Shown: positions 1-58,681 of the stretch, in pieces
How positions within the stretch are numbered: the first letter of the stretch is position 1
Layout: every line of letters begins with the position of its first letter
IMG/VR virus record: IMGVR_UViG_3300025687_000049
Span: 1 to 58,681 of that record
From: a virus
Lineage: Duplodnaviria > Caudoviricetes
Reading direction: 5' to 3' (one strand)
DNA: 58,681 bases
Notes under the pieces: generated by a model
What the model saw: only the letters and a program-made list of their open reading frames with translations
What the model was told of the DNA's origin: nothing
Databases searched by the model: none
Translations under genes and position numbers: made by a program

Positions 1-683
1 TAATCAATAGAGTTGGTGTTGTAGTTGGCAACTTGCGTCCAAACTGCTGGCGCTATTTGATCTGTAAAAACATCGCCATCACCATAAAGAGGAAAGCCCC
101 GAGTAGTCGCAGGCTCCGCTGCTAACAGTTCATAATAGGAGTGCTGTCCGCCAACCACAAAACCACTGAATGTACTAGCCTCCACGCTACTAAAATCGGA
201 TTCATTACCAGCAAGGTCACGCGCAGTAATTTTATACCACGTCTGTATTGATGCATCGAACGCTGAGTCTGTATAAGAATTACCCGGAGCACCAACTGTT
301 GCTATAGGAACACCAAAACCAGAGTCAGCAGATGTGGTCGATTTATATATTCGATAGTCCTGAATATCCGGCTCAGTATTACTTGTCCAAATTACCTGTA
401 TAGAGTTAGTCTGCTGGTTCGTTAAAAGAAGTCCGGCAGGGGCTAAGGGAGGGTCTACATCTACATCAGGATGTTTTGCACCTATACCCTGTAAAATACT
501 TACTGACACTTTCGGCTGCCTAATCTCATACTCGCCCAACTCAGCGTTAAGAAAAAACTCATTTGTTTCAAAAACGTCCTGAAATCTGTCTTGGAATACC
601 CATTCATCACCTACTAATTTGTAGACTTCAAGGTATCTTGAATCTGAACCATTGCCGCCGCTCTTTGTTACGCTATTTGGCAT
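1..683 (-). CDS. N-terminal part (truncated by window edge) of FN3-domain virion protein, second copy of 41716-43062
   Basis: ATG at 683 with AAGGAG RBS; near-identical to the 5' half of the 448-aa ORF. Confidence 0.85.
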   Translation of the reverse strand, partial: MPNSVTKSGGNGSDSRYLEVYKLVGDEWVFQDRFQDVFETNEFFLNAELGEYEIRQPKVSVSILQGIGAKHPDVDVDPPLAPAGLLLTNQQTNSIQVIWTSNTEPDIQDYRIYKSTTSADSGFGVPIATVGAPGNSYTDSAFDASIQTWYKITARDLAGNESDFSSVEASTFSGFVVGGQHSYYELLAAEPATTRGFPLYGDGDVFTDQIAPAVWTQVANYNTNSID

Positions 684-775
684 TATTTTCTCCTTTCATT
701 GTATTTAGTCACCACATTGGTCCAGGAAGTAGAACCCGACATAGTGGGGCGCGTTCGCTTCCTCGTCAACGATGC
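1..775. repeat. Diverged direct repeat, copy 1 (matches 42380-43153)
   Basis: Base-by-base match at offset 42379 with roughly 20 differences, including a 1-nt indel near 716; similarity ends at ...cgtcaacgatgc. Confidence 0.95.
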
Positions 776-804
776 AGGGTACCCCATATTTACCTTCGTA
801 ATAA

Positions 805-1167
805 TTAAGACCAGGTAAGGTCGAACGTGAACTGGATGCTATCACTAGCAGCCAAAGCTATGCCAGTAAAGTCTGATTTCAAAAGCAGATTTCCAGTTGT
901 TGACGCATCAAACACCCCTGCATTAGTAATAGTTTTTACACCATCTGCAGTGATAGTACCGACGAATCGGTTTTGGTTAGAGGCAGGTTGGGATGCTGTG
1001 GCTACGACCCTAGCTTCAGATGCCTCCGTAAATAACGTTGTATCCCCTTTAGCTGCTGTACCTGCACCGGTACCCCAAGCCACATACCAGTTAGTGGGGG
1101 CAGAGGAAGTCCCATCAACCAAATCTGCAATTAGGGTCTCCCCTACATCTGTAAATATATCAGCCAT
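805..1167 (-). CDS. Small virion/tail structural protein
   Basis: Thr/Ala/Gly-rich, WGTG..T.L..E...R pattern typical of tail-associated proteins; AGGAG RBS. Confidence 0.6.
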   Translation of the reverse strand: MADIFTDVGETLIADLVDGTSSAPTNWYVAWGTGAGTAAKGDTTLFTEASEARVVATASQPASNQNRFVGTITADGVKTITNAGVFDASTTGNLLLKSDFTGIALAASDSIQFTFDLTWS

Positions 1168-1176
1168 TTAATTCTC

Positions 1177-1416
1177 CTAAACCTTAATTCCAGTGGCTGG
1201 TGCGACTACAGTCTCAACAGTACCATCTGCTCGTGTAATAACCATAGTCAACGTACCAGTCGCCTTACTAGTGGTTTGTGAATGCCCCCCAGAACCCTTC
1301 TCGGAGTCTGGGTTGCGTTGTGTATAGATCCGACCAGTTGCACCATAAGGTGCTACTCTCTTCTCTCCTCTAAAGAATGCTTTAACATCCCCTATCAATT
1401 CTCTAACCTTCATCAT
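1177..1416 (-). CDS. Hypothetical protein
   Basis: ORF in late operon with RBS. Confidence 0.6.
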   Translation of the reverse strand: MMKVRELIGDVKAFFRGEKRVAPYGATGRIYTQRNPDSEKGSGGHSQTTSKATGTLTMVITRADGTVETVVAPATGIKV

Positions 1417-1421
1417 CTCTC

Positions 1422-1763
1422 CTATACCATCTTTGAAAAAGATACAATTGAATTACTTGCCCCTGCTCGAACATAGGACACATGAGTTTGTTCCGGGAGA
1501 AGGGTTAGACTAACCCCCCCACCGGGGATCAATACAGCTCCCGTATCTCCTGCTGTCACGGTATCGCCGGACGCACCGAACTTCACCCACACAGCTTCTG
1601 TAGCAGATACCATGACAATCTGTGTCCCTGTAGGTAACGCATTCCCATTACTAGGGGTAGTCGTTGCGGTACCGTTATGATTGGTGGTAGGCCGCATGAC
1701 TTGGATAGGTGCGGAGTCTTTGTCTTGAGGTAGCTTCGCATCTACATGTTTATATTCAGTCAA
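1422..1763 (-). CDS. Hypothetical (probable virion) protein
   Basis: Beta-rich ORF, overlaps upstream gene. Confidence 0.55.
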   Translation of the reverse strand: MTEYKHVDAKLPQDKDSAPIQVMRPTTNHNGTATTTPSNGNALPTGTQIVMVSATEAVWVKFGASGDTVTAGDTGAVLIPGGGVSLTLLPEQTHVSYVRAGASNSIVSFSKMV

Positions 1764-2112
1764 CTGATTTCTCCCTTTGTGTATCTTTGCGCCACTCGAC
1801 TATCTTTTTTGCCGCTGGCTTAATACCATAGATGGCAAGTGATATACTCACCCACCCAATTATATACCATTCCGGGGCTTTAGCTAAGTTTGCAAACCCA
1901 GCTTCTGAGAATTCCTGAGCACCAGGAACGAAAGCCATGATCGCAGGGATGCTCCAGATCAGTACCACGTACTCATCTTTCCACCCAGCATTCTCAATCA
2001 CCTTACCTGCATTTTCAATCTTAGCTGCAGTCTCGGCTTCTTTTATACGCCCACGCCGATCTATCCATGCGGGGAATATACTAGCAAGTGCTTGGATTAT
2101 TGGGGCTATCAT
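1756..2112 (-). CDS. Putative holin
   Basis: Hydrophobic segments, GWKDE motif, basic C-terminus, adjacent to endolysin. Confidence 0.6.
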   Translation of the reverse strand: MIAPIIQALASIFPAWIDRRGRIKEAETAAKIENAGKVIENAGWKDEYVVLIWSIPAIMAFVPGAQEFSEAGFANLAKAPEWYIIGWVSISLAIYGIKPAAKKIVEWRKDTQREKSVD

Positions 2113-2510
2113 ATTCTCACCTCGAAGTGAAAGAGATCATCGAAGTTGTTGTCTACGATGTCTCCATTTTGATCCCAATCCCCTCCCCACCGTAGATCGA
2201 TATCTCGATGCTTCGCATACTCTATCGCACGTCCAGCTATGTATGATAGTTGTTGCCTCAGTTCACAGTCATCATGTGGGTAAGGGTATGGTTGTAGGTC
2301 TACTGCCGTAGAGGGGAACGAGTTGTGTTTCCCGTTAGGCCACCGTACTTTAGTGTACACTGGGTATAGGGCATTCTGTGTTGCTTCATCCCGGTGACCG
2401 GTGGTCAGTGCTATATCACATACTGAAGCTAGTATGTAGTCTACGATCTCTTGGAGAGGTTCGACCAGCTGAGCCCTTACTCTCCGGCTCCGTGGTCCCC
2501 AATGTCTCAT
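2109..2510 (-). CDS. Endolysin, peptidase M15 (L-Ala-D-Glu peptidase type)
   Basis: G.R...Q, KH...AVD, LRWGGDW, D..HFE motifs. Confidence 0.85.
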   Translation of the reverse strand: MRHWGPRSRRVRAQLVEPLQEIVDYILASVCDIALTTGHRDEATQNALYPVYTKVRWPNGKHNSFPSTAVDLQPYPYPHDDCELRQQLSYIAGRAIEYAKHRDIDLRWGGDWDQNGDIVDNNFDDLFHFEVRI

Positions 2511-4126
2511 GGCATCATCTCAGCTAGTTGCTCCTCAAGGGAGCTGGTGAAGTCAATCCAGGACCAGGTGTCTCCTTCAGCAAGGAGCTTTGCAGTCTCA
2601 CCCCATCCACCATTCTGGTCTATCAGCTGACCGAACGACGCGGCAGCTACACGTTGCCTAGCTTGTGTTGCAGTGAGCTTGAGTCCCTTTTCGAGCTGCC
2701 CATCTGTGACTTGGAGAATCTCTTGCGCTACCTTAGCACCGCGGTCACGTATCTGCCCGATCCCATCTTCCATAAGCTGGTCGATAAGCTGAGCCGGCTC
2801 TATAGGTCCTTTGTTCTGAAGTTTAGTGTAGATGAACTTCTCGATAGCCTCACCCTTAGCGTTGAGTTTCTTTTGTCCACTCTTGTATGTGATCATGTAC
2901 GTAGCTTGAAACTCTGGGATAGACTTCATCTGCCTCCAGGCAGACTCCACAGCACTTAAGTCGAAGTCGATAATGTGCGGGTTGCCCTGCCTGGGGCTCT
3001 TAGCTGCCTCTAAGAGAACTCCTACCACTCGGTTCCGCTCAGCCATGATATCAATCCCAGCCTCCTGCGCTTCCTTTTGAGTCTTTGTTAAGGCACCACC
3101 ACCCAAGGAGCGAGCTACACTGCGTTTCCCTGTCTTAGGTGAGGCAGGACCTTGCACGATATCTAGGAAGGCTCCCCAGGTCTCACTACGACTAATATCC
3201 ATACCCTCATTTTGTGCGGCAAGGTTTATCTTAGCTTTGGTCCCTGCGGAAGTAATCTGACGAGTCTCTACACCAGCACCACCAGCTATAGCTCGTTGAG
3301 CGAGCTGCTTACCGACATCCTGTGGTTGTCTCTGCAGACCTAGCATATTAGTGATACCACGAATGATAGCACGTGCGGCACTACGCCCACCTTCGGGACC
3401 AAGCATCTTACCGAAGCCGGCCGCAGCAAACATACTGCCAATCTTACCGGAGTGTAGACTACGCCCAAGCCCAGACAACACCTTACCACCTATTACGGTA
3501 GCAGTTGCTGCGGAAGCGGCATTCTTTGCTCGAGACTCTTTCATGGTTACAGCCTTACTTCCTTCGATAACCCCTACCAAGGCAGCTTGACCTCCTAAGG
3601 TTGCCCCTAGCTTGGTGAGGAAGTTCAATCCCTTAGAGACTATGTTAAGCCCTTGAATAATCTGCCCACCGGGAACCATGAATGCAGCAAGTGTAGGGAT
3701 AGCTTGCCCCAGGTCTTCCATGCCGAAGCCTTTGTCGTCCAGCTCGGCCCACAGCTTACGGTCCCGCTCTTCCATAGCAGCTAGGACTGCTGCTTCCTCA
3801 GGGGACGAAGCCATCTGTTCTAGTCCTCGAGTGAGGGCAGTTGTTTCTCTACCAAGTCCTTGTAGGAATCGTGAGGGACCGCTATCAGCTACAGCCTCCG
3901 CTTGTCCTTCGGAGAGACCTATACCTTCTAGGAAGCCTGATAAGTTTCTCTCAATTTCGGGGCGCTCATCAACCTCCGCGGCTGGTGCTGCACCGGCAGC
4001 AGCTATCTGTTCCTGCAGCATAGCCTGTCCTTCTGACGTGCTCAAAAAAGCGCTAAATTGCTCTTCAGTTGCGTCAGCCTCTATCTCAAAGGTACCTTGC
4101 TCGGTCTCTATCTGGAATGTAGCCAT
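2507..4126 (-). CDS. Internal virion/ejection protein
   Basis: Large helical Ala/Gly-rich protein, last of three after the tail genes. Confidence 0.55.
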   Translation of the reverse strand: MATFQIETEQGTFEIEADATEEQFSAFLSTSEGQAMLQEQIAAAGAAPAAEVDERPEIERNLSGFLEGIGLSEGQAEAVADSGPSRFLQGLGRETTALTRGLEQMASSPEEAAVLAAMEERDRKLWAELDDKGFGMEDLGQAIPTLAAFMVPGGQIIQGLNIVSKGLNFLTKLGATLGGQAALVGVIEGSKAVTMKESRAKNAASAATATVIGGKVLSGLGRSLHSGKIGSMFAAAGFGKMLGPEGGRSAARAIIRGITNMLGLQRQPQDVGKQLAQRAIAGGAGVETRQITSAGTKAKINLAAQNEGMDISRSETWGAFLDIVQGPASPKTGKRSVARSLGGGALTKTQKEAQEAGIDIMAERNRVVGVLLEAAKSPRQGNPHIIDFDLSAVESAWRQMKSIPEFQATYMITYKSGQKKLNAKGEAIEKFIYTKLQNKGPIEPAQLIDQLMEDGIGQIRDRGAKVAQEILQVTDGQLEKGLKLTATQARQRVAAASFGQLIDQNGGWGETAKLLAEGDTWSWIDFTSSLEEQLAEMMP

Positions 4127-5472
4127 TAATTAATTCGCTTTACCTTGAAGGTGATTGGTGCCGGAGCTTCACTCTCTGTAGAGTCACCACCGGTATCCTT
4201 GCGTGGAGTATTAGCCCGACTGAAAGCACTCTGGTGTCTCACTGCCATACCACCATCATCGATTAGTTGCTCGAATTCTTCAAGAAGGTCAAAGAATTTC
4301 TCTTCCTCTGCCTCGAAGCTCTGCCACTTCTCTAGCCCTATCTGACCATTCAAACCCCCACTTAGTGCACGAGTCCTATGTTGCTTGGCTTTAAAGGCGG
4401 CATCTTCGAATCTCTCTCGAAGTAACACCTTCAGGGCATCAGGATCCCCGTTACCGGTTATCATCTGAATAGCCATCTCAACGTCTTGGTCAGACAAACG
4501 CCCACCAGGGTCGAGACTCTTAGCTAAGGTGTACGCCATATTCAGTACTAAGCCACGTGCTACAGCACTTTCTATACCTAACTGACGCGCATTCTGTAAG
4601 TACCCAGTCTTAGAGATGACTCTGTTGAACCGACTCTGGTCTACTTTCGCATCCTCTTCAGACTGGACTAAGTCCCCAGCTATACGAGCAACCCCAGTGA
4701 AGAAGGACCCTCCTTCAGCAAGAGCATCACCACCCGCGGTGAAGGCTAGTGGTGACTTCAGCATCTGCTTCAGGAATGACTGACCATTACGCATGAGTAC
4801 AGCACCATTTACAAGATCAACTTCGATCCGATCTAGACTACTCTTATTCAAACCACCGGTAGAGTTTGTACTATAATCTTCCAGCTTCAACGCATCTAAA
4901 CCACTACCGACTACATAAGTATGGGTACTGTCCTGTGCCTGACGACGTTGTAACTCAGCATCTATCTCTTCCGGAGTAGCCTTGGGATCTAGCTTAGCTA
5001 CCGGGGTAGTGTCTCCCATAGCATTACGCCTGAAGATGTACGGGGTCTTACTATCCCGGGCTGTCTCAAGAGCGTTCTTGAGCTCAAACTCTTTTTCATC
5101 GATCCCTTGTTTCAAGCGAGTCTGCTCCAGAGCTTGGCTCTGAAGTTTGATGATGTTGTCGTTGGCTTGGAGAGCTATCTTAGGATCTATTCCCGCTAAC
5201 TGCTCACGTACCTTGACTTGCTGCCGGAGCTGGAAGTCTGTTTCTGACTCCCCCTCCTTTCGTTCAACACTCTTCAGGGCACCAGCCAGGGCTTGTTCTT
5301 TTGCCCGGGCAGCACGTATCTCAGGTGAACTGAAGATAGCATTGATTACCTGTTGTGAATTTGCAGCTCTCTGTTGCTCGGGATTCCCGGTACGGAGCTG
5401 CTGTATCATATTGTCGGCCTGAGCTTTTAGCTCTTCGCTCCCAAGGAATTCGAATCCACCGATGTTAGCCAT
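4126..5472 (-). CDS. Internal virion/ejection protein
   Basis: Helical, DPGGRLSDQD motif seen in DNA-injection proteins; position. Confidence 0.55.
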   Translation of the reverse strand: MANIGGFEFLGSEELKAQADNMIQQLRTGNPEQQRAANSQQVINAIFSSPEIRAARAKEQALAGALKSVERKEGESETDFQLRQQVKVREQLAGIDPKIALQANDNIIKLQSQALEQTRLKQGIDEKEFELKNALETARDSKTPYIFRRNAMGDTTPVAKLDPKATPEEIDAELQRRQAQDSTHTYVVGSGLDALKLEDYSTNSTGGLNKSSLDRIEVDLVNGAVLMRNGQSFLKQMLKSPLAFTAGGDALAEGGSFFTGVARIAGDLVQSEEDAKVDQSRFNRVISKTGYLQNARQLGIESAVARGLVLNMAYTLAKSLDPGGRLSDQDVEMAIQMITGNGDPDALKVLLRERFEDAAFKAKQHRTRALSGGLNGQIGLEKWQSFEAEEEKFFDLLEEFEQLIDDGGMAVRHQSAFSRANTPRKDTGGDSTESEAPAPITFKVKRIN

Positions 5473-5481
5473 TTACCCTCC

Positions 5482-6930
5482 CTACAAGAATGAGGCTGAT
5501 ACATTCCCGGCATTACTGTTAATGCTAGGAGTGTTTGGTGTTAAGATGCTCGCTACTCCGGTAGGAGATCCTGTTGGGGATCCCCCGAACCTATTAGCCA
5601 GAGCACTGAATGCTGAGCCGATCCCACCTTGTGGAGCTAGTGCCCCAGATAGTTGAGCTAGGGCTGTTGCCGTGCTGTTGTCTTGTGGCATACCTATACC
5701 AGAAGCTCCCATGCGGGTAGATGCCTGGTTAGTCATGAAGCTACCAACTAAGCTAGCATTCTCTCGAGCGTCCTGGTTCACGCTAGTAGCACCACCAAGT
5801 GCGGCCAGTAAGTTCTGCAGAGCCAGTGATTGGTTCTGGTTGTTCAGTACGTTCGGAGCATTACTCTGACCTAAGGTCTGTTGTGCCTGTGAGAAGCCCT
5901 GCCCTTGGAGTAGGTTAGCCAAGCCAGAGACCTGGTTGAACCGGTTCGTTGCTCCACTCAGGAGTTGATCCTGTAGACCAGCTAGGCCTGAGCCTGTGCC
6001 GGCGAGGGTTTGACCTAAGCCTAGCTGTGCTTGTTGTGCATTCCGACCTTCCTGTCCTGCCATGATCTGGCGTTGTAAGTCAGCCTGACCTAATCCTCTA
6101 GCAAAGGCTTCTGTCTGTAGAGCCCCTCCAGTCGTCCCTAAGCGCCCTGTGGCGAATAGGTTGTCTAGGTTACCAGCGATAAGCCTATCCTCTTCTGGAC
6201 GTGCCTGGTCGCGGAGTAGGGATAACATTTGGTCACGTGAGGCTTCCTGTGTACCAGGTAAGGCACCGAAGGCGTTTTGTGCCTGTCCCATTACCTGCTG
6301 TTGTAAACCTTGAGCGAAGGGATTAGTGAACTGATCGGAAGCTTGTTGTCCTACTTGACCGAAGAGAGCACCCGTCCCTTGCAGGAGTTGATTCAGTGTC
6401 CCCTGACCTTGCTGACCTTGGTTAAGGAAGTTAGCGAAGGCTTGCTGTACGAACGGATCCATACCTTGAGCCTGCGCTGCTTGCTGAGCACTCCCTCCAG
6501 CGAGGCCTACCAGACCTGATCGGATACCTTCCAAATCACCAGCACTGGTGTTGATGCTACCGAGGTCACTACCCGTCAGACCACGTGTACCAGGTATCTG
6601 ACGCTGCCCAGGAGGGAGTGGGTTACCTTTCCCATCATAGTGTATACCGGTGGAAGGATCATATCCAAAAGGAGTTCCTGGTTCGGATAGATTAGCCGTG
6701 GAGCTGGTAACTCCAGTAGGAGCACTCCCAGTACCACCAGGAGATCCACCAAAGGTAACACTTGCCCCACCGGGACCAAAGAAGTCTATAGGGGAGAATG
6801 CATTAAGAGCGATAGACCGCCGAATCTTAGCATCTTTCTTCGCGTCTTTGGCAGCCTTGGATCCAGAAGACATACTTAAGCCCCCTGCGATAACCGAGCC
6901 TGCTGCACCTGCTACTGCTGCCCATGCCAT
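5482..6930 (-). CDS. DNA pilot/ejection protein
   Basis: MAWAAVAGAAGSVIAGG N-terminus, Gln/Gly/Ala-rich, GRLGTTGG motif. Confidence 0.6.
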   Translation of the reverse strand: MAWAAVAGAAGSVIAGGLSMSSGSKAAKDAKKDAKIRRSIALNAFSPIDFFGPGGASVTFGGSPGGTGSAPTGVTSSTANLSEPGTPFGYDPSTGIHYDGKGNPLPPGQRQIPGTRGLTGSDLGSINTSAGDLEGIRSGLVGLAGGSAQQAAQAQGMDPFVQQAFANFLNQGQQGQGTLNQLLQGTGALFGQVGQQASDQFTNPFAQGLQQQVMGQAQNAFGALPGTQEASRDQMLSLLRDQARPEEDRLIAGNLDNLFATGRLGTTGGALQTEAFARGLGQADLQRQIMAGQEGRNAQQAQLGLGQTLAGTGSGLAGLQDQLLSGATNRFNQVSGLANLLQGQGFSQAQQTLGQSNAPNVLNNQNQSLALQNLLAALGGATSVNQDARENASLVGSFMTNQASTRMGASGIGMPQDNSTATALAQLSGALAPQGGIGSAFSALANRFGGSPTGSPTGVASILTPNTPSINSNAGNVSASFL

Positions 6931-6932
6931 AT

Positions 6933-7436
6933 TTACTTATCCTCTAAACGTAGTTGCACCTGGTGTTCCAGGGCATTTTCTGGGGGGACTACAAAATGTT
7001 CCCACAGTTTCTCTTGATCTGTCTCTTCGGTAGCGTGGATGTTTATAAACACTGTTTCCTCTAATGCTAACAAAATCTTTTTCTCTCCAGGCTCACTAAT
7101 ATATACCTCACCAGCTTCAAGGATATATTCCCCGTCAGACTGTTTGACTAGGACTCGTCCTTTTGCAACGATATTGATACAGGCGAAACGGTGTATCTGT
7201 CCGGTAACCCAGTGGCGGTCGGGTAGAGTGAACTTTCTAGCGTAAGCACCGTTGCAATGATAATGTTCCGTCCAGCCCTCAGTAGAGCACGTCTTACCTT
7301 CTCGTATGGCCGCAGCCTCGAGAGCAAGGAGTTGATTTGTGTGCTCACTCTTTGTCTTTACCTGTGTCTTTGGTACTTCTGCTAGAAGCATTTTTTTCTC
7401 TCCGTTCTTGCCAGCGATCATACAGTGTCCACGCAC
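6933..7436 (-). CDS. Cupin-like phage protein (start uncertain)
   Basis: YAR...P....TG.IH....N....G...V pattern of cupin-fold podophage proteins. Confidence 0.55.
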   Translation of the reverse strand: MRGHCMIAGKNGEKKMLLAEVPKTQVKTKSEHTNQLLALEAAAIREGKTCSTEGWTEHYHCNGAYARKFTLPDRHWVTGQIHRFACINIVAKGRVLVKQSDGEYILEAGEVYISEPGEKKILLALEETVFINIHATEETDQEKLWEHFVVPPENALEHQVQLRLEDK

Positions 7437-7593
7437 CTGCGCAGATAGCGATCACTGTGGATAGTGTTATCAGAACTTGGTTAAGGTCTGCTAACCAGGC
7501 TATCCATCCTGTAGTAGCACTTGAGGCTGCTACGGTTGCGGCTACTTCAGCCTTTTGTTGTATGAGTTGTTGCACTGCATTCCTACTGCTCAT
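7345..7593 (-). CDS. Small membrane protein (holin-like)
   Basis: Hydrophobic core, charged C-terminus; coupled to upstream stop. Confidence 0.5.
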   Translation of the reverse strand: MSSRNAVQQLIQQKAEVAATVAASSATTGWIAWLADLNQVLITLSTVIAICAGAWTLYDRWQERREKNASSRSTKDTGKDKE

Positions 7594-8402
7594 TAGATGC
7601 TTACGTAATCGGCAAAGAGTCTCCGATTCCTCCGTCTCTGTGATTTAGTTCTAAATACACTCCCTGGTATTAGGGCATTGTGGATTTGTAAAGCTTGGGT
7701 AGCGTCCACTTTGAAGTCATAGGTAAGCATTTCATACATCACAACATTTTCTATGCTTCTGTCATTTACACCACCACGACCACCTATACATGCAGACGTT
7801 GCAAAAGAATCCCACCAATAGTTGTCGTTAACTCCATCATCACCTGAGGTGTGTGTTACAGGAACGGCTACACCATCCATGTAGATAGTCGGACTAGTAG
7901 TGGTATCCGCTCCTGGTACGACTATTACACTATGCGCATTTAAGTCATTAAACCCACCAACATCTGTGTCCCAGTATTCGTCGTTCGCGCCAGAATCTTG
8001 TACCTGCCAACGGACCGTCCCATCAGCATTGCTGACGCCGAAGTGTATATATCGGCTGTCGAAGCCAAAGTAGAAACCTGCCCAAAACGTAGGGTAGTTG
8101 ACCGTTCCTATTCGGCGGAACACGCACACGAACGTACCTTTATTACTTAGACCCAGACCAGCAGCCTCTAGCTGCCCTCCCCCATTGAGGAGCATCCCGT
8201 AGCCATCCCCAGCGGGATTAGCCTCATATTGGTACTCCATAGTGAAGGTATTAAATGAGCTATCCTCGACGAGGTCGGTGGCAATAGCCGCAGTACCTTC
8301 GTCACTAACTCCACCTGAAGCGTCACTAAAACGCCACCAGCGGTAAGGTCCTACCAGGAGGCCATCTGTGATCGCGTTGATTGTATCATACGGTTCTGCC
8401 AT
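7593..8402 (-). CDS. LamG/ConA-like lectin-fold tail-associated protein
   Basis: WWRFSDASG N-terminal motif, IYMDGV, aromatic/acidic beta composition. Confidence 0.6.
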   Translation of the reverse strand: MAEPYDTINAITDGLLVGPYRWWRFSDASGGVSDEGTAAIATDLVEDSSFNTFTMEYQYEANPAGDGYGMLLNGGGQLEAAGLGLSNKGTFVCVFRRIGTVNYPTFWAGFYFGFDSRYIHFGVSNADGTVRWQVQDSGANDEYWDTDVGGFNDLNAHSVIVVPGADTTTSPTIYMDGVAVPVTHTSGDDGVNDNYWWDSFATSACIGGRGGVNDRSIENVVMYEMLTYDFKVDATQALQIHNALIPGSVFRTKSQRRRNRRLFADYVSI

Positions 8403-9640
8403 TATGCTAGTTCCATTATACTCACGTTACTGTAAGCTGTACCAGCACTGATCGTCTCTGAGGATCCTGTGGTTACCCGTACACGGACTACTTCTGTACC
8501 GTTTGGTAGGTCTAACAAACCACCACACCGAACAGTCTGTTCTGGTGTATCATTGTCGGTATCGTTGTAGAAGCGGGTACGTAGTTTAGTCGTACCATCC
8601 ACCTGGATCTCGATAGTGATTGGCTGGTCATCATTGATAGCTGCGATCGTGATGCTAGATTCTATCCAGATCCGAGTTACAGCTGTGGCTGTGTATTGTC
8701 CTGTAGTTGTACTGAAGCTCCCTCGCGTTAGGCTACTGACCTCAGCTGCGTTGAATACTACCGTGGCAGCAACACCAGCAGTAAGGGCTTGGGTAGATGA
8801 TCTATACCATTTACCTTCCCCTAAAGTGGATCCGACTAAGGAGTCGATTGGTACCTTGCGGTGTGCCGCTGCACTGGAGTCATAGAATACGATAACATCA
8901 TTGGCTACGTCTAGAGTGGTTTCTTCTGTCAACCCACCCACATCCAGTGCGAAGGATCGAGAAGCGTCGATAGTACCCCCACCAGTAAGACCTTCCCCTG
9001 CAGTGAGGGTTATTGTGCTGTGGTCTATATTGTCGTTAGCATCATAATCACCGAGCCCAGCTAACGTCAGTAGACTATTTAGGGTAGTGATCGTGGCTTT
9101 CTTTACAGTGTTACTATCACTGATATCAGCAAAGGAGATTAAGTCTGCAGCTACCGGTGTAGCAGCAGTGAGTTCATTGTAGTCCAGGTCAACAGTACGG
9201 GAGGTGGTTAGCTCACCACCACCAGACAAACCATTGCCGGCTACAATACTTACACCAGATACACCGGTAGAGGTTATCGTAGTCCCGGAAATAGTAAGGC
9301 CTGTCCCTACGGTTAAGAAGGCAGCGGCACCTGCTGAGTCATCCCAGAAGATAAGCCTATCTGCATTAGGATCGGCTAAGGCCTGTAGGTCCTCGATAAC
9401 CCCGGCATCATTCTGAGCCCAAGCGGTCAGTCGGGCAGGGGTAATCACCACGGTATTCGATACACCAGCCTGAGCTTCACCAGCGGTGGCTATGTCAGTG
9501 GAGTCGAACTTGGTGGCAATTGCCGTTTGTATGGCAGAAAACTCCTGGTCGATGTCACTCCCTTTGATTAGTTTAAGGGGGTTACCTGTGGACAGGGCGT
9601 CTTTTGCACTGTAATCATTGACTTGTGAGTAGTCAGCCAT
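8402..9640 (-). CDS. Tail fibre protein
   Basis: N-terminal anchor (KDAL..GNP.K.IKG..ID.EF..I..AI.TK), repeated AG.GL.GGG shaft motifs, C1q-like tip. Confidence 0.8.
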   Translation of the reverse strand: MADYSQVNDYSAKDALSTGNPLKLIKGSDIDQEFSAIQTAIATKFDSTDIATAGEAQAGVSNTVVITPARLTAWAQNDAGVIEDLQALADPNADRLIFWDDSAGAAAFLTVGTGLTISGTTITSTGVSGVSIVAGNGLSGGGELTTSRTVDLDYNELTAATPVAADLISFADISDSNTVKKATITTLNSLLTLAGLGDYDANDNIDHSTITLTAGEGLTGGGTIDASRSFALDVGGLTEETTLDVANDVIVFYDSSAAAHRKVPIDSLVGSTLGEGKWYRSSTQALTAGVAATVVFNAAEVSSLTRGSFSTTTGQYTATAVTRIWIESSITIAAINDDQPITIEIQVDGTTKLRTRFYNDTDNDTPEQTVRCGGLLDLPNGTEVVRVRVTTGSSETISAGTAYSNVSIMELA

Positions 9641-11178
9641 TAAGCGATCCTTCCAATCTTGGTAAAGAGTTCGAGCTGTTGTAAGGCAAACTGGCCTGTC
9701 ACTGAAGTCTCAATCTTTATCCGGTAATACTGACCCACACCACGTGCGGGGACTTTAATGATCTGCAGGAATAAGCCTCCTGACCATTCTCCCAAAGCCC
9801 ACTCAGCTATGTTCCATTCGGATGCTGAGGGATCATTTATAGCTCTGCTTATTGCCTGATCATTCTCACGGAAGTCGGTAGCCCACTTGTATTCGATACC
9901 GGCGTTGTTCCGTACAAATAAGATGGATCCGATTCTCTTGAGCATCTTGAGCCGGTTGCCCAGCTCTTCTCCAAGGTCCATCCAAGGGGAGGCATACTCG
10001 TAACGTATGAGGTCACCGTTGTCTGAGTCTGCTCCGTAGGTCCACACTTCTCCAGGAGAGCCGAAGAGGATATCACCGTTCTGTCTAACGCAGAAGGCTG
10101 TGGGGAATAAGTCCCAGGTGGTGCATGGGAAGATTAACTCACCTTCCTCATCTTTAAATTTGTTTCGTATATCGAAGACGTATGTGGTCTTCTGTACCGG
10201 CACACTCAATAAGTAGAAGCCTTCTTCTGGAGAGTATGCTGATCGTAGGTCTAGGTCATCCTCTAAGGCTATGTCGGTAAGGAAGTCATCTCTGACATAC
10301 TTTGATACATTTGCGATAGGGTTACTCTTCTCGAAGACTACTCGACCAAGGGATTGAAGACCATTACGTGACAGGAATACTAAGTCGGTCTCACCGATAG
10401 CCTGTAGGGTCCAGTGTGACTTACAACCAGTACCTTCGATTACGTCTATAACGACGAGTTGCGTTGGAGATATGCCGAGCTGAGACCCTTGGCTGTCGTC
10501 CCAGATGACGATGTGGTTTCGGCCGAAGACGACGAACGACCCGTTGAAAGCCGCGATCGCAGTGACTTCATCCATTCCACCAGTCCAAACGTTCGACATG
10601 TCGATACTTCCTGCACCAGCACCCCCCCAGTCCGCTTCGTCCAACGTAGCAGTATACTTAATAGTCTGACCGTCAGAATCGAGAGCCCAGACACGACCAA
10701 AAGCACAGAGGCCAATGCCATTATGGGAAGTAGGAGCAGTACCACTAGACTCAGTAATAGTTGCAAATGTGGATCCCGAATAGACGATAGGTTTTTGACC
10801 ATGTTGAAATCCTATAACTTTGTTGTTAAAGTTCTGGAACCACCATCGACCGTCCGCGTCGGTTACCGCTCCTGACACATCATTCCCTTCTGGATCTGAC
10901 AGGGAGTTTCCTATCCCACCATTCCAGGAGACTAACATCTCTACTGTACCATCCCCTTGGAGGTACTCGTGTATTGCCTCTACGTCTGGGGAGGATGTAA
11001 TTGCGGTGGTGGATGTGACACTATAGCCATTCCTTGCAGCCAGCCGGCGAGCATCATCCAGGACACAGTTTAGGGCATTGGTAGCCCACACTGGATCCAA
11101 GATGGTACCTTTCTGCTGCAGATTCAGTCCCCGTACTCCAGGGGTTACTGCATCTATAGGGAGTAGCTGCTGCGACAT
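9640..11178 (-). CDS. Tail nozzle / DNA stabilization (tail tubular B-like) protein
   Basis: ~510 aa beta-propeller-like protein directly after the adaptor; podovirus gene order. Confidence 0.7.
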   Translation of the reverse strand: MSQQLLPIDAVTPGVRGLNLQQKGTILDPVWATNALNCVLDDARRLAARNGYSVTSTTAITSSPDVEAIHEYLQGDGTVEMLVSWNGGIGNSLSDPEGNDVSGAVTDADGRWWFQNFNNKVIGFQHGQKPIVYSGSTFATITESSGTAPTSHNGIGLCAFGRVWALDSDGQTIKYTATLDEADWGGAGAGSIDMSNVWTGGMDEVTAIAAFNGSFVVFGRNHIVIWDDSQGSQLGISPTQLVVIDVIEGTGCKSHWTLQAIGETDLVFLSRNGLQSLGRVVFEKSNPIANVSKYVRDDFLTDIALEDDLDLRSAYSPEEGFYLLSVPVQKTTYVFDIRNKFKDEEGELIFPCTTWDLFPTAFCVRQNGDILFGSPGEVWTYGADSDNGDLIRYEYASPWMDLGEELGNRLKMLKRIGSILFVRNNAGIEYKWATDFRENDQAISRAINDPSASEWNIAEWALGEWSGGLFLQIIKVPARGVGQYYRIKIETSVTGQFALQQLELFTKIGRIA

Positions 11179-11888
11179 TATGTACGTACCAGTTCTATAC
11201 TATCACCCTGCCCATCAGAGTCTCTAGAGATAGCGGCATCCAGAGAGTCACGGAAGCGTTTCTCGTTAAACAGACCACTAGCTCCTAGCTCCTCGCCACG
11301 CTCCTCAAGCGCATACCAAGTAGCTCCAACAATGAGTGGGCGGATAGGAATCTTAATTATCTCAGATAGATCGGATGGTTCAAAGCGGGGTTGGGGGATA
11401 ACGAGCGTATGCTGAATAGTCCGCTCGGAAGAAGGGCGAGGCCAAACATATAACTCAAGGACATCCCCGGAGGTGTTGTCTAGCGCGAAGTAGAGGGGGT
11501 CATTCCGATTGTCAGGATCAACAGTATCTCGGTATAGGAGTTCTGCTAGGTCGATCTCGGTAAGTGGATCCGGATTGGTTGAGTCAGTGATGTCAAAAAC
11601 AAGGGGGATTATCTCGCCCCTGTCTTGTTGTAAAATCCTCACTACTCGTGAGCGTTCATTAGCCTCAGTGATAGCCACACTGTTGGTGTTGGCAGCTATC
11701 GTGGAGGTGTTGGTCTGACGGAGTGCTCGCCAGTTGTGAGCATCCTCAATCTCCTCTTTGATATCCTGAACGAACGATCCCACTAGGAGTTCGTAGGTCT
11801 CAGTGATAGAGGTGGCTGCTGCTGGTACTTGCTCTTCCCCAATCTTCTCTAGGACTCGGTTAATCGCTTGGAGGTATGTCGTCGCCAT
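11178..11888 (-). CDS. Head-tail adaptor (tail tubular A-like)
   Basis: TYLQAINRVL..IGE, W..LR, YVWP.P, ERGE.G motifs. Confidence 0.7.
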   Translation of the reverse strand: MATTYLQAINRVLEKIGEEQVPAAATSITETYELLVGSFVQDIKEEIEDAHNWRALRQTNTSTIAANTNSVAITEANERSRVVRILQQDRGEIIPLVFDITDSTNPDPLTEIDLAELLYRDTVDPDNRNDPLYFALDNTSGDVLELYVWPRPSSERTIQHTLVIPQPRFEPSDLSEIIKIPIRPLIVGATWYALEERGEELGASGLFNEKRFRDSLDAAISRDSDGQGDSIELVRT

Positions 11889-12033
11889 TAGGGTCCTCTG
11901 ATTTGAGTGCTTCTGTTGCCTTGTGTTCTAAGGTCAACAATACTTTTGCATCATCCTGGCTCTTCACCATACCATTCGCAAATGCGAACGCTACTAAAGC
12001 CAAGACGTTTCTGTAATCGTGTTCATTGAACAT
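11860..12033 (-). CDS. Small hypothetical protein (57 aa, below ORF track cutoff)
   Basis: ATG at 12033 with GGGAGAG RBS; MFNEHDYRNV...PPSD*. Confidence 0.55.
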   Translation of the reverse strand: MFNEHDYRNVLALVAFAFANGMVKSQDDAKVLLTLEHKATEALKSEDPNGDDIPPSD

Positions 12034-12060
12034 GTAAAATCTCTCCCAAGATATTGTGAA

Positions 12061-12121
12061 AGGGGTTGCCCCCTCCGCAGCTACTGCCCGTAGGCAATTC
12101 GTTAAGAGGGGGCTAGTCCTA
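12061..12121 (-). terminator. Branched stem-loop after capsid gene (attenuator or mRNA stabiliser)
   Basis: GCCCCCTC...GAGGGGGC stem with inner TGCC-TACG-GGCA hairpin; no clear U-tract. Confidence 0.4.
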
Positions 12122-12131
12122 AGGTAACCGA

Positions 12132-13088
12132 TTAAGTAGTCGGTACTACAAACGCATTTACGCTGTCATCACGCAGAACCTTCACACCGTAGATCATGTC
12201 AGTTACGAACAGATCGGCCAGGTATTCCAGCTTGTACTGAGACTGCGAACGCACACCCAACTGCTCAACCAATACGAGAGCGTCTCGTTGGAAGAAGATG
12301 CCGGAAACGTTGTCGGCATTGCCGAGTCCGTCTTCAACAAGAGGTGTACGGTTGGTTACGTAGAATTCAACGCCATAAGCGTCCCCTACGATACCGTTTC
12401 GGATGGTGTTACCAGCACCTACTTCGCCTACGAAGGCTTGTTCAGTGAAACGAGCAGTACCCGTTAAGTCGAACTTCGCAATCGTTGGGATCACAGCATA
12501 GCGACCCGCGCTAGGCGCATCCACGTCGTCCAGGAGTTTAACCTGGGTGCGGATACCTGCATCAGAGATGTCAGTCGTACCGGCTTCATCCCAAGTCGTA
12601 CCGTCACCTTCGTAGATGGTGTCGAACGTAGAAGCAGTCGTCAACGTATTCGTTGAAGACGTGTAGGTGAGGGAAGCAGAACCGGTGTTGAACGCTTCTA
12701 CCAACAGGTCCGAATCCACCTGCAGAGCAATGGCATAACCACCGTCATCAGTATAGAATCGACGCAAGCTCTCGAGTGCTTGGACATCAACGATGTCTTC
12801 GATCAAACGAGCGTAGTGCTTGTGTTTGTTGATGGAAATGCTCAGACCTGCGTCCGTGCCGTGTTGGATCAGAGAAACCTGAGTCTCAGCAGCTTTATCA
12901 GAAGCTGACCCGCGAGTCGGGGTAGGGATCTTGATCGTGTCGCCCTTCTTACCACGGTGGTTCAGTTTGCGAACGAGGTTTGCCATAACAAGATTGCTCT
13001 TGTATGCAGCAATAACTTCGTCGGACCAAAGCTCCGGGATAAAGTTGGGCACCTCGGTGGAGATGATATGGTTTGTACCAAGTGCCAT
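12132..13088 (-). CDS. Major capsid protein (HK97 fold)
   Basis: FIPELWS, KGDTIKIP, D..YGVK.LR motifs; follows scaffold. Confidence 0.9.
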   Translation of the reverse strand: MALGTNHIISTEVPNFIPELWSDEVIAAYKSNLVMANLVRKLNHRGKKGDTIKIPTPTRGSASDKAAETQVSLIQHGTDAGLSISINKHKHYARLIEDIVDVQALESLRRFYTDDGGYAIALQVDSDLLVEAFNTGSASLTYTSSTNTLTTASTFDTIYEGDGTTWDEAGTTDISDAGIRTQVKLLDDVDAPSAGRYAVIPTIAKFDLTGTARFTEQAFVGEVGAGNTIRNGIVGDAYGVEFYVTNRTPLVEDGLGNADNVSGIFFQRDALVLVEQLGVRSQSQYKLEYLADLFVTDMIYGVKVLRDDSVNAFVVPTT

Positions 13089-13122
13089 TATTTAATATCC
13101 TTGAAATTAAGGGTTTGAAAAG

Positions 13123-13929
13123 TTAGTCATCAACCCGCTTCTCTGCATACGCTCGGAGGATTTCCGCGCTACGTGCAGCATACTCGTCAGGATTACGCAT
13201 CTTTAATTCTACCAACTTACGTCGGGAGAAACGTTTCCCCGTATTCACGGTTGTGCCTGTGGATGAACTCTCTGTACCAGCAGCTTTAGCCGCGGCAAGT
13301 TCGTTCTGCTTGTTGGAATCCTGAGAAGGTGATTGTTGAACACCACCTTTGAATTCCGTGAGAAGGTCATCTAAAGCTTCGACATCCTGGTTCTGGACAG
13401 CGGCCTGTGCGATCCGAGTTCTGTAACTCTTCTCTTGCAGCCATGACTGGAACTGAGGACTATTAGCCACATCTGCAGCGTCTGGGTGACGCTCTTGTAT
13501 GGAGTTGGTCGTAACTTGTCCTTCTAGACGGTCTAGACGCGCCTGCATTTGAGCGTATGTCTCATCTGCTCCACGACGATGTTCGTAGTAGCGGTCCAGG
13601 ACCTCCTCTGGGTTGCTCAGCAATTCAGTCGGATCGATCTCAAATCGGCTGGACTGTTCTGCGTTCCCCAGGTCGGCTACTCGTTTCTCTTCCAGTGATA
13701 GAAAGCGATCCGTCATGCTCCGATAATCACCGAGTTCGTTCCGCATTCGACCCAATTCCGATTCAAGGTTTTGGTATGCGTGTGCGATCTCTTCTGCAGA
13801 TTTATCTTTGAACTTATCCGGGATGGATCGAGCGTTCTGCTGCTCTTCCTGGGGTTTCTGATTCTCTGCTTCGGATTCCTGATTAAGGTCCACTTGTACA
13901 TCGACCGGTTGGTCAACTAAAATACCCAT
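13123..13929 (-). CDS. Capsid scaffolding protein
   Basis: IPDKFKDKS.EEI..AY.NLE..LG motif, acidic coiled coil, AY.E.RV C-terminus; upstream of capsid. Confidence 0.8.
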   Translation of the reverse strand: MGILVDQPVDVQVDLNQESEAENQKPQEEQQNARSIPDKFKDKSAEEIAHAYQNLESELGRMRNELGDYRSMTDRFLSLEEKRVADLGNAEQSSRFEIDPTELLSNPEEVLDRYYEHRRGADETYAQMQARLDRLEGQVTTNSIQERHPDAADVANSPQFQSWLQEKSYRTRIAQAAVQNQDVEALDDLLTEFKGGVQQSPSQDSNKQNELAAAKAAGTESSSTGTTVNTGKRFSRRKLVELKMRNPDEYAARSAEILRAYAEKRVDD

Positions 13930-13994
13930 TGATGCTCCTTTTTCCCGTCTTGTTCAAAGATTAAGGGAATTTGAGTGTGTTGATTGAAGGGGGT

Positions 13995-14309
13995 TTACGA
14001 GTCCTGCTGATTGTTGTAATGCTGGCTGCGCCCGGATGCACCGGGAGCTGGGCCATAATCACCGTGGTCAGCGTAGGTCTTTTCTTCCTTAGCCTTCTGC
14101 TTTTTATGCATCGTATCGAAACGAGCTATCGCTTCGGGTGATGCGGATTCGCCCATAGCTAGACTGGACCAATGTGGTTTTGCAGTCTGTAGTATGACGC
14201 GGTGAGAGACTCCGTGACACTCAGAGCAGATGGACATTCTGTCTTCTACTCTACAATAGTGCTCTTCGACGGAGCCACATTCTTCGCAACGAAAGTCATG
14301 GAGTATCAT
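13995..14309 (-). CDS. FmdB-like zinc-ribbon protein
   Basis: DFRCEECG...C.EC motif. Confidence 0.65.
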   Translation of the reverse strand: MILHDFRCEECGSVEEHYCRVEDRMSICSECHGVSHRVILQTAKPHWSSLAMGESASPEAIARFDTMHKKQKAKEEKTYADHGDYGPAPGASGRSQHYNNQQDS

Positions 14310-14310
14310 G

Positions 14311-14646
14311 TTAGAGCCCTAGATTTACAGAGATCTCATCGAACTCTTGATCCAGGGTTGGATCTTCAGCTACTTCTACATTCTCTTCCGCAGTTTGAGT
14401 CAGTCTTGCTGCCAGGATCTCCTCGAGATTAAGCACTAGGTTTAGTGCGTCTCTTGATCCCCGGGCATATACATACTGATCCCAGTTGTTCGCATTCTCG
14501 ATAATTGCTGCAACGCTCTCTGCGTTCCCAGTCAAGAATCGGACTAGGAGGTCGTAACCTCGGGAGGCTAAAAGCTCTTCCCATATCTCTAGTTCTTGTT
14601 TGTCTTCCGGCGTAAGCGCCGCAAGTATGTCTTGTGATAAATCCAT
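14311..14646 (-). CDS. Hypothetical protein (portal-scaffold interval)
   Basis: Acidic helical ORF with GGGAGAG RBS. Confidence 0.6.
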   Translation of the reverse strand: MDLSQDILAALTPEDKQELEIWEELLASRGYDLLVRFLTGNAESVAAIIENANNWDQYVYARGSRDALNLVLNLEEILAARLTQTAEENVEVAEDPTLDQEFDEISVNLGL

Positions 14647-14666
14647 CAGTCTCTCCCTAATGTATT

Positions 14667-16709
14667 TTAATTAGTGCCTTGTTTAGCTTTTTGGGCTACC
14701 TGCCTACGTTGTAGCTCAAGGCGCTCTCGGTTGATGTCATTTTGTTCTGCATTGTTCTGAACCTCAGCCTGAGCAACACCCAGCTTCCCGACTTCTACGT
14801 TGGTACGTATTTCCTCGGTCGTAGCTTTGCGTTCTTGGACCACTGCCCGGGCCAGTAACTCTCGAATCTCAGCCAGAATCTTCTGATTCTCGACCGTGAT
14901 ACTCTCAAGTTCCAGACCTTTGATCTTCTGTTCCATCTCAGCAAGTCGTTGCTGTGATTCTTGCTCTTGGGCTTGTTGCTGCTCGAGACGTTCTTTGTCG
15001 GACTCAAGTGCAGCCATGATAGCAGCTTTGTTAATCACAGAAGACATCTCAACGAATCCTTGTGCAGCGGTCAGTTTAGCACCGACTGCATGCTCAGGAA
15101 GCATCCCGATTAACTGTGTGATATTGAGCTGCTCGATCTCTCGTGCTATAATACCCAGCTGACCTTTTACGATAAACTTGGTATCTTCCCAAGGGTATCG
15201 GCTAGGGGTAAACTGCAGGTACCGTAGTGCCATGCATTTGATTAGGGGGAGAATGAGGTTGCGTTCGATGTTGTTGACACTGCGCTTACTTCGTTTAACG
15301 AAGGCACCTAGCATCATGCTACCACTGTTGGCTGCATTCCCACCGGACTGTGTGTTACCCCGTAAGGTGGTGGCTGTATCGAAGGCACCGGTACCCATCT
15401 GTACCATCTGAGTCAATTCCCCAGTATGGTTGAAGGTGTTCGGATCTACCTGACCGATACCCACCGGCTGGAGGATCTCTGACGGAGGACCATTGGTCAA
15501 CCATACTTTGCCGGGCTTGATCTCTGGTTTGAATCCACGTGGTATCCGACCTGAGTCCATCCCGAGCATGGGAGCGGATACGAAACCTAGCGCATCCATT
15601 CGAGCCCTCATCTCACCATCAAGAGCTTTCTGTGGGTTGTAGCCCTTCTCAGAAACACCACGTCCCCAGAAGTGGCCTGGAACCTTCTCCCAAGGGAATG
15701 CGATCACTGATCGATCAACCTTGACAAAAGGGTTAGCCATTGCCCGAAGCAGGATGCTCTCATTACCGATTGTGACGATAGCCTCTACTAGGGGTCCTTC
15801 ATCACCATCAGCCTCATAGTCCTCAGCGAGTAGCTGATCTACCAGGTTATCGGATCCACCATTCGCCTCCTCGAGGAGGAAGAGAGGTACCTTTCCGTGG
15901 TACTCTAGGATATGCATTGCATCTGTGTCGGAGTCATTGACGGTAACTGCTTCTGCGAAGTCAGCTTCGTCTCCTGTCCGCGGAGATGTGATTGCTAGGA
16001 TATAGCCCAATGCGTCCTGTCTGTAAGTTCCTTGACGGATCTTCTCCAACGTACCGACCACCGGTTTGTTCCGGTACTCAATACCACACCCCAACATTCC
16101 AGCTATTGAAGTAGCTGCAGGGTCTGGGATGAATTGGTCTGGACGTACTGACTCAGGGGTTACGATAACAGTCTCGTTATCCTCGCCGACCAATCGACCT
16201 TCGTCATTGCGCTTTATGACCTTCTCGTTGTATGTATCAACGTTGATCTTTACGATTCCGGTGCCGAAAAGGGCGGCATTGGTGATAGCTTCGCTTAGGA
16301 CGGACTTGGTGTCTACCAGCTCCATATCCTCACGCAGCTGATCACGCATCAGCAGTGCATCGACTTTCTCCTCATCCTGGATATCATCGACCACATCAAA
16401 CCAGACTTCTCGTGAAAGGAGTGTTTCTTCCACTTCCGCCACTGAAGTCTCTACTGCTTGAGCTAGAGCGGGGGCAATAAGCCGTGACCGCTCTGAGCTA
16501 CGATTCTTATCTTGTGCGGCCCAATAGCCGCGCCACATACGCCAATATTCAGCCCATCGAGCTGCTTCAGGAAGGCGGTTGCGGTAATCACGCCAAGGAC
16601 CTACCCTACCAATAACCCAGGAGGTCAGCCGGTTGCCAGGAACATTCTCTGCTCCCTTACCACCGGAATCAATCTCTCGCGGATTGTCTACGAGTATTTC
16701 AATGCCCAT
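14667..16709 (-). CDS. Portal protein
   Basis: 680 aa; A.FGTGI.K, F.PDP.A, FWGRGV.E motifs; C-terminal coiled-coil barrel; follows TerL. Confidence 0.88.
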   Translation of the reverse strand: MGIEILVDNPREIDSGGKGAENVPGNRLTSWVIGRVGPWRDYRNRLPEAARWAEYWRMWRGYWAAQDKNRSSERSRLIAPALAQAVETSVAEVEETLLSREVWFDVVDDIQDEEKVDALLMRDQLREDMELVDTKSVLSEAITNAALFGTGIVKINVDTYNEKVIKRNDEGRLVGEDNETVIVTPESVRPDQFIPDPAATSIAGMLGCGIEYRNKPVVGTLEKIRQGTYRQDALGYILAITSPRTGDEADFAEAVTVNDSDTDAMHILEYHGKVPLFLLEEANGGSDNLVDQLLAEDYEADGDEGPLVEAIVTIGNESILLRAMANPFVKVDRSVIAFPWEKVPGHFWGRGVSEKGYNPQKALDGEMRARMDALGFVSAPMLGMDSGRIPRGFKPEIKPGKVWLTNGPPSEILQPVGIGQVDPNTFNHTGELTQMVQMGTGAFDTATTLRGNTQSGGNAANSGSMMLGAFVKRSKRSVNNIERNLILPLIKCMALRYLQFTPSRYPWEDTKFIVKGQLGIIAREIEQLNITQLIGMLPEHAVGAKLTAAQGFVEMSSVINKAAIMAALESDKERLEQQQAQEQESQQRLAEMEQKIKGLELESITVENQKILAEIRELLARAVVQERKATTEEIRTNVEVGKLGVAQAEVQNNAEQNDINRERLELQRRQVAQKAKQGTN

Positions 16710-17108
16710 TTAATATCCTGCCTGCGGAGAGCAACCTTTCACGCGGTTGTCTTTTCGTGTTAGTATCTGAAGATTGCTGGTGCAGTGTAGTCCGCCTAAG
16801 GCAATCGGTGTCATGTGATCTACTTCAAACTCCTCCTCTCCGAGAGAAGCTAGTAGGTATATCAGGGAGAAGTCTTCTGCAGAGCAGCACCCGCATAATT
16901 GGTCTCGGACTCTCGCTCTACGTATTGCCGCGTTGCGGCGGGTAGTCAGGGGACTATTCTTATCTGTCCTTGGGTTTTTGGCTCTATAGGAGTTGAGGTA
17001 CTCCTTCTTACAGGCTTTGCAGCTGTTGATGTGTCCATCGGCCATTTTAGAGTGTTTTCTAAACTCTGTGTGAGGCTTCTCTACCCCACAATCTTTGCAT
17101 ACCTTCAT
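16710..17108 (-). CDS. HNH homing endonuclease
   Basis: CKDC...CKAC zinc finger plus EVDH.TP...GGLH...NLQ.L....N..K; ATG overlaps terL stop. Confidence 0.85.
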   Translation of the reverse strand: MKVCKDCGVEKPHTEFRKHSKMADGHINSCKACKKEYLNSYRAKNPRTDKNSPLTTRRNAAIRRARVRDQLCGCCSAEDFSLIYLLASLGEEEFEVDHMTPIALGGLHCTSNLQILTRKDNRVKGCSPQAGY

Positions 17109-18448
17109 CAGTACCCACTTACTAAGTCTTGAGGTTCCCATAGATCTTCGAAATCATCCATGTCAGCCCATACTGTTGATGCTAATTGGTCCACGTAAGC
17201 GACTGCATCAGGACCATCATCATGTGACAAAGGGTCACCGAGGTCTGAGCACTGGTCAAGGAACCACTGATTCCACGGTCCCTCTACAAGCTTGACCATC
17301 CCTCTCTGAGCCCTACCTTGTAGTGCCCAAACTATTCGATCTAACTTCTTCTGGTTACCGTGCTTTAAGTCATGTGGGGTAATGAACCGGTTAAGCCGGC
17401 GCATCTCATCTTCAAGATACGGGAGGACAGCGTTCTTAAGCGCCCCTTGTTCAATACCTAAGGTACATCCCGGGTGTTGTGAGCAGGTGCGAACGATACG
17501 TAGGGCTACTTCCCTTACGTCCCAATGACCGTGCTCTATGTTCAGCACGTACCATCCTTCTGGTCCTACCCATGTAACAGCAATAACGGTCTCATCAGAC
17601 CGCGGCTTGTGTTTACCATCCGACTTCGCATATCCAGCTAAGTCTACGGTGACTACAACATTACCTTGTGGGAGTTTCTTGTCTTTTACGATCTCAAACC
17701 ACTCGGGTTTAAGATGTTTTCCGGATCCTGATACGAAGCTGGCTTCCAGCTCCTGCCGGATGTGGTCTCTTGATCCACCTCGGCCGGCGAGTACCCTCTT
17801 GAGCTCGTTGCGAGCCAGGAGTGGGTTGTCTACGGACTTAAAGTGGAAAGCTTCCCACTCATCCCATGGACTATCCATCCCCATCTCAACTGGATCCCAG
17901 TTAGGAGGGGTAGGCTTGTCGATCGCACCCATAAAGAGTTTGTAAAAGTGGTTTTTCCCCTTCGGCGTACCGATGAAGAGTGCATCTCCTTCTACATCCA
18001 TCAAGGCAGGTTCTATGATCTCTTCCCAGACCATTTCCTTCATATCCGCGTACTCATCGAGTACAACGTATGAATAACCCTCACCACGTAGAGAATCTGG
18101 GTTATCCGCCCCTTTGATGAATATTTGTCTACCCGAGATTAGCTCGATCCACCCATCATTTACGTTTTCACGTTTGATGAACCCTCCCTGCTTCTGGTAC
18201 CCGAGTAGAGTACGCAATTTAGGCCACATCACACGACGGGCCTGGTCAGCAGTGGGGGCTACATAGTAGACCTTGTTTTCTGGGGTTAGTTTGTACCCTT
18301 TGTGGGTGTTTTGGAGGGCTGCAAGCCCGAGCATGGCAGCTGCGAAATGCGACTTTCCAAAACGTCTTCCCGCTGCAACCACCTTAAAGCGAGCCTTACT
18401 ATTGTAAATAGAGACTTGCCCGGGGTGCAGGGATACGTCAAGCTCCAT
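17108..18448 (-). CDS. terL: Terminase large subunit
   Basis: AGRRFGKS Walker A, LRG...VVLDEYA Walker B, IGTPKGKN, HDDGPDA nuclease motif. Confidence 0.95.
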   Translation of the reverse strand: MELDVSLHPGQVSIYNSKARFKVVAAGRRFGKSHFAAAMLGLAALQNTHKGYKLTPENKVYYVAPTADQARRVMWPKLRTLLGYQKQGGFIKRENVNDGWIELISGRQIFIKGADNPDSLRGEGYSYVVLDEYADMKEMVWEEIIEPALMDVEGDALFIGTPKGKNHFYKLFMGAIDKPTPPNWDPVEMGMDSPWDEWEAFHFKSVDNPLLARNELKRVLAGRGGSRDHIRQELEASFVSGSGKHLKPEWFEIVKDKKLPQGNVVVTVDLAGYAKSDGKHKPRSDETVIAVTWVGPEGWYVLNIEHGHWDVREVALRIVRTCSQHPGCTLGIEQGALKNAVLPYLEDEMRRLNRFITPHDLKHGNQKKLDRIVWALQGRAQRGMVKLVEGPWNQWFLDQCSDLGDPLSHDDGPDAVAYVDQLASTVWADMDDFEDLWEPQDLVSGY

Positions 18449-18660
18449 TACCTACGGGTAATGCCCATCGCTTTATCAGCAGCGGCTCGAGCGGCCGCGG
18501 CCGCATCTTGGCGACTAGAGATAGCACGTGATGCTTTCCCCGCTTGCCCACCAACATAACGCGAAGATGCTTGACGAGCATTCGCATTATTGAGCTTTCG
18601 CTTAGCACTATCGGTCATCTCGACCGGTTTGTGCTCTGATCCATCAACTTTCTTAACCAT
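18448..18660 (-). CDS. Small basic hypothetical protein
   Basis: Coupled ORF (TAATG overlaps). Confidence 0.5.
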   Translation of the reverse strand: MVKKVDGSEHKPVEMTDSAKRKLNNANARQASSRYVGGQAGKASRAISSRQDAAAAARAAADKAMGITRR

Positions 18661-18836
18661 TAAGTACGTCCCTTACCTCGGCTAGTACTTTGGTTGTCGG
18701 ATTGACCAGACTTACCCTGAAAAGACGGGGGCTTATGTAAGCGGTGCTTGGTCGGGCCTTTACCGGAGATGTTTCCACCACCAGATTGAATTCCAGAGCC
18801 ACTAGCGTCCGGAGTTTGGTTTGATTGATTAGCCAT
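18660..18836 (-). CDS. Small Gly/Ser/Lys-rich hypothetical protein
   Basis: GAGGA RBS, coupled ORF. Confidence 0.45.
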   Translation of the reverse strand: MANQSNQTPDASGSGIQSGGGNISGKGPTKHRLHKPPSFQGKSGQSDNQSTSRGKGRT

Positions 18837-19221
18837 TTGTATCCTCATGGTCTATGATTTCGGCCTCTTCTATCTCTAGATCGGAGGTCGATAGGTTTTT
18901 GATCCGAATAATAATTTCGGGATTATCCTCTCCAGCATCTGATTCGGTCTTAGCGTTCGAAACGAACTTGTCAAAAATCAGTTTTGCCGCCTGCACATTC
19001 CCTTCGAGAGCCTCTGCAGCCATACTTGCGAAGATAGCCTTGATCGTTTCAGGATCTACAGCTTCTCGTAAGGCTAGCTCAGCCTGCTCTTTCAGCTCAG
19101 TGATGCGGTTCTTAGCGCCCTTAGGACGACCTTTGGGGTTACCAGAAACCCCCTTGACGAATTGTCCTGAGGAAGATCGGATCACCTCCTTATTTGTATT
19201 GTCTTTCACAGCCTCTCCCAA
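18829..19221 (-). CDS. terS: Terminase small subunit (DUF5681-like)
   Basis: GQFVKGVSGNPKGRPKGAKN motif, G...AAK; upstream of terL. Confidence 0.75.
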   Translation of the reverse strand: MGEAVKDNTNKEVIRSSSGQFVKGVSGNPKGRPKGAKNRITELKEQAELALREAVDPETIKAIFASMAAEALEGNVQAAKLIFDKFVSNAKTESDAGEDNPEIIIRIKNLSTSDLEIEEAEIIDHEDTNG

Positions 19222-19249
19222 AGCTTGCGTAGCCAGCGCCAGAAGCGAA

Positions 19250-19591
19250 TTAAGAGGCCTCTAATACCGGGGGGAGCGGGGCTACTCCGTCTGTAACGGT
19301 AAAACCCACCGTATTTGACAGGGCACTCTCATCACCATCGATATCTATAGCAGTCAGCGCGATAACATTGCGCCCATCCGGGAAATTATCTAATGGAGCC
19401 TCGTATTGATTCTCCCCAACCAAGGTACCGACAACAATATAGAAAAAATCAGTCTCTTTAGAGATATTCTCGTTGTCAGAACGGTACAGATTGTAGTTTA
19501 AGGGTCCGTTTACCGGAGTCCCATCGACATTCTCAGTAGGTGCGGTCCAGCGTACTGTCCCTGGGTTCACACCCTTTTCAATATTAGCCAC
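19250..19591 (-). CDS. Single FN3-like domain protein (possible capsid decoration)
   Basis: W.AP.EN.DG, Y.LY, TA.D..G.ES..S motif. Confidence 0.65.
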   Translation of the reverse strand: MANIEKGVNPGTVRWTAPTENVDGTPVNGPLNYNLYRSDNENISKETDFFYIVVGTLVGENQYEAPLDNFPDGRNVIALTAIDIDGDESALSNTVGFTVTDGVAPLPPVLEAS

Positions 19592-19887
19592 TATTTTCTC
19601 CTTGAGAAGATGTTACGTATCCTACGTCCGATAGCCCCTAACTTGTAGGATCCTAACGGTTTACCGACCCTAAAGGCGGTTTTATCCTTGATTCTTGCGT
19701 GGTAGAACTTACCTTTCGACCTAGCAGTGAGGAAATCGAGCGAAAGCTCCTTTGGAATACCACCCCATACGTATTCTGGGTACTGTTTACGCTTATTGAA
19801 CTCTATATGCAGCTCTTGCGTAATTGTATTGTAACCAATCCGGCGTATTGCCTCACTATTGGTTATGTCTGTGTACAGGAGTGGCAT
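19591..19887 (-). CDS. KTSC domain protein
   Basis: S.AI..IGY.....L.IEF.....Y...G.P......F..A.SKG.F.H..IK. Confidence 0.8.
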   Translation of the reverse strand: MPLLYTDITNSEAIRRIGYNTITQELHIEFNKRKQYPEYVWGGIPKELSLDFLTARSKGKFYHARIKDKTAFRVGKPLGSYKLGAIGRRIRNIFSRRK

Positions 19888-19956
19888 GTTAGGCAGGCTT
19901 CCTTGCCGCAGTCAAATGTTTTGACATTGATCGTGCGTGGATCCAGTGACGAGAAC

Positions 19957-20295
19957 TCAGCGATCGGCATTCAGCACGAAGCCCTCTTGATCAAGTGCTT
20001 GTGCTGCCTTACGCAGCCTGGCTGTTGGCGCAGGCTTCCTCGCCCGACTGAGAAGAGCCTTAATGACTTCGTCGTCGATAAGGTCTTCAAAAAGAATTTC
20101 CGGTAGGCCTATTGCACCTTCCGGGAGGGGTAGATCATCAATTGCTCGACCTGAGGAAAGAATCGTCGTCTTCGAGCGGGTCTTGGATAAGGCTTCCATC
20201 TCCAGTCGATTCACATGCCTCAAGATTGGTGCGTTCGAGGATCTCGTTGACTTGTTCCAGAATTCTTTGCTGGACGACTCTTCGCTGTCGCTCAC
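19957..20295 (-). CDS. Hypothetical protein
   Basis: ORF in late operon orientation. Confidence 0.45.
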   Translation of the reverse strand: MSDSEESSSKEFWNKSTRSSNAPILRHVNRLEMEALSKTRSKTTILSSGRAIDDLPLPEGAIGLPEILFEDLIDDEVIKALLSRARKPAPTARLRKAAQALDQEGFVLNADR

Positions 20296-20297
20296 GT

Positions 20298-20477
20298 CTA
20301 CGATCTGCGGACGTTTTTCCCATGAGGGATGTTCTTTTGGTAATCGTTGTTCTCAGAGTCACGTCCACTACGGAATGCGTCGGACTTCCGATCTGTAGCA
20401 GAGCTATTCCCACCAGAAGCGTTACCACCTCCAGACTGGTTCATGTGATCTGTTGACTGTCCTTTTCGGGATGCCAT
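20298..20477 (-). CDS. Small hydrophilic hypothetical protein
   Basis: Start reassigned to ATG 20477 (AAGGA RBS). Confidence 0.5.
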   Translation of the reverse strand: MASRKGQSTDHMNQSGGGNASGGNSSATDRKSDAFRSGRDSENNDYQKNIPHGKNVRRS

Positions 20478-20792
20478 AGTTAGTTTCCTTTGGGGTTGGG
20501 ATCTCTCGGGGGTTTTAACCCGGAGATCAAGTTCGCATGTGCGTTTAGTATGGGGAGTTGGGAAGTGCAGGTAATGATCGATAAGTACCGACATATGTGG
20601 AGTCAATGTCCCCTTTGCGGGGACTTGGAGTACATTCGGTACATGAGGTACCTCCAGGAACTCCAGACAGACTTATCCTATAAATTTAAGTAATACGTAT
20701 TTGTGAAACAAATACAAAACCCGAAGGGTGAAACTTAAGCGTAAGCGTAACCGTTCGTTATATCATAGATACAACTCACTTTACATACACTG

Positions 20793-20833
20793 AATATTAC
20801 TATTATCGGAAAAACAGAACACTTGTCAACCCC
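20793..20833 (-). promoter_or_regulatory. Phage-specific promoter copy C (late arm)
   Basis: GGGGTTGACA-N15-CGATAATAGTAATATT, same motif and spacing as 26794 and 30457. Confidence 0.75.
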
Positions 20834-21258
20834 TAAAAGTGAAACTTTTTTGTAACAAAGTGTTACAGACTGAAACATATTGAAATAAATACCTACTTCT
20901 AACACCTAGAAGTTATCCAGTTTTTCTCCACTTTGGGTTACGAAAAACAGGATTCCATATATTTACTCTATTTTTTGTATACAAATCAACTACTTAACCC
21001 CCAACCTAAGAAAGTCTACTCCCCTGTAATTATCTTATTCTGCCTGACCAGAATTAGGTTCATATGTCGATCGAATTGTATAGCCTGACTTGACTTTTTC
21101 ATTTCTCGTTCCCTAGTGCTGCTACCGCAGAAAAAACCGCCTGGGTATAAGGGATGCCCCTCCTTAGAACAAAATGATCTAAGAAATTTCTTGACATGGG
21201 GAAGAGACTGTGGCTCAACTGTTCTGCAATAGCGCGGTTGCACATCAACTAGTATCTG

Positions 21259-21274
21259 TGTTTCACGTGGAACA
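21259..21274. promoter_or_regulatory. parS: parS-consensus palindrome
   Basis: TGTTTCACGTGGAACA (reverse complement TGTTCCACGTGAAACA) fits the chromosomal parS consensus TGTTNCACGTGAAACA. Confidence 0.65.
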
Positions 21275-21380
21275 TATCCGCAACTGTTGGGTTGCACATT
21301 GAATGTAAGTAGAATGTAGGGGGGAAGAGGGGGGTAGGGGGGATATACCTTTTAGTTATAAGCTTATAACAACACGGTAT

Positions 21381-21408
21381 TAGACATCCTCAACAAAAGG
21401 CGTATAAT
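21381..21408 (+). promoter_or_regulatory. Host sigma70-type early promoter
   Basis: TAGACA-N16-TATAAT; predicted start ~21415. Confidence 0.65.
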
Positions 21409-21414
21409 GATTAC

Positions 21415-21755
21415 ATCAGCTCGGGGATTACACCTCGACTCGGTAAGCACGGTAGGCCTCGCGGTCAGATCCACATAGCCAGAGTAGCAGTTGATCAGGG
21501 TCCCTCGAACGTAGCACAAATCGAGGTCTGGCGAGTAGGTCACCTTAGGATTACAGAGTTTATCCGAAGTGGCACATAGGATGAAAGCCGGGGGTTAAAA
21601 TAATAGCGTGTTGGTAGGTAGAACTACCAGTTGGATATAAGGATACATCCAATTCTGCCGGGCATCGCTGAGCATGTTGTCCCTAGTCTTCACTTAGGAG
21701 CGTAAGCTTCCAGTGTGTGAGGATCCTAGCGATTTAGTGATTCAACGGTGAAGAT
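21415..21755 (+). ncRNA. Structured 5' leader of early transcript
   Basis: No ORF >=60 aa; several hairpins (TCGGGG/CCTCGA, CCTCGA/TCGAGG, TGGTAG/CTACCA, TTGGAT/ATCCAA, GTCTTCAC/GTGAAGAT). Confidence 0.45.
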
Positions 21756-21925
21756 TCATATCATATCTCTCCAAAAACCTACTGATGACTCGAGAGAGAA
21801 CGGCTAGCAATAGCTGTTGATGCCGTGGTTGGCATCGAAACAAACGCAGCAATGCGGGGATGGAGTGGTTGGGATGCTTTCTAAGTATGCCGATCAGACC
21901 ATCCCAAAATTGTATAGGTAACCAT
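21756..21925 (+). ncRNA. Type I hammerhead ribozyme with inserted helices; predicted cleavage after 21914
   Basis: Stem I ACCTA(21777-81)/TAGGT(21915-19); CTGATGA 21782-88; stem II GATGCC/GGCATC then GAAA 21837-40; stem III ACAA/TTGT; GTA triplet 21912-14; loop II GTGGTT pairs with AACCAT 21920-25. Confidence 0.85.
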
Positions 21926-21938
21926 TGAGAATGATATT

Positions 21939-22127
21939 ATGACTACACAATTACACACCAAAGTGGATCTATTTGCCGGCACTCAGTACGAGGGCTTGAC
22001 ATACAACCAGATCCGTAGGATGCTTACACCTGCTCAGGTTCGAGTGCTACAGCAATTGAATAAGCGAGGAAAAAAGATCGCATCTCACCAGAATGCAATG
22101 CAACGTGTAATCCAGTCCTATCGGTAG
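21939..22127 (+). CDS. Early hypothetical protein
   Basis: First ORF after ribozyme cleavage site. Confidence 0.6.
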   Translation: MTTQLHTKVDLFAGTQYEGLTYNQIRRMLTPAQVRVLQQLNKRGKKIASHQNAMQRVIQSYR

Positions 22128-22160
22128 ATAGGTCTGTTTAGGTAAACCAGGAGACTAAAT

Positions 22161-22412
22161 ATGACTATTAAGACTACTAAAATCGAAGTGAAAAGGTTTG
22201 AAGCCCAGCAAATTTGCAGCGCACTATTTGACCGTGCTCGCCAATCAATTGAGGAAGAAAACTTCCATAATTGCGCTGAAGAGCTCGAGATCGCAGCAAA
22301 ATTTGTCCGGGCAATCAATCCTTCCTATCGCAAGACATACCGAGATGCGATAGATATCATATACTTCCAGAGAGCTTGCAGAATGGAGGATATAGACTAC
22401 GTAGAGCCTTAG
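22161..22412 (+). CDS. Early hypothetical protein
   Basis: Preceded by repeat element/RBS. Confidence 0.7.
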   Translation: MTIKTTKIEVKRFEAQQICSALFDRARQSIEEENFHNCAEELEIAAKFVRAINPSYRKTYRDAIDIIYFQRACRMEDIDYVEP

Positions 22413-22444
22413 GGCTCTCGTTTAGGATAACCAAGGAGATATAT

Positions 22445-22618
22445 ATGAATATTGTACGAGAAACAGAAGCGGATTTTTCACTTGACAGCTTCGAGATTGA
22501 GCATTTACGGGAAAATCTGCCGGTGATCGGCGTATGTGAGCTGACAGACTTCGAAGCCTTTCACTTAGGCTTGATCGATGAAGATCTACTGTTCAGGCTA
22601 CGTACTGAACTCCTCTAG
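22445..22618 (+). CDS. Early hypothetical protein (start reassigned)
   Basis: AAGGAG RBS then ATG 22445. Confidence 0.7.
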   Translation: MNIVRETEADFSLDSFEIEHLRENLPVIGVCELTDFEAFHLGLIDEDLLFRLRTELL

Positions 22619-22652
22619 GGAGTTCGGTTTAGGAATAACCACGGAGATTGAT

Positions 22653-23153
22653 ATGAAAGAGACACAACAATGGGAACAGCTTCAAGATACCCTTAATGGG
22701 GAGCAGAATTTCTGTATAATCGAGGAGCGAAAAGCGCCGATATTGTATGCGGTACTGCTACAGATCAAAAAGATCGATGGCATACCTGTTACACATCGGA
22801 ATGGGAAGGAAGGTCCCGAGGTTATTGTTGGTAATGGGTACTATGTCCAGAAATACCTGGAACTGCTATCCGATAGACCAAAATATACCAGAGCTGACTT
22901 CCAAGTCCAGATGGGACTTTTACTAGGCTACTCGTTTGAAGATTGTGTGGAGTTTGCAAAGAATCCACCCGATTGTGATTGCGAGAAATGCGGAGGTCCT
23001 AACGATCGCATTGAGCTTGGTCCAGTAGAGTATGAAGGTACAAGACCATACCAAAAGGCCACCTACCAAGGTGCCGCATATGGGACCTTATATCACCCGG
23101 ATCCTGAGCTGATAAAGCACAGTCCAGGGATACAAAATTGGTCAAAACCCTAG
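22653..23153 (+). CDS. Early hypothetical protein with CxCxxC motif (start reassigned)
   Basis: GGAG RBS then ATG 22653; MGLLLGY and CDCEKC. Confidence 0.7.
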   Translation: MKETQQWEQLQDTLNGEQNFCIIEERKAPILYAVLLQIKKIDGIPVTHRNGKEGPEVIVGNGYYVQKYLELLSDRPKYTRADFQVQMGLLLGYSFEDCVEFAKNPPDCDCEKCGGPNDRIELGPVEYEGTRPYQKATYQGAAYGTLYHPDPELIKHSPGIQNWSKP

Positions 23154-23200
23154 TGTTTTAGCCCTCTAACGGGGGCGTTTAGGTAACCAAGGAGATAGAT

Positions 23201-23809
23201 ATGTACCAGAAAGAAATGCGGAAAATCCAAGCCGGGTTTGCTGCTCAACCAGGTGAGACACTAGAACAAACAGTTAGGTTTGTACTCGCCACCATCCAAC
23301 AACAATTTTCTACTGTGGAGGACATTCTCCATACATGGGCGTTGCAGGGTGAAATGGCTCCCACTATGTGGGGCGCTAAGAGAAAGGGTGTTCGCTATAT
23401 TGAGAAGCATTCCCAGGAATTGGCCGCTAAATTGAAGGGGTGCGACACTGTGGAAGCAGTGGATACACTCTTGACAGTCCCCGGGCTGAACACGGTAAAG
23501 GCAAGCTTTGTTGCCCAGTGTCTCGGCTTTGGTGTTGGGTGTATAGATACCCACAATGCGAGGATCCATGGCGTAAACGTCAAATCCTACGCGGTTACTA
23601 AGAACTTGACAGCGAAGACTAGACTTGCTAAAATCAAGTCTTACATTGCATTATGTCAAGGACTAGGAGGATCCGCGGTGTTGTGGGACTCATGGTGCGA
23701 GCTTATCGCCGATAAGCAGAGCGCACACTTCGATGACGCGGAGGCTGTGAGTGCATACCATTCACACTGCATACTAAAGCATGTAAAACATGATCCTGCC
23801 AGATGGTAG
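23201..23809 (+). CDS. HhH-GPD DNA glycosylase-like protein
   Basis: LLTVPGLNTVKASFV...CIDTH helix-hairpin-helix plus conserved Asp. Confidence 0.55.
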   Translation: MYQKEMRKIQAGFAAQPGETLEQTVRFVLATIQQQFSTVEDILHTWALQGEMAPTMWGAKRKGVRYIEKHSQELAAKLKGCDTVEAVDTLLTVPGLNTVKASFVAQCLGFGVGCIDTHNARIHGVNVKSYAVTKNLTAKTRLAKIKSYIALCQGLGGSAVLWDSWCELIADKQSAHFDDAEAVSAYHSHCILKHVKHDPARW

Positions 23810-23838
23810 GATCGTCTAGGATAACCAAGGAGAATGAT

Positions 23839-24072
23839 ATGAAACTGACCGCAGAAAACCTTCGCAATATGCAAAGCAACCTGTTTACCATCGATGACGA
23901 TCTAGGGGAGACTATCAAACGTATCCCTAATGAATACGCCTATGTGGTGTTCATTGCTGCAAATACTGTCCTCGAGTCCTTAGCCGTGATGGTTGAGGAG
24001 GCAGAAGAGGAAGAGCTGACAGCTTTCGAGCTTCGAGAGCTGGAAGCCCAAGAGAAGGGAGGTGGAGAATGA
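23839..24072 (+). CDS. Early acidic hypothetical protein (start reassigned)
   Basis: AAGGAG RBS then ATG 23839. Confidence 0.7.
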   Translation: MKLTAENLRNMQSNLFTIDDDLGETIKRIPNEYAYVVFIAANTVLESLAVMVEEAEEEELTAFELRELEAQEKGGGE

Positions 24073-24185
24073 GCCACGATGACGACAATGTCCCTTTCTG
24101 GGACGCGGTGTTGATGGTCACTAGTAGTTATGTTAGTGTGATCATTGTTGTGCTGTTTACAGCATGGTTACTAGGGCAGCTTTAA
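24069..24185 (+). CDS. Small single-pass membrane peptide (38 aa)
   Basis: ATGA overlap, GGAG RBS, hydrophobic core; stop lies in the next element's hairpin. Confidence 0.5.
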   Translation: MSHDDDNVPFWDAVLMVTSSYVSVIIVVLFTAWLLGQL

Positions 24186-24218
24186 GCTGTCCGTCTAGGA
24201 ATAAACCAGGAGATTGAT

Positions 24219-24503
24219 ATGACCGAAAATGACCAAAGACTGTATGGAACCATAATCGACACCCTCGACGATAACCAGATCCTTGATCTAGTGCTTGTCA
24301 TGGGAGTTATGCCGTGGTATAGTGGTATCCCTCACAGTGTATATGTGAGTCTAAAAGAGTTCCTTGCCGACCAGGGACTAGATACCACCAAGTACGTGGT
24401 GAAAGCCTCTGTAGATTGGGAGGAAGTTGAAGCCGCTCGACCCGAAGATGGTAGTCCATGGGTAACCGTGGAAGCAGCTGATATTAGCGTAGAAGTCGAA
24501 TAG
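24219..24503 (+). CDS. Early hypothetical protein
   Basis: Preceded by repeat element/RBS. Confidence 0.7.
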   Translation: MTENDQRLYGTIIDTLDDNQILDLVLVMGVMPWYSGIPHSVYVSLKEFLADQGLDTTKYVVKASVDWEEVEAARPEDGSPWVTVEAADISVEVE

Positions 24504-24590
24504 ACTACACCGCGGAGAATTCCACTCCGTGGGCTACCTACATCCTAAGCATGATGTAAAACTGCTGTATAGATAACCAGGAGAAATGAT

Positions 24591-25007
24591 ATGACTAAGT
24601 TAACACGCGAATTGATCGAAAAAGAATACGCTAGAATTGAGGAAAAGAAGCGTAATCTCGAGGTCTTCGAGCCTCGTCCGATCCAAGCACAGTACGATGC
24701 TTTGTTCCAAGCCTTATATGACGTGGATCCGAACATCAACATTAAGGCCAATAGTAACGACGGTGAGTTCGATATCCGCTTCGCTGGAGACAGTGGGGTG
24801 TACCGGTGGGTATACTCAACTTTACGTGAGCATGGCTGGGAGCCAGAAGATCGTATCTCCGATGATACGCGGAACTACTTCACTACGTGGTACAGAAAAG
24901 AGGGCCTTCCATCTTTGTATGTAACCTTCTCGAGCACCGTATGCCAGCGTGTCCAGGTAGGAACCCGGACGGTAGAAGAGCCAATCTATGAGCTTGTGTG
25001 TGAGTAG
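24591..25007 (+). CDS. Early hypothetical protein
   Basis: Preceded by repeat element; C.RVQVG......P.YE..C C-terminus. Confidence 0.7.
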   Translation: MTKLTRELIEKEYARIEEKKRNLEVFEPRPIQAQYDALFQALYDVDPNINIKANSNDGEFDIRFAGDSGVYRWVYSTLREHGWEPEDRISDDTRNYFTTWYRKEGLPSLYVTFSSTVCQRVQVGTRTVEEPIYELVCE

Positions 25008-25053
25008 TTAACCTGGGCTCCGGCCCAGTTTAGGAATAACCAAGGAGAATGAT

Positions 25054-25206
25054 ATGGAAAGTAACCAAAACGAAAACCTTTTGTATGCAATTAAGCAGAT
25101 TGCGGCCCAGTTCTCTGGTGAGCGTAGGTTCACTGGGAGCGTAGAGTTCACTGTAGATCTGCGTCTCATAATCAACGCCCAGGACATCGAGGAGGAAAGC
25201 AATTGA
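25054..25206 (+). CDS. Early hypothetical protein (50 aa, not in ORF track)
   Basis: Repeat element/RBS then MESNQNENLL...ESN*. Confidence 0.65.
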   Translation: MESNQNENLLYAIKQIAAQFSGERRFTGSVEFTVDLRLIINAQDIEEESN

Positions 25207-25352
25207 GCGATTTTGTAGCAGCCTTTTTTATGATGATCTTTCTGTGTGCAGGCTTGCTAGTCTTATGGCTAGCGAGTATACTGAACTCAGTGACCCTCGT
25301 ATTTATAGGCCTAGCCATCATAGCAATCAGCACAAAAGGAGCTAAGGGATAG
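25203..25352 (+). CDS. Small membrane protein (49 aa)
   Basis: TTG start overlapping upstream TGA, GAGGAGG RBS, two hydrophobic stretches. Confidence 0.45.
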   Translation: MSDFVAAFFMMIFLCAGLLVLWLASILNSVTLVFIGLAIIAISTKGAKG

Positions 25353-25391
25353 GGGCGAAAGCCCCCGTCTAGGAATAACCAGGAGATAGAT

Positions 25392-25571
25392 ATGAAAGAG
25401 CAGTTAACAAATAAAGAGATCGTTAATTGGCTGGTATCAAATGATATTGGCCTGAGCGATGTGATCGACGCAGTGATTGACGTAAATGGGATCATTGGTG
25501 TAGGATTGATAACCCTCGCAGAGGGATTGTCGCAGTATGTCCAGGACCAGATAACACCACAAGGAGATTAA
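25392..25571 (+). CDS. Early hypothetical protein (59 aa, not in ORF track)
   Basis: Repeat element/RBS then MKEQLTNKEI...QGD*. Confidence 0.65.
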   Translation: MKEQLTNKEIVNWLVSNDIGLSDVIDAVIDVNGIIGVGLITLAEGLSQYVQDQITPQGD

Positions 25572-25572
25572 G

Positions 25573-25692
25573 ATGGGTGGTCACTTGTATTGGAGCTGTG
25601 CCGTATGGGTTGTACAGTACGGTGGGTTCACACAATATCAGTTGGATGTTGCCACTACGTGGGCACTCCAGATCCTTTCTGAGGAGGCGTAG
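25573..25692 (+). CDS. Small hypothetical protein (39 aa)
   Basis: AAGGAG RBS, fills the gap exactly. Confidence 0.45.
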   Translation: MGGHLYWSCAVWVVQYGGFTQYQLDVATTWALQILSEEA

Positions 25693-25881
25693 ATGAAGAC
25701 GCTACTGGTAGTGCTGTGTGCGTTTAATACGCACTGTGAGCACGAGTGGGAAGCGGTGTATGCCGCGGATAACTTAAGGGAGTGCAGAGCACAAGGGAAG
25801 GCTCAATTCCCTGAATACGAGCGCCTATGGCTCTGCGTGAAAGATATTCAAGTTAAAGATGAATGGAGCGAGTTCGAATGA
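25693..25881 (+). CDS. Small Cys-containing hypothetical protein
   Basis: GAGGAGG RBS. Confidence 0.55.
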   Translation: MKTLLVVLCAFNTHCEHEWEAVYAADNLRECRAQGKAQFPEYERLWLCVKDIQVKDEWSEFE

Positions 25882-26072
25882 ATGATATAGTACACATCAC
25901 ACAGATGATATCCCTATGTGGGCAACGATTGGACCGTATCCAATCAGACGAGCAGCGGGTACGGATCCTACAGGAGCTGGATGACCTTCTCTTCGAAGCA
26001 GAAGGGTATCTCAAGGATGAACTTTACCACTACGAGGAGACCATCGACGGTCAGCACGGCTCACCTTTCTAG
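25878..26072 (+). CDS. Hypothetical protein
   Basis: ATGA overlap, GGAG RBS. Confidence 0.55.
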   Translation: MNDIVHITQMISLCGQRLDRIQSDEQRVRILQELDDLLFEAEGYLKDELYHYEETIDGQHGSPF

Positions 26073-26134
26073 GTACCCATATAGGGAACCTTCGTACCCG
26101 AAAAGGGTACGTCTAGATAACCTTGGAGAATGAT

Positions 26135-26824
26135 ATGACAGAACTGAGTAGTTTTCAGCTCTACAGCATTGACCTAGATGCCGCGGAGATTGAACACAAG
26201 ACCAAACACCAGCTCGCCGGCTTACATGCTGAAGCCTTGAAGGGAAACCAGAAGGCGTGGCATGATCTTTGGTTGTACGGGACCAAACTGGTCCTGAAGA
26301 TATGCAACAAGCTCTCGTCTATGGACTTACTCCGTTGTGAGTACGAAGAGGCTGTAGCTGAGGGGAATGCTGCGATCGGAGAGGCACTGACCCGGTGGAA
26401 CCCTAAGAAGTCCAGCTTCGGTACCTGGGTATGGATCCGGGTTCGAGGTGCAATCCTCGATGAGTCGAAGAAGTGGTCTCCTGAACCAGGTGTAGTCCCT
26501 GCCGAGGTGACTCTATCAGATGACCAGGAGCATGGTGATGACGAGTACAACAATTCTCTCTATGATCTGGCTGACGAGGAATATCTGGGTGAAGATCCTG
26601 CTCTGGATCTCGATAAAGCCCGGTTGAGAAGAGTCCTTCCAGCACTACCTGAGAGGGAGTTGAAGTACGTAACCCTGTACTACTTTGAGGACCAGACTCT
26701 CAATGAGATAGCCGATCTGGAGGGTATTAGCCGGAATATGGTACACAAGATTCTTAAGCGAGCTGAGGCTCGTTTAGGTGAATTGTTATTGGGGGGGTTA
26801 ACAATCTCCGCGTTCGAGCGATAA
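26135..26824 (+). CDS. Sigma-70 family RNA polymerase sigma factor
   Basis: Region 2 (EG...I.EA..RWNP....FGTW..IRVRGAILD) and region 4 (LPERE...V.LYY....TL.EIA...GIS...V....RA..RL). Confidence 0.88.
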   Translation: MTELSSFQLYSIDLDAAEIEHKTKHQLAGLHAEALKGNQKAWHDLWLYGTKLVLKICNKLSSMDLLRCEYEEAVAEGNAAIGEALTRWNPKKSSFGTWVWIRVRGAILDESKKWSPEPGVVPAEVTLSDDQEHGDDEYNNSLYDLADEEYLGEDPALDLDKARLRRVLPALPERELKYVTLYYFEDQTLNEIADLEGISRNMVHKILKRAEARLGELLLGGLTISAFER

Positions 26825-26834
26825 TAGTAATATT
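26794..26834 (+). promoter_or_regulatory. Phage-specific promoter copy A (primase/helicase block)
   Basis: GGGGTTAACA-N15-CGATAATAGTAATATT. Confidence 0.75.
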
Positions 26835-26924
26835 AGTATTAGTATAAGTGTAATTAGTAGTTTAGGGATGCCCCAAAGCATCCCATAATTATAAGTAATT
26901 ACATAAAGTTTAGGAGATATAGAT

Positions 26925-27224
26925 ATGTCTGATAGACATGAATTGTTTGAAGAACTGGAAGCCTTTCACCCTTTGTGGTTCAAGGTATACCATAATCTAG
27001 AAGAGGCTGTTGAAGCAGCCTCAATAGAGACTCCATACATCATCGACTTATGGGAAGACTACCTACTGACAACGGAACGTATCGTAGATGGAGTCCCAGA
27101 CATCAAGAAGTACATCGAGGAGTGTCAAGAAGCGGAGCAGAATGCTCCTGAGTTTCAGAGAGCTGTATCGACTATCCGGTATGTTAACCGGATCGATGAT
27201 AACAAGTTCTACTTCTCGGAGTAG
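26925..27224 (+). CDS. Hypothetical acidic protein
   Basis: AGGAG RBS. Confidence 0.65.
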   Translation: MSDRHELFEELEAFHPLWFKVYHNLEEAVEAASIETPYIIDLWEDYLLTTERIVDGVPDIKKYIEECQEAEQNAPEFQRAVSTIRYVNRIDDNKFYFSE

Positions 27225-27237
27225 AGGATATTTGTTT

Positions 27238-28065
27238 ATGAGTAAACATGCTGTAAAGTTATTAGCGCAAGGACTGTCAATAGGGGAGGATACCGGATTT
27301 GTAGAGTGTCCATTCTGTATGGCTGCACATGAAGAGAAATTCAGTGTTACCCGTACGGTAACCGGACTACTGTATAACTGCTTCCGAGCATCATGTGGCG
27401 CTTCTGGGTTTATCCCTACCGGATACTGGGATGACGGACCAGCCGCAAGGACCACACCGAAGCCTAAGAACAGACCTTACATAAACGCCCTCTACCTACT
27501 GACAGATATGGATACTACGTTCTTTAAGGAAGAATGGGGTGTAGATCCCATAGACTTCAAGGTAACATCAAAAGATGAGTATGCCTTACCTATCCTACAT
27601 CCTGTAGGGTTCCCCCGGGGATGGGTAATACGGCAACCGGTTTGGAAAGGGGTAACCTCCTGCCCAAGAAAGGGAGTCCCGAATAAACCAAAGGCGCTGA
27701 ACTATAAAGATCGGCATGACCACAGTCGTCTATCCTGGTCACCATGGAGCAGGGTCGTTAACCCTCACCAGGTAGTGGTAGTAGAGGATATAATCTCTGC
27801 CTGGAAGATAGGGCAGTGTTATCGGGATGCTCGTGGTGTCGCCCTCAACGGAGCTAAGATGGGGTATCCTGAGGCAGCTGAGATTGCGAAGGAGAACCCT
27901 ACTTGCGTCACGATATGGTTAGACCCTGATGTAACAAACCAGGCGTACAAGATCCTCCACAGGTGGGGATTGAGTTTCAACTATTGCCGGGTAGTGACCA
28001 GTGATGCAGATCCAAAGGATATGACCCCAAAGCAAATAGAGGAGATATTACATGTGGAGTGGTAA
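27238..28065 (+). CDS. DNA primase (Zn finger + TOPRIM)
   Basis: CPFC...CFRASC, VVVEDIISA, WLDPD, DPKD; start reassigned to 27238. Confidence 0.85.
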   Translation: MSKHAVKLLAQGLSIGEDTGFVECPFCMAAHEEKFSVTRTVTGLLYNCFRASCGASGFIPTGYWDDGPAARTTPKPKNRPYINALYLLTDMDTTFFKEEWGVDPIDFKVTSKDEYALPILHPVGFPRGWVIRQPVWKGVTSCPRKGVPNKPKALNYKDRHDHSRLSWSPWSRVVNPHQVVVVEDIISAWKIGQCYRDARGVALNGAKMGYPEAAEIAKENPTCVTIWLDPDVTNQAYKILHRWGLSFNYCRVVTSDADPKDMTPKQIEEILHVEW

Positions 28066-28276
28066 ACTATTTGTATCAAAAAAACAGAAGAGAAAGGAGT
28101 TGGAAAGTAGACTAGGTCCGAGAGAGTTTATATCGTGGTCGATCGATCGTGGATATGGGTCTTGGTATCAAGACATATACAGTATCCCAGTCCTATGGGG
28201 TGATCTATGTCATGATGACGAGCCACGTTTTCTGACTAGACGAACAGCAAACTTCTACCCCCCCATCAATGCGTAA
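28052..28276 (+). CDS. Hypothetical protein
   Basis: GAGGAG RBS; fills the primase-helicase gap. Confidence 0.5.
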   Translation: MWSGKLFVSKKQKRKELESRLGPREFISWSIDRGYGSWYQDIYSIPVLWGDLCHDDEPRFLTRRTANFYPPINA

Positions 28277-28288
28277 GGAGGATATTGG

Positions 28289-29506
28289 ATGTTAGATGGT
28301 AAGGTGATCGAGGCTGTACTACAGTCTCGGGATGCCTACGAGAAGGTGCGGCAGCACATAGACATAGAGGAGCTTTCGCTCCAGGGACAGACGTGGTTCC
28401 CGTTAATCAAAGGGTGGTACGAAGGAGACCCTAAGGCACGTAGTGTGGATCGATCGATCCTGTTAGAGAAGGGGAAGAGAGAACTTCCCGAGGCACATAT
28501 AGATACCCTGGTTGGGTGGTTAAACGACCTCCCTGAGGTTGACTCTCCGACCAACGTAGTCAAAGACTTACTGGAGTTGAAGAGATACCAGAAAGGGAAT
28601 GCATTAAGCCAAGCGATACAAGCGAGACAAAATGACAAGATTGATACTCTCCTTACCGAGTACAGTGAGCTTAGAAACGCAACTTCACTCGGTACTTCGG
28701 AAATCCATTGGACCATGGACGACGAGGACATGGATTCCTTGCTCGATAAAAGAAACCTTATCAAGGTTGGACCTTCCCGCCTCAACGATAAGTTACTGGG
28801 TGGAGTCATACCAGGGACATCCATCCTCATCTTCGGAAGACCTGAAGCTGGTAAGACTCTCTTCACAGTCAACATGGTTGCAGGATTCCTTAAATACGGA
28901 CATCGGGTCCTGTACATTGGAAATGAGGAAGGTACCTACAGAACCAGGAAGCGAATCGTCAACAATCTGGCTGACGCTGACAATGACGCTTATGAACTCG
29001 ATCCCGAAGGTGTTCTTGCCAAAGCTAAGTCCAGAGGCCTTGATGAGTTATACATCCTCACCATGCATCCAGGATCCATCCCCGAGATCGAAGACATCGT
29101 CAAAGATGTTAAGCCGGCTGTGGTCGTTGTGGATCAAATACGGAACCTGGACCTACCTGGTAAGGGAGGGGATAGTATTACCTCGAAGCTGGGGGAACTC
29201 GGAACACAAATGAGGAACATGGCTGGTCGCCATAAGTTTGTATCTGTGAGTGTAACCCAGGCTGGAGATAAGACAGAAAGACATGGACAGGAGCCACCAC
29301 CTTGGCTTACAATGAGCGATATTGCAGACAATCGTACAAGCTTGGCTGCACAGTTCGATGTGATCTTAGGGGTTGGGTGTACCCAGGCACTGAGAGATTC
29401 TAATACAAGAGCTATCAGTATATGTAAAAACAAGATGTCCGACCAGGAGGATTCCCATGAAGGGTTCATCGTCCAGGTTGATGTCAGAAAAAGTAAGGTG
29501 AGGTAA
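28289..29506 (+). CDS. DnaB-like (SF4) replicative helicase
   Basis: GRPEAGKT Walker A, YIGNEE, VVVVDQ Walker B, VTQA, KNK. Confidence 0.9.
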   Translation: MLDGKVIEAVLQSRDAYEKVRQHIDIEELSLQGQTWFPLIKGWYEGDPKARSVDRSILLEKGKRELPEAHIDTLVGWLNDLPEVDSPTNVVKDLLELKRYQKGNALSQAIQARQNDKIDTLLTEYSELRNATSLGTSEIHWTMDDEDMDSLLDKRNLIKVGPSRLNDKLLGGVIPGTSILIFGRPEAGKTLFTVNMVAGFLKYGHRVLYIGNEEGTYRTRKRIVNNLADADNDAYELDPEGVLAKAKSRGLDELYILTMHPGSIPEIEDIVKDVKPAVVVVDQIRNLDLPGKGGDSITSKLGELGTQMRNMAGRHKFVSVSVTQAGDKTERHGQEPPPWLTMSDIADNRTSLAAQFDVILGVGCTQALRDSNTRAISICKNKMSDQEDSHEGFIVQVDVRKSKVR

Positions 29507-29607
29507 TGAGGCTTACATTTACTTCCAAGGACCGGAAGTATTTGGAATAAGTGGTTGTGGTAGTGATTTCTATGAATACAGAGAATTAGAGAAGGAGTTA
29601 GAAAATA

Positions 29608-29961
29608 ATGGCGGATAACACTTATTACTCGGAGTATGTGCGGGATATGTTTCACAACACTCCGACTGCAGATGATGATGCTAGGATCCTGAGTAACTTC
29701 GGGTCTCTACATGCAGCATGTGGATTAGCTGGAGAGGCAGGAGAGGTCCTGGATCTATTCAAGAAGTGGATCTTTACCCAGAAGAAGTATGATCGTGATG
29801 CATTGATCAAGGAGCTGGGTGATGTAGAGTTTTATCTGCAAGCCCTGCGGAATGAGCTGAAGATAACCCGGGACGAGATCTTGGATGCCAACATGCTAAA
29901 ACTGGCTGCACGACATCCAGAAGGGTTCGAAAATTCAAATTACTATACAGGTGACAAATGA
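29608..29961 (+). CDS. MazG-like nucleotide pyrophosphohydrolase
   Basis: GLAGEAGEV....KK...ELGDV..Y...N..KL..R. Confidence 0.85.
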   Translation: MADNTYYSEYVRDMFHNTPTADDDARILSNFGSLHAACGLAGEAGEVLDLFKKWIFTQKKYDRDALIKELGDVEFYLQALRNELKITRDEILDANMLKLAARHPEGFENSNYYTGDK

Positions 29962-30161
29962 AAGCAGAAATTCCAGCAGAGTTAGTTAGTGCCTTGGTTG
30001 GGCAAGCGATTGTCTTGTGGCAAGAGGCCTATGCTACTGATCCGGATCTCCGGGATGGGTTGTATACGTACGAGCCTTATACACTGGCTGAGACCGTCTT
30101 TTGTATGGGGTATATAGCAGGGAACTTGAATATACAACCAGGTTCAGGAGAAGTCCATTGA
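29958..30161 (+). CDS. Hypothetical protein
   Basis: Coupled ORF. Confidence 0.5.
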   Translation: MKAEIPAELVSALVGQAIVLWQEAYATDPDLRDGLYTYEPYTLAETVFCMGYIAGNLNIQPGSGEVH

Positions 30162-30487
30162 GCGAGATTACCTTGGAACAAGCTCAGGACATCATGTCTC
30201 ATGTTGTATCCCAGAAGGTTCGCTGGGGGAATATGTACGACGGAAGTGATGTCGGGGTGAGCAAGATGCTAGATGCACTTATTGTCTTGGCTAAGGAAGA
30301 CACAGCTGGTGCTAGTGAGGCACGAGCCTCCCTTGCTACAGCTAACCGTCAGCTGGGGGCGGCTAAGGCCCGGGAGACTAAGGATCGTAAACAGATCGAA
30401 ACCCTGAAGGCGGAAGTAGACAGCTTAACCAGATTGGTTGAGAGATTGTCTGAGAAGGGGTTAACGGATGATCAAGAAACACGATAA
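30158..30487 (+). CDS. Coiled-coil hypothetical protein
   Basis: TTG start with AGGAG RBS. Confidence 0.55.
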   Translation: MSEITLEQAQDIMSHVVSQKVRWGNMYDGSDVGVSKMLDALIVLAKEDTAGASEARASLATANRQLGAAKARETKDRKQIETLKAEVDSLTRLVERLSEKGLTDDQETR

Positions 30488-30497
30488 TAGTAATATT
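30457..30497 (+). promoter_or_regulatory. Phage-specific promoter copy B (DNA polymerase block)
   Basis: GGGGTTAACG-N15-CGATAATAGTAATATT. Confidence 0.75.
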
Positions 30498-30510
30498 GAG
30501 AGGAGTATTC

Positions 30511-32424
30511 ATGGACATCCCATGGTTTGTGTCAGACCCGAGTACCGCGTATTATCATAGGGGCAACTATCTAGTACTGGACCTGGAGATCGATACGAGT
30601 TATGGGGACTTCGGTCATCCAGTACACGAGGAGAATCAGATGCTGCTCGCCTGCTGGAGTCTCGGACCCGAACACCCTGCTTTCGAGGAAGAAGGTAAGG
30701 TGTACTCCACCTGGGGGAACGAGTATCAAATGGGTACTCTTCTCAATCACTTGAAGTATGCGAAACTATTGGTGGCGCACAACGCTAAGTATGAACTAGG
30801 TTGGCTCAGTCGATGCGGTTTTGACATCGGCAGCATACTGGTCTATTGTACAAAGATAGGTGAGTATGTGTTGCGCGGCAACCTAGTCAACGTTAGTACG
30901 AGTCTGAATGACTGTTGTGTACGCCGCGGGTGGCCGGCTAAGGATCCTGTAGTCGATCACATGATGTCTAGAGATGTCAACCCGGTAGATATCCCTAGAC
31001 CGTGGCTCCAGGGCAGGTGTATCCAGGATGTCCAAGTAACTGAGCGCCTGTTTAAGCATCAACTGATGCTCCTGGAGTCCACCAATAGGCTCCACCTCGT
31101 ATACACCCGGTGTCTGCTGACTCCTGTCTTAGCTGACATGGAGTTTAAGGGGATGAAACTAGATGGTGATCTAGTTCGAGCAGCCCACGCTGAGGAGACC
31201 TCTAAGGCAGAGAAACTTCGCGTGGAGCTGCAGTCCTATGCAGACATAAACTGGAATAGTGATAAACAGTTCGGTGCCTTCTTGTATGAGGAGATGGGAT
31301 TCGAAGAACCCAAAGACAAGAAAGGAGAGCCGATACGCACAGTAGGTGGTGCCTACAAGGTAGACATCAACACGTTGGCTAAACTCAAGGGACGAACACC
31401 GGAACAACGTAAGTTCCTGAAGGTGTACCAGGACTACACCAAGACGACATCCAGGTTATCGAAATACCTGGACTTTTATCTGACAGTCGTTGAGCACCAT
31501 GGTGGTGTATTCTACGCAACATTCAACCAGACCGTGACTAAGACCCACAGACTATCTAGTAGTGGGATGACAATTGAGTTGGTCGGTATGTTGGATAATA
31601 AAGGGAAGGTTAGGTTCGGTGGGACACAGTTCCAGAACCAGCCTAACGAGTACAAGAAATTCTTTTGTGCCAAAGTGCCTGGATGGTTATTCACGGAGGA
31701 GGATGGTTCAGGTCTAGAGTTCAGGACTGCTGGGCTGGTAGGAGATGACCAGCAGATCAAGGATGACATCAACAATCCTGAATTCGATCCACATAGACGT
31801 ACAGCTAGCATCATCAACAAGGTGCAGGAAGAGGACGTTACCTACGATCAGAGACGCAAGGCGAAGGCGCATACCTTCAAGCCTCTATTCGGTGGGCAGT
31901 CTGGTACTCCAGACGAGAAACGTTACTACACCTCGTTCAATGAGCGATACTCTGGGCTAGTTAAGACCCAGGAGCTGTGGTTAGCGGAGGCGCTTGCAAC
32001 TAAGCGAGTGGTACTTCCTTGGGGTATGCAATTTTACTACCCCTACATTAAGATGGATAAGGGCGGATATGTTAATGAGCGGACAAAGGTGTTTAACGCA
32101 CCGATACAGTCGTTCGCTACAGCTGAGATCATACCGATACAAGCGGTATACTTATGGCACTATGTGCGCCATGAGGAAGGGATAGAGCTGGTCAACACCG
32201 TCCATGATAGTGTGTTAGCTGAGGTTAGCCCAGAAGCCTTAGAGATGTACAAGGAGTGTGTATTAACCTCTTGGCAGGATGTGTACACATACCTAAAGAA
32301 AATGTACAGGTTCAGTCTAGAGGGGCTTCCCTTAGGGACTGAGATAAGTTGGGGGACTCATTGGGGAACCCATGATAATGAAGAAGCTTACAATGTCTGG
32401 GAAGACCAGATCGAAGCAGCATAA
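30511..32424 (+). CDS. polA: DNA polymerase family A with 3'-5' exonuclease
   Basis: LDLE, AHNAKYE, T.RLSS, motif A DGSGLEFR, motif B RRKAKAHTFKPLFG, motif C VHDS. Confidence 0.93.
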   Translation: MDIPWFVSDPSTAYYHRGNYLVLDLEIDTSYGDFGHPVHEENQMLLACWSLGPEHPAFEEEGKVYSTWGNEYQMGTLLNHLKYAKLLVAHNAKYELGWLSRCGFDIGSILVYCTKIGEYVLRGNLVNVSTSLNDCCVRRGWPAKDPVVDHMMSRDVNPVDIPRPWLQGRCIQDVQVTERLFKHQLMLLESTNRLHLVYTRCLLTPVLADMEFKGMKLDGDLVRAAHAEETSKAEKLRVELQSYADINWNSDKQFGAFLYEEMGFEEPKDKKGEPIRTVGGAYKVDINTLAKLKGRTPEQRKFLKVYQDYTKTTSRLSKYLDFYLTVVEHHGGVFYATFNQTVTKTHRLSSSGMTIELVGMLDNKGKVRFGGTQFQNQPNEYKKFFCAKVPGWLFTEEDGSGLEFRTAGLVGDDQQIKDDINNPEFDPHRRTASIINKVQEEDVTYDQRRKAKAHTFKPLFGGQSGTPDEKRYYTSFNERYSGLVKTQELWLAEALATKRVVLPWGMQFYYPYIKMDKGGYVNERTKVFNAPIQSFATAEIIPIQAVYLWHYVRHEEGIELVNTVHDSVLAEVSPEALEMYKECVLTSWQDVYTYLKKMYRFSLEGLPLGTEISWGTHWGTHDNEEAYNVWEDQIEAA

Positions 32425-32446
32425 ATAATATAGACGAGGAAAAGAA

Positions 32447-33046
32447 ATGTCTTTTGAAGATATAGAAGGTACCGTAAATGAATACCAGATCAAAGGTGGT
32501 ACCGGTAAGAATGGTAAGCCCTATGCTTTCCATAACGTGATCGTAGATGGTGTGATGTATCAGAATGGGTTTGACCCAATCGATCCTGCACCGAAGCAAG
32601 GGGACCTGGTGAAGATCCGGTTCACAACAGAGCAGAATGGTAAGTACACCAACCGAACCATCAAGGCCTTCAAGATTGTGGCTGGTGCTGCTGACAATCC
32701 TAATAAGGGGAATACAAAAGTACCTTCGGGGGGTGGTGACCTTGGTGCTGCTTGGGGTAACGCTAGTAATGTTGCTGCAACCGTATTCGCTGCACTGGTG
32801 GAGGCTGAGGCTATCCCACTGTCTGCGAAGGGTACGAAGGGTAACACCGCTAAGCGATTCGATGAAGCGATCGAGATCTTCGACAAGCTGCGAGTCAAGC
32901 TGTTCAAAGACAGCCAAGATATCCAGAGAGTGTTGGATCAACATGCTGACTTCGGTGAGGTAGAGACGAACGAACCTCAGCCTATCCCGGATGGCACAGT
33001 CCCGGACGAGGATGGTGATGACTTCGAGGACGACATCCCTTTCTAG
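32447..33046 (+). CDS. Single-stranded DNA-binding protein
   Basis: OB-like N-terminus, acidic tail ending DDFEDDIPF; follows polA. Confidence 0.7.
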   Translation: MSFEDIEGTVNEYQIKGGTGKNGKPYAFHNVIVDGVMYQNGFDPIDPAPKQGDLVKIRFTTEQNGKYTNRTIKAFKIVAGAADNPNKGNTKVPSGGGDLGAAWGNASNVAATVFAALVEAEAIPLSAKGTKGNTAKRFDEAIEIFDKLRVKLFKDSQDIQRVLDQHADFGEVETNEPQPIPDGTVPDEDGDDFEDDIPF

Positions 33047-33161
33047 CTCTGGTTGATACAGGGTATGCTGCCGGTGGGGTTGAAATCCACCAAGGTAAGG
33101 TCACACTGGCAGCTCCCATATTCAACTGGATGCTAGGCAAAGAATGGGAAGAGGTGAAGTT

Positions 33162-34076
33162 ATGGCACAAAATAAGAAAGGTCCTACTGTGCTAGTAGAT
33201 GCTGACGGGCTGCTCTATGCAGCTGCCGCGGTAGGTGAGGAGAACGTATGGGACTGTATCTTTGAGGACAGTGAGGGGAATCATACCTTCGCCTCCTTAC
33301 GGTACGTGGTAGACATTAAGAAGCATGCAGAGGATCTGAATCTAACGCTAGTCGAGAAGACTGCACGGAAGATCCCTGGTGATGTGACACACTGTCTCCA
33401 TGCAGCGAAGATGACCATGAAGCAGATCCAGGAGCGTTACGGTAAGCGCCTTGAGGTTTACGTGAAGGGAGATGGTACAAACTATAGGGACCAGATATCC
33501 ACCCTCGTAGAGTACAAGGCAAACCGTACACAGGAGAAGCCCCTGTACCTAGAGGAGGTGCGGCAGTATATGATGACGGTGTGGAATGCTATCCCGGTTA
33601 ACGGGAAAGAAGCTGACGATATGATTGCTACACGAGCGTATGAATCAAGCCAGCCATACGTCATCTGCTCACCAGATAAGGATCTTGATCAGATACCAGG
33701 ACTACACTGGAACTACAGAAAGAATGTTGAGTACACGATCTCACAGTTCGAGGCTGACTTCTTCTTCTGGCAGCAATGTCTGTCTGGGGATTCTGCAGAC
33801 CACATAAAAGGGTGCTGGAAGATAGGTCCGGGTATTGCAGAGAAGCTACTCCAAGAGTGGCTCCAGGATGATCCTTCGGAGAGAGACATCTGGGACAACA
33901 TAGTGGAGGTGTATGCAGATAGTATGGGTCTCCCTGGATGTCCCTACGTTGGAATGCCCCCTGAGTTGGTGGCTCTAGAGAACGCACGACTGGTCTGGAT
34001 GCAGACCGAAAACCTAAGACTATGGACTCCTCCAGGTGAGGATCCTGAATACCTTGAAGGAGGTTTAGATGACTAA
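33162..34076 (+). CDS. 5'-3' exonuclease (T7 gp6/FEN-like)
   Basis: VDAD, NYR......YKANR, EADD, DKDL.QIPG, GD.AD.I.G...IG. Confidence 0.9.
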   Translation: MAQNKKGPTVLVDADGLLYAAAAVGEENVWDCIFEDSEGNHTFASLRYVVDIKKHAEDLNLTLVEKTARKIPGDVTHCLHAAKMTMKQIQERYGKRLEVYVKGDGTNYRDQISTLVEYKANRTQEKPLYLEEVRQYMMTVWNAIPVNGKEADDMIATRAYESSQPYVICSPDKDLDQIPGLHWNYRKNVEYTISQFEADFFFWQQCLSGDSADHIKGCWKIGPGIAEKLLQEWLQDDPSERDIWDNIVEVYADSMGLPGCPYVGMPPELVALENARLVWMQTENLRLWTPPGEDPEYLEGGLDD

Positions 34077-34488
34077 GTTATACCTAGCCGGACCAATGCA
34101 GAACCGCCCTAAATTCAACTTCCCTTTGTTCGAAGAAGCAGCGGAGGTGCTACGAGCGAAGGGGTTTGATATCCTATCCCCTGCTGAGCTGGACCGTGAG
34201 CAAGGGGATACAGTAGCTGAGGCACTGGCTAGTGATGATGGGGATATCACAAAGCTTACCTCAACCTGGGGTGACTTCCTCAGCCGTGATGTTAAGATCG
34301 TAGCTGACGAGGTAGGTGGGATTGTATTCCTCCCAGAGTGGGAGGAGTCTAAGGGAGCGCGACTCGAAGCGTATGTTGCACTGGCTTGTGGACACGACGA
34401 GTTCTGGCACTACATCCCTGCAATCAAGACAGCTAAGGGTCTCTCACGTGAGCGTGTAGTGGAGGGTGTACGTGGAAACATATCCTAA
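34069..34488 (+). CDS. DUF4406 / nucleoside 2-deoxyribosyltransferase-like protein
   Basis: YLAGPM....FN.P.F, SPA, LP.WE.S.GA..E. Confidence 0.8.
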   Translation: MTKLYLAGPMQNRPKFNFPLFEEAAEVLRAKGFDILSPAELDREQGDTVAEALASDDGDITKLTSTWGDFLSRDVKIVADEVGGIVFLPEWEESKGARLEAYVALACGHDEFWHYIPAIKTAKGLSRERVVEGVRGNIS

Positions 34489-34903
34489 TATCATAGAAGG
34501 TCAGGTCGATAACGAGAATGTGGTTCTTGAGCTCAAGAAGTGTGTGCAACGTGAGACTGGTTTTGGTCTCTGGAGAGTAGACTTTGACTTCTTTCATGAA
34601 GAGCTAAACCAGCTAACCCAGAAGATAGAAGATCGTGTGATAAAGACACGAGTGTCTAATGCATGGGGTATCATCCATCGCCCGGGTGGTAATGAGGTAC
34701 TCTCTCATACACACAACAAATGGTGGACGGGGATCTACTATCCGAAAGCACATACGGCTCCGCTACTTATCGGTGAAGAGAGGGCTGAGATCTACCCTGA
34801 GCCAGGGTTGTTTGTGGTACTAGAGCCGGGGGAGTTGCATGGGGTAGCTGCTAATGAAAGCACACTCGATAGATACTCAGTGGTGTTTACGTGGCTAGGG
34901 TAG
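34472..34903 (+). CDS. Putative 2OG-Fe(II) oxygenase
   Basis: W......G.....HTH....GIYY, P.PG, HGV..N....R.S..F. Confidence 0.65.
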   Translation: METYPNIIEGQVDNENVVLELKKCVQRETGFGLWRVDFDFFHEELNQLTQKIEDRVIKTRVSNAWGIIHRPGGNEVLSHTHNKWWTGIYYPKAHTAPLLIGEERAEIYPEPGLFVVLEPGELHGVAANESTLDRYSVVFTWLG

Positions 34904-35409
34904 GGAGGAAGTTTAGTGATAGAAGATGGGAAGCAGACGATGGAACAATCTGGGCCTCTAAATTCGAGCATGATGTCTATTACCGACTCGCAGGTGATGG
35001 ATATCGCATCAGAAAATGCGACGAAAGTGATTCCGTTGCTTACCAATCATCCATCAAATCGAGCGTATGCCTGGAATGTGGCAGTTCTAACTGCGTACAG
35101 CTTAGGACATATACCCCTGATCTATATGTGGTGGGGGGTGGCCGGGGAATTATCCGACCGGGATCTGTTGTGGAGTGTAAGGGCAAATTTACTGGGGATA
35201 AAAGGAACCTATTCCGTCAAGTCGCGGCACAATGGGAAGGCTCTAATCTCTGTATCATCTTCCAAGGAAATCGTCTCCCCGGACTCAAGTCCAGCAGCAT
35301 AGAGTGGTGCCAGAAGTTCTGTAAGGATGTACGACCCGGGCTGTGGCATGCCCAGACTAAGAAGTCTGATGCATGGGTAGAGTGGTTCCCTAAAGGAAAA
35401 GATGCATGA
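34891..35409 (+). CDS. Endonuclease I / Holliday junction resolvase (T7 gp3-like)
   Basis: SKFE, YTPD, VECKG.F motifs; inserted CxxC. Confidence 0.75.
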   Translation: MARVGRKFSDRRWEADDGTIWASKFEHDVYYRLAGDGYRIRKCDESDSVAYQSSIKSSVCLECGSSNCVQLRTYTPDLYVVGGGRGIIRPGSVVECKGKFTGDKRNLFRQVAAQWEGSNLCIIFQGNRLPGLKSSSIEWCQKFCKDVRPGLWHAQTKKSDAWVEWFPKGKDA

Positions 35410-35669
35410 ATGAGAAGAGAGCGAAGCGGTTAAGAAAAGCCCTACTCCCTGGTCGAGAAGATACCGGGATGAGTAGAGGGGCATTTATGAGGGGTGTAAA
35501 GGATTACACTGACACAAACGTTAAGGGGTTTGTATTAGAGTTTCCGGAGGTGGAGCCAGGTCAAGGTAGGCCTGAGTTCAGGTGGACTACCCAGACCACC
35601 CGCCTTACAGATGACTCACCCCGAGCTATGTACAAGAGATTTAAGAGGGCAGTAAATGGGCAGCACTGA
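35406..35669 (+). CDS. Hypothetical basic protein
   Basis: MN.K.AK.LRK N-terminus, RA.YK..K C-terminus. Confidence 0.55.
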   Translation: MNEKRAKRLRKALLPGREDTGMSRGAFMRGVKDYTDTNVKGFVLEFPEVEPGQGRPEFRWTTQTTRLTDDSPRAMYKRFKRAVNGQH

Positions 35670-36057
35670 TTTTAACATAGGTATTACAGAGGAGGATCCC
35701 CATGGAGTTTCTCAACACGAGCCAGGTGCTAAACTTGATAAAGGAAAACCAGACGCTAGTCTGCTCCTTATGTTCGGGAAAGCTTTGGTGGCAGTATCAG
35801 AAGTCGGCACCTTCGGCGCGGCCAAATATACTCGCGGAGGCTGGCAGCATGTTCTTGCCGGGGAGGAGCGATATACAGCCGCTCTCCTGCGACATGTGTT
35901 TGAAGAAAATTACTCCAGCTACGACGATGACTCAGGTCTTCTTCATGCTGCTCACGCGGCTTGGAATGCCCTCGCACGACTCGAGCTTATGCTCAGAGAA
36001 GCAGACGGGTATGGTGTTCCACCAATACGTACAGTAGACTCGAGCTTGGAACGCTGA
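35656..36057 (+). CDS. dATP/dGTP diphosphohydrolase-like (DUF5664)
   Basis: K.D.GK....LL, FGA.KY...W, A..RH, D.DSGL.H.AH..WN.L. Confidence 0.85.
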   Translation: MGSTDFNIGITEEDPHGVSQHEPGAKLDKGKPDASLLLMFGKALVAVSEVGTFGAAKYTRGGWQHVLAGEERYTAALLRHVFEENYSSYDDDSGLLHAAHAAWNALARLELMLREADGYGVPPIRTVDSSLER

Positions 36058-36194
36058 TGGCAAATCAACGTGAGATAGATGAAGCTGTACTATATGTCAA
36101 GGAAGCCATGAGTCTGTTGCATGTCATCGATGATGAATATGCAATTGAATGCCTGGAGCAGGCCTTGGAATTCTTACTGGGAGATGGTGAATGA
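36057..36194 (+). CDS. Small acidic hypothetical protein
   Basis: TGATG coupling. Confidence 0.45.
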   Translation: MANQREIDEAVLYVKEAMSLLHVIDDEYAIECLEQALEFLLGDGE

Positions 36195-36934
36195 AGGTTC
36201 TCATATATGATGTCGAGACCGTACCAACAGAAGCCTATGTCTGGAGTGCTTGGAAGCAGAACGTGGCTCCATCTCAAGTCATTGAGCACGGCAGAGTTGT
36301 CTGCTGGGCGGCTAAGTGGCGAGGGGATAAGCAGAAAGATGTTATGTTCGGAGCGGAGTGGACTCCTGGTCAAGATAGCACCAGGTTCATTCGTGACCTA
36401 CATAGTTTGATGGAAGAGGCTGATGCAGTCATCACCTACAACGGTAATAAGTTCGATGATGTAGTGATGAACACTGCCTTCGCTGGGCTGGGGTTAACTC
36501 CCCCACCACCACGTAAGTCGATCGACCTCTACCGAGTAGTGGTGAAGAACTTCCGTTTGTTCCATAACCGTATGGACTCTGTAGCAGCATGGCTAGGGAT
36601 CAAAGGTAAGACCGATACCGGTGGCTTCGACTTGTGGGTTCGTGTGATGAACGAGGATCCGGCAGCGCAGAAGTTGATGGAGAAGTATAACCGGCAGGAC
36701 ATCAAAGTCCTTGAGGATATATACAAGCGTCTCCTCCCTTGGATACCAAACCATCCTACAGATGTATTAGGTCATGAGTGCCCGAGCTGTGGTTCACACA
36801 AGCTCCAGCGACGAGGGTACTACAAGACTAAGGTGTCTGAGTTTCAACGTTTCCAGTGCCAGGACTGTGGTAGCTGGTCACGCAAGAGACTGGCAGACAA
36901 GGGAATAATCAGACCAGAGATAGTAGCAATATAA
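36191..36934 (+). CDS. RNase H-like DEDD exonuclease with C-terminal zinc ribbon
   Basis: YDVET, TYNG.KFD, YN.QD, CPSCG...CQDCG. Confidence 0.8.
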   Translation: MKVLIYDVETVPTEAYVWSAWKQNVAPSQVIEHGRVVCWAAKWRGDKQKDVMFGAEWTPGQDSTRFIRDLHSLMEEADAVITYNGNKFDDVVMNTAFAGLGLTPPPPRKSIDLYRVVVKNFRLFHNRMDSVAAWLGIKGKTDTGGFDLWVRVMNEDPAAQKLMEKYNRQDIKVLEDIYKRLLPWIPNHPTDVLGHECPSCGSHKLQRRGYYKTKVSEFQRFQCQDCGSWSRKRLADKGIIRPEIVAI

Positions 36935-37128
36935 TGTTAACACCAACAGAACGAGTACAGTTACGACGACAGATCACAGCAGATACCTTGGAGATCGTAG
37001 CAGATGAGGTACATGCGATCCACACTGAGGCTAGTGTCCGGGGAGCTTCTGCTGAGTTAAGGCAGATACTTCTATCCTTATACGATAACCTATCACACAG
37101 AGCAAAGGATTATAAAGATGGCAATTGA
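36934..37128 (+). CDS. Hypothetical protein
   Basis: Coupled ORF. Confidence 0.5.
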   Translation: MLTPTERVQLRRQITADTLEIVADEVHAIHTEASVRGASAELRQILLSLYDNLSHRAKDYKDGN

Positions 37129-37696
37129 GATGGCACAGCCGGCAGATGGTAGTGAGATACATCTGAAGGACAAGCCGATACAGAAACAAAACCTGAACCT
37201 GGATAACGACGAAGATATCCTGAAGGCTACTGACCGTAGTGGTGGGAAGTGGCGCTTTTACATGGACGGTAAGCTAATCGCAGAGAGTCCCGACCCGGGG
37301 GAAGTGAACGCTTCTATCGTAGGTCAGTGGGCTGATGCAGTGCGTAAACGTTGCAAGCGGACCCTCACTCAAGAAGACATCGATCGGAAGCTTGAGGCGA
37401 AGAAGGAGAAGCAGTCCAGTGGAGGAATTATACTCCCTGATGGAGTGGATGTTACGGATGCAGATAGCCCTGCTGATAGTGACATACAAGACGATGCCCC
37501 TGTTGGTACTCTGGACGACGATCCAGATAGCTACGTCAACAATAAGATCTCTGCAGCGGAGAAGAGAGTTAAAGCAATCAAGGTTAAGAGGATCGAAATG
37601 GAAGAACTCTACCAAGACCTAGATCGAGAGGAGACTGCTGCGGCCGCAGAGCTGGCTAAGTGGACACGGATGAAAGAGGTAATCAATGAAGATTAA
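37118..37696 (+). CDS. Hypothetical protein
   Basis: AAGGA RBS; coiled-coil C-terminus. Confidence 0.55.
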   Translation: MAIEMAQPADGSEIHLKDKPIQKQNLNLDNDEDILKATDRSGGKWRFYMDGKLIAESPDPGEVNASIVGQWADAVRKRCKRTLTQEDIDRKLEAKKEKQSSGGIILPDGVDVTDADSPADSDIQDDAPVGTLDDDPDSYVNNKISAAEKRVKAIKVKRIEMEELYQDLDREETAAAAELAKWTRMKEVINED

Positions 37697-38204
37697 GAAG
37701 ACTGTGTATGCGGGGGTGGCTTTTGTCATCACCCTCATATTCTTATTTGCAGCGGAGAAGTCTTATGGCGACGACAATAGAAATAGCCACGTGGTTACTA
37801 CTGGCCTTTCTGGTGGCATTATCAATTATCCTAGCGGTCGTACGCAAACGCTCGGATACATCTACAACAACCGGTGGCAAGCAGAGTACGAGCGCCTCGG
37901 AGGAGGGGATAGATGGAACAACGTCTCCTCTTTTTCCGTGGTTCGACGAGTCCCGTTTGGATCAACAGGACTTGCAGCATCTATCGGGGCTTCGTATTTC
38001 GATCGAACACTGGCTCCACGCGATAAGGCTGGGAAACCTCCCGTATCTGATCGGCTATCGTACAGACTTAGCATCGATTACACGTGGACGCTTTCGAGCA
38101 TCACTAACATACGAGTTGGGTTCGTACACAATAGTACTGCGGGACGCTCAGAGCGGAACCGAGGTATTGATCGACTCAATCTCTCATTCGACTGGAGAGT
38201 CTAA
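37686..38204 (+). CDS. PagL-like outer-membrane beta-barrel (lipid A deacylase family)
   Basis: Signal peptide, amphipathic strands, C-terminal H.S.AG....N.G.D motif, aromatic-rich last strand. Confidence 0.65.
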   Translation: MKIKKTVYAGVAFVITLIFLFAAEKSYGDDNRNSHVVTTGLSGGIINYPSGRTQTLGYIYNNRWQAEYERLGGGDRWNNVSSFSVVRRVPFGSTGLAASIGASYFDRTLAPRDKAGKPPVSDRLSYRLSIDYTWTLSSITNIRVGFVHNSTAGRSERNRGIDRLNLSFDWRV

Positions 38205-40084
38205 TGGATGAATATCAAGGATTTATACACAAGAGTAGGTACGCACGGTATCTCGATGACAAAGGAAGGAGAGAGTCTTGGGAAGAAACTGTTGACCGAT
38301 ACATTGATTTTTGGCGTAGCCGTTATCCAGATAACGAAGACATCCAAGGAGGTCTCAGTGAGGCGCGTGAAGCCATCCTCAATCTGGAAGTGATGCCATC
38401 GATGCGTTGTCTTATGACAGCAGGACGGGCCTTAGATCGAGACAACATAGCTGGGTACAATTGTGCCTACACCCCTGTTGATCACCCTGCAGTCTTTGCA
38501 GAGATCCTATTCATCCTACTGAATGGTACTGGGGTAGGGTTCAGTGTAGAGAGACAGGAGATAGCAAAGCTGCCTGAGGTAGCGGAGGAGTTACATGAGT
38601 CTGAAACCACCATCGTCGTTCGTGATAGCAAACTCGGTTGGGCAGAGGGTTTTAAGCAACTTGTCTCGCTCCTCTACGCTGGATCCATTCCGGGATACGA
38701 TCTTAGTAAAGTACGAGCTGCTGGTGAAAGACTTAAAACATTCGGAGGTAGAAGCTCTGGACCGGCTCCTTTGCGAGCTTTGTTCGATTATACAATCGCT
38801 CTCTTCAGAGGGGCAGCTGGAAGACGACTCAATAGCCTTGAGGTACACGACCTCGTCTGCAAGATCGCCACTGTCGTTGTTGTCGGAGGTGTACGGAGGT
38901 CAGCTCTAATCTCCCTCAGCAACTTAACAGACCAGCGTATGAGACATGCGAAGGATGGTAACTTTTATGACAGCAATCCCCAAAGGACTATTAGTAACAA
39001 TTCGGTTGCCTACACAGAGAAACCTGACGTTGAAATTTTCATGGACGAGATGCTTGCCCTCTATAGGAGCAAGTCTGGGGAGCGGGGGGTCTTTAACCGC
39101 GTTGCTGCAGATTACCAGGTGGACAGGACGGGACGACGAGAGACTGGACACAATTGGGGATGCAATCCTTGCTCGGAAATTATACTTCGCCCTGCTCAAT
39201 TCTGTAACCTTACGGAAATCGTGGTACGGGCTGAGGACTCTCCGACTGACCTGGAAAGGAAAGCACGGATCGCTACGTTCCTGGGTACTCTACAATCCAC
39301 GCTTACTGACTTCAGATTCCTAAGAAAGATATGGCAAACGAACTGCGAGGAAGAACGTTTACTTGGTGTGTCCATGACTGGTATCCTGGATCACCCCGTC
39401 TTGGGAGACGTGAAGAACGTATCGTTGCCGAATTTGTTAGGCGGTCTGAAGCAAGCCTGCATAAAGGAGAACCTGGTATGGAGCGAGATTCTAGGGATAG
39501 CCCGGAGTTCTGCAATTACATGTGTGAAGCCATCTGGAACAGTGAGTCAGCTGACGAATACCGCATCTGGGATCCATGCGAGACATGCCCCTTTCTATGT
39601 GAGGAGAGTCCGGGCGGACGTGAAGGATCCTCTAGCTCAGTGGATGATTGACCAGGGGTTCCCTTACGAGCAGGATGTGGTGTCCCCTAGTAATGTGGTA
39701 TTCGAGTTCCCGATAGCATCACCAGACTCTCGTACTTCGATCGGTGCGTTAGAGCACCTGGAGTTGTGGAAGGTGTATCAGGATAATTGGTGTGACCATA
39801 AGCCTAGTGTGACTGTGAGTTACACTCCGGACGAGTTCCCCAAGATCAGTGCTTGGTTGTATGAGCACTTCAATGTAGTGAGCGGTATCAGCTTCCTACC
39901 GAAGGATGATCATGTGTACCAACAAGCCCCTTACGAGGCGATAACTGAGGTGGAGTACAAGGCTAGGGTGATGAATATGCCGAAGGTCGATTGGTCTGAG
40001 TTCACTGAGGAACAGGACCTCACTAGAGGTAGCCAGGAGCTAGCTTGCTCCGGTGATGTATGTGAAGTCGTAGATATAACTTAA
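38204..40084 (+). CDS. nrdJ: Class II (B12-dependent) ribonucleotide reductase
   Basis: PSMR, YNCAY, GGVRRSA, NPCSEI, CVKPSGT, C-terminal AC..D.CE; no small subunit nearby. Confidence 0.9.
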   Translation: MDEYQGFIHKSRYARYLDDKGRRESWEETVDRYIDFWRSRYPDNEDIQGGLSEAREAILNLEVMPSMRCLMTAGRALDRDNIAGYNCAYTPVDHPAVFAEILFILLNGTGVGFSVERQEIAKLPEVAEELHESETTIVVRDSKLGWAEGFKQLVSLLYAGSIPGYDLSKVRAAGERLKTFGGRSSGPAPLRALFDYTIALFRGAAGRRLNSLEVHDLVCKIATVVVVGGVRRSALISLSNLTDQRMRHAKDGNFYDSNPQRTISNNSVAYTEKPDVEIFMDEMLALYRSKSGERGVFNRVAADYQVDRTGRRETGHNWGCNPCSEIILRPAQFCNLTEIVVRAEDSPTDLERKARIATFLGTLQSTLTDFRFLRKIWQTNCEEERLLGVSMTGILDHPVLGDVKNVSLPNLLGGLKQACIKENLVWSEILGIARSSAITCVKPSGTVSQLTNTASGIHARHAPFYVRRVRADVKDPLAQWMIDQGFPYEQDVVSPSNVVFEFPIASPDSRTSIGALEHLELWKVYQDNWCDHKPSVTVSYTPDEFPKISAWLYEHFNVVSGISFLPKDDHVYQQAPYEAITEVEYKARVMNMPKVDWSEFTEEQDLTRGSQELACSGDVCEVVDIT

Positions 40085-40095
40085 GGAGATTAGGG

Positions 40096-40299
40096 ATGGG
40101 TATTAAGGTAACGATTGCAGATGAAGACGCCGCGACTATCACGAGGGAAACACTATTAGATGCTTTGGAGTTTACTGGAGATAAGAAGACACGCAAAGCA
40201 CTACTCCGCGCAGTCCGGTACTTCTCTAACAAGGCAGAATGGGATGACCTAGAGGAGGTGTTGGGTAAGGAATGGATAAGGTGGGACAAAGGGTGGTAA
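40096..40299 (+). CDS. Hypothetical protein
   Basis: AAGGAG RBS; last gene of the + arm. Confidence 0.6.
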   Translation: MGIKVTIADEDAATITRETLLDALEFTGDKKTRKALLRAVRYFSNKAEWDDLEEVLGKEWIRWDKGW

Positions 40300-40343
40300 G
40301 AACGTTGCCCAGTTTGGTGTATCTGGGGAGTTCTAGGGACACA

Positions 40344-40433
40344 CAAAAAAGCCCCCGTTGATGTAATCGCAGGGGGCTAGGGAGAGACGGTTAAGAACCT
40401 CAGCATTTAGAAATAAGTGCTGGGGTTTTTTTA
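40344..40433. terminator. Convergent intrinsic terminators between the two arms
   Basis: AAAAAA-GCCCCC...GGGGGC (minus) and CCTCAGCATTTA...TAAGTGCTGGGG-TTTTTTT (plus). Confidence 0.8.
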
Positions 40434-40435
40434 TA

Positions 40436-41716
40436 CTAAAACCATTTGTTCACACGAGAAAATAAGAATCTTATGAATGTCCGAATAGTTCCTGGCGTTC
40501 CTGGCCCACCAGCTTGGAATTGTTGTGTACCCGAAGAAGTCCCTACACCACTGGTCGTTGCTGTGTGCCTAGTGTTTAAGGATTCCTGAGACACAGCACC
40601 TCCCGTACCAGAGATACTTTTCGTAACAGCAACACCTCGGGTAACACTAGAGGAACCCGCGGCACTATTAGTAAAGGGAGCCTTGGCTATACCCTTACCT
40701 ACAGTAGATGTGCCAACACCACTGAATACTCCTGATACAAGATTGGAAACTTGCCTACCTAAGGTAGAGGTTCCGATCCCGCTGATTGCGACACTAACTA
40801 ATGAGACGAGCGTAGTCCCCATAGAGACAGTACCTGTGGCTGCGTAGGAGAGTGCTCTAACAAACTGTTGTCCATAAGTGAGTGCGGGAGTACCTACTCC
40901 GGTAACAGAGAACGGAGATTTAGCCACCCCCTTAGCTACGGCATTAGTTCCGATACCACTGATCGATAGGGTCCTAAAGAACGACCCTAATTTACTGTAG
41001 GTAGATGTCCCAGAGCCTGTGATTGCTCTGGTCAATGCCACACCTTTTACAATACCTGAGCTGCCTACTCCGGTAATTGTTAGGGTCTTTGTGTATTCAG
41101 TCGCCCCGCCGCCACCCGAGTCTTTTAAAGAGAACCCCGCGATAGGTCCATCCCTTCCTGTGGCTTGGGTTATAGTGCCCGAGTCACCAGTTACAGCACT
41201 GGCGTTGATGCGATAACCATAGAATGAATCCGCTAGGCTGTCCGTATCAACCTGAGTGTACCCGGTGGGCACGCTAACAGTAGTCGGCGCGTCCGCCTGA
41301 TACATCAAGAAATCAACGGAGTCAGCAGCAAAGTCAGCTGCCGGTGAGTAAACATCTAAAGATGTCGCTGGGTCTGTAACTGAACCCGTAAACGCAACAT
41401 CCACCTCACCTACGTTTGCAAACTCAATTACAACCCACTCCTTGATTTGATCCGTTCCATCATTAGATAAAGTTATTAACGTATCACCAGCGGCAACCCC
41501 AAATGCCCAAGCCGCTACAACAATTCTGCCCGCATCTGATTGCTGTGATATTGACCACGTATTAGATTTATCATCTGAAATCGAATACGTGCGACCGGCA
41601 GAAGCGGATTGCCGCCCAAGCATTACCAGTGCGCTTCCAGATGTTACCCCTGTAAGAGTAAACCCCCCCTCTACTGTTTGTACCGTCCCTGTCTGAACAA
41701 CCGATGGGGTTGCCAT
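40436..41716 (-). CDS. Virion accessory/tail protein with Thr-Ser-Gly repeats
   Basis: Beta-sandwich-like N-terminus, repeated (S/T)G.G(T/S) units in the C-terminal half. Confidence 0.6.
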   Translation of the reverse strand: MATPSVVQTGTVQTVEGGFTLTGVTSGSALVMLGRQSASAGRTYSISDDKSNTWSISQQSDAGRIVVAAWAFGVAAGDTLITLSNDGTDQIKEWVVIEFANVGEVDVAFTGSVTDPATSLDVYSPAADFAADSVDFLMYQADAPTTVSVPTGYTQVDTDSLADSFYGYRINASAVTGDSGTITQATGRDGPIAGFSLKDSGGGGATEYTKTLTITGVGSSGIVKGVALTRAITGSGTSTYSKLGSFFRTLSISGIGTNAVAKGVAKSPFSVTGVGTPALTYGQQFVRALSYAATGTVSMGTTLVSLVSVAISGIGTSTLGRQVSNLVSGVFSGVGTSTVGKGIAKAPFTNSAAGSSSVTRGVAVTKSISGTGGAVSQESLNTRHTATTSGVGTSSGTQQFQAGGPGTPGTIRTFIRFLFSRVNKWF

Positions 41717-43062
41717 TATCTAGCGTCCACGTAGGCTTGCGCTTGTACTAACGTAATGTTTTCCATAACAACTACATGCCTATTCCACATTGATGTTGCT
41801 GGTCCTACCCTAGATTGCGAGCTGTTGTGCCTGAACAAAAACCCGTCTATCTGTAGGTCGTTTTCGTAGATAACCGGGCACTCGTCATACACCTTTATTG
41901 CCGCCCCCGCTTGTGAGTCCTGTATCCAAAGGCTTAGAGTGTCGTTGTCAAAATCAAGAAACGCCCAATAGTAAATCCAACGATCAGGCAAAATATCCAG
42001 ACTTCCAACCTTCGGCTCCAGCGTATCACCAGAACCCACCGTGCCAGCCGTGACGCCTTCCGCAGAACCGTACAACCGGACATTTGGCGTTCCAACAACT
42101 CCCTCAACGTTGTTGTAAGACGTTCTAATTTCAACCGCTCGTCCAGGTCCGGCATCACCGTAAAGGATGAACTCTTTGTGCGTATTCATACCGCCAACGC
42201 TACCATCAGGGTCTTTCTGCGCCCAAACGTCTCCCCACTTGTTTTCCCAATAAAAGAATGCTGTTCCTGAATTTGCGGCTATATTCAAATCTGGATTTTG
42301 CCCATTACCCAAACCCATGTTTACACCGTTCCCGTCATTGACGCCGAACTTCTGAATAGCGGCTTCCTCAACCGGGTCATAATCAATAGAGTTGGTGTTG
42401 TAGTTGGCAACTTGCGTCCAAACTGCTGGCGCTATTTGATCTGTAAAAACATCGCCATCACCATAAAGAGGAAAGCCCCGAGTAGTCGCAGGCTCCGCTG
42501 CTAACATTTCATAATAGGAGTGCTGTCCGCCAACCACAAAACCACTGAATGTACTAGCCTTCACGCTACTAAAATCGGATTCATTACCAGCAAGGTCACG
42601 TGCGGTTATTTTATACCAAGTCTGTATAGACGTATCGAACGCTGAGTCTGTATAAGAATTACCCGGAGCACCAACTGTTGCTATAGGAACCCCAAAACCA
42701 GAGTCAGCAGATGTGGTCGATTTATATATTCGATAGTCCTGAATATCCGGCTCAGTATTACTTGTCCAAATTAACTGTATAGAGTTAGTCTGCTGGTTCG
42801 TTAAAAGAAATCCGGCAGGGGCTAAGGGAGGGTCTACATCTACACCAGGATGTTTTGCGCCTATACCCTGTAAAATACTTACTGACACTTTCGGCTGCCT
42901 AATCTCATACTCGCCCAATTCAGCGTTAAGAAAAAACTCATTTGTTTCAAAAACGTCCTGAAATCTGTCTTGGAATACCCATTCATCACCTACTAATTTA
43001 TAGACTTCAAGGTATCTTGAATCTGAACCATTGCCGCCGCGCTTTGTTACGCTATTTGGCAT
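41716..43062 (-). CDS. FN3 + lectin-like (LamG/polysaccharide-lyase-like) virion protein
   Basis: PP.AP...W..N.E.D...Y.IY...Y.D...Y.ITA.D..GNES FN3 motif followed by an aromatic beta domain. Confidence 0.7.
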   Translation of the reverse strand: MPNSVTKRGGNGSDSRYLEVYKLVGDEWVFQDRFQDVFETNEFFLNAELGEYEIRQPKVSVSILQGIGAKHPGVDVDPPLAPAGFLLTNQQTNSIQLIWTSNTEPDIQDYRIYKSTTSADSGFGVPIATVGAPGNSYTDSAFDTSIQTWYKITARDLAGNESDFSSVKASTFSGFVVGGQHSYYEMLAAEPATTRGFPLYGDGDVFTDQIAPAVWTQVANYNTNSIDYDPVEEAAIQKFGVNDGNGVNMGLGNGQNPDLNIAANSGTAFFYWENKWGDVWAQKDPDGSVGGMNTHKEFILYGDAGPGRAVEIRTSYNNVEGVVGTPNVRLYGSAEGVTAGTVGSGDTLEPKVGSLDILPDRWIYYWAFLDFDNDTLSLWIQDSQAGAAIKVYDECPVIYENDLQIDGFLFRHNSSQSRVGPATSMWNRHVVVMENITLVQAQAYVDAR

Positions 43063-43153
43063 TATTTTCTCCTTTCATTGTATTTAGTCACCACTTGGGA
43101 CAGGAAGTAGAACCCGACATAGTGTGGCGCGTTCGCTTCCTCGTCAACGATGC
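42380..43153. repeat. Diverged direct repeat, copy 2
   Basis: Matches 1-775. Confidence 0.95.
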
Positions 43154-43312
43154 CGTCGCCCCCCACGTTGGGTAGTTTGTTCCATCTACGGAAGGGATGA
43201 GGTAAAGCTCAACGCCTGCATCTGTGCCTGAAAATATGGCTGAAGCCAATACCCGCTCGGCATCACACTCAACGTAAAGGGTAGTTGTGTTGGCGCTGTC
43301 CAAGAAACACAC
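43062..43312 (-). pseudogene. Truncated/frameshifted remnant of a small virion protein gene
   Basis: LYLIPSVDGTNYPTW continues as GDGIVDEEANAPHYVGF only after a frameshift at a G6 run (~43149-54); no proper start. Confidence 0.45.
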
Positions 43313-43412
43313 AAGGTATTGGTTGGGAGCGGGTCTGCGTCAAGTTCTGCTCTTATAGCTGTATAATCCCTGTAATTTACCTATAGTAAGGCCCTATACG
43401 GGCCTATCCATA

Positions 43413-43898
43413 TTAATCTAATGTAATTGATAATTGTCCTGCTGAGAATCTAGGAGTAATCCCAGAGGTAACAGCTAGAGAGCTAGACAACGCTCCGAAG
43501 AATAGTACTTCTGAAGCAGGTGAAGCTGAGTCAGAAGTACCAATTGAGTAGTGTGTTACTGTCTGAGAAGCTGGAGAACCTCCACTGTGTTGACCAAAAG
43601 CAAGCTCCGCTGCGTTTGATACTGAGTTTCCAGATACAGTCCATCCACCGTTAGGAGAGCCTGAAGAAGCTCTAATAACTTCCACTCGTGCGTATCCTGG
43701 GTAGGAAGCTTCATTGACTGCTTGGTTTGCTGGGGCTTCATTAGGGGAATCTGGAATAGCTGTATGTAAAGCTACCCAAAAAGACCCCGCTGATGTAGAG
43801 CCTTGAAGACCCGTGGCATCTCCAATATCTAGAGTTGTATCTAGGTTTTGGAATAATAATTCTAAAATATCTGTTTCTAATGCGTCAGTTGCTGACAT
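43413..43898 (-). CDS. Tail-associated structural protein
   Basis: LE..IL, VALHTA.P, NE..Y..YAR..V, TH..IG, G..P.F..G.L motifs. Confidence 0.7.
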   Translation of the reverse strand: MSATDALETDILELLFQNLDTTLDIGDATGLQGSTSAGSFWVALHTAIPDSPNEAPANQAVNEASYPGYARVEVIRASSGSPNGGWTVSGNSVSNAAELAFGQHSGGSPASQTVTHYSIGTSDSASPASEVLFFGALSSSLAVTSGITPRFSAGQLSITLD

Positions 43899-43913
43899 AG
43901 TTAATCTCCTTGA

Positions 43914-44273
43914 TTATGAGGTACTGATTGTTATATCTCGTTCTACTTTAACACGGCCTAAAAGAAGAGTATAAACATTTCCTAATGTGTCTACTTCTTG
44001 TAGGTCGTAAAAATATGTACCTGGTGTAATTGTCGCCGTTACTGTTGAGCTAATTGCTACAATAACGATCCCGTTTGTTGCGTTCGTTCCAGAAGCTACT
44101 ACAGATACCTGTGCAGCTCCTGGATCTGAATCTGTTCTATTTGCTTTTAAAGTAACCCAGTAAGTGTTTCCAGTTATATCTATTGGAGTACCACTTTCGT
44201 CTGTCATAGTATACTTTATAGTCCAGTCATCCCCCCTAGCGAAAGGCTTAAGATTTAATTGTTTATACGCCAT
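43914..44273 (-). CDS. BppU N-terminal-like baseplate protein, paralog 1
   Basis: RGDDW, DITG..YW.TLK, YDLQ, L.G.V.V..DIT. Confidence 0.65.
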   Translation of the reverse strand: MAYKQLNLKPFARGDDWTIKYTMTDESGTPIDITGNTYWVTLKANRTDSDPGAAQVSVVASGTNATNGIVIVAISSTVTATITPGTYFYDLQEVDTLGNVYTLLLGRVKVERDITISTS

Positions 44274-44458
44274 TAAAAGCCTCCACTTTCTTCTATGCTG
44301 TCTACTACTACAGTAATTTCTTCGGCGGATACGCCTACGATGAGTTCATCCACAATTACTTCTTCGACTACAGTAACTTCTTCGACTAATATGCTTACAA
44401 TAAGTTCATCAACAATTACTTCTTCAACTAATATGCCTACAATAAGTTCATCTGTCAT
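44273..44458 (-). CDS. Val/Glu/Ile repeat peptide
   Basis: Repeats of DELIV.I.VEEV.V; TAATG coupling to the downstream gene. Confidence 0.5.
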   Translation of the reverse strand: MTDELIVGILVEEVIVDELIVSILVEEVTVVEEVIVDELIVGVSAEEITVVVDSIEESGGF

Positions 44459-44581
44459 AGTACTTATTCATTGATATAGTTAGAGGCCATGTGCTGCTAC
44501 AATATATCGTATATCGCCCCCTTTGTAGGTTGATTGACCCGCCGGAATCTACCATTACCATATTTTTGTTTTCCAAAAGTA

Positions 44582-44941
44582 TTAGGTACTTCTTGTAATG
44601 TCCTTAGCTACTGTTACTTTTCCTAGTAAAATAGTCTGAACATTTCCTTGGTCGTCTACCTGCTGTAAGTCATAATGATAGCTACCTGGTATTAAATCAT
44701 ATGTTGTAGCCTTTGGAAAAGTCATATAAATGATTCCATTGGATGCGTCTGGTGAACCTGCACTTATAGGACCTATTTGGGCATCTCCAGGGTCTGCTGA
44801 ATCAGCGTCCTTTTTAAGAGTCATCCAATAGGAATATCCTGTTATATCTAAAGTCGCGCCCTGCCCATCACGTAAGGTAAATTTAAGGGTCCAGTCGTCG
44901 CCTCTTGCAAAAGGACTAAGTTCTCTTCTTGTAAAAGGCAT
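44582..44941 (-). CDS. BppU N-terminal-like baseplate protein, paralog 2
   Basis: Same motifs as 43914-44273. Confidence 0.65.
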   Translation of the reverse strand: MPFTRRELSPFARGDDWTLKFTLRDGQGATLDITGYSYWMTLKKDADSADPGDAQIGPISAGSPDASNGIIYMTFPKATTYDLIPGSYHYDLQQVDDQGNVQTILLGKVTVAKDITRST

Positions 44942-44994
44942 TCATTTGTTCTCCGGACTTAAATAGTTCTTCTATAACCATAATATTAAACAAA

Positions 44995-45023
44995 ATTATA
45001 ACAAGCACCCACGTGAGTGTCAA
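44995..45023 (-). promoter_or_regulatory. Consensus sigma70 promoter
   Basis: TTGACA-N17-TATAAT with extended TG and A-tract UP element. Confidence 0.8.
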
Positions 45024-45043
45024 GGTATAAATTTTTTTAACTC

Positions 45044-45286
45044 CTAAGGATAAACTACTTTTACCCAATCCCTACAAAACTGCATAGGGCTCTGAGAAAA
45101 TTGCCATCCGTTAGACTTTAGATAGGACCAATCTTTTGTAGGTACTGGGTATCCTAGAGTCTCTGGAGACTTCAGGCAAGTATTATATAGTTGTTGTCTA
45201 TCTTTTTCACATATGTCAAAGTGACATAAAGAAGAGGAAGTACTACACCCTGTTAAAGATAATATTAATATAATTTTGTTAAGCAT
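45044..45286 (-). CDS. Putative lipoprotein
   Basis: MLNKIILILSLTGC lipobox. Confidence 0.55.
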   Translation of the reverse strand: MLNKIILILSLTGCSTSSSLCHFDICEKDRQQLYNTCLKSPETLGYPVPTKDWSYLKSNGWQFSQSPMQFCRDWVKVVYP

Positions 45287-45849
45287 TCTATTTTTTCCAT
45301 AGCGTCAGACCCGCCTACTAATTCTGATAAAAACCTAGTGTATACTGGTAGTAGCTTACTATCTATAGATTCAAGGTTCTGTTCATGCTTAGGATAAAGG
45401 TCCTCGAACCACTTTAAATTTAATTGTTGTTCGGTACCATAACAATAAGTAATCATTCCTAAGCAATCTTGAAATACTAGGGTAGTGTAAAATAAAATAG
45501 TCTCAGGAGTACTTGAATTAAGTCTAGAGAGCAAATTACAGAAACTAAGTAAAGAAGCTAATAAGTCTTTCCTTAGTATAATAACATCAGCAATTGGTCC
45601 TAATAGATACCCACTTTTATTAACTAGTAATACTTTATCATCATGCTTTTCAATACAAGAAGTAAACTCCTCGCTCGATAGTACAGGTTGAAACTTAGTT
45701 TCATGTATAATTGCCTTTATTCCGGGACCTTTACCAAATCCTTGCAAGTAAGCTGGGGACAGTTCCCCATAGCATGGAAGATCTAACTCTTCTGCTTTGT
45801 CTAAGGCGTATTTAGTGGCCCCTGTCCTTGCGTGCGTACAGATAATCAT
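45265..45849 (-). CDS. Sulfotransferase-like protein
   Basis: N-terminal ARTGAT (PAPS loop-like), GE, and IILRKD.L...LS motif. Confidence 0.5.
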   Translation of the reverse strand: MIICTHARTGATKYALDKAEELDLPCYGELSPAYLQGFGKGPGIKAIIHETKFQPVLSSEEFTSCIEKHDDKVLLVNKSGYLLGPIADVIILRKDLLASLLSFCNLLSRLNSSTPETILFYTTLVFQDCLGMITYCYGTEQQLNLKWFEDLYPKHEQNLESIDSKLLPVYTRFLSELVGGSDAMEKIECLTKLY

Positions 45850-46211
45850 CTTCTTCTAGTATCCCCTACAATGGTTGGCTCTGCAAATTTTCTCAAGGCA
45901 TCCGCTTTATTACTAGCAGAGATACTGACGCCATTTAGCGCCTCATATAAATTATGCATCGCTACTATAGCTTCTCTTAGATCTACGGCTTTTTGTACTT
46001 GAGAAGCCGTAGCTACTGGACTTCCCAAATCATCATTTAATCCGAAAATTTCTATCGCAAAAGCTTCATCACTACCTCCAACAGTTTGATAAATTGTTAA
46101 TAGTCTTTGATAAAGCTCTTCTACTAAAAAGAGTTGTTGTAGTAAATTATTAGCAGATTTACCAACTGCGTCTGAAATGGACTCGAAAGTCCAGTCACTA
46201 TAATAGGTCAT
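45846..46211 (-). CDS. Hypothetical protein
   Basis: Helical ORF in tail operon. Confidence 0.6.
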   Translation of the reverse strand: MTYYSDWTFESISDAVGKSANNLLQQLFLVEELYQRLLTIYQTVGGSDEAFAIEIFGLNDDLGSPVATASQVQKAVDLREAIVAMHNLYEALNGVSISASNKADALRKFAEPTIVGDTRRR

Positions 46212-46776
46212 ATGTGTACTCCACGTTTTTATATATTGGGTGCTCAGAGCGTCGTTGCTCTAAGTGTTCTGGTGTTATAGTTATTTTACTTAATACTATT
46301 TTTTCATCTAGTCTGGATTTTCTTTTGGGCTCCTTAGCTTTAGTTATACTTCTCCACTTAGTAGCAGCATTATTAACATTATCAGTATTTACTACTTCAA
46401 GAAAACAACTATCTAACTTTAAAACATCAAAATACCAATATCCATGTAAAAAAGAAGTAGCAGTTTGGCACCCTTGACCTCTGTATTTTGGATGAATTCC
46501 TCCAAGAACTGCCTCTGCTACATTTCTCTCAAATTTATTCCATCTAAACCCTACTGGAGTGCCCTCCCTTTCTAGTATAGTACATAAATGAGTTTCGGAA
46601 GTTACCTTATCTGGATTAAAGGCTTTTCCTAAATGCAACATATTAGACATAGAGTTTCTAACTTGCATTAAAGTCATATCTCCTACTGGGAAGTCAGACA
46701 TAGACTCATAAAGAAACTCTTCATCAGAGTATTTCAGCCTTCTCAGTGCAAACCCGTTACTAGATTTTATCATCAT
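46198..46776 (-). CDS. GNAT-like acetyltransferase
   Basis: LRRL...D, IHPKYRGQG motif A. Confidence 0.6.
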   Translation of the reverse strand: MMIKSSNGFALRRLKYSDEEFLYESMSDFPVGDMTLMQVRNSMSNMLHLGKAFNPDKVTSETHLCTILEREGTPVGFRWNKFERNVAEAVLGGIHPKYRGQGCQTATSFLHGYWYFDVLKLDSCFLEVVNTDNVNNAATKWRSITKAKEPKRKSRLDEKIVLSKITITPEHLEQRRSEHPIYKNVEYTYDLL

Positions 46777-49700
46777 GCTTTTCCTGCTGCTACGTGTAAT
46801 TGTAAAATTTGTGCTGCTATAGTGACTGTCTCTCCAGAGGCGGTATGAGTAATAGTAACAGATGGATATTTAGTATTATTACCACTTATTGCACCCGCAG
46901 ACCATCCGGTAGACACTCCTGTAAAAGCTCCAGTTATAGTATCAGAGTTACTTGAGGTGACATTTGTCATAGTCCATCTCCAGGTAACGCTTGCTATAAC
47001 TCCATTAGCAATAGCAGATATTACTACATCTTGAGTGTCTGTTCCCCCTTCTGAACATTGGGGCTCATATATAACTCCATCGTTAGTTATCCAAGTAGTT
47101 TCATAATTTGACGCTTGAAGATGAGTTACTATATCATCGTTTAAAACGTCAACGTCATCTATAAGGGTACCCCCAGAATCGAATAAGTTAGTGCCGGCAG
47201 TAGCGCCTACAGTAGCTGCCAAATCTCCGGCGTAAAGCCCCCCGCCCGTAAACCGAAGCGCATTTGGAACGCCGGTAAGATCGATTTCATCGTCGTTCAT
47301 CAACGCCATGACGGTGACGTTATCGACATACAGAACACCGCTAGAGCCATCGCCCTGAATGCCAATATAGTCTGTGCCTCCGCTGATGGGTGTGGGCACT
47401 GAGTAGGTGAATAAGTAGGGAACCCACGATGTCGTCGGCGTAAAAGCTTGCCAGCCGCTGTTCCCGTTATCGTTCGTCGAATAGGCCACTTCAAAGGAAG
47501 TTGCGCCGCCGCTTGACGCGGCTTTGGCGTAACAAGTTACGAGAATTCGCCTGCCCCCAAATGCGAGCGCGATTTCCGTCGGGATCACGAAATAAACGCC
47601 GCCTGTAGTGCCAGCCGCATTCGTTGATTTTGTTGCCGTGACAATCCTTGCCGCTGAACTCCCTGAAAATTTTTCTGTTGTTTCTCTAGTCAGCGTGTGA
47701 CCAGCGGGCGCTGTCCACCCGGTAAACTCTGCACCATCCTCAAAACCGTTACGCCACAAACCACCCGTTGATTGACCCACCACTGAGGCGGGAGTGCCAT
47801 TGACGCTGGAAATGAGATTGCCGCCAGAATCGAGGCCAGTGCTGATTCGCCCATCGGTCAACTCAGTCGGGCGGTTCGTAACATCTGATGTCCAGCTAAC
47901 ATCATCCTGATCGGCAAGCGCTCCGGTATTTCGGGTGGCTCTGGATCGTTTTATGCACCATTCAATTTCTAAATTGCCAGTTGCTCCGACATTGTTGGCA
48001 GCATCCAGCACAATAGATGCGTACCTGCACGTCGACGTAGGTACGTATGTGCCCGAGAAAACTGCATAGGTTGTACTTAAATCCCACTCATTGCTTGTTG
48101 CATATGCAGTATTTGGAGAAGTGAGTGCAACTGCACGCGTCTGCACTTGCAGCAAATCTGCTGAATCGGCACCAGCCTGGCCAGTTGTAGATACAATTGC
48201 ACGCTTACCGCTGGCTAGATCTGAGTCATACTCCCGCACAGCCATGACGAACCTAGTGCCATCACCTGAAACGGTTTTGCGTACTAGCGCGGAAATTTCA
48301 TATTCCGTATTGGGTTCTGGAATGAAAAAAGCCCCCGCATACTGTAGGCCAGCATCGGCAGGTATGATGATCACATCTCTTGAGGCGTCTTTGTATTGTG
48401 CAGGCGCGGCTGATCCGTATCCGTACCAACTCGCCGGTGCAGGGTTTCCAGTTGGCCCAACTCGCGGAATCTCGAATGTCGGGTTTTGGTTTTCTGCCGA
48501 TAGCGCGTTAACAACAAGCTGGTCGTTTCGCACGTCAATATCTGAAAGTATATCGCCTGCTTCATTTTTTAAATCAGTGCCCGCAGTAGCGCCTTCTAAT
48601 CCTGGTGATACAATCGTGAAACGTAAATTGTCCATGTAAAAAGATGCGGTATTTGTACCGATTGCCCCAATCACAACGCGAATACGATCCCACGGGGTTG
48701 ATCCAATACTTCCACCGCTGTAGGTCTTATCATTTAATGATAATTTGAAATAAACTCGCTGCCAGGCACCTATTACAGTGGTGTCGATTGATTCTTGTTT
48801 ATATATGAAATTAACAGAAGTACCACCATGACTTAATCTCACTTGTATGCCTACACCACTGCCAGAGGTATAAGAGGCAAGGTATATGTCAAAAGAACCA
48901 ATAACAATTGAATCAGCAGGTAATGAAATTGCGGAATCCCTATATAAATAGGATGACCCCGACCCCGTGGTACTTATATATACAGAATGAGGTCCCGTAA
49001 GGATATATGTAGAATTAGTGTTCTTGCTTATTGAGCCCCCACCAACTGGTAAATAACCGTCAGGATAGGTGCCAGTCCAATCAGCAAATGCAGGGTTAAA
49101 CCCTAAAGCGCTTGCATCATCGAAATTCGTTATAGTCCCGTCCGATATAACATTACCGTTAGCGTTTACCAGGTCAGTGCCTGCGGTAGCACCAACTGTA
49201 GCGTTGTCGTCTGGGGCGTTTGTTGTGCCAGATATATTCGCCCATACCTGCGCCTCATTTTCTATGTTTGGCGAAAGTATCGCAAAGCGCAAATTGTCAA
49301 AAATGACGGTACCTGTAAACGCTGAAAGACCAGCACCGGTATAGGACGCCATAAAAAAAATGCGTACAGCGTCGTATAAAGTAGGGGTACCACCAGTAGG
49401 TCCCTGAGTTTTGTCATTTTTTGAAATTTTAAAATAAACTCTCTGCCAAACTCCTGTGTTAGACGGATTAGGAACAGGTGCTCCTAGTCGATAGAAAGCG
49501 CTACCATCCACTAAATCTATCAATAACCCAGGAGTGCCGCTCGTGTATGATTCAATATAGACATCATAGGACCCAATAAGAATAGAATTTACATCAAATT
49601 CCATAAGTATTGCTGGACTCATTACATTACTCGTCCTGTACATACCTGCGTCTGTACCATCACAGGTGAATTTAACAGCGTTAGAGCCGGTTAAAACCGT

Positions 49701-52700
49701 TGTATTTTCCTTGCTTACATCCGAAATTGCGCCGACACCCCAAGCATTATACCCAGCAGGGAAGGTCCCGCTCCAATCTGAAAACGCAGGATTAAATCCA
49801 AGCGCTGTTGCGTCATCAAAATTCGTTATCGTCGAGTCTGAAATGACGTTGCCTTCAGCGTCATACAGATCTTTACCAGCGATAGCCCCTTCTAGTCCCG
49901 GGGATACAACCGCAAAGCGTAAATTGTCATAATAGACAGTTCCTTGAAAGTAGGTATCCCCTCCTATATTATATGAAGGCATTATTACTATTCTAAATTC
50001 TTGAAATCTAGTTGTAGGTAGTACACCCACCCCGAGAGCAGTTGAATAATCCCTGTTAGATAGCTTGAAATAAACTCTCTGCCATGATCCTATAATAGAA
50101 GTGTCTGCTAGTGAGTAGGAAGCAACACCTCCGGTTCCTGCTGCCGCCTTGGGTTCTGTATACATCCCACACCAAATTTTAGGGGCACCCCCACTGGTAT
50201 AAGAAGTTATTAACATATCACAAGATCCTACAATCACTGTATCTGGGTCTAGGGATATATCAATACTATCTGATAGCCATCTTTCCCAGCCCAGGTTGTT
50301 ACTATCGTTATTTACCCCTCTAATAGAGTAAGGTCCCGTGAGTTTATATAATGGATCAGTATTACGATCCATATACCCAGTACCTGGATTTGTCCAGACC
50401 GTATAACCATCTGGTGGCGATGTTGAGACCGACCAATCAGTGAAAGCCCCATTAAACCCCCAAGCACTGGCATCGTCAAAGTTTCTAATAAACGCGTCGT
50501 CTATGACGTTACCTTCAGCATCAAATATATCTGAACCTGTAGTAGCCCCGTATTCCCGAACAACCGCCCATTCAATTTCTAATGGACGAGCATCATTACC
50601 GTCTAGTATACAAAGGGATGCCCACTTTGCTGCACTTCCAGGAGTATAGATTCCAGTGAACACCGCAAAGGTACTAGTAAGGGAAGGAGTGGATATAACG
50701 GAAACTATATTATCATATGCCTGAATTTGACTCTCTGCACTTGCAGAACCACCTATTGCAGTTTTTCCAGTAGTAAGTGCACTTTCAATATCTGCTATTT
50801 GAATATAGGAGGCTGAAGAGGCTCCTGCGGGGTCTCTCATCATTACACTAATTTCATATTTTGCCCCTGGAGATACTGGAAAAGCTGTATTACAGGCTCG
50901 GACCCCTGACCCAGGAAGTTCCATAACGTCTCTAGTTGTATCTGATACGTATGTTATGTTGCCAGCAGAGGCTTGTCTGAACCAAGATGCTGGGGCTAGG
51001 TCGCCTGCTGGATTGCGTCTTTGCAGTTGCATAGACGCGTTTTGATTGATAGCAGACAGTGCTGAAGTAACCAGCTGGTCATTTCGAAGATCAATATCAG
51101 CTAGAACAGTACCAGCTTCATTGAAGACGTTATTACCTAATTGCGCCCCGTATGTGGGCGCGGCTGTTAATGATATAGCTTCTCCAAATAATCCTCCACC
51201 TTCAATTAGGTCTCCAGTAGTTGTTTTTATCCATCCTATCGCTACATAGTCTATATCAGGAGTGAAAGTTATTCCAGTGCCGTTATTGTCGTAGTACCAC
51301 TGATTATTTTCCTCATACACGAAAGCGATGTCAGTAGAAGTAGAAAAGACTGTAAATGTATTTCCAGGTAAAGTTGTATTTACACAAATAAATCCGTATT
51401 TACTTTCTACTCCCGTTAGGAAGGTAAAAGTTGCCGTAGTATGAGGAACATTTATAACATCTCCATTCCACAGAAAAGAAGGAATTGCAGAACCTGTAAG
51501 ATCTACTGTGCCGTCTGTATTTACTCCAAATATAGCCCCTTCTCCTGAGTTTGAAGAGTTATTTCTATCTGTATTTAGCTTAAGAGCCATAGTACGAGCA
51601 ACCCCAGGTAAACTAGTATACGTTTGAAGCGTATACGTAGCTGGAGAAGCTGATTTAGTTATTTTTGCCAGAATATAGTCATTAATAGGATCAAGAGTAT
51701 ATGTCTGCTTATAAATACTAGTAGAGGATGGGAATGCCTTGTAAATAGTTTCTTTAGTTCTTATATATGTAGCAGTCACATTAGACACAGTGCCGTACCA
51801 AGCCGAAGCCCCTGATCCTAGTCTTATTACGTCACCAGGAGAAAGAGACCCCGATAAATCAGAGCTCGTAGGAATGATTCTAGTATATACAGTTATTCCT
51901 GGAGAGCCGTTGGTGTAGTCTACTATATCAATATCAGCTGAAGTAGTAGCTCCTAGAGTAGTGAAGGCTGTGGTTCCTAGTAATTGTAAATACTGCTTAT
52001 TTAAGGGCGCTCCTGTAGCATTTAAAGCTGTGGAATCCGTAGGTATAGTTAGTCTAACTAGGGTATTGCTTGCGAAGGAATACATTAGATAGGCATCACT
52101 ATCTAATGACATACTGGAAAAATCAAGGGAAGGAATACTAGTTAAAGCTACAGAAACCCCATATGGAGACACTATTGTAAAATCAGAAGTTTGAAAAGAG
52201 AGTATACCATTAGAATTTACAGAAATTGAAGTTTCTAATGTACCACCTGTGGCCACTCCTCCAATTCTAGTAATCCCTGAGGAACCACTTCCAAGAGTAG
52301 GAGCTGTATCGAAAGAAGCAGAAGCCCAAGCAGACTTTCTGCCTAATACATTTACAGTACGTACAAATACTTCAGTATTAGCTAGAGAAACATAGTTCCT
52401 TATAATTAATCCGTTGGCTTTTTTTACTTGTTGGACTAAGTAGGAGTTATCTTCGGTAAAATTATGTTTAACTTCATAATAGTCAATATAACTATAAAAA
52501 TCATCCTGTCCGGGTGTTCTTGGAGCAGTCCACTCTATTTGAGCCTGATACATATTTATAGAGGAAGTATCCTCATCTAATCCAGAAGAAGCTCTGCTAA
52601 TTGATAATTCTATATTAGTAGGTTCAGGTACCTTTACTCCATCAAAAGTAGGTAAAGGAGTGCTGGTAGGTACTGTAACTTCGTACCCTCTATCTACAGC

Positions 52701-55520
52701 CCTAAATTTATCATCTAAATACTGATGTGCTGTTATACTTACACTTTTATCATCATTCTCTAATATACTAAGAACTCTATATTTTTTAGCCCCAAGATTA
52801 GAATTAGACTTAGTTCTATTAGTGATAGTAAAGATTACTTCACCACTAGGAGCAGAAGAAAAAGCAGAATCTACAGTTACTGAAGATAAATTAGTAGAGG
52901 ACCCAACAGTAAAACTTCTACTTTCAACAGAAACCAATGAGTTCCAGTCTAGCTGTATATAGTTTCCATCATCATCAATGGCATTACTAGCCTCTTCTTC
53001 AGTATCTATAGTAACTAATGAACCAGGAGACCCAGCTTGATAGGCTTGAAGTATTTGGTCTCCTTGAGAGTAAGTAACCCCATTTATAACTGCAGAGTCT
53101 TGTTGTAAGTATGCGGAAGCATTAGGAAACACAAGATGTAGATCATATGTATCGGCTGTTAGAGGTAAAGATCTATCAAAATAAACAGTAGTAGTAGTGT
53201 GGCTATTAGATCTAGCCAATCTACCTGAGGCGATTGCATTTGTTTTATTATAGTCTTGAACATAAATTAGATCTCCAACCCGTACAAAGGACGCGTTAAT
53301 ACCTGATGAAAATTTAACAATCTCTGTTTCCAGACGTTCTGTTAATAACATCCATTTACCAAGGCGAGTAGCCTGCCCTTCAGAAGTACAACCCACAGCC
53401 AGAACATCTTTCTTAAGGATTTTATTTTCCTCAATAATAGACTCAGAATCTTCTACTGTAGTAGATTCCTTTTTATAAAAGTTTGTAGGGTTATTCCATG
53501 TTACATTAACTTGATTTATTCTTTGTCTTTTTGAAGTACTTTCATACGAAAACTCCCCTCCAAGTACATTCGAATTAGCAAAAGTATAAATAGGGGCTTT
53601 AGGAGCGTCTTGAGAAGCCCCTATTTCTCCATTAGACCATCTAAGTATACCCCTAAAGATAGAGGCCAGGTCATTTAATACCTTGAAGGCTTCCTGCCTA
53701 GACTGCAAGTATAAATTACAGGTAAATCTTGGTTCTAACCCACCTTTTCCATCTGGAACTAGTTCATCACAATAACGTCCTATTCTATATAAATCATATT
53801 TAGATATGTTCTGAGCCTGTAAATACTCTCCTAATCCATACCTATTATTAGACAGAATATCATAATATATCCAGGCAGGATTACTAGTAAAAACTTTGTC
53901 ATAGTTAGGATGAGTTTTATCCGTGTTCCAAGAAGCGTCAGCAATATCCCCTCTAAATTTGCCGTCCCATCTAACCTCGGACCCAGTATCTGCCCCAGTA
54001 GTTACATTTCTAGTATAGGCAGCGACTCCCCCGTTTTCGTGAGCAGCAAGATAATTAGTTGGAACTTGAACTTTTATTCCGTCCACTAAGTAAGAACGAG
54101 CGGGAATATTATCAAACTCACTTGATTTAAATTTAACTCCCGCATAAGCAGTATGTGGGTAATTTAATTTATCATTATTATAAGCGAATATAGCCTGTAA
54201 ATAGGATTGATGCTGAGAATTAGTAGAATCCCTAATAGAAATTTCATCTCCTGTTACTCTTTTTATTCTTATTCTAAAATCATCAAAAGGCTGAAATTTT
54301 TCTACAGCGAAACCGAACTCTTTAATAAATTCAGAAGTACTTTTTGTAGTTACTACCCCAGAATTAGTCTGTCCTTGTGCAATAGCCCACTTATCCACTT
54401 GTTCCTCAAGAACTGTTGAGTCCTTTAAACTCTTAGCAGGTCTTGTTTCAATTTCATCATCAGAAACCCCAAATACTGGCACAGAATTAGAGCTATTTGC
54501 TATAGTTCCGTCTGAATTATACCATATTTCTCCACGCTTGTACTCAAAAAATATTTGAAACTCTACAGAATTAGCTAATTTATCACCATCTATTTGATAG
54601 CGTATCATAGAAGGGAATTGTAAGACTACTTTAAGATAATCAATAGAACCCGCATCCGCTATACCCATACTAGTTGAAGCAGTTTTAATAGTTGGGTCTT
54701 GCCCAGAAATAGTTCCAGGACTAAACGAGGCCAGAGTCCTAGAGGATTGTTTTATCTCATCATTAAATTTCGAGGCAAAAGAAGTTCCTGTTCCTCCAAT
54801 AGTAGTATCAGCTATAGATTGCTCACGGCTTCCAACTCTAAACATTACTCCAGCAGTTTCAAAATTTCTTTTGCCAATAAGTACAGAAGATGTACTAGAG
54901 CCTACTGGAAGAATCACAGCTGGAGAATTTGTTAGAGCGTTAGTAGTGCCAGAAGCTAATACCAAAGTAGTACTATTAGAAACAGATGCTATAGTTCTAG
55001 TCTCTTGGACATATACTGTTCTGGGGTTACCCGCCCCAACTGGGCCTGGAAGAGGAGAATCTACTTGTACTCTACTATTAGCCCCCGAAGAAACCGCTCC
55101 AAGCGCTGATATTTTTCGCTTATAAGATTCTCCGTTTGGGCCACCGGTAATAGTTATTAGTTTACCTACGTCTGAAGAAGCCCAAGTATGATTTGGAGTA
55201 TAAAGAACCCTTCTATGCTTATTTGTATAAACATAACAATTTGATATTGTTATAGCCCTTTCAAAAGTTACAACTCTAGAAGACTGGGTTAAATCCAACT
55301 CAGTTAAATCAAACCCTGATTCAGGATTAAAGGTAACAGTAGTGTATGGCGCCCCTGATATTGTAGCAGACCCTGATACTGGACCAAGAGACTCTCTTTC
55401 TTCGCTATCTATAATAGGTGTGCCGTCCAAGTATACGGAAGCTTCTCCATACACAAGGCCTTTTACCTCTCCTTCGGAGATCAGATCATAGATTATAGCA
55501 GTTTGAGTTTGTTTGGTCAT
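46773..55520 (-). CDS. Tail tip / central fibre protein J-like with tandem carbohydrate-binding-like modules
   Basis: DLISEGEV.GL, YP.TAY, G.KV.VP.NY, NPAWI.YD....RYG.G, EPRF.CN, GCTS.GQA.R.G.W, FN3; repeated C-terminal modules. Confidence 0.9.
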   Translation of the reverse strand: MTKQTQTAIIYDLISEGEVKGLVYGEASVYLDGTPIIDSEERESLGPVSGSATISGAPYTTVTFNPESGFDLTELDLTQSSRVVTFERAITISNCYVYTNKHRRVLYTPNHTWASSDVGKLITITGGPNGESYKRKISALGAVSSGANSRVQVDSPLPGPVGAGNPRTVYVQETRTIASVSNSTTLVLASGTTNALTNSPAVILPVGSSTSSVLIGKRNFETAGVMFRVGSREQSIADTTIGGTGTSFASKFNDEIKQSSRTLASFSPGTISGQDPTIKTASTSMGIADAGSIDYLKVVLQFPSMIRYQIDGDKLANSVEFQIFFEYKRGEIWYNSDGTIANSSNSVPVFGVSDDEIETRPAKSLKDSTVLEEQVDKWAIAQGQTNSGVVTTKSTSEFIKEFGFAVEKFQPFDDFRIRIKRVTGDEISIRDSTNSQHQSYLQAIFAYNNDKLNYPHTAYAGVKFKSSEFDNIPARSYLVDGIKVQVPTNYLAAHENGGVAAYTRNVTTGADTGSEVRWDGKFRGDIADASWNTDKTHPNYDKVFTSNPAWIYYDILSNNRYGLGEYLQAQNISKYDLYRIGRYCDELVPDGKGGLEPRFTCNLYLQSRQEAFKVLNDLASIFRGILRWSNGEIGASQDAPKAPIYTFANSNVLGGEFSYESTSKRQRINQVNVTWNNPTNFYKKESTTVEDSESIIEENKILKKDVLAVGCTSEGQATRLGKWMLLTERLETEIVKFSSGINASFVRVGDLIYVQDYNKTNAIASGRLARSNSHTTTTVYFDRSLPLTADTYDLHLVFPNASAYLQQDSAVINGVTYSQGDQILQAYQAGSPGSLVTIDTEEEASNAIDDDGNYIQLDWNSLVSVESRSFTVGSSTNLSSVTVDSAFSSAPSGEVIFTITNRTKSNSNLGAKKYRVLSILENDDKSVSITAHQYLDDKFRAVDRGYEVTVPTSTPLPTFDGVKVPEPTNIELSISRASSGLDEDTSSINMYQAQIEWTAPRTPGQDDFYSYIDYYEVKHNFTEDNSYLVQQVKKANGLIIRNYVSLANTEVFVRTVNVLGRKSAWASASFDTAPTLGSGSSGITRIGGVATGGTLETSISVNSNGILSFQTSDFTIVSPYGVSVALTSIPSLDFSSMSLDSDAYLMYSFASNTLVRLTIPTDSTALNATGAPLNKQYLQLLGTTAFTTLGATTSADIDIVDYTNGSPGITVYTRIIPTSSDLSGSLSPGDVIRLGSGASAWYGTVSNVTATYIRTKETIYKAFPSSTSIYKQTYTLDPINDYILAKITKSASPATYTLQTYTSLPGVARTMALKLNTDRNNSSNSGEGAIFGVNTDGTVDLTGSAIPSFLWNGDVINVPHTTATFTFLTGVESKYGFICVNTTLPGNTFTVFSTSTDIAFVYEENNQWYYDNNGTGITFTPDIDYVAIGWIKTTTGDLIEGGGLFGEAISLTAAPTYGAQLGNNVFNEAGTVLADIDLRNDQLVTSALSAINQNASMQLQRRNPAGDLAPASWFRQASAGNITYVSDTTRDVMELPGSGVRACNTAFPVSPGAKYEISVMMRDPAGASSASYIQIADIESALTTGKTAIGGSASAESQIQAYDNIVSVISTPSLTSTFAVFTGIYTPGSAAKWASLCILDGNDARPLEIEWAVVREYGATTGSDIFDAEGNVIDDAFIRNFDDASAWGFNGAFTDWSVSTSPPDGYTVWTNPGTGYMDRNTDPLYKLTGPYSIRGVNNDSNNLGWERWLSDSIDISLDPDTVIVGSCDMLITSYTSGGAPKIWCGMYTEPKAAAGTGGVASYSLADTSIIGSWQRVYFKLSNRDYSTALGVGVLPTTRFQEFRIVIMPSYNIGGDTYFQGTVYYDNLRFAVVSPGLEGAIAGKDLYDAEGNVISDSTITNFDDATALGFNPAFSDWSGTFPAGYNAWGVGAISDVSKENTTVLTGSNAVKFTCDGTDAGMYRTSNVMSPAILMEFDVNSILIGSYDVYIESYTSGTPGLLIDLVDGSAFYRLGAPVPNPSNTGVWQRVYFKISKNDKTQGPTGGTPTLYDAVRIFFMASYTGAGLSAFTGTVIFDNLRFAILSPNIENEAQVWANISGTTNAPDDNATVGATAGTDLVNANGNVISDGTITNFDDASALGFNPAFADWTGTYPDGYLPVGGGSISKNTNSTYILTGPHSVYISTTGSGSSYLYRDSAISLPADSIVIGSFDIYLASYTSGSGVGIQVRLSHGGTSVNFIYKQESIDTTVIGAWQRVYFKLSLNDKTYSGGSIGSTPWDRIRVVIGAIGTNTASFYMDNLRFTIVSPGLEGATAGTDLKNEAGDILSDIDVRNDQLVVNALSAENQNPTFEIPRVGPTGNPAPASWYGYGSAAPAQYKDASRDVIIIPADAGLQYAGAFFIPEPNTEYEISALVRKTVSGDGTRFVMAVREYDSDLASGKRAIVSTTGQAGADSADLLQVQTRAVALTSPNTAYATSNEWDLSTTYAVFSGTYVPTSTCRYASIVLDAANNVGATGNLEIEWCIKRSRATRNTGALADQDDVSWTSDVTNRPTELTDGRISTGLDSGGNLISSVNGTPASVVGQSTGGLWRNGFEDGAEFTGWTAPAGHTLTRETTEKFSGSSAARIVTATKSTNAAGTTGGVYFVIPTEIALAFGGRRILVTCYAKAASSGGATSFEVAYSTNDNGNSGWQAFTPTTSWVPYLFTYSVPTPISGGTDYIGIQGDGSSGVLYVDNVTVMALMNDDEIDLTGVPNALRFTGGGLYAGDLAATVGATAGTNLFDSGGTLIDDVDVLNDDIVTHLQASNYETTWITNDGVIYEPQCSEGGTDTQDVVISAIANGVIASVTWRWTMTNVTSSNSDTITGAFTGVSTGWSAGAISGNNTKYPSVTITHTASGETVTIAAQILQLHVAAGKA

Positions 55521-56249
55521 TTAAAATATTCCGTCAATAGATATATTAAGGAAAGAATTTAAGTTAGCATAAAAATTTTCCCAGGCTTCTTCTTCTGTAG
55601 TATTATCAGAGAAATTTAATTCCCCGTTCTCATTACCAGTAATAGGATTTAATGTAGGCAATGAGTAAGTAAGTAAATTATTAGTTGGAAGAGTCAGATT
55701 AACGTGAATTGGAGCCCCACCAACTAGCATTCTCCCATATAGTAAAGGAACAGGCTGACCTTGTTTAAGTGTGGGTTCTGGCCCGTCAAAAATTCCAAGA
55801 TCCTTTTCCTCTTTATCGGAGTCCGGTGTTTTCGCTAATAGCTGAGTTACTCCTTGAAGAGCTAAGCTTACCCCAGTGGAAGCAGCTAATAATCCGAAGC
55901 CCCCCTTAATAGTTTTAGGTTCAAACCCTAGGGCTACACCCACAATAATAAGAACTACGCCTGCTAGTATTTTGCCCCAGCCTTTTCCAGACCCAGCTGG
56001 AATTAAAGAAATATAAACTTCTTCTGACCCTAGATTATTCAGCAATAGCTCATAAGGCTCTTCTACCTCAAAAGTAGGGCCAACTACACCTATGTCCATT
56101 CCGAGCCTAGCCGCTTCTATAAGAAATGCTCTAAACTCGGGCTCTTGACACTCTATTAGTTTAAATATATCGGCCACAGAGGAGGCCTGTATCTCCCACA
56201 GTTCTCCAAATTTAGCTAATGGTCCAAGTAGGTGGACTTTTCTATCCAT
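55521..56249 (-). CDS. Tail assembly protein I-like
   Basis: V.L.G.L, P...GSG, QG.PVP.LYGR..VG. Confidence 0.85.
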   Translation of the reverse strand: MDRKVHLLGPLAKFGELWEIQASSVADIFKLIECQEPEFRAFLIEAARLGMDIGVVGPTFEVEEPYELLLNNLGSEEVYISLIPAGSGKGWGKILAGVVLIIVGVALGFEPKTIKGGFGLLAASTGVSLALQGVTQLLAKTPDSDKEEKDLGIFDGPEPTLKQGQPVPLLYGRMLVGGAPIHVNLTLPTNNLLTYSLPTLNPITGNENGELNFSDNTTEEEAWENFYANLNSFLNISIDGIF

Positions 56250-56583
56250 CCAAATCTCCTGGGTTTAACCAATAAAAATCCATAGATGGATAAGATACTA
56301 TTAAATAAGGTATTTTTATAAAATTACACACTTGTATATCATGTTTGCTTGGCTGAGCTTCTTCTTGATCTGGGTGAGAGTGTACTATTGCTACTATAGA
56401 ATCCGTCTTCATTGTTATTGTCATATATTCCACAGAGTTGAATAGAAATCCTTCTTCGGTGTCTTCTGCATGGTTTTCACAAGGAAACCATAGCTCTTCG
56501 CCCCCTAGCTTAGCTAGTAGACCACAGGACTCTCTTGGGTATTCCGACTCTGCGTGTTTAAAAATTGCGTCTATGTGTTTCAC
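56242..56583 (-). CDS. Tail assembly protein K-like, JAB/MPN domain only
   Basis: HA...YPRE.CG, N, HSHPD....PS..D; no NlpC/P60 domain. Confidence 0.8.
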   Translation of the reverse strand: MKHIDAIFKHAESEYPRESCGLLAKLGGEELWFPCENHAEDTEEGFLFNSVEYMTITMKTDSIVAIVHSHPDQEEAQPSKHDIQVCNFIKIPYLIVSYPSMDFYWLNPGDLDG

Positions 56584-58286
56584 TGGAATATTCTCGCAGT
56601 AGGGAAGCTACCATACGGTAAAACCCTAGAATCGTCTAACTTAGTAGACGGTTGAGTCCCTGATGCTGATATAGCACCACTAGCAGTAGCTGTCCAAGCA
56701 GGGCTAACATCAGAGGTTAGCCCCTCTGTAGCCTCAAAATCTCCAGAACTATAGTAAAAAGTAACCGTTCCAGAAGTGGTTCCAGTAACAGAAGATACTC
56801 TACCGCGAGAGCCCTGTATGGCCCCAATTACACTATCTCCTGGAGATAGTGTACCAGAGCCTGAAGTATAACTAATAGATGCTAGAGCGTTTGCTTTGAA
56901 GCGCTTTCCGCAGGAAGATAACCTTTTTCCGCATCTATCTCCGTGCTCCCACAAAGACCCAAAGTCGGGGGCATTAACCAGTCCATATGCCTGACTTCTT
57001 CCTATATTTTTCCATACTTTGGAAGAGTACAAGAAGTAAGTATTATATTTATCGTTAGTAAATACAGCAGTATATTCGTTAGAGCCCGTATAGGTATTGT
57101 ATACTCTTATACGTTGCCAATCAGCAGAACTATCAGAAGGAGTAGTATTTTGACCTGTAGCTGATTGCCAATAGTTAAATTCTGATGGGGATAGCGTGTG
57201 TGCCGAACCGGTCCCGCCTGCTACAAGATTTACTCGCCCCGTGCCACCCCCTGCTATAGCATTAGCTCTAGTGTTATAAAGATATATTGTGTTGGCAGAA
57301 GCATCATTCACATAATAATAGTTTCCATCTGTCAGATTTCCTATGCTGGCTCCGCCACCATTTTCATAAGTTACCATATCTCCAGTTTCAAACTTATGCC
57401 CAGTTAATGTAATGGTGTCAGGGCCAGTATTTACATCTCCAGCAGCGAATGTAACAGTAGAACTAAGGCTTCCGTCTGACTGAATCTTTTCTAGTCCTGA
57501 TTCTACGGTACTATAATAAGATTGATCTGAGGCTGTACCGGCCCAAAAAGTTACAGAAACTGAATCAGAGATTATATACTCGTCATCTTGGGTTACGTAG
57601 ATATTATAAGCATTTCCGGCTATTTCTATTTGAGAGTCTGTTCTCCAGGTACAACCACCAACCTTTTCCCACTCATTTAGATCTTCTCCTGCGGCAGTAT
57701 ATCTCCAAGGACATACGTTACCGATGATGTTACGTCTAGGAAGTAGTATTCCTGAGAAGTCAATTGGTAATACGGTAATGAAAGAGACGCTGGAAGAGTT
57801 CTCTTCCTGAATTCGATCTAAGTAATACACATCAATAGGCATCTCTATGGGAGGATTAGAATAGCTAGCTTCTCCATATAAGTACTTTTGAAGGGTTCTT
57901 CTTCTACGAACCTTATTTCCTAGTAAGTCCTGATATGATAAAGTGCCTATTAAACTTTGTAAGCTATTATTTCCAGTTGTAGTTCTAAGTACATTAGCTA
58001 TGGTAAGAACAGGTTGTGGAAATTGACCTTGAGACTTATACTCTATTCCCTCTAATCTACATGGCACAGGGTAGTATTCTCTAATAATCCCATTGTCTTC
58101 AAAATCCGGAAACTGGAGTACATTGGATATAGGTGGAGAGGAATTTGGGCTCTCATCCACATAGTCTCCTGTTCCTTTTATATAGTTAGTAAGATAAATA
58201 AAATCAGTGTCATTTATTTGAATCTCGAATAACTCTATATAAGGAGAATTGCCAGAATTAAGTTTTTGAAAATCTTCTACTATCAC
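56580..58286 (-). CDS. Minor tail protein L-like with large insertions
   Basis: LP.R.I....CPW.Y...C and D.CGKRLSSC..RF Fe-S Cys motifs, LPYG.FP end. Confidence 0.85.
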   Translation of the reverse strand: MIVEDFQKLNSGNSPYIELFEIQINDTDFIYLTNYIKGTGDYVDESPNSSPPISNVLQFPDFEDNGIIREYYPVPCRLEGIEYKSQGQFPQPVLTIANVLRTTTGNNSLQSLIGTLSYQDLLGNKVRRRRTLQKYLYGEASYSNPPIEMPIDVYYLDRIQEENSSSVSFITVLPIDFSGILLPRRNIIGNVCPWRYTAAGEDLNEWEKVGGCTWRTDSQIEIAGNAYNIYVTQDDEYIISDSVSVTFWAGTASDQSYYSTVESGLEKIQSDGSLSSTVTFAAGDVNTGPDTITLTGHKFETGDMVTYENGGGASIGNLTDGNYYYVNDASANTIYLYNTRANAIAGGGTGRVNLVAGGTGSAHTLSPSEFNYWQSATGQNTTPSDSSADWQRIRVYNTYTGSNEYTAVFTNDKYNTYFLYSSKVWKNIGRSQAYGLVNAPDFGSLWEHGDRCGKRLSSCGKRFKANALASISYTSGSGTLSPGDSVIGAIQGSRGRVSSVTGTTSGTVTFYYSSGDFEATEGLTSDVSPAWTATASGAISASGTQPSTKLDDSRVLPYGSFPTARIFQ

Positions 58287-58681
58287 GGCTCATACACTCT
58301 TCGTAGCGTGGCATTAACGGAAATTATTCCTTCTTGTGGATAGGCTGCTGACCAAGTATCACATACAACCCCTATCGCGTGATATATAGTTACATCTACA
58401 TTTGACTCTGAAGATATTCCTGAGTCATATAAGTATAACAAAGAAGCCCCATTAGATTCCGCTGAATCTATAGCATAACCACCGTCGTTACTAGCTGACC
58501 CTGTTACTGTAATCCAATCTTCTTCGTATAGCCCAGTAAATACAGTTCCTGAGTTTCTAGAAATTCTTTCTGGCCCTTGTTGAAATGTTACATTACAATC
58601 CGCTGAAGAAGAACCTGGAGGAGAAAACGCAAAACTAGTAACTCCAGCAGTACTATCAAAGAAGTCTGTTAAAAGATTTAT
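58283..58681 (-). CDS. Minor tail protein M-like (5' truncated by window edge)
   Basis: Reads INLLTDFFDSTAGVTSFAFSPP...VVCDTW...ATLRRVYEP*; stop overlaps the L start. Confidence 0.75.
   Translation of the reverse strand: MNLLTDFFDSTAGVTSFAFSPPGSSSADCNVTFQQGPERISRNSGTVFTGLYEEDWITVTGSASNDGGYAIDSAESNGASLLYLYDSGISSESNVDVTIYHAIGVVCDTWSAAYPQEGIISVNATLRRVYEP

Follow-up and report, generated by a model that had tools for sequence, protein, structure and literature searches.

A hammerhead-like RNA in the early leader of a phage, with complementary elements before the early genes

The polycistronic early mRNA of phage T7 is processed by RNase III, a protein enzyme with long double-stranded sites. Among hammerheads, the ribozyme of mammalian CLEC2 3' UTRs, reportedly described by Martick and colleagues in 2008, is discontinuous, with a canonical core and a single substrate site. 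According to the portion of Perreault et al. (2011; PMC3088659) drawn on here, natural hammerheads often have a pseudoknot that links the stem I and stem II regions, and phage genes flanked by cis hammerheads are known, one hammerhead lying 13 nt upstream of a first early ORF. Further afield, non-circularly permuted hammerheads have a connectivity beyond the three classic types and are missed by standard models (Eckert et al., 2023; PMC10085705, in part).

The RNA considered here belongs to a complete 58.7-kb phage record, the whole of which (58,681 nt) was analyzed and is called the window. Its early operon has an untranslated leader of about 520 nt that contains a hammerhead-like RNA (21752-21919), and it is plausible, at a probability of roughly 45% judged from sequence, that this leader ribozyme cuts both in cis and at ten remote sites; if true, this would be multi-site cutting by one hammerhead-type ribozyme, previously undescribed for such ribozymes. 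The sequence-only reading of this DNA had proposed one catalytic RNA that cuts the early transcript at many sites, a proposal that the comparisons below partly support. The leader and the sequence just before it have the following features.

21355-21370, + strand: perfect 16-bp palindrome, followed by a sigma-70-like promoter
21381-21408, + strand: sigma-70-like promoter TAGACA-16-TATAAT, 11/12 promoter matches
21416-21751, + strand: upstream part of the non-coding leader, free of + strand ORFs of at least 30 aa; weakly structured
21756-21772, + strand: 17-nt guide arm, complementary to the element GGAGA..AUGAUAUGA (anti-Shine-Dalgarno (anti-SD) and anti-start)
21777-81 and 21782-88, + strand: stem I enzyme strand ACCUA and core heptamer CUGAUGA, invariant in 3/3 leaders
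21789-21818, + strand: 30-nt insertion of two hairpins, hp1 and hp2
21789-98, + strand: hp1, 3 bp, invariant GAGA loop
21800-17, + strand: hp2, 6-7 bp, GNRA loop
21819 onward, + strand: hp3, candidate stem II, loop GUGGUU at 21825-30; closing G-C and A-U pairs invariant
21837-41, + strand: G12 A13 A14 A15.1 C15.2 (GAAAC), directly after hp3
21842-21914, + strand: stem III region; H17 is A21914
21840-43 with 21910-13, + strand: stem III pairing of ACAA with UUGU, the same architecture in three folds
21845-56, + strand: hp4, within the stem III region; tested for covariation
21857-63 / 21899-905, + strand: long hairpin closed by GGGAUGG/CCAUCCC, within the stem III region
Between 21914 and 21915, + strand: predicted cis cut
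21915-21941, + strand: downstream part of site 1, with UAGGU (stem I), AACCA, a weak SD and the gene 1 AUG

The palindrome and promoter block (21355-21408, + strand) is presumed to be the early transcript start; it is conserved in a related phage (L210, 9527-9575), and its promoter, upstream of the leader, is the best of 21 promoter-like sites in 18000-30000. The same leader is present in L210 and in a second related phage, L099, with which its upstream part (21416-21751; structure z-score -1.84) aligns poorly in both cases.

In common with type I hammerheads that have a stem I-loop II contact (Rfam clan; Perreault et al., 2011, PMC3088659, in the part used), the leader has CUGAUGA, GAAA, an A15.1-U16.1 pair and a GUH triplet, the order stem I strand, core, stem II, GAAA, stem III, cleavage site, stem I strand, and a potential 5-bp pseudoknot of loop II with the stem I extension; like the HF1/HF2 halovirus hammerhead of the same source, it stands in a phage early leader and closely precedes the first ORF. 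All hammerhead core letters are present and invariant: C3 U4 G5 A6 N7 G8 A9 is CUGAUGA (21782-88) in 3/3 leaders, G12 A13 A14 with A15.1-U16.1 is GAAA (21837-40) with U21913, likewise in L099 and L210, and the NUH triplet, with H other than G, is GUA, GUU and GUU at site 1 of the three phages (GUA/UAGG here, 21912-18). Loop II could make its tertiary contact with the stem I region through UGGUU:AACCA pairing. Unlike type I hammerheads, this RNA has its SD and start codon inside stem I, a 70-nt branched domain as stem III, ten extra substrate-like sites without a core of their own, and two hairpins between A9 and stem II, so that CUGAUGA does not directly adjoin both stems and 30 nt separate A9 from G10.1. 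Hammerhead alignments in section 13 of PMC10085705 have at most 1-2 nt inserted beside CUGAnGA, and measured against that section the insertion is without precedent. As in the non-circularly permuted hammerheads treated in the same paper, the connectivity falls outside the classic types and escapes standard models; in those RNAs, however, each block (strand, conserved letters, strand) is intact, whereas here block C is interrupted. Rfam hammerhead models gave 0 matches in the whole window at the gathering threshold, 0 at E<=10 on 5.4 kb and 0 on 166 nt, and curated hammerhead covariance models found no match in the relatives either. The sequence-only reading had located the arm, CCUA (21778-81), CUGAUGA, loop GUGGUU, GAAAC and site 1 correctly; its description of the core as complete does not hold in the canonical sense, given the two-hairpin insertion and the lack of an Rfam hammerhead match. 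CTGATGA by itself is at chance level in the window (7 occurrences vs 9.6 +/- 3.0 in shuffles).

The fold of the leader is conserved and covaries. The comparison is of three sequences only (the window phage, L099 and L210), whose conserved early protein shows only 42-51% identity. Folded independently, the three leaders adopt the same type-I hammerhead topology at their MFE, in which the first element supplies the cleavage triplet (z-scores -6.8, -6.7 and -3.7). In the four leader hairpins, 60/60 cells are paired and 15/20 pairs show compensatory changes; none of 500 shuffles did as well, and slid controls gave at most two compensatory pairs. The insertion is exactly 30 nt long in all three leaders, with 10/10 pairs formed in each and both sides changed in 9/10, and hp3 (stem II) has compensatory changes in 4/6 pairs. 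Stem III, of 4 bp at site 1, contains one compensatory pair (15.3:16.3 is A-U, A-U and G-C across the three phages), and the 5-bp stem I gives no covariation because it is practically invariant, its one variable pair being either A-U or G-U. Invariant in 3/3 are CUGAUGA, GAAAC, U16.1 and the closing G-C and A-U pairs of stem II. By sequence comparison, the leader RNA is a real, conserved and new hammerhead-like variant, whose catalysis is predicted.

Downstream, ten further copies of the site 1 element lie on the same strand.

22117-22163, + strand: remote element 1, hairpin, GUU|UAGG, AACCA, GGAGA, AUG 22161
22403-22447, + strand: remote element 2, AUG 22445
22607-22655, + strand: remote element 3, AUG 22653
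23161-23203, + strand: remote element 4, AUG 23201, conserved 202-aa early protein
23793-23841, + strand: remote element 5, AUG 23839
24174-24221, + strand: remote element 6, AUG 24219
24537-24593, + strand: remote element 7, GUA|UAGA, AUG 24591
25014-25056, + strand: remote element 8, AUG 25054
25352-25394, + strand: remote element 9, AUG 25392
26094-26137, + strand: remote element 10, GUC|UAGA, AUG 26135, sigma factor gene

The consensus is a variable GC hairpin, GUH-UAGG, AACCA, GGAGA, a spacer and AUG, and every element ends at an ATG. The 11 elements, all on the + strand in 21902-26140, occur nowhere else in the record: a profile built from them retrieved these 11 and no others from the window at E 1e-9 to 5e-5, the next best match having E 0.44. 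They stand before almost every early gene and before no middle or late gene. As claimed earlier, the ten remote GUH triplets end at 22138, 22422, 22629, 23179, 23816, 24195, 24569, 25030, 25369 and 26113, and the elements have no CUGAUGA of their own, CTGATGA occurring once on the + strand of 21400-26200. The elements also delimit transcription units, as had been suggested, although these hold 1-4 ORFs and are not always the single genes envisaged. Remote element 7 is a variant in which an ACCUAC box and a pseudoknot-like hairpin replace the plain GC hairpin.

Across seven phages, 56 remote elements were compared (59 rows minus 3 coding false positives). At H17 there are 31 C, 22 U, 3 A and no G, and the stem I target reads UAGG in 44 elements, wobble-compatible UGGG in 6, UAGA in 5 and UUGG in 1. 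The hairpins, of 4-9 bp and variable sequence, end 0-2 nt before GU in 52/56; this hairpin next to GU is a further conserved part, little stressed in the sequence-only reading. More distant relatives without GUYUAGG have the hairpin, an A/C-rich spacer and conserved ribosome-binding cassettes, and elements within one genome evolve in concert, with genome-specific cassette variants; for both reasons, the conservation is partly of other cause. The conserved blocks do have partners in the ribozyme, as had been noted, and the cassettes of the GUYUAGG-less relatives indicate that the ribozyme is not needed for all of them. Elements kept without a ribozyme-like leader, a finding that would have told against the proposal, were not encountered: 3/3 phages with upstream sequence carry both, a count that leaves out the other element-bearing contigs, which end before reaching upstream of the first element.

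Pairing between leader and elements shows that the guide arm co-evolves with the remote sites. The arm's expected fit to the GGAGA-AUG region is borne out, the own guide beating foreign guides for 23/27 elements of three phages (Wilcoxon p 4.5e-4), and duplexes at remote sites average -18.0, -16.5 and -18.0 kcal/mol in the three phages, against a mean of -9.5 kcal/mol at 35 other SD-bearing gene starts in the window (Mann-Whitney p 1.6e-6); these p-values are optimistic because the elements of one phage are not independent. Covariation is present between the arm and each phage's own translation-initiation regions (TIRs) as well as within the leader helices, in agreement with the earlier proposal. 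The proposed loop II-AACCA pairing is possible, with at least 5 bp in 24/27 elements vs 9/35 controls, and at least 4 bp in 27/27 against a high background of 23/35. In two-strand MFE folds (ddG -11 to -19 kcal/mol for remote substrates), CCUA:UAGG and arm:TIR form with the substrate hairpin kept for 7/10 remote substrates; the claimed pairing of UAGG with CCUA is absent in the other 3/10. At remote sites stem III would be limited to 2 bp plus the stacked substrate hairpin, and once the cis cut has been made, UUGU at the 3' end of the enzyme itself would be a competitor for the stem III strand.

From these data, the early-operon leader is proposed to end in a hammerhead-type ribozyme of type-I topology that would cut in cis after GUA at 21914, the same three contacts guiding cuts after GUH at ten downstream sites; for these, the leader would pair over a long range with its own transcript or, once released, act in trans. 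The strand 5' of the core pairs with UAGG and, further out, with the SD and start region, and loop II UGGUU is complementary to AACCA; one RNA may cut at many places because its binding arms match the motif before the early genes. At remote sites only A15.1-U16.1 and C15.2-G16.2 would form, the substrate hairpin abutting GU stacking in place of the remaining stem III. The two inserted hairpins would make the stem II side of the core a four-way junction, in which stem II could still stack on the G-A pairs. Each cut would leave a protective hairpin at the end of the upstream mRNA and a 5'-OH start just before an unstructured A/C-rich ribosome-binding region on the downstream mRNA. With one leader per eleven sites, we infer that a catalyst fits better than a stoichiometric antisense RNA. 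As in T7 processing by RNase III, the early cuts would be intergenic and give the upstream message a hairpin at its 3' end, although the hairpins here are far from long double-stranded sites at only 4-9 bp. As reported for CLEC2, the enzyme strand is remote from its substrate on the same transcript, but in this phage the core has 11 sites, at distances of 0.13-4.3 kb. Prophage arrays of cis hammerheads are likewise proposed to cut long transcripts into operon- or gene-length mRNAs, with a complete ribozyme per site, unlike the one enzyme strand and eleven substrate strands found here (Perreault et al., 2011, in part). The leader RNA would resemble RNase P RNA as a natural RNA endonuclease with many substrates; RNase P, a universal enzyme, acts by hydrolysis and shape recognition (PMC6765202, in part), unlike the guide pairing and transesterification proposed for this phage-encoded RNA.

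It is also conceivable, if rather unlikely, that the leader cuts itself once, at 21914/21915, and that the ten other elements are ribosome-binding cassettes duplicated and homogenized by recombination, their hairpins being RNA stabilizers or leaky terminators, GUYUAGG being recognized by a protein of host or phage, for example an endoribonuclease, and the arm-TIR pairing being merely an antisense brake on translation. The 4-bp stem III of site 1, with its compensatory change, vs 2 bp at remote sites is consistent with this, as are the genome-specific variants typical of concerted evolution, the similar cassettes of distant relatives without GUYUAGG, and the fact that the natural hammerheads described in the relevant part of PMC6765202 all act in cis. 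Such a scheme requires, however, a second nuclease recognizing exactly the ribozyme's own target sequence, and it sits poorly with the retention of GUH-UAGG and AACCA at 56 remote sites of seven phages despite drift in the hairpin sequences next to them and in the SD-AUG spacers, and with an arm that in 3/3 phages fits the TIRs of remote elements better than the one at its own cis site (-14.5, -14.7 and -14.4 kcal/mol). Catalysis would be dispensed with altogether were the leader riboswitch-like, protein-binding or thermosensing, acting as a sensor or scaffold that opens or closes a helix in which the SD and AUG of gene 1, perhaps along with those of other genes, are sequestered, the hammerhead letters being vestige or coincidence. 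We consider this unlikely: 11/11 core letters, A15.1-U16.1, a non-G H17 and the stem order would have to coincide, invariant in three phages; the UAGG-adjoining GUH at ten remote sites and the abutting hairpin would go unexplained; and the same model searches matched no known riboswitch family. In its favor, the arm pairs with the gene 1 TIR, sequestering SD and start codon, in the MFE of 3/3 leaders, the anti-SD pairs in the free enzyme fold with the SD-like GAGAGA of hp1 (a possible switch), and the canonical core is broken by the insertion and unmatched in Rfam.

That the elements are phage-specific promoters, terminator-promoter cassettes or operators, functionally unrelated to the leader RNA, appears very improbable. 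The phage does encode its own sigma factor (26135-26824), and each element lies just upstream of a gene, after a hairpin; yet conservation between hairpin and SD extends over only some 15 nt, the last of the element-bearing genes is the sigma gene itself, middle and late genes have no elements, and the co-evolving complementary arm is left unexplained. Among specific candidates, sigma-70 type promoters (-35 and -10 hexamers 16-18 bp apart) were rejected, as the elements have no such pair and 0/21 promoter-like sites in 18000-30000 fall in any element; intrinsic terminators were rejected with a U-tract hairpin in 1/10 only (22117-22132); and T7-like or N4-like promoters were rejected for want of a phage RNA polymerase ORF, the largest ORF (2915 aa) being a tail fibre and no other exceeding 680 aa. 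Stable RNA tetraloops (GNRA, UUCG) are frequent, in raw counts, among the loops of the element hairpins, which suggests a function at the RNA level.

The virus record is complete (58,681 bp) and belongs to a tailed phage encoding a 2915-aa tail-fibre protein, a portal, a DnaB-like helicase, a primase, a family A DNA polymerase, a ribonucleotide reductase and, at 26135-26824, its own sigma factor, for which a query against IMG/VR returned no relatives. No DNA match to the window was found among GenBank phages, and the closest named phages reach only about 38% identity in the DNA polymerase. The structural genes run leftward from about 18.4 kb, and a block of small + strand genes extends from 21939 to the sigma gene and continues into the replication genes; Pfam and PHROGs gave a function for none of the early proteins. 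Of the sigma-70-like promoters in the region, the best (TAGACA-16-TATAAT, 21381-21408) is situated about 520 nt upstream of the first small gene, with no + strand ORF of at least 30 aa in between. A perfect 16-bp palindrome adjoins this promoter on its upstream side (window 21355-21408) and may be an operator at which a repressor or activator controls the early operon; a short way further upstream are three runs of 6-7 G (21318-21346). The related phage G003 (locus L210, 9527-9575) has an almost unchanged copy of the palindrome and promoter block, with additional half-sites upstream, and near the promoter of a second relative, L099, a similar run of G precedes GATAT (about 1815-1830). In both relatives the opposite strand contains 2-3 tRNA genes upstream of the early promoter (L099 941-1234, L210 8709-8868), whereas none were found in the window.

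The sequence-only reading had recognised a repeat family in front of the early genes, and profile searching has borne this out: a profile of eleven gene-proximal repeats refinds exactly eleven copies in the window (E 1e-9 to 5e-5; next-best match, E 0.44), all on the + strand within 21902-26140 and each with an ATG at its end. Site 1 lies at the leader's own predicted cleavage triplet; each of the ten remote copies starts with a GC-rich hairpin whose sequence varies, followed by GUH-UAG(G/A), a short A/U spacer, AACC(A), and then GGAGA with a conserved spacer and AUG, and the units bounded by these copies contain 1-4 ORFs. No relatives were found with an exact 18-mer of an element. The protein collection holds 242 relatives of the helicase, and 160 loci fetched around helicase relatives were searched by element profile or motif scan, with the following yield.

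Elements in related phages, by locus
L089: 10, plus one nested copy
L091: 11
L098/L099: 6
L103: 5
L013: 6
G003 (L210 + L221), complete 41.9-kb phage: 10, including site 1

After three coding false positives (L089 3850, G3 10206 and G3 10327) had been subtracted from 59 element rows, 56 remote elements were left for comparison. GU is followed by C in 31 elements, by U in 22 and by A in three, and never by G; the four bases that follow GUH are UAGG (44), UGGG (6), UAGA (5) or UUGG (1), and in 52/56 only 0-2 nt separate the end of the hairpin from the GU. Between phages, the hairpin sequences and the spacers from Shine-Dalgarno sequence (SD) to AUG vary, GUH-UAGG is kept in 7/7, and AACCA is kept in 6/7, the exception being L013. 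Stable RNA tetraloops (UUCG, GCAA, GAAA and GUAA) appear frequent among the hairpin loops, which would point to a function of the elements at the RNA level.

The leader aligns with L099 2151-2353 over window 21736-21937 at 70% identity, and a third copy, in L210, was obtained by pattern scan; the comparison comprises these three sequences, as all other element-bearing contigs end before the leader. A covariance model of the leader, run over 80 + 82 + 28 sources, matched only the window, L099 and L210 (a further hit, L359, duplicates the L210 record). Four IMG/VR pattern scans (44, 8, 18 and 10 stretches) gave L210 as the sole homologue, a GTDB scan of at least 120 stretches gave no homologue among the matches listed, and a search for further leaders in the records behind L013 and L011 gave no match.

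Parts of the leader core region (window 21752-21919, + strand)
21756-21772, +: arm (guide arm)
21782-21788, +: CUGAUGA
21789-21798, +: hairpin hp1
21800-21817, +: hairpin hp2
21845-21856, +: hairpin hp4
21914/21915, +: predicted cut, directly after H17, the base following GU

Invariant among the three leaders are AUCUCUCC, CCUACUGAUGA, GAGA, GUGGU, UCGAAAC and GU-UAGGUAA. The four hairpins between the invariant blocks differ in sequence and keep their pairing (60/60 cells pair), with changes on both sides in 15/20 pairs; none of 500 shuffles was as good, and slid controls gave at most two such pairs. Each leader folded alone yields the same architecture (z-scores -6.8, -6.7 and -3.7), in which the arm pairs with the SD/AUG region of gene 1, ACCUA and UAGGU form a 5-bp helix, and hp1, hp2, hp3 and hp4 are accompanied by a long hairpin whose closing 7-bp stem covaries. 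The leader is a genuine structured RNA and represents a new hammerhead-like variant.

The order of blocks from 5' to 3' is that of a type I hammerhead: a stem I strand (ACCUA), CUGAUGA, hp1 and hp2, hp3 as candidate stem II, GAAA, a stem III strand (ACAA), a branched stem III domain, UUGU, H17 and the second stem I strand (UAGGU). G-C and A-U pairs close hp3 in 3/3 leaders, stem III pair 15.3:16.3 is A-U, A-U and G-C, and the site 1 triplet is GUA, GUU and GUU, respectively. Within the extended stem I, an internal loop contains AACCA, whose sequence complements that of loop II; stem I-loop II pseudoknots are described as common in natural hammerheads and as needed for fast cleavage (PMC3088659). 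The core had been called complete on first reading, and all core letters are indeed present in the right order; completeness in the usual sense did not hold up, as exactly 30 nt, made up of hp1 (invariant GAGA loop) and hp2 (GNRA loop), separate A9 from G10.1 in 3/3 leaders. Known hammerhead alignments have no more than 1-2 nt inserted at this place (PMC10085705). In keeping with this, Rfam models gave no match to the leader, even with the search restricted to 166 nt. Plausibly, the insertion would make the site a four-way junction in which hp3 could still stack on the G-A pairs and hp1 and hp2 on each other. The proposal that the remote elements have no core of their own also stood: further CUGANGA motifs on the + strand of 21400-26200 occur only at 22276 and 25679. 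As alternative cores these two were rejected on inspection, both lying within genes and without the hairpin-GAAAC arrangement. Two other readings of the arm were likewise discarded, namely a degenerate inverted DNA copy of an element (minus-strand profile match only E 59) and the translation-initiation region of a minus-strand gene (the minus strand gives frames of about 5 codons or no ATG).

Three single-stranded parts of the leader are complementary to three sequence blocks of the elements, in agreement with the block partners originally proposed. The arm together with CCUA (32 nt upstream of the core) is predicted to form duplexes with all ten remote elements of the window at -13.7 to -20.0 kcal/mol, compared with an average of -9.5 for 35 other SD-bearing gene starts in the window (Mann-Whitney p 1.6e-6), and a duplex of -17 is reached by only 0.6% of all 34-nt genome windows. 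The spacer between SD and AUG differs by phage (AUGAUAUG in the window, AAUACUUAUG in G003), and the arm differs to match. The covariation that had been suggested as a check was found: a phage's own guide is better than two foreign guides at 23/27 elements, by 3.1 kcal/mol on average (Wilcoxon p 4.5e-4, an optimistic value given that elements are not independent). These comparisons show that the arm co-evolves with the remote sites. Two-strand folds of the enzyme (21752-21914) with a remote substrate combine CCUA:UAGG with arm pairing to the translation-initiation region and leave the substrate hairpin intact in 7/10 cases. At least five loop II pairs are possible with 24/27 elements versus 9/35 controls, against a high background in which 23/35 controls reach 4 bp. 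In the fold of the free enzyme, an anti-SD UCUCUC pairs with GAGAGA of hp1 and displaces that hairpin (window 21766-21797), and equivalent 5-bp pairings, read by eye, are possible in L099 and L210; such pairing could act as a switch that holds the core closed until a target binds the arm.

Processing of the early RNA at multiple sites by the leader is the best single explanation, at a probability of roughly 45%. A single hammerhead enzyme strand would sit in a four-way junction in the early-operon leader and recognise eleven sites via stem I, the long arm against the ribosome-binding region and the loop II pseudoknot, with most of stem III replaced by each substrate's own hairpin. The polycistronic early RNA would in this way be cut into stable translatable units, and hp1, through its SD-like stretch, may hold the free enzyme in a closed state before target binding. 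That the leader is the first natural small nucleolytic ribozyme to act as a guide-directed, multiple-turnover endonuclease, cutting early RNA at eleven sites, is put forward with slightly lower confidence.

The main rivals to multi-site processing are a ribozyme that cuts only in cis, which is considered unlikely, and a riboregulator without catalysis, which is slightly less probable still. Three points count against remote cleavage: stem III at a remote site would comprise only 2 bp, the enzyme's own UUGU tail would exert competition after a cis cut, and more distant relatives have similar cassettes that lack GUYUAGG. Duplex means with the remote sites (-18.0, -16.5 and -18.0 kcal/mol) exceed in stability those with the cis site (-14.5, -14.7 and -14.4) in 3/3 phages, which is unexpected for a purely cis-acting element. 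GU with a non-G next base, kept at 56/56 remote sites, matters for a hammerhead and has no evident role in ribosome binding, and this conservation, like the presence of one leader per eleven target sites, favours catalysis over simple antisense control.

Among readings of the elements as transcription signals, two were rejected: hairpin promoters of the N4 type, served by a virion RNA polymerase, had been prompted by the 2915-aa ORF, which is the tail fibre, and T7/SP6-like promoters lack an RNA polymerase ORF in the window. Sigma-70 promoters and intrinsic terminators are not supported, with a promoter-like site in none of the eleven elements and a U-tract after the hairpin of one element only.

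Natural trans-cleaving small ribozymes have been sought, and the many ribozymes near phage genes have, to our knowledge, no settled function. Published accounts present small self-cleaving ribozymes as cis-acting (PMC6765202), and a search of freely accessible article texts turned up no natural hammerhead said to act on more than one remote target. As a likeness, a variant hammerhead is reported in a halovirus early transcript 13 nt upstream of the first ORF, with the mapped 5' end within 3 nt of the cleavage site (PMC3088659). If multi-site processing is true, one enzyme strand serving many sites would provide a direct, testable function in operon processing, and guide-programmed RNA cleavage by a hammerhead would have evolved in nature. 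The hammerhead core would also tolerate a branched insertion beside stem II, and current searches would therefore miss such variants.

Several further observations concern the elements and their neighbourhood. In L013 (161-2760), a conserved GC stands between hairpin and GUC-UAGGU, and an ACA-rich spacer takes the place of AACCA; a matching change is therefore predicted in the L013 leader, namely GC after GAAAC and another loop II. The L103 elements are mainly of the UGGG form, and the leader there may have CCCA in place of CCUA. One L089 element (3505-3562) has a second GUCUAGG within its own hairpin loop, directly before the regular GUC-UAGU. Helicase relatives at 60% identity (L092, L093, L094 and L011) have ordinary intergenic regions without elements, their leaders lying outside the sequence covered. 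The 202-aa early protein (window 23201-23809) has no Pfam or PHROG match and is conserved across at least six related phages (42% identity in L099, 51% in L210), W, C and D residues being invariant. More distant relatives of this protein are accompanied by their own repeated cassettes (L361 3200-6000, L363 2900-3200) of hairpin, ACC-rich tract and conserved SD-spacer-AUG, without GUYUAGG and without a match to the leader model; the translation-initiation and A/C-rich blocks therefore have ribozyme-independent reasons for conservation.

A distinctive upstream part marks the element in front of the 138-aa gene (window 24526-24576) and recurs at the equivalent position in five relatives (L089 3277-3327, L091 2593-2643, L210 12780-12830, L013 2176-2226 and L103 2060-2110). 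It consists of a conserved CCUA box (CCUAC in 5/6), a hairpin whose loop is CUGAGCAU, followed by AAACUGCU; a pseudoknot can form between loop and tail (42/42 cells pair, with one compensatory A-U to G-C change in L013). The stem I strand of the ribozyme is repeated in the CCUAC box, which could therefore serve to mask this gene's site or to present it. Lastly, the AT-rich intergenic region after the sigma gene (26825-26927) contains two more GUUUAGG motifs (26860 and 26908) and a hairpin at about 26864-26886, and the GGAGAUAUAGAUAUG start region recurs at the gene at 26925, where UAGG overlaps the SD and AACCA is absent; this region may be a degenerate twelfth site or mark a switch to sigma-dependent transcription.

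What the first reader, a model, noticed from the sequence alone, without database searches (positions are those of the whole stretch)
21756..21772. Anti-Shine-Dalgarno/anti-start guide in the ribozyme 5' arm
TCATATCATATCTCTCC is the reverse complement of GGAGAGATATGATATGA. It fits the RBS-spacer-start of the target genes (GGAGAATGATATG, GGAGATTGATATG, GGAGATAGATATG) with small bulges. This would explain why the normally free RBS-to-ATG spacer is conserved as GAT in eight of the ten genes. Inference: the ribozyme competes with the 30S subunit, so it could also act as an antisense repressor or timer of early gene expression, including the sigma factor gene.
Basis: partly seen in the sequence, partly recalled or inferred. 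Interest (0 to 1): 0.72.

Follow-up and report, generated by a model that had tools for sequence, protein, structure and literature searches.

The report
Ribozyme guide arm pairing with early-gene start sites
A short stretch in a phage's first transcript is the guide arm of a hammerhead-like RNA, and it matches the ribosome-binding and start sites of the phage's early genes, so one RNA may cut and mask about ten messages.

Summary
The 17-mer sits exactly at 21756-21772. It pairs far better with the start regions of the 10 element-bearing early genes than with those of 59 other genes: -16.4 against -8.1 kcal/mol, p about 1e-6.

It lies in an ORF-free leader behind a sigma70-like promoter. It is the distal 5' strand of helix I of a hammerhead-like RNA (21777-21919). 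No Rfam model matches that RNA. Its fold is kept in four other metagenomic phages: 98% of cells paired, and 34 of 50 pairs changed on both sides.

The arm co-varies with the remote elements:
- L031 elements carry ACUUAU before AUG, and only the L031 arm carries AUAAGU.
- L095 elements carry AUAGAGA in place of GGAGA, and only its arm carries UCUCUAU.
- In 4 of 4 phages the arm fits the remote sites better than its own cis site.

All 32 elements read GU-H-U(A/G)G, and H is never G. In 23 of 27 remote elements a hairpin abuts the triplet directly.

Best reading: a guide arm for cleavage in trans, or long-range on the same transcript, that also covers SD and AUG. Cleavage, competition with the 30S subunit and the "timer" idea are untested. 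The scan has no note of this RNA on other DNA.

The parts
21381..21408 (+). sigma70-like early promoter (TAGACA, 16 nt, TATAAT) that would start the leader near 21417
   Evidence: 11 of 12 hexamer matches, the best site in 21200-26900. Similar promoters lie 390-460 nt before the ribozyme in L031 and L092.
21417..21755 (+). ORF-free structured upstream part of the leader. Its sequence is poorly conserved among the relatives.
   Evidence: One search lists no + strand ORF here, only a 59-aa ORF on the - strand at 21364-21543; z = -5.1 for the fold of 21410-21940. MAFFT finds almost no invariant columns before the arm.
21756..21772 (+). The finding: the guide arm, which is the distal 5' strand of helix I. 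AUAUCUCUC is invariant in 5 of 5 phages; the bases 5' of it differ from phage to phage.
   Evidence: Cis pairing is 21758-64 with 21931-37 and 21766-69 with 21927-30. Pairing with remote start regions.
21773..21781 (+). A-rich linker (21773-76) and proximal helix I strand ACCUA (21777-81)
   Evidence: 21777-81 pairs with UAGGU at 21915-19. helix 1: 100% of cells paired, with one pair changed on both sides.
21782..21788 (+). CUGAUGA, read as hammerhead core positions C3 to A9
   Evidence: Present in L031, which was found without using this motif. In L092, L095 and L104 the search pattern required it.
21789..21818 (+). Two GNRA-capped hairpins inserted between A9 and G10.1 (21789-98 and 21799-818)
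   Evidence: helices 2 and 3: 2 of 3 and 6 of 8 pairs changed on both sides.
21819..21836 (+). Helix II with loop GUGGUU (21825-30), which is complementary to the AACCA(C) block of the elements
   Evidence: helix 4: 4 of 7 pairs changed on both sides. The loop sequence was required by the pattern in 3 of 5 sequences. AACC is present in 31 of 32 elements, read from the strings.
21837..21841 (+). GAAAC, read as G12 A13 A14 A15.1 C15.2
   Evidence: helix 5: A-U and C-G in 5 of 5, third pair A-U in 3 and G-C in 2.
21845..21905 (+). Branched distal part of helix III: a GNRA hairpin (21845-56) and a long hairpin (21857-905)
   Evidence: helices 6 and 7: 2 of 4 and 18 of 20 pairs changed on both sides.
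21911..21941 (+). Cis site: UGU-A, predicted cut between 21914 and 21915, then UAGGUAACCAUUGAGAAUGAUAUUAUG up to the start codon of the 62-aa first gene (21939)
   Evidence: The cleavage itself is inferred, not shown.
22136..22163 (+). Remote element 1 (hairpin, GUU, UAGG, AACC, GGAGA, AUG 22161)
   Evidence: Arm duplex -10.7 kcal/mol, the weakest of the ten.
22420..22447 (+). Remote element 2 (GUU; AUG 22445)
   Evidence: Arm duplex -16.7.
22627..22655 (+). Remote element 3 (GUU; AUG 22653)
   Evidence: Arm duplex -16.9.
23177..23203 (+). Remote element 4 (GUU; AUG 23201)
   Evidence: Arm duplex -15.4.
23814..23841 (+). Remote element 5 (GUC; AUG 23839)
   Evidence: Arm duplex -18.2. The cofold keeps the ribozyme hairpins and the substrate hairpin.
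24193..24221 (+). Remote element 6 (GUC; AUG 24219)
   Evidence: Arm duplex -16.0.
24567..24593 (+). Remote element 7 (GUA, UAGAU; AUG 24591). Its upstream hairpin is weak and does not abut the triplet in the MFE fold.
   Evidence: Arm duplex -17.7.
25028..25056 (+). Remote element 8 (GUU; AUG 25054)
   Evidence: Arm duplex -17.7.
25367..25394 (+). Remote element 9 (GUC; AUG 25392)
   Evidence: Arm duplex -17.4.
26111..26137 (+). Remote element 10 (GUC, UAGAU; AUG 26135), before the sigma factor gene
   Evidence: Arm duplex -17.5. Sigma factor call: phrog_351, E = 2.7e-16.

Best explanation
The 17-mer is the substrate-binding guide arm (distal helix I, 5' strand) of an elaborated hammerhead-type RNA. 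That RNA is the first thing transcribed from the phage's host-type early promoter.

In cis, the arm and ACCUA pair with the first gene's UAGGU, GAGA and spacer. The core would then cut after GUA at 21914.

The same surfaces fit each of ten downstream intergenic elements:
- A15.1 and C15.2 pair with GU.
- CCUA pairs with UAGG.
- Loop II, UGGUU, pairs with AACCA.
- UCUCC pairs with GGAGA.
- The distal arm pairs with the spacer, AUG and the base at +4.

Each element brings its own hairpin, which abuts GUH and can stack as the rest of helix III. The RNA is therefore aimed at every cistron junction of the early operon, through to the sigma factor gene. It would cut about 20-25 nt upstream of the SD. 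While it stays bound it necessarily covers SD and start codon.

Shown here: the conserved fold, the complementarity, and its co-variation across phages.

Inferred: catalysis; action on remote sites, whether in trans or long-range within one transcript; any effect on translation or timing.
For: (1) Fold. In 5 distinct sequences 98% of cells are paired and 34 of 50 pairs changed on both sides. 0 of 500 shuffles reach this, and slid controls give 30-37% paired. Window against L031 alone gives 24 of 47 pairs compensated.

(2) Core. CUGAUGA, a G-C closing helix II followed at once by GAAA, A15.1-U16.1, and a non-G at position 17 are all present in the window and in L031. L031 was found through terminase and blastn, not through these motifs.

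(3) Arm specificity in the window. -16.4 against -8.1 kcal/mol, p = 9e-7. With intramolecular structure, -13.2 against -5.4, p = 1.7e-6.

(4) Co-variation, using parts that were not in any search pattern.
- L031: the remote spacer is ACUUAUG in 4 of 7, and its arm alone has AUAAGU.
- L095: AUAGAGA replaces GGAGA in 4 of 5 remote elements plus the cis site, and its arm alone ends UCUCUAU.
- Shuffling only the variable distal arm matches the observed energy in 0 of 500 (window), 4 of 500 (L031) and 14 of 500 (L095) trials.

(5) The arm fits the remote sites better than its own cis site in 4 of 4 phages: remote means -15.8, -14.5, -10.9 and -12.5 against cis -10.3, -8.6, -8.4 and -7.3.

(6) Substrate signature. 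Across the 32 elements H is U 17, C 13, A 2 and G 0. AACC is present in 31 of 32. The hairpin ends 0 nt before GUH in 23 of 27 remote elements, 1 nt before in 3, and does not abut in 1.

(7) Elements occur only downstream of the RNA on the same strand. The same regex gives one unrelated hit, with G, on the whole minus strand. R1 finds a single ribozyme in the window.

(8) Context precedents, from passages read in PMC3088659. Complete hammerheads flank genes in prophage transcripts. A halovirus hammerhead sits 13 nt before the first early gene.
Against: - No Rfam family, hammerheads included, matches at E up to 10.
- 30 nt forming two hairpins lie between A9 and G10.1. The only natural precedent I found is a single extra base (PMC3705267 passage).
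- At remote sites helix III would have only 2 intermolecular pairs, and the ribozyme's own 3' tail would have to be displaced. The base before GU is not conserved.
- The predicted arm and helix I complexes are so stable (-14 to -20 kcal/mol) that product release and turnover would be slow. Each transcript also carries 1 ribozyme for 11 sites.
- L104's distal arm adds nothing: 125 of 500 shuffles do as well. By column, L104 and L095 elements pair better with the window's arm than with their own.
- The sample is small: 5 distinct sequences, 4 of them with remote elements. Three of the five were found with a pattern that required CUGAUGA, GAGA, GUGGUU and GAAAC. The alignment behind one search was fitted to the model.
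- In the free RNA the arm's UCUCUC can pair with GAGAGA of the first inserted hairpin.
- No expression or cleavage data exist.
Confidence: 0.6

Rival explanations
1. Cis-only closing helix. The arm exists only to pair with the first gene's start region, as helix I of a self-cleaving leader or as a plain anti-SD helix. Its match to the other ten genes is a by-product of all the early start regions being alike.
For: The MFE folds pair 21758-69 with 21927-37 in every construct tried. In L092 the phage-specific part of the arm matches its own cis spacer, GAUUA. No trans activity has been shown.
Against: The arm fits the remote sites better than the cis site in 4 of 4 phages. L031's arm-specific AUAAGU matches the remote spacers, not the cis spacer AUGCA. 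The near-identical L096 has the same arm but an indel-changed cis spacer. This reading leaves unexplained why 27 remote sites keep GU-H-U(A/G)G, AACC and an abutting hairpin.
Confidence: 0.12
2. Antisense regulator without remote cleavage. The RNA cuts itself free at the cis site. It then acts like a small regulatory RNA that binds early start regions one for one and blocks 30S binding, shutting off early genes as it accumulates.
For: SD and all three AUG bases are paired in 10 of 10 (window), 6 of 7 (L031) and 4 of 5 (L095) remote duplexes. The complexes are stable. Helix III in trans would be only 2 bp. Engineered long-armed hammerheads in E. coli inhibit partly by blocking translation (PMC12531169, abstract and passages).
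Against: Antisense binding alone does not need GU, a non-G at position 17, UAGG or a hairpin abutting the triplet. All of these are kept at remote sites. Stoichiometry is 1 RNA to 11 sites per transcript.
Confidence: 0.15
3. The elements are sites for a protein or the ribosome: a processing site for a host or phage RNase, or a translation enhancer. The arm is then a decoy, or an unrelated complementary stretch kept for reasons of leader folding.
For: From memory, phage early mRNAs are processed by proteins elsewhere: RNase III in T7, and RegB cutting GGAG in T4. GGAGA with an A/U-rich spacer is a good start region in its own right.
Against: Every conserved block of the elements has a complementary partner in one RNA. 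Two of those partners change together with the elements across phages. L095 keeps the arm complementarity while weakening its SD to AUAGAGA.
Confidence: 0.08

Closest known systems
Hammerhead ribozyme, type I topology with an extended helix I and a helix I / loop II tertiary contact
   Same: All core bases are in place and in order: CUGAUGA, G10.1-C11.1, GAA, A15.1-U16.1 and a non-G at position 17. Three helices around the core are supported by compensating changes. The open end lies in helix I. A loop II contact with the substrate strand of helix I is predicted, as in natural pseudoknotted hammerheads (PMC3088659 passages).
   Different: Two hairpins (30 nt) are inserted between A9 and G10.1. 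Helix III is branched. No Rfam hammerhead model matches. Helix I extends over SD and start codon. Activity is untested.
Multiple complete hammerheads flanking genes in prophage transcripts, and the halovirus HF1/HF2 hammerhead before the first early gene (Perreault et al. 2011, PMC3088659; passages read)
   Same: A phage polycistronic transcript with hammerhead sites at gene junctions. One site lies just upstream of the first early gene's start codon.
   Different: In those cases every site carries its own complete ribozyme. Here there is one enzyme strand and ten or more substrate-only sites.
Discontinuous (split) hammerhead of mammalian Clec2 3' UTRs (recalled; seen only in the listing and abstract opening of PMC2920678)
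   Same: Enzyme and substrate strands are far apart on the RNA and must find each other by base pairing.
   Different: That case has one substrate per enzyme, lies in a eukaryotic 3' UTR, and has no link to translation start sites.
Engineered trans-cleaving hammerheads with long or extended helix I arms (PMC12531169 abstract and passages; PMC3064770 listing and abstract opening only)
   Same: Guide arms select an mRNA. Long arms bind tightly, slow product release, and inhibit both by cleavage and by blocking translation.
   Different: Those are man-made. This would be a natural one, with its targets built into the phage's own genes.
Antisense and small-RNA occlusion of SD and AUG; protein-based processing of phage early mRNA (T7 with RNase III; T4 RegB cutting GGAG), all recalled and not looked up
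   Same: Base pairing over SD and start codon, and the cutting of early transcripts at cistron junctions or at the SD.
   Different: Here the proposed agent is a single cis-encoded RNA that would do both, and no protein is implied.

Membership tests
Hammerhead ribozyme | Core C3 U4 G5 A6 N7 G8 A9 | tested here: met
   CUGAUGA at 21782-88. It is identical in L031, which was found independently. In L092, L095 and L104 the search pattern required it.
Hammerhead ribozyme | G12 A13 A14 directly 3' of helix II, and an A15.1-U16.1 pair | tested here: met
   GAAAC at 21837-41 follows helix II. Columns 68-141 are A-U and 69-140 are C-G in 5 of 5 sequences.
Hammerhead ribozyme | Cleavage triplet N-U-H, never G at position 17 | tested here: met
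   Across 32 elements in 5 phages H is U 17, C 13, A 2 and G 0. Three looser regex hits were dropped because their ATG opens 2, 5 or 35 codons. Two of those three carry G.
Hammerhead ribozyme | Three helices around the core, supported by co-variation | tested here: met
   Helix I: 5 pairs, 1 compensated. Helix II: 7 pairs, 4 compensated. Helix III: 3 pairs, 1 compensated. All 100% paired. The alignment was fitted to the model.
Hammerhead ribozyme | A9 directly followed by the 10.1-11.1 pair (uninterrupted core) | tested here: not met
   30 nt forming two GNRA hairpins lie between A9 and G10.1 in 5 of 5 sequences. The only natural precedent I found is one extra base (PMC3705267).
Hammerhead ribozyme | Match to a curated hammerhead covariance model | tested here: not met
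   There are no matches at gathering score over the window and none at E up to 10 over 21200-22000. The insertion may be the cause; I did not test that.
Hammerhead ribozyme | Site-specific self-cleavage giving 2',3'-cyclic phosphate and 5'-OH ends | not testable with these tools
   No RNA run was listed for this DNA. No biochemical data exist.
Trans-acting (multi-substrate) ribozyme | One enzyme strand and several separate substrate sites that lack a core of their own | tested here: met
   R1 finds one match in the window. Ten remote elements carry only the substrate-side blocks. L031, L104 and L095 show the same layout.
Trans-acting (multi-substrate) ribozyme | Guide and target co-vary across relatives | tested here: met
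   This holds for L031 and L095. It was not detectable in L104 (125 of 500 shuffles). L092 has no remote elements on its contig.
Trans-acting (multi-substrate) ribozyme | Cleavage of the remote sites, with turnover | not testable with these tools
   Inference only.
Antisense RBS occluder | Pairing covers SD and start codon of the target | tested here: met
   The best duplexes pair GGAGA and all three AUG bases in 10 of 10 (window), 6 of 7 (L031) and 4 of 5 (L095) remote sites. In L104, 2 of the 3 AUG bases are paired in 5 of 5.
Antisense RBS occluder | Reduced 30S binding or translation when the RNA is present | not testable with these tools
   Needs toeprinting or reporter assays.

The most novel reading that the evidence does not exclude
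A natural, protein-free, guide-directed RNA endonuclease with many targets. A single ornate hammerhead is made first in infection. Its 5' arm reads the SD-spacer-AUG of every early cistron. It cuts each junction, leaving a hairpin-capped 3' end and a 5'-OH message. It holds the ribosome-binding site until it is released. One RNA would then both process and gate the whole early operon, including the phage sigma factor gene.
Probability: 0.4. Interest if true: 0.92.

Novelty: new variant of a known kind. Interest (0 to 1): 0.8.

Why it matters
Apart from RNase P, natural small ribozymes are known as self-cutters. Aiming a hammerhead at mRNAs with guide arms has so far been a laboratory design.

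Here the comparative data point to a phage that does this itself. The guide covers the translation start sites of about ten genes and evolves together with them.

If cleavage is confirmed, this would have three consequences:
- It would be a new way for a virus to process and control its early transcripts without relying on host RNases.
- It would explain why the RBS-to-AUG spacers, normally free to vary, are conserved.
- It would give a compact natural scaffold, with tertiary contacts, for RNA-guided RNA cutting in bacteria.

Two full-text searches found no paper describing such a system. Subscription journals and supplementary files were not searched.

Tried and rejected
- Rfam. No match at gathering score on the whole window or at E up to 10 on 21200-22000. 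So no known RNA family can be assigned by model.
- My own first reading. I parsed CUGAUGA...GAAAC as not forming helix II and doubted the hammerhead. The sibling note e1-6240233 pointed to the insertion between A9 and G10.1. The relatives then supported that parse.
- blastn of 21300-21940 against GenBank phages: no match.
- Sigma factor protein against viral contigs: nothing.
- Terminase alone: 3 loci. Only L002 reaches the leader, and only its first ~80 nt.
- Element pattern TAACCAAGGAGANNGATATG in viral contigs: 24 loci, none related.
- Homologues of the 62-aa first gene: 2 ENA proteins at 76-77% identity. They remain untested relatives.
- Alignment A1 against metagenome contigs: nothing.
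- Models R1 and R2 over 49 and 60 loci of terminase relatives and pattern hits: no further member.
- A looser pattern in viral contigs and the core pattern in genome contigs: no further member passed R1.
- Rfam on 7 distant terminase relatives: tRNAs only, no hammerheads.
- The look-up of sequencing runs, kind rna: no RNA holder listed.
- Terminator reading of the element hairpins: only 1 of the 10 is flagged as terminator-like. Rejected.
- Minus-strand gene reading of the arm's reverse complement (an RBS plus ATG). Read directly from the sequence, the frames stop after 2 and 5 codons. Rejected.
- K-turn or C/D-box reading of UGAUGA with CUGA. Considered and set aside, because it does not explain the GU-H-UAGG conservation. 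Not tested.
- Complex prediction, structure prediction and the protein atlas were not relevant and were not used.
- Supplementary files of papers were closed. Figures S1-S7 of PMC3088659, on variant cores, may bear on whether large core insertions have been seen.

Full report
WHAT IS THERE. The window is a complete 58,681-nt virus record. It has a leftward virion and packaging arm (terminase 17108-18448, portal 14667-16709) and a rightward early and replication arm (sigma factor 26123-26824, primase, helicase, DNA polymerase). Between them lies an ORF-free region. It holds the best sigma70-like promoter of the area (TAGACA, 16 nt, TATAAT, 21381-21408) and about 520 nt of leader before the first rightward gene (ATG 21939, 62 aa). 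The leader folds much better than shuffles (z = -5.1). The finding's 17-mer is exactly at 21756-21772.

THE OBSERVATION. The reverse complement of the 17-mer is GGAGAGATATGATATGA. Ten downstream genes carry a repeated element: [hairpin]-GT-H-TAG(G)-(A)ATAACCA-GGAGA-WW-GATATG.

Duplex energies of the 27-nt arm with positions -18 to +7 of the start are -10.7 to -18.2 kcal/mol (mean -16.4) for the ten genes. For 59 other genes the mean is -8.1 (sd 3.2, best -16.1); Mann-Whitney p = 9e-7. Among the 31 others that have an SD core the mean is -9.7, p = 1e-5. When the ribozyme's and the mRNA's own structures are allowed to compete (cofold, ddG), the means are -13.2 and -5.4, p = 1.7e-6.

WHAT THE ARM BELONGS TO. 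In every fold tried, the arm pairs in cis with the first gene's start region: 21758-64 with 21931-37, 21766-69 (UCUC) with 21927-30 (GAGA), and 21777-81 (ACCUA) with 21915-19 (UAGGU). This long interrupted helix is helix I of a hammerhead-shaped junction, which reads in order:
- CUGAUGA (21782-88);
- two GNRA hairpins (21789-818);
- a helix closed by G-C with loop GUGGUU (21819-36);
- GAAAC (21837-41);
- a short helix III (A-U, C-G, A-U) that opens into two more hairpins;
- GUA (21912-14), directly before UAGG.

I first mis-parsed this and doubted the hammerhead. The sibling note e1-6240233 gave the parse, and I then tested it. No Rfam model, hammerheads included, matches.

RELATIVES. A terminase alignment pulled 63 IMG/VR loci. 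blastn found one homologue of the RNA among them, L031 (62% identity in this domain). Window against L031 gives 47 predicted pairs, 24 of them compensated. A pattern taken from the blocks shared by the two was scanned through the collections. It found four more loci that the covariance model R1 accepts at 113-173 bits: L096 (near-identical to L031), L092, L104 and L095.

On the five distinct sequences 98% of cells pair and 34 of 50 pairs changed on both sides. 0 of 500 shuffles reach this, and slid controls pair 30-37%.

Three caveats apply. The alignment is model-fitted. Three of the five sequences were ascertained with a pattern that fixed CUGAUGA, GAGA, GUGGUU and GAAAC, so the invariance of those blocks is not independent evidence. 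No further members were found.

THE KEY TEST: DOES THE ARM TRACK ITS TARGETS? Neither the arm nor the elements were part of any search pattern. All five arms share AUAUCUCUC, the only invariant block upstream of the core, and differ 5' and 3' of it. L031, L104 and L095 also carry remote elements downstream: 7, 5 and 5 on the DNA held.

- In L031 the spacer consensus is not GAUAUG but ACUUAUG (4 of 7, plus one ACCUAUG). Only L031's arm contains AUAAGU.
- In L095 the SD block is AUAGAGA (4 of 5 remote elements plus the cis site) instead of GGAGA. Only L095's arm ends UCUCUAU.
- Shuffling just the variable distal arm equals the observed mean energy in 0 of 500 (window), 4 of 500 (L031), 14 of 500 (L095) and 125 of 500 (L104) trials.
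- In a cross table each arm binds its own phage's elements best, reading along the rows. Reading down the columns this holds for the window and L031 only. L104 and L095 elements pair better still with the window's arm, which carries a tandem UCAUA repeat.
- The arm fits the remote sites better than its own cis site in 4 of 4 phages. L096 has L031's arm but an indel-changed cis spacer.

A cis-only helix does not explain these points. RNA pairing with the remote start regions does.

THE REST OF THE ELEMENT. Of 35 regex hits, 32 end at an ATG that opens at least 40 codons. The three dropped hits open 2, 5 and 35 codons, and two of them have G at the H position. In the 32 elements H is U 17, C 13, A 2 and G 0. 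Position 1.2 varies only A to G, which still pairs with U. AACC is present in 31 of 32, and the exception has CCACC; both are complementary to loop II and its closing bases. A stable hairpin ends 0 nt before GUH in 23 of 27 remote elements, 1 nt before in 3, and does not abut in 1.

So every conserved block of the elements has a partner on one RNA. The hairpin could stack on the two intermolecular pairs (A15.1-U, C15.2-G) as a stand-in for helix III. Only 1 of the 10 hairpins looks terminator-like. Elements occur only downstream of the RNA on its own strand.

MECHANISM, AND WHAT IS INFERRED. I take the 17-mer to be the guide arm of this RNA. It gives most of the binding energy: the full helix I side scores -14 to -20 kcal/mol against each element and -15.0 against the cis site. 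It aims the core at GUH about 20-25 nt upstream of each SD. Because it pairs with SD, spacer and AUG, a bound RNA must exclude the 30S subunit. All three AUG bases are paired in 10 of 10, 6 of 7 and 4 of 5 remote sites of the window, L031 and L095; 2 of 3 are paired in L104.

Engineered long-armed hammerheads in E. coli act both ways and release product slowly (PMC12531169, abstract and passages). The same would be expected for these stable complexes. That favours stoichiometric masking over fast turnover.

Weak points:
- the 30-nt insertion between A9 and G10.1, where the only natural precedent I found is one extra base (PMC3705267 passage);
- the 2-bp helix III in trans, and the need to displace the ribozyme's own 3' tail;
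- one enzyme for eleven sites per transcript;
- a possible self-inhibited fold in which the arm's UCUCUC pairs with GAGAGA of the first inserted hairpin;
- no RNA data.

COMPARISON WITH WHAT IS KNOWN. The RNA has the hammerhead's core and three-helix layout but fails two membership rows: an uninterrupted core, and a match to a curated model. I therefore file it as a hammerhead-like variant, not a proven member.

Phage transcripts with several complete hammerheads at gene borders, and a halovirus hammerhead 13 nt before the first early gene, are in print (PMC3088659 passages). A single enzyme strand with many substrate-only sites, and a guide that covers start sites, did not turn up in two full-text searches. 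The split Clec2 hammerhead is recalled; only a listing for PMC2920678 was seen. It has one substrate.

VERDICT. Competition with the ribosome, the timer idea and catalysis itself remain untested. Interest is high because a simple transcription and cleavage experiment would decide whether this is a natural, guide-directed, multi-target ribozyme.

Noticed in passing
window 26908-26927: A shortened element-like site, GTTTAGG fused directly to the SD with no AACC block and no abutting hairpin. It lies before the 99-aa gene at 26925, just past the sigma factor gene. Its start region pairs with the arm at -16.7 kcal/mol, so it may be an eleventh remote target or a decayed one.
   Followed up: partly
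window 21320-21350 and 21355-21368; L031, L095 and L104 upstream of their promoters: A G-rich tract (runs of 6-7 G) and a palindrome, TTATAAGCTTATAA, sit just upstream of the early promoter's -35. The palindrome recurs in L031 and nearly so in L095, and G-rich tracts recur in L104 and L095. This looks operator-like. Its function is unknown.
   Followed up: no
L095 (RNA strand 1220-2733): This relative's early genes use AUAGAGA where the others have GGAGA. That is a poor Shine-Dalgarno sequence which still matches its own arm. It hints that arm pairing, not SD strength, is what is conserved, or that the host differs in how it initiates translation.
   Followed up: partly
window 21766-21771 with 21792-21797: In the predicted free 5' product the arm's UCUCUC pairs with GAGAGA of the first inserted hairpin (unpaired probability 0.01-0.02). 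This is a possible self-masked state of the guide.
   Followed up: no
window 21417-21755: The roughly 340 nt between promoter and arm are structured but almost unalignable among the five phages, although all keep a leader of similar length. Its role is open.
   Followed up: partly
window 1-775 and 42380-43153: Two copies of a stretch about 775 nt long, at 95-97% identity, cover the 5' ends of two leftward genes (D1, D7, D12).
   Followed up: no
L043, L046, L050, L053, L071, L074: More distant terminase relatives (57-61% identity) carry arrays of 4-11 tRNA genes upstream of the terminase. None has a hammerhead or this RNA in the DNA held.
   Followed up: no
window 46773-55520 (- strand): A single 2,915-aa ORF in the AT-richer right-hand part of the record. 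Not examined.
   Followed up: no

What the first reader, a model, noticed from the sequence alone, without database searches (positions are those of the whole stretch)
22117..26137. The repeats obey the NUH rule and conserve hairpin structure rather than sequence
Triplets are GTT (22136, 22420, 22627, 23177, 25028), GTC (23814, 24193, 25367, 26111) and GTA (24567, plus the cis site 21912). The third base varies over A/C/U but is never G, while flanking GT and TAG are invariant. Each triplet follows a hairpin of unrelated sequence, e.g. GCCCTC/GGGGGC, GATCCTGCC/GGTAGGATC, GGGCAGCT/AGCTGTCC, GGGGC-GAAA-GCCCC, GTACCC/GGGTAC (the site 24567 hairpin is weak). The hairpin often contains the upstream stop codon. 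Spacing between TAG(G) and AACC varies by a few nt, which is unlike a DNA promoter. Inference: the hairpin stacks on a 2-bp stem III and/or protects the new 3' end.
Basis: partly seen in the sequence, partly recalled or inferred. Interest (0 to 1): 0.8.

Follow-up and report, generated by a model that had tools for sequence, protein, structure and literature searches.

The report
Hairpin-plus-GUH cassettes between phage early genes
Ten gene-boundary cassettes in a freshwater phage's early operon keep a hairpin shape and a short motif that fits the arms of one hammerhead-like RNA at the head of the operon, so one RNA enzyme may cut the message into separate gene units, but cutting is untested.

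Summary
At all 11 stated sites the + strand reads GT-H-TAG, then AACC, a GGAGA ribosome site and ATG. The same cassette occurs in three related metagenomic phages. In all there are 35 sites: GTC 18, GTT 14, GTA 3, GTG 0.

A stable hairpin abuts the GT at 28 of 35 sites, against 7.7% of 1,200 random windows. Of 30 hairpins, 29 differ in sequence.

The cassettes are not sigma-70 promoters or classical terminators and match no Rfam family.

The operon leader folds, unconstrained, into a junction with a complete hammerhead core. Its 5' arm is antisense to the cassette. Eight of 10 remote sites give a predicted duplex energy lower than that of its own cis site.

The strict "NUH" argument is weak. 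The position is 32 of 35 pyrimidine, so A-but-not-G rests on three sites. GUU is unusual for natural hammerheads.

No relative's leader and no RNA data could be obtained.

Best reading, about 0.4: remote cleavage by the one ribozyme. Earlier notes of this scan report the same layout on other phage DNA; I did not verify them.

The parts
21381..21408 (+). Sigma-70-type early promoter (TAGACA, 16 nt, TATAAT) that would start the early transcript
   Evidence: Best match of the promoter scan, 11 of 12 positions
21412..21754 (+). ORF-free structured leader upstream of the hammerhead-like domain
   Evidence: Fold of 21412-21945 has z = -4.39, with 0 of 100 shuffles as stable. Two compensatory pair changes occur in hairpin 21631-21652 among near-identical strains
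21755..21781 (+). 5' arm of the hammerhead-like RNA. It is antisense to the cassette: anti-start and anti-Shine-Dalgarno 21757-21772, then ACCUA 21777-21781 pairing with UAGG(U)
   Evidence: Unconstrained folds pair it with 21915-21937. Duplex predictions with all 11 sites
21782..21788 (+). CUGAUGA, hammerhead core positions 3-9
   Evidence: Read from sequence; unpaired junction strand in the minimum-energy fold
21789..21818 (+). Two GNRA-capped hairpins inserted between core A9 and stem II (21789-21798 and 21799-21818)
   Evidence: fold. This insertion is not part of the canonical hammerhead
21819..21836 (+). Stem II hairpin. Its loop carries GGUU, the complement of the cassette's AACC
   Evidence: fold; complementarity read from the sequence
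21837..21844 (+). GAAA core (G12-A14, A15.1) followed by C15.2 and the 5' strand of stem III
   Evidence: Sequence; unpaired junction strand
21845..21905 (+). Branched extension of stem III: a GNRA hairpin at 21845-21856 and a long arm at 21857-21905
   Evidence: fold
21910..21941 (+). Cis site: UUGUA, putative cut after 21914, then UAGGU, AACC, GAGA and the ATG of the first early gene at 21939
22117..22163 (+). Cassette 1: hairpin 22117-22132, GTT at 22136, ATG at 22161
22403..22447 (+). Cassette 2: hairpin 22403-22418, GTT at 22420, ATG at 22445
22607..22655 (+). Cassette 3: hairpin 22607-22625, GTT at 22627, ATG at 22653
23161..23203 (+). Cassette 4: hairpin 23161-23176, GTT at 23177, ATG at 23201
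23792..23841 (+). Cassette 5: hairpin 23792-23813, GTC at 23814, ATG at 23839
24174..24221 (+). Cassette 6: hairpin 24174-24192, GTC at 24193, ATG at 24219
24520..24593 (+). Cassette 7 (GTA at 24567, ATG at 24591). Instead of an abutting hairpin, a roughly 45-nt block precedes it. The block is conserved in sequence in all four phages
25014..25056 (+). Cassette 8: hairpin 25014-25027, GTT at 25028, ATG at 25054
25352..25394 (+). Cassette 9: hairpin 25352-25365, GTC at 25367, ATG at 25392
26094..26137 (+). Cassette 10: hairpin 26094-26110, GTC at 26111, ATG at 26135 of the phage sigma-factor gene

Best explanation
The repeats are RNA-level boundary cassettes of one long early transcript. That transcript would start at the sigma-70-type promoter at 21381-21408. 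Each cassette has four parts: a hairpin of arbitrary sequence, a single-stranded GUH followed by UAG(G), an AACC box, and a strong ribosome site. The conserved blocks form a pairing interface for the hammerhead-like RNA in the operon leader (21755-21914). G16.2 and U16.1 would pair with C15.2 and A15.1 next to the GAAA core. UAG(G) would pair with the (C)CUA that sits directly before CUGAUGA. The GGAGA-to-AUG stretch would pair with the distal 5' arm. AACC may touch GGUU in loop II. The ribozyme would first cut itself after 21914, then dock on the remote sites and cut after H. Each upstream unit would keep a 3' hairpin and each downstream unit would begin with a 5'-OH UAGG leader. Shown: the cassette, its conservation, the hairpin shape, the leader fold and the complementarities. 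Inferred: transcription as one RNA, self-cleavage, any remote cleavage, and the hairpin standing in for stem III. My odds: RNA-level element about 0.85; pairing interface for the leader RNA about 0.6; remote cleavage by the hammerhead about 0.4.
For: (1) Across 35 cassettes from four phages the conserved block is G, U, H, U, A, G at 35 of 35 sites, then G at 28 of 35. Conservation stops on both sides exactly where pairing to the core-flanking arms stops.
(2) The unconstrained minimum-energy fold of 21765-21945 (-67.6 kcal/mol, z = -6.31, 0 of 200 shuffles as stable) closes a multi-helix junction with ACCUA/UAGGU. It leaves CUGAUGA, GAAACAAA and AAAAUUGUA as junction strands in hammerhead order. 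Every core position of the Perreault et al. consensus is present (passage).
(3) The 5' arm forms predicted duplexes of -14.2 to -21.5 kcal/mol with the 10 remote sites, against -17.8 for its own cis site. Eight of the 10 have a predicted energy lower than the cis site. Among 119 ORF starts the mean is -7.3. That control set includes the cassette-preceded starts, which account for its lowest values.
(4) The blocks are separated by linkers of variable length, 1-7 and 0-5 nt. This fits RNA pairing across internal loops and does not fit a promoter.
(5) Remote sites have an abutting hairpin where the cis site has a 4-bp stem III with the ribozyme.
(6) No sigma-70-type promoter overlaps a cassette, and only 1 of 10 hairpins has a T-run tail.
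(7) There are 0 GTG among the 24 sites in relatives.
(8) Arrays of hammerheads that flank single genes in prophages are known and cleave in vitro (passages of PMC3088659).
Against: No cleavage data exist; one search lists no RNA run.

No Rfam hammerhead model matches, even at E <= 10. The core carries an unprecedented 30-nt insertion between A9 and stem II.

The ribozyme's own stem III is closed in cis, so a remote GU (2 bp) must displace a 4-bp intramolecular helix.

The long stem I (about 16 bp, covering the ribosome site) predicts slow product release. There is one ribozyme for 11 sites per transcript.

GUU makes up 14 of 35 sites, whereas natural hammerheads use mainly GUC (passages).

The H position is 32 of 35 pyrimidine, which a protein or another RNA partner could equally demand.

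The spacing between UAG and AACC varies from 1 to 7 nt. In the tested type II hammerhead, insertions or deletions next to the pseudoknot cost orders of magnitude in rate (passage).

Complementarity of the arm to all cassettes follows automatically from their likeness to the cis site.

The GGAGA-to-ATATG ribosome module also occurs at gene starts without GUH or AACC: window 26914, L003 5642, L008 4561.

The leader of no relative could be fetched, so co-occurrence and arm covariation are untested.

One sigma-factor relative, L006, has no cassettes at all.
Confidence: 0.4

Rival explanations
1. The cassettes are RNA processing or regulatory sites read by something other than ribozyme catalysis. 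One version: a host or phage endoribonuclease recognises the hairpin plus single-stranded GUY-UAG and cuts there. Another version: the leader's anti-cassette arm only masks the ribosome sites as an antisense regulator and does not cut.
For: The position is a pyrimidine at 32 of 35 sites, which suits a protein-type preference as well. A hairpin next to a single-stranded motif is a usual RNase or RNA-binding-protein target (general knowledge). The arm covers the Shine-Dalgarno box and start codon with -14 to -21 kcal/mol, which by itself predicts translational masking. A second, local anti-cassette segment precedes site 24567 and its homologues, which suggests pairing-based control.
Against: None of 10 early proteins matches a nuclease or RNA-binding family at E <= 1. 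Two further points rest on recalled knowledge and were not tested here: the motif does not fit the RNase E preference, and the 4-9 bp stems are too short for RNase III. An antisense-only role leaves the invariant GU upstream of UAG unexplained. It would also be a coincidence that the hammerhead's own scissile bond sits at the same place in the motif.
Confidence: 0.25
2. The cassettes are uncut gene-boundary signals. The hairpin would insulate or stabilise the message, or weakly attenuate transcription. The rest would be an optimised translation-start module. The copies would be spread and homogenised by recombination between cassettes, as with the PeSL cassettes of T4-type phages. The leader hammerhead would act only in cis.
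For: The cassettes delimit units of 1-4 ORFs in a region of small genes that all lack a Pfam match above threshold. Each phage has its own house style of linker; for example, AAT follows AACC at 11 of 12 sites in L008 (the twelfth reads GAAT). That suggests concerted evolution. The ribosome module exists without the other blocks. PeSLs are stem-loop plus promoter cassettes that drive modular shuffling (abstract).
Against: No sigma-70-type promoter lies in any cassette, and only 1 of 10 hairpins has a terminator-like tail. Recombination alone does not hold GU, UAG and AACC invariant across phages whose sigma factors are only 44-56% identical. Nothing in this reading explains why conservation starts exactly at G16.2.
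Confidence: 0.2
3. The cassettes are promoters, read by host RNA polymerase with the host or the phage sigma factor, or hairpin-dependent promoters of the N4 kind.
For: They precede gene starts. The phage encodes a sigma factor with regions 2 and 4. TAGGAT-like hexamers loosely resemble a -10 box.
Against: None of the 15 sigma-70-like matches of the scan overlaps a cassette. The spacing between blocks varies by up to 6 nt. No -35 is possible because the upstream hairpins differ in sequence. The motif is confined to the early block upstream of the sigma gene. No phage RNA polymerase was found: the 2,915-aa protein is a tail fibre. AT-rich promoter-like stretches of a different kind precede other genes.
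Confidence: 0.05

Closest known systems
Arrays of cis-acting hammerhead ribozymes flanking single genes in prophages (Perreault et al. 2011, PMC3088659; passages read)
   Same: The setting is a phage. The boundaries enclose single genes or short gene blocks. The proposed purpose is to cut a long transcript into gene-length mRNAs. A hammerhead sits a few nucleotides before an early gene's start codon, as in haloviruses HF1 and HF2.
   Different: In those arrays every boundary carries a complete ribozyme. Here only one CUGAUGA/GAAA core matches the cassette (CUA directly before it), in the leader. The other ten boundaries carry only the substrate half plus a hairpin. The core also has a 30-nt two-hairpin insertion and is missed by Rfam.
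Discontinuous hammerhead in mammalian Clec2 3' UTRs (Martick et al. 2008, as described in the review PMC6765202; passages read)
   Same: The enzyme and substrate strands lie far apart on one transcript and must find each other.
   Different: That is one enzyme with one substrate in a eukaryotic 3' UTR. Here it would be one enzyme with ten remote substrates in a phage operon.
PeSL (promoter-early stem-loop) cassettes of T4-type phages (Arbiol et al. 2010, PMC2839356; abstract read)
   Same: Short repeated cassettes with a stem-loop lie between small non-essential early genes, and they probably favour modular shuffling.
   Different: PeSLs contain a strong sigma-70-like promoter and an effective terminator. 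These cassettes contain neither, and they carry a single-stranded GUH-UAG/AACC motif instead.
Engineered trans-cleaving hammerheads obeying the NUH rule (review PMC8495972; passage read)
   Same: A substrate with U16.1, a base other than G at position 17 and flanking complementarity to two arms. That is exactly what the cassettes offer.
   Different: Those are designed molecules with arms of several base pairs on both sides. Here stem III would have 2 bp plus a stacked substrate hairpin, and the system would be natural.

Membership tests
Hammerhead ribozyme (enzyme part, leader 21755-21914) | Core C3 U4 G5 A6 N7 G8 A9, G12 A13 A14, A15.1-U16.1 and H17 in the right order around three helices, with pairs 1.1-2.1 and 10.1-11.1 (criteria quoted from PMC3088659) | tested here: met
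   All core letters and the flanking pairs are present in the sequence. They fall in the junction strands of the unconstrained minimum-energy fold.
Hammerhead ribozyme (enzyme part, leader 21755-21914) | Stem II follows A9 directly (canonical three-way junction); recognised by family covariance models | tested here: not met
   Thirty nucleotides forming two GNRA hairpins lie between A9 and G10.1. No Rfam match at gathering score or at E <= 10.
Hammerhead ribozyme (enzyme part, leader 21755-21914) | Self-cleavage after H17 | not testable with these tools
   No RNA run holds the stretch. This needs an in vitro transcription assay.
Hammerhead substrate (the ten remote cassettes) | U at 16.1 and a base other than G at position 17 (NUH rule, PMC8495972 passage) | tested here: met
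   U at 35 of 35 sites. H is C 18, U 14, A 3, G 0. The A-versus-G contrast rests on only 3 sites.
Hammerhead substrate (the ten remote cassettes) | Complementarity to the enzyme strand on both sides of the cut | tested here: inconclusive
   On the 3' side there are 3-5 bp next to the core plus 9-15 bp distal. On the 5' side there are only 2 bp (GU with AC), followed by the substrate's own hairpin. Whether that suffices is unknown.
Hammerhead substrate (the ten remote cassettes) | The enzyme co-occurs and covaries with the substrates in relatives | not testable with these tools
   L003, L004 and L008 end before their leader.
Cis hammerhead array (one full ribozyme per boundary) | A complete core at each intergenic site | tested here: not met
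   A search for CTGA-N-GA in the window finds a core with matching arms only at 21782. The cassettes are too short, about 45 nt including the ribosome site.
PeSL cassette | Strong sigma-70-like promoter inside the cassette | tested here: not met
   None of the 15 promoter-like matches in 20800-27000 overlaps a cassette.
Intrinsic terminator | G+C-rich hairpin followed by a T-run | tested here: not met
   Only the hairpin at 22117-22132 passes the scan, 1 of 10. Tails are GTTTAGG or GTCTAGG.

The most novel reading that the evidence does not exclude
One elaborated hammerhead at the head of a phage early operon is a true multi-substrate enzyme. After cutting itself free, it docks by its anti-ribosome-site arm on ten remote cassettes and cuts each after GUH, using the substrate's own hairpin in place of stem III. 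It thereby converts one transcript into separately protected single-unit mRNAs. This would be the first natural one-enzyme, many-target small ribozyme.
Probability: 0.4. Interest if true: 0.9.

Novelty: new variant of a known kind. Interest (0 to 1): 0.7.

Why it matters
Small self-cleaving ribozymes are known in nature only as cis-acting elements. [quoted passage not shown]

A phage that uses one ribozyme on many remote sites would show that multi-substrate RNA catalysis by a hammerhead exists in biology. It would also explain how some phages punctuate early transcripts without a protein RNase. It would offer a compact natural design for insulating cistrons: about 20 nt of hairpin plus a 7-nt site per gene.

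Even if no cutting occurs, the cassette is a conserved gene-boundary signal. I found no description of it in three full-text searches. It occurs in a phage lineage with no cultured member among 50,697 phage records.

Tried and rejected
**Known RNA families.** Rfam gave no match on the whole window at gathering score. At E <= 10 on 21300-22300 there was none. On 21900-26200 there was only a chance snoRNA hit at E = 7.6.

**Relatives that include the leader.**
- blastn of 21500-26500 against phage records found nothing.
- Sigma factor and helicase as single proteins found nothing in viral contigs.
- The sigma alignment A1 found nothing in viral contigs or genome contigs.
- DNA patterns for the cassette gave only single chance hits: L002, L013, L014 (checked).
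- A pattern for the anti-cassette arm plus core gave only coding chance hits, L015-L018.
- The metagenome scan gave the useful loci L003-L008, but all are cut before the leader.

**Nearest named phages.** VpV262-type vibriophages are the nearest by DNA polymerase, at 37-38% identity. Their early genes are tightly packed in the annotation. I did not scan that locus (L012) for the cassette.

**N4-type hairpin promoters.** Rejected: the 2,915-aa protein is a tail fibre and not a virion RNA polymerase.

**A nuclease among the early proteins.** None of 10 proteins matched one in Pfam at E <= 1.

**Ideas considered from recalled knowledge only, all set aside.** I considered integron attC sites, DnaA boxes, primase sites, RNase P or CCA mimicry, CRISPR-repeat mimicry and three-frame stop signals. 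The spacing, the hairpin variability or the position before every ribosome site did not fit any of them. None was tested with a tool.

**RNA evidence.** No RNA holder is listed for the stretch. Read laying on four DNA runs showed only near-identical strains and no differences inside 21756-21940 or in any cassette, so it says nothing on covariation there.

**Enrichment of the AACC complement.** TGGTT is not enriched.

**Supplementary files.** Supplements of PMC3088659 (hammerhead alignments and variant figures) were not opened. They might show large insertions in natural cores.

Full report
**What the window is.** The window is a complete IMG/VR virus record of 58,681 bases.
- Bases 1-775 recur at 42380-43153 with 754 of 774 identical.
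- The window's sigma factor also lies on a 42.5-kb contig, and a relative's contig is 42.8 kb.
- The phage proper is therefore probably about 42.4 kb, and the last 16 kb, which holds a siphovirus-type tail fibre, may be joined on.
- The phage encodes a family A DNA polymerase, primase, DnaB-type helicase, exonuclease, ribonucleotide reductase, large terminase, portal and major head protein.
- It encodes a sigma factor with regions 2 and 4 at 26135-26824. I found no RNA polymerase.
- Its nearest named kin by polymerase are VpV262-type vibriophages, at 37-38% identity.
- DNA of this phage is held by freshwater metagenome runs of several studies.

- A pattern that leaves the third base free finds the 11 stated sites and only three unrelated matches in both strands.
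- Every true site is followed by (G)GAGA and ATG, and the ORFs that follow are open.
- The cassettes delimit units of one to four ORFs, so they are not simply one per gene.
- The last cassette precedes the sigma-factor gene.
- Upstream, a near-consensus sigma-70-type promoter at 21381-21408 is followed by about 500 nt without an ORF.

**The cassette is conserved in relatives.**
- A metagenome scan with an alignment of sigma-factor homologues returned six related loci with 44-56% identity.
- Three of them carry the cassette upstream of their sigma gene: L003 has 10, L004 has 2 and L008 has 12.
- The search there fixed only TAG and AACC, so the triplet upstream was free to be anything.
- From the 38 rows I dropped four. 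Two were second matches of the same element. Two lay inside ORFs without GT or a hairpin.
- I added one site, L008 2535, which has the full motif but no ATG.
- The resulting 35 sites read GTC 18, GTT 14, GTA 3, GTG 0.
- G, T, T, A and G are invariant at 35 of 35 sites. The next G is kept at 28 of 35, and conservation falls away on either side.
- The distance from TAG to AACC is 1-7 nt, and from AACC to the ribosome site 0-5 nt.
- A fourth relative, L006, has overlapping early genes and no cassette, so the system belongs to a subclade.

**Hairpins keep their shape and not their sequence.**
- In 28 of 35 sites the 34 nt upstream fold to -8 kcal/mol or better, with the stem ending within 1 nt of the G. 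Only 7.7% of 1,200 random windows from the same regions do so.
- The seven misses are the leader site, the four homologous "special" sites, one stem ending 2 nt away, and one stem of -6.6 kcal/mol.
- Of 30 hairpins, 29 are distinct in sequence. The closing pair is G-C in 24 of 30, and loops are 3-4 nt in 25 of 30.

**What the cassettes are not.**
- None of the 15 sigma-70-like matches in 20800-27000 overlaps a cassette, and only one hairpin has a terminator-type T-run.
- Rfam finds nothing.
- None of ten early proteins matches a nuclease family.
- Variable spacing between conserved blocks argues against any fixed-geometry DNA site.

**The leader RNA.**
- Folded without constraints, 21765-21945 gives -67.6 kcal/mol, z = -6.31.
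- The fold is a multi-helix junction closed by ACCUA/UAGGU, and its junction strands run in hammerhead order:
  - CUGAUGA;
  - after two GNRA hairpins and a 6-7 bp hairpin, GAAACAAA;
  - after a GNRA hairpin and a long arm, AAAAUUGUA directly before UAGGU.
- That is the full hammerhead core in register, by the criteria quoted. A possible 4-bp stem III (ACAA with UUGU) would put the scissile bond after 21914.
- The departure from the family is a 30-nt insertion between A9 and stem II. That probably explains the silence of Rfam.
- The fold also extends stem I. An 11-bp distal helix pairs the leader with the Shine-Dalgarno box and spacer of the first gene.

**How the leader relates to the remote cassettes.**
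- The 5' arm (21755-21781) is antisense to the cassette consensus.
- Predicted duplexes with the ten remote sites are -14.2 to -21.5 kcal/mol, and eight have a predicted energy lower than the -17.8 of the cis site.
- Some arm bases have no partner in cis but pair with the G of the start codon and the following A's at remote sites.
- Loop II carries GGUU, the complement of AACC.
- Every conserved block of the cassette therefore has a partner in this one RNA. The cis site lacks only the abutting hairpin, and there the ribozyme supplies stem III itself.

**Why I stay at about 0.4 for remote cleavage.**
- The complementarity is partly automatic, because the cis site is itself a cassette copy.
- The ribosome-site module also occurs without GUH or AACC at three other gene starts.
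- After self-cleavage the ribozyme keeps its own stem III strand. A remote GU offers only 2 bp.
- A 16-bp stem I predicts slow release, and it would mask the ribosome site that it frees.
- GUU is common here, yet a paper on natural hammerhead triplets never mentions it.
- The variable distance to AACC fits poorly with a precise loop contact (passage on pseudoknot spacing).
- The NUH argument itself is thin. Against base composition, no G in 35 sites has P of about 2e-5, and in the 24 sites of relatives about 6e-4. But the position is simply pyrimidine-rich, and only three purines decide between A and G.
- I could not obtain any relative's leader or any RNA data.

**Comparison with what is known.**
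- Prophage hammerhead arrays place a full ribozyme at each boundary and were proposed to cut long phage transcripts.
- The Clec2 hammerhead is split over one transcript.
- PeSL cassettes are promoter-plus-terminator modules.
- None of these is a one-enzyme, many-site arrangement.
- Three full-text searches returned no paper describing one. I read only listings and the passages cited.
- Earlier notes of this scan describe the same layout in other marine, salt-marsh and freshwater phages, with mixed verdicts. They are unverified leads.

**Verdict.** The structural claim is well supported. The NUH claim is compatible with the data but statistically weak. The mechanism is open. Remote hammerhead cleavage is the single reading that accounts for every conserved block.

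Noticed in passing
window 24520-24566; L003 3262-3317; L004 378-427; L008 2590-2633: The site with the 'weak' hairpin is preceded in all four phages by a block of about 45 nt that is conserved in sequence. The block has a hairpin with a conserved CU(A/G)AGCA loop and a compensatory stem change (ACAUC/GAUGU against ACAAC/GUUGU). Upstream of it lies a segment (CUCC, UGGUU, CUA) antisense to the GGAG, AACC and UAG of the cassette that follows. Folds of L004 and L008 pair them; the z-scores are weak.
   Followed up: partly
window 21631-21652: Near-identical strains in two DNA runs differ at eight positions clustered in a leader hairpin. Two of the changes are compensatory pairs: 21632 with 21651, and 21633 with 21650. 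Nothing differs in 21756-21940.
   Followed up: partly
window 1-775 and 42380-43153: The two stretches are 97.4% identical (754 of 774). The phage unit is probably about 42.4 kb. The last 16 kb is AT-richer, carries a 2,915-aa tail fibre, and may be a second phage joined in assembly.
   Followed up: partly
window 26880-26927; L003 about 5610-5655; L008 about 4530-4575: AT-rich promoter-like stretches (TAATTATAA type) directly precede the same GGAGA-to-ATATG ribosome module, without hairpin or AACC. The window copy reads GTT-TAGG fused to the ribosome site. These may be middle promoters.
   Followed up: no
L006 1-4500: A relative with a 46% identical sigma factor has overlapping, translationally coupled early genes and none of the cassettes.
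   Followed up: partly
window 21789-21856: Three GNRA-capped hairpins lie within 70 nt (loops GAGA, GCAA, GCAA). This suggests tertiary contacts within a larger structured leader RNA of about 500 nt that matches no Rfam family.
   Followed up: no
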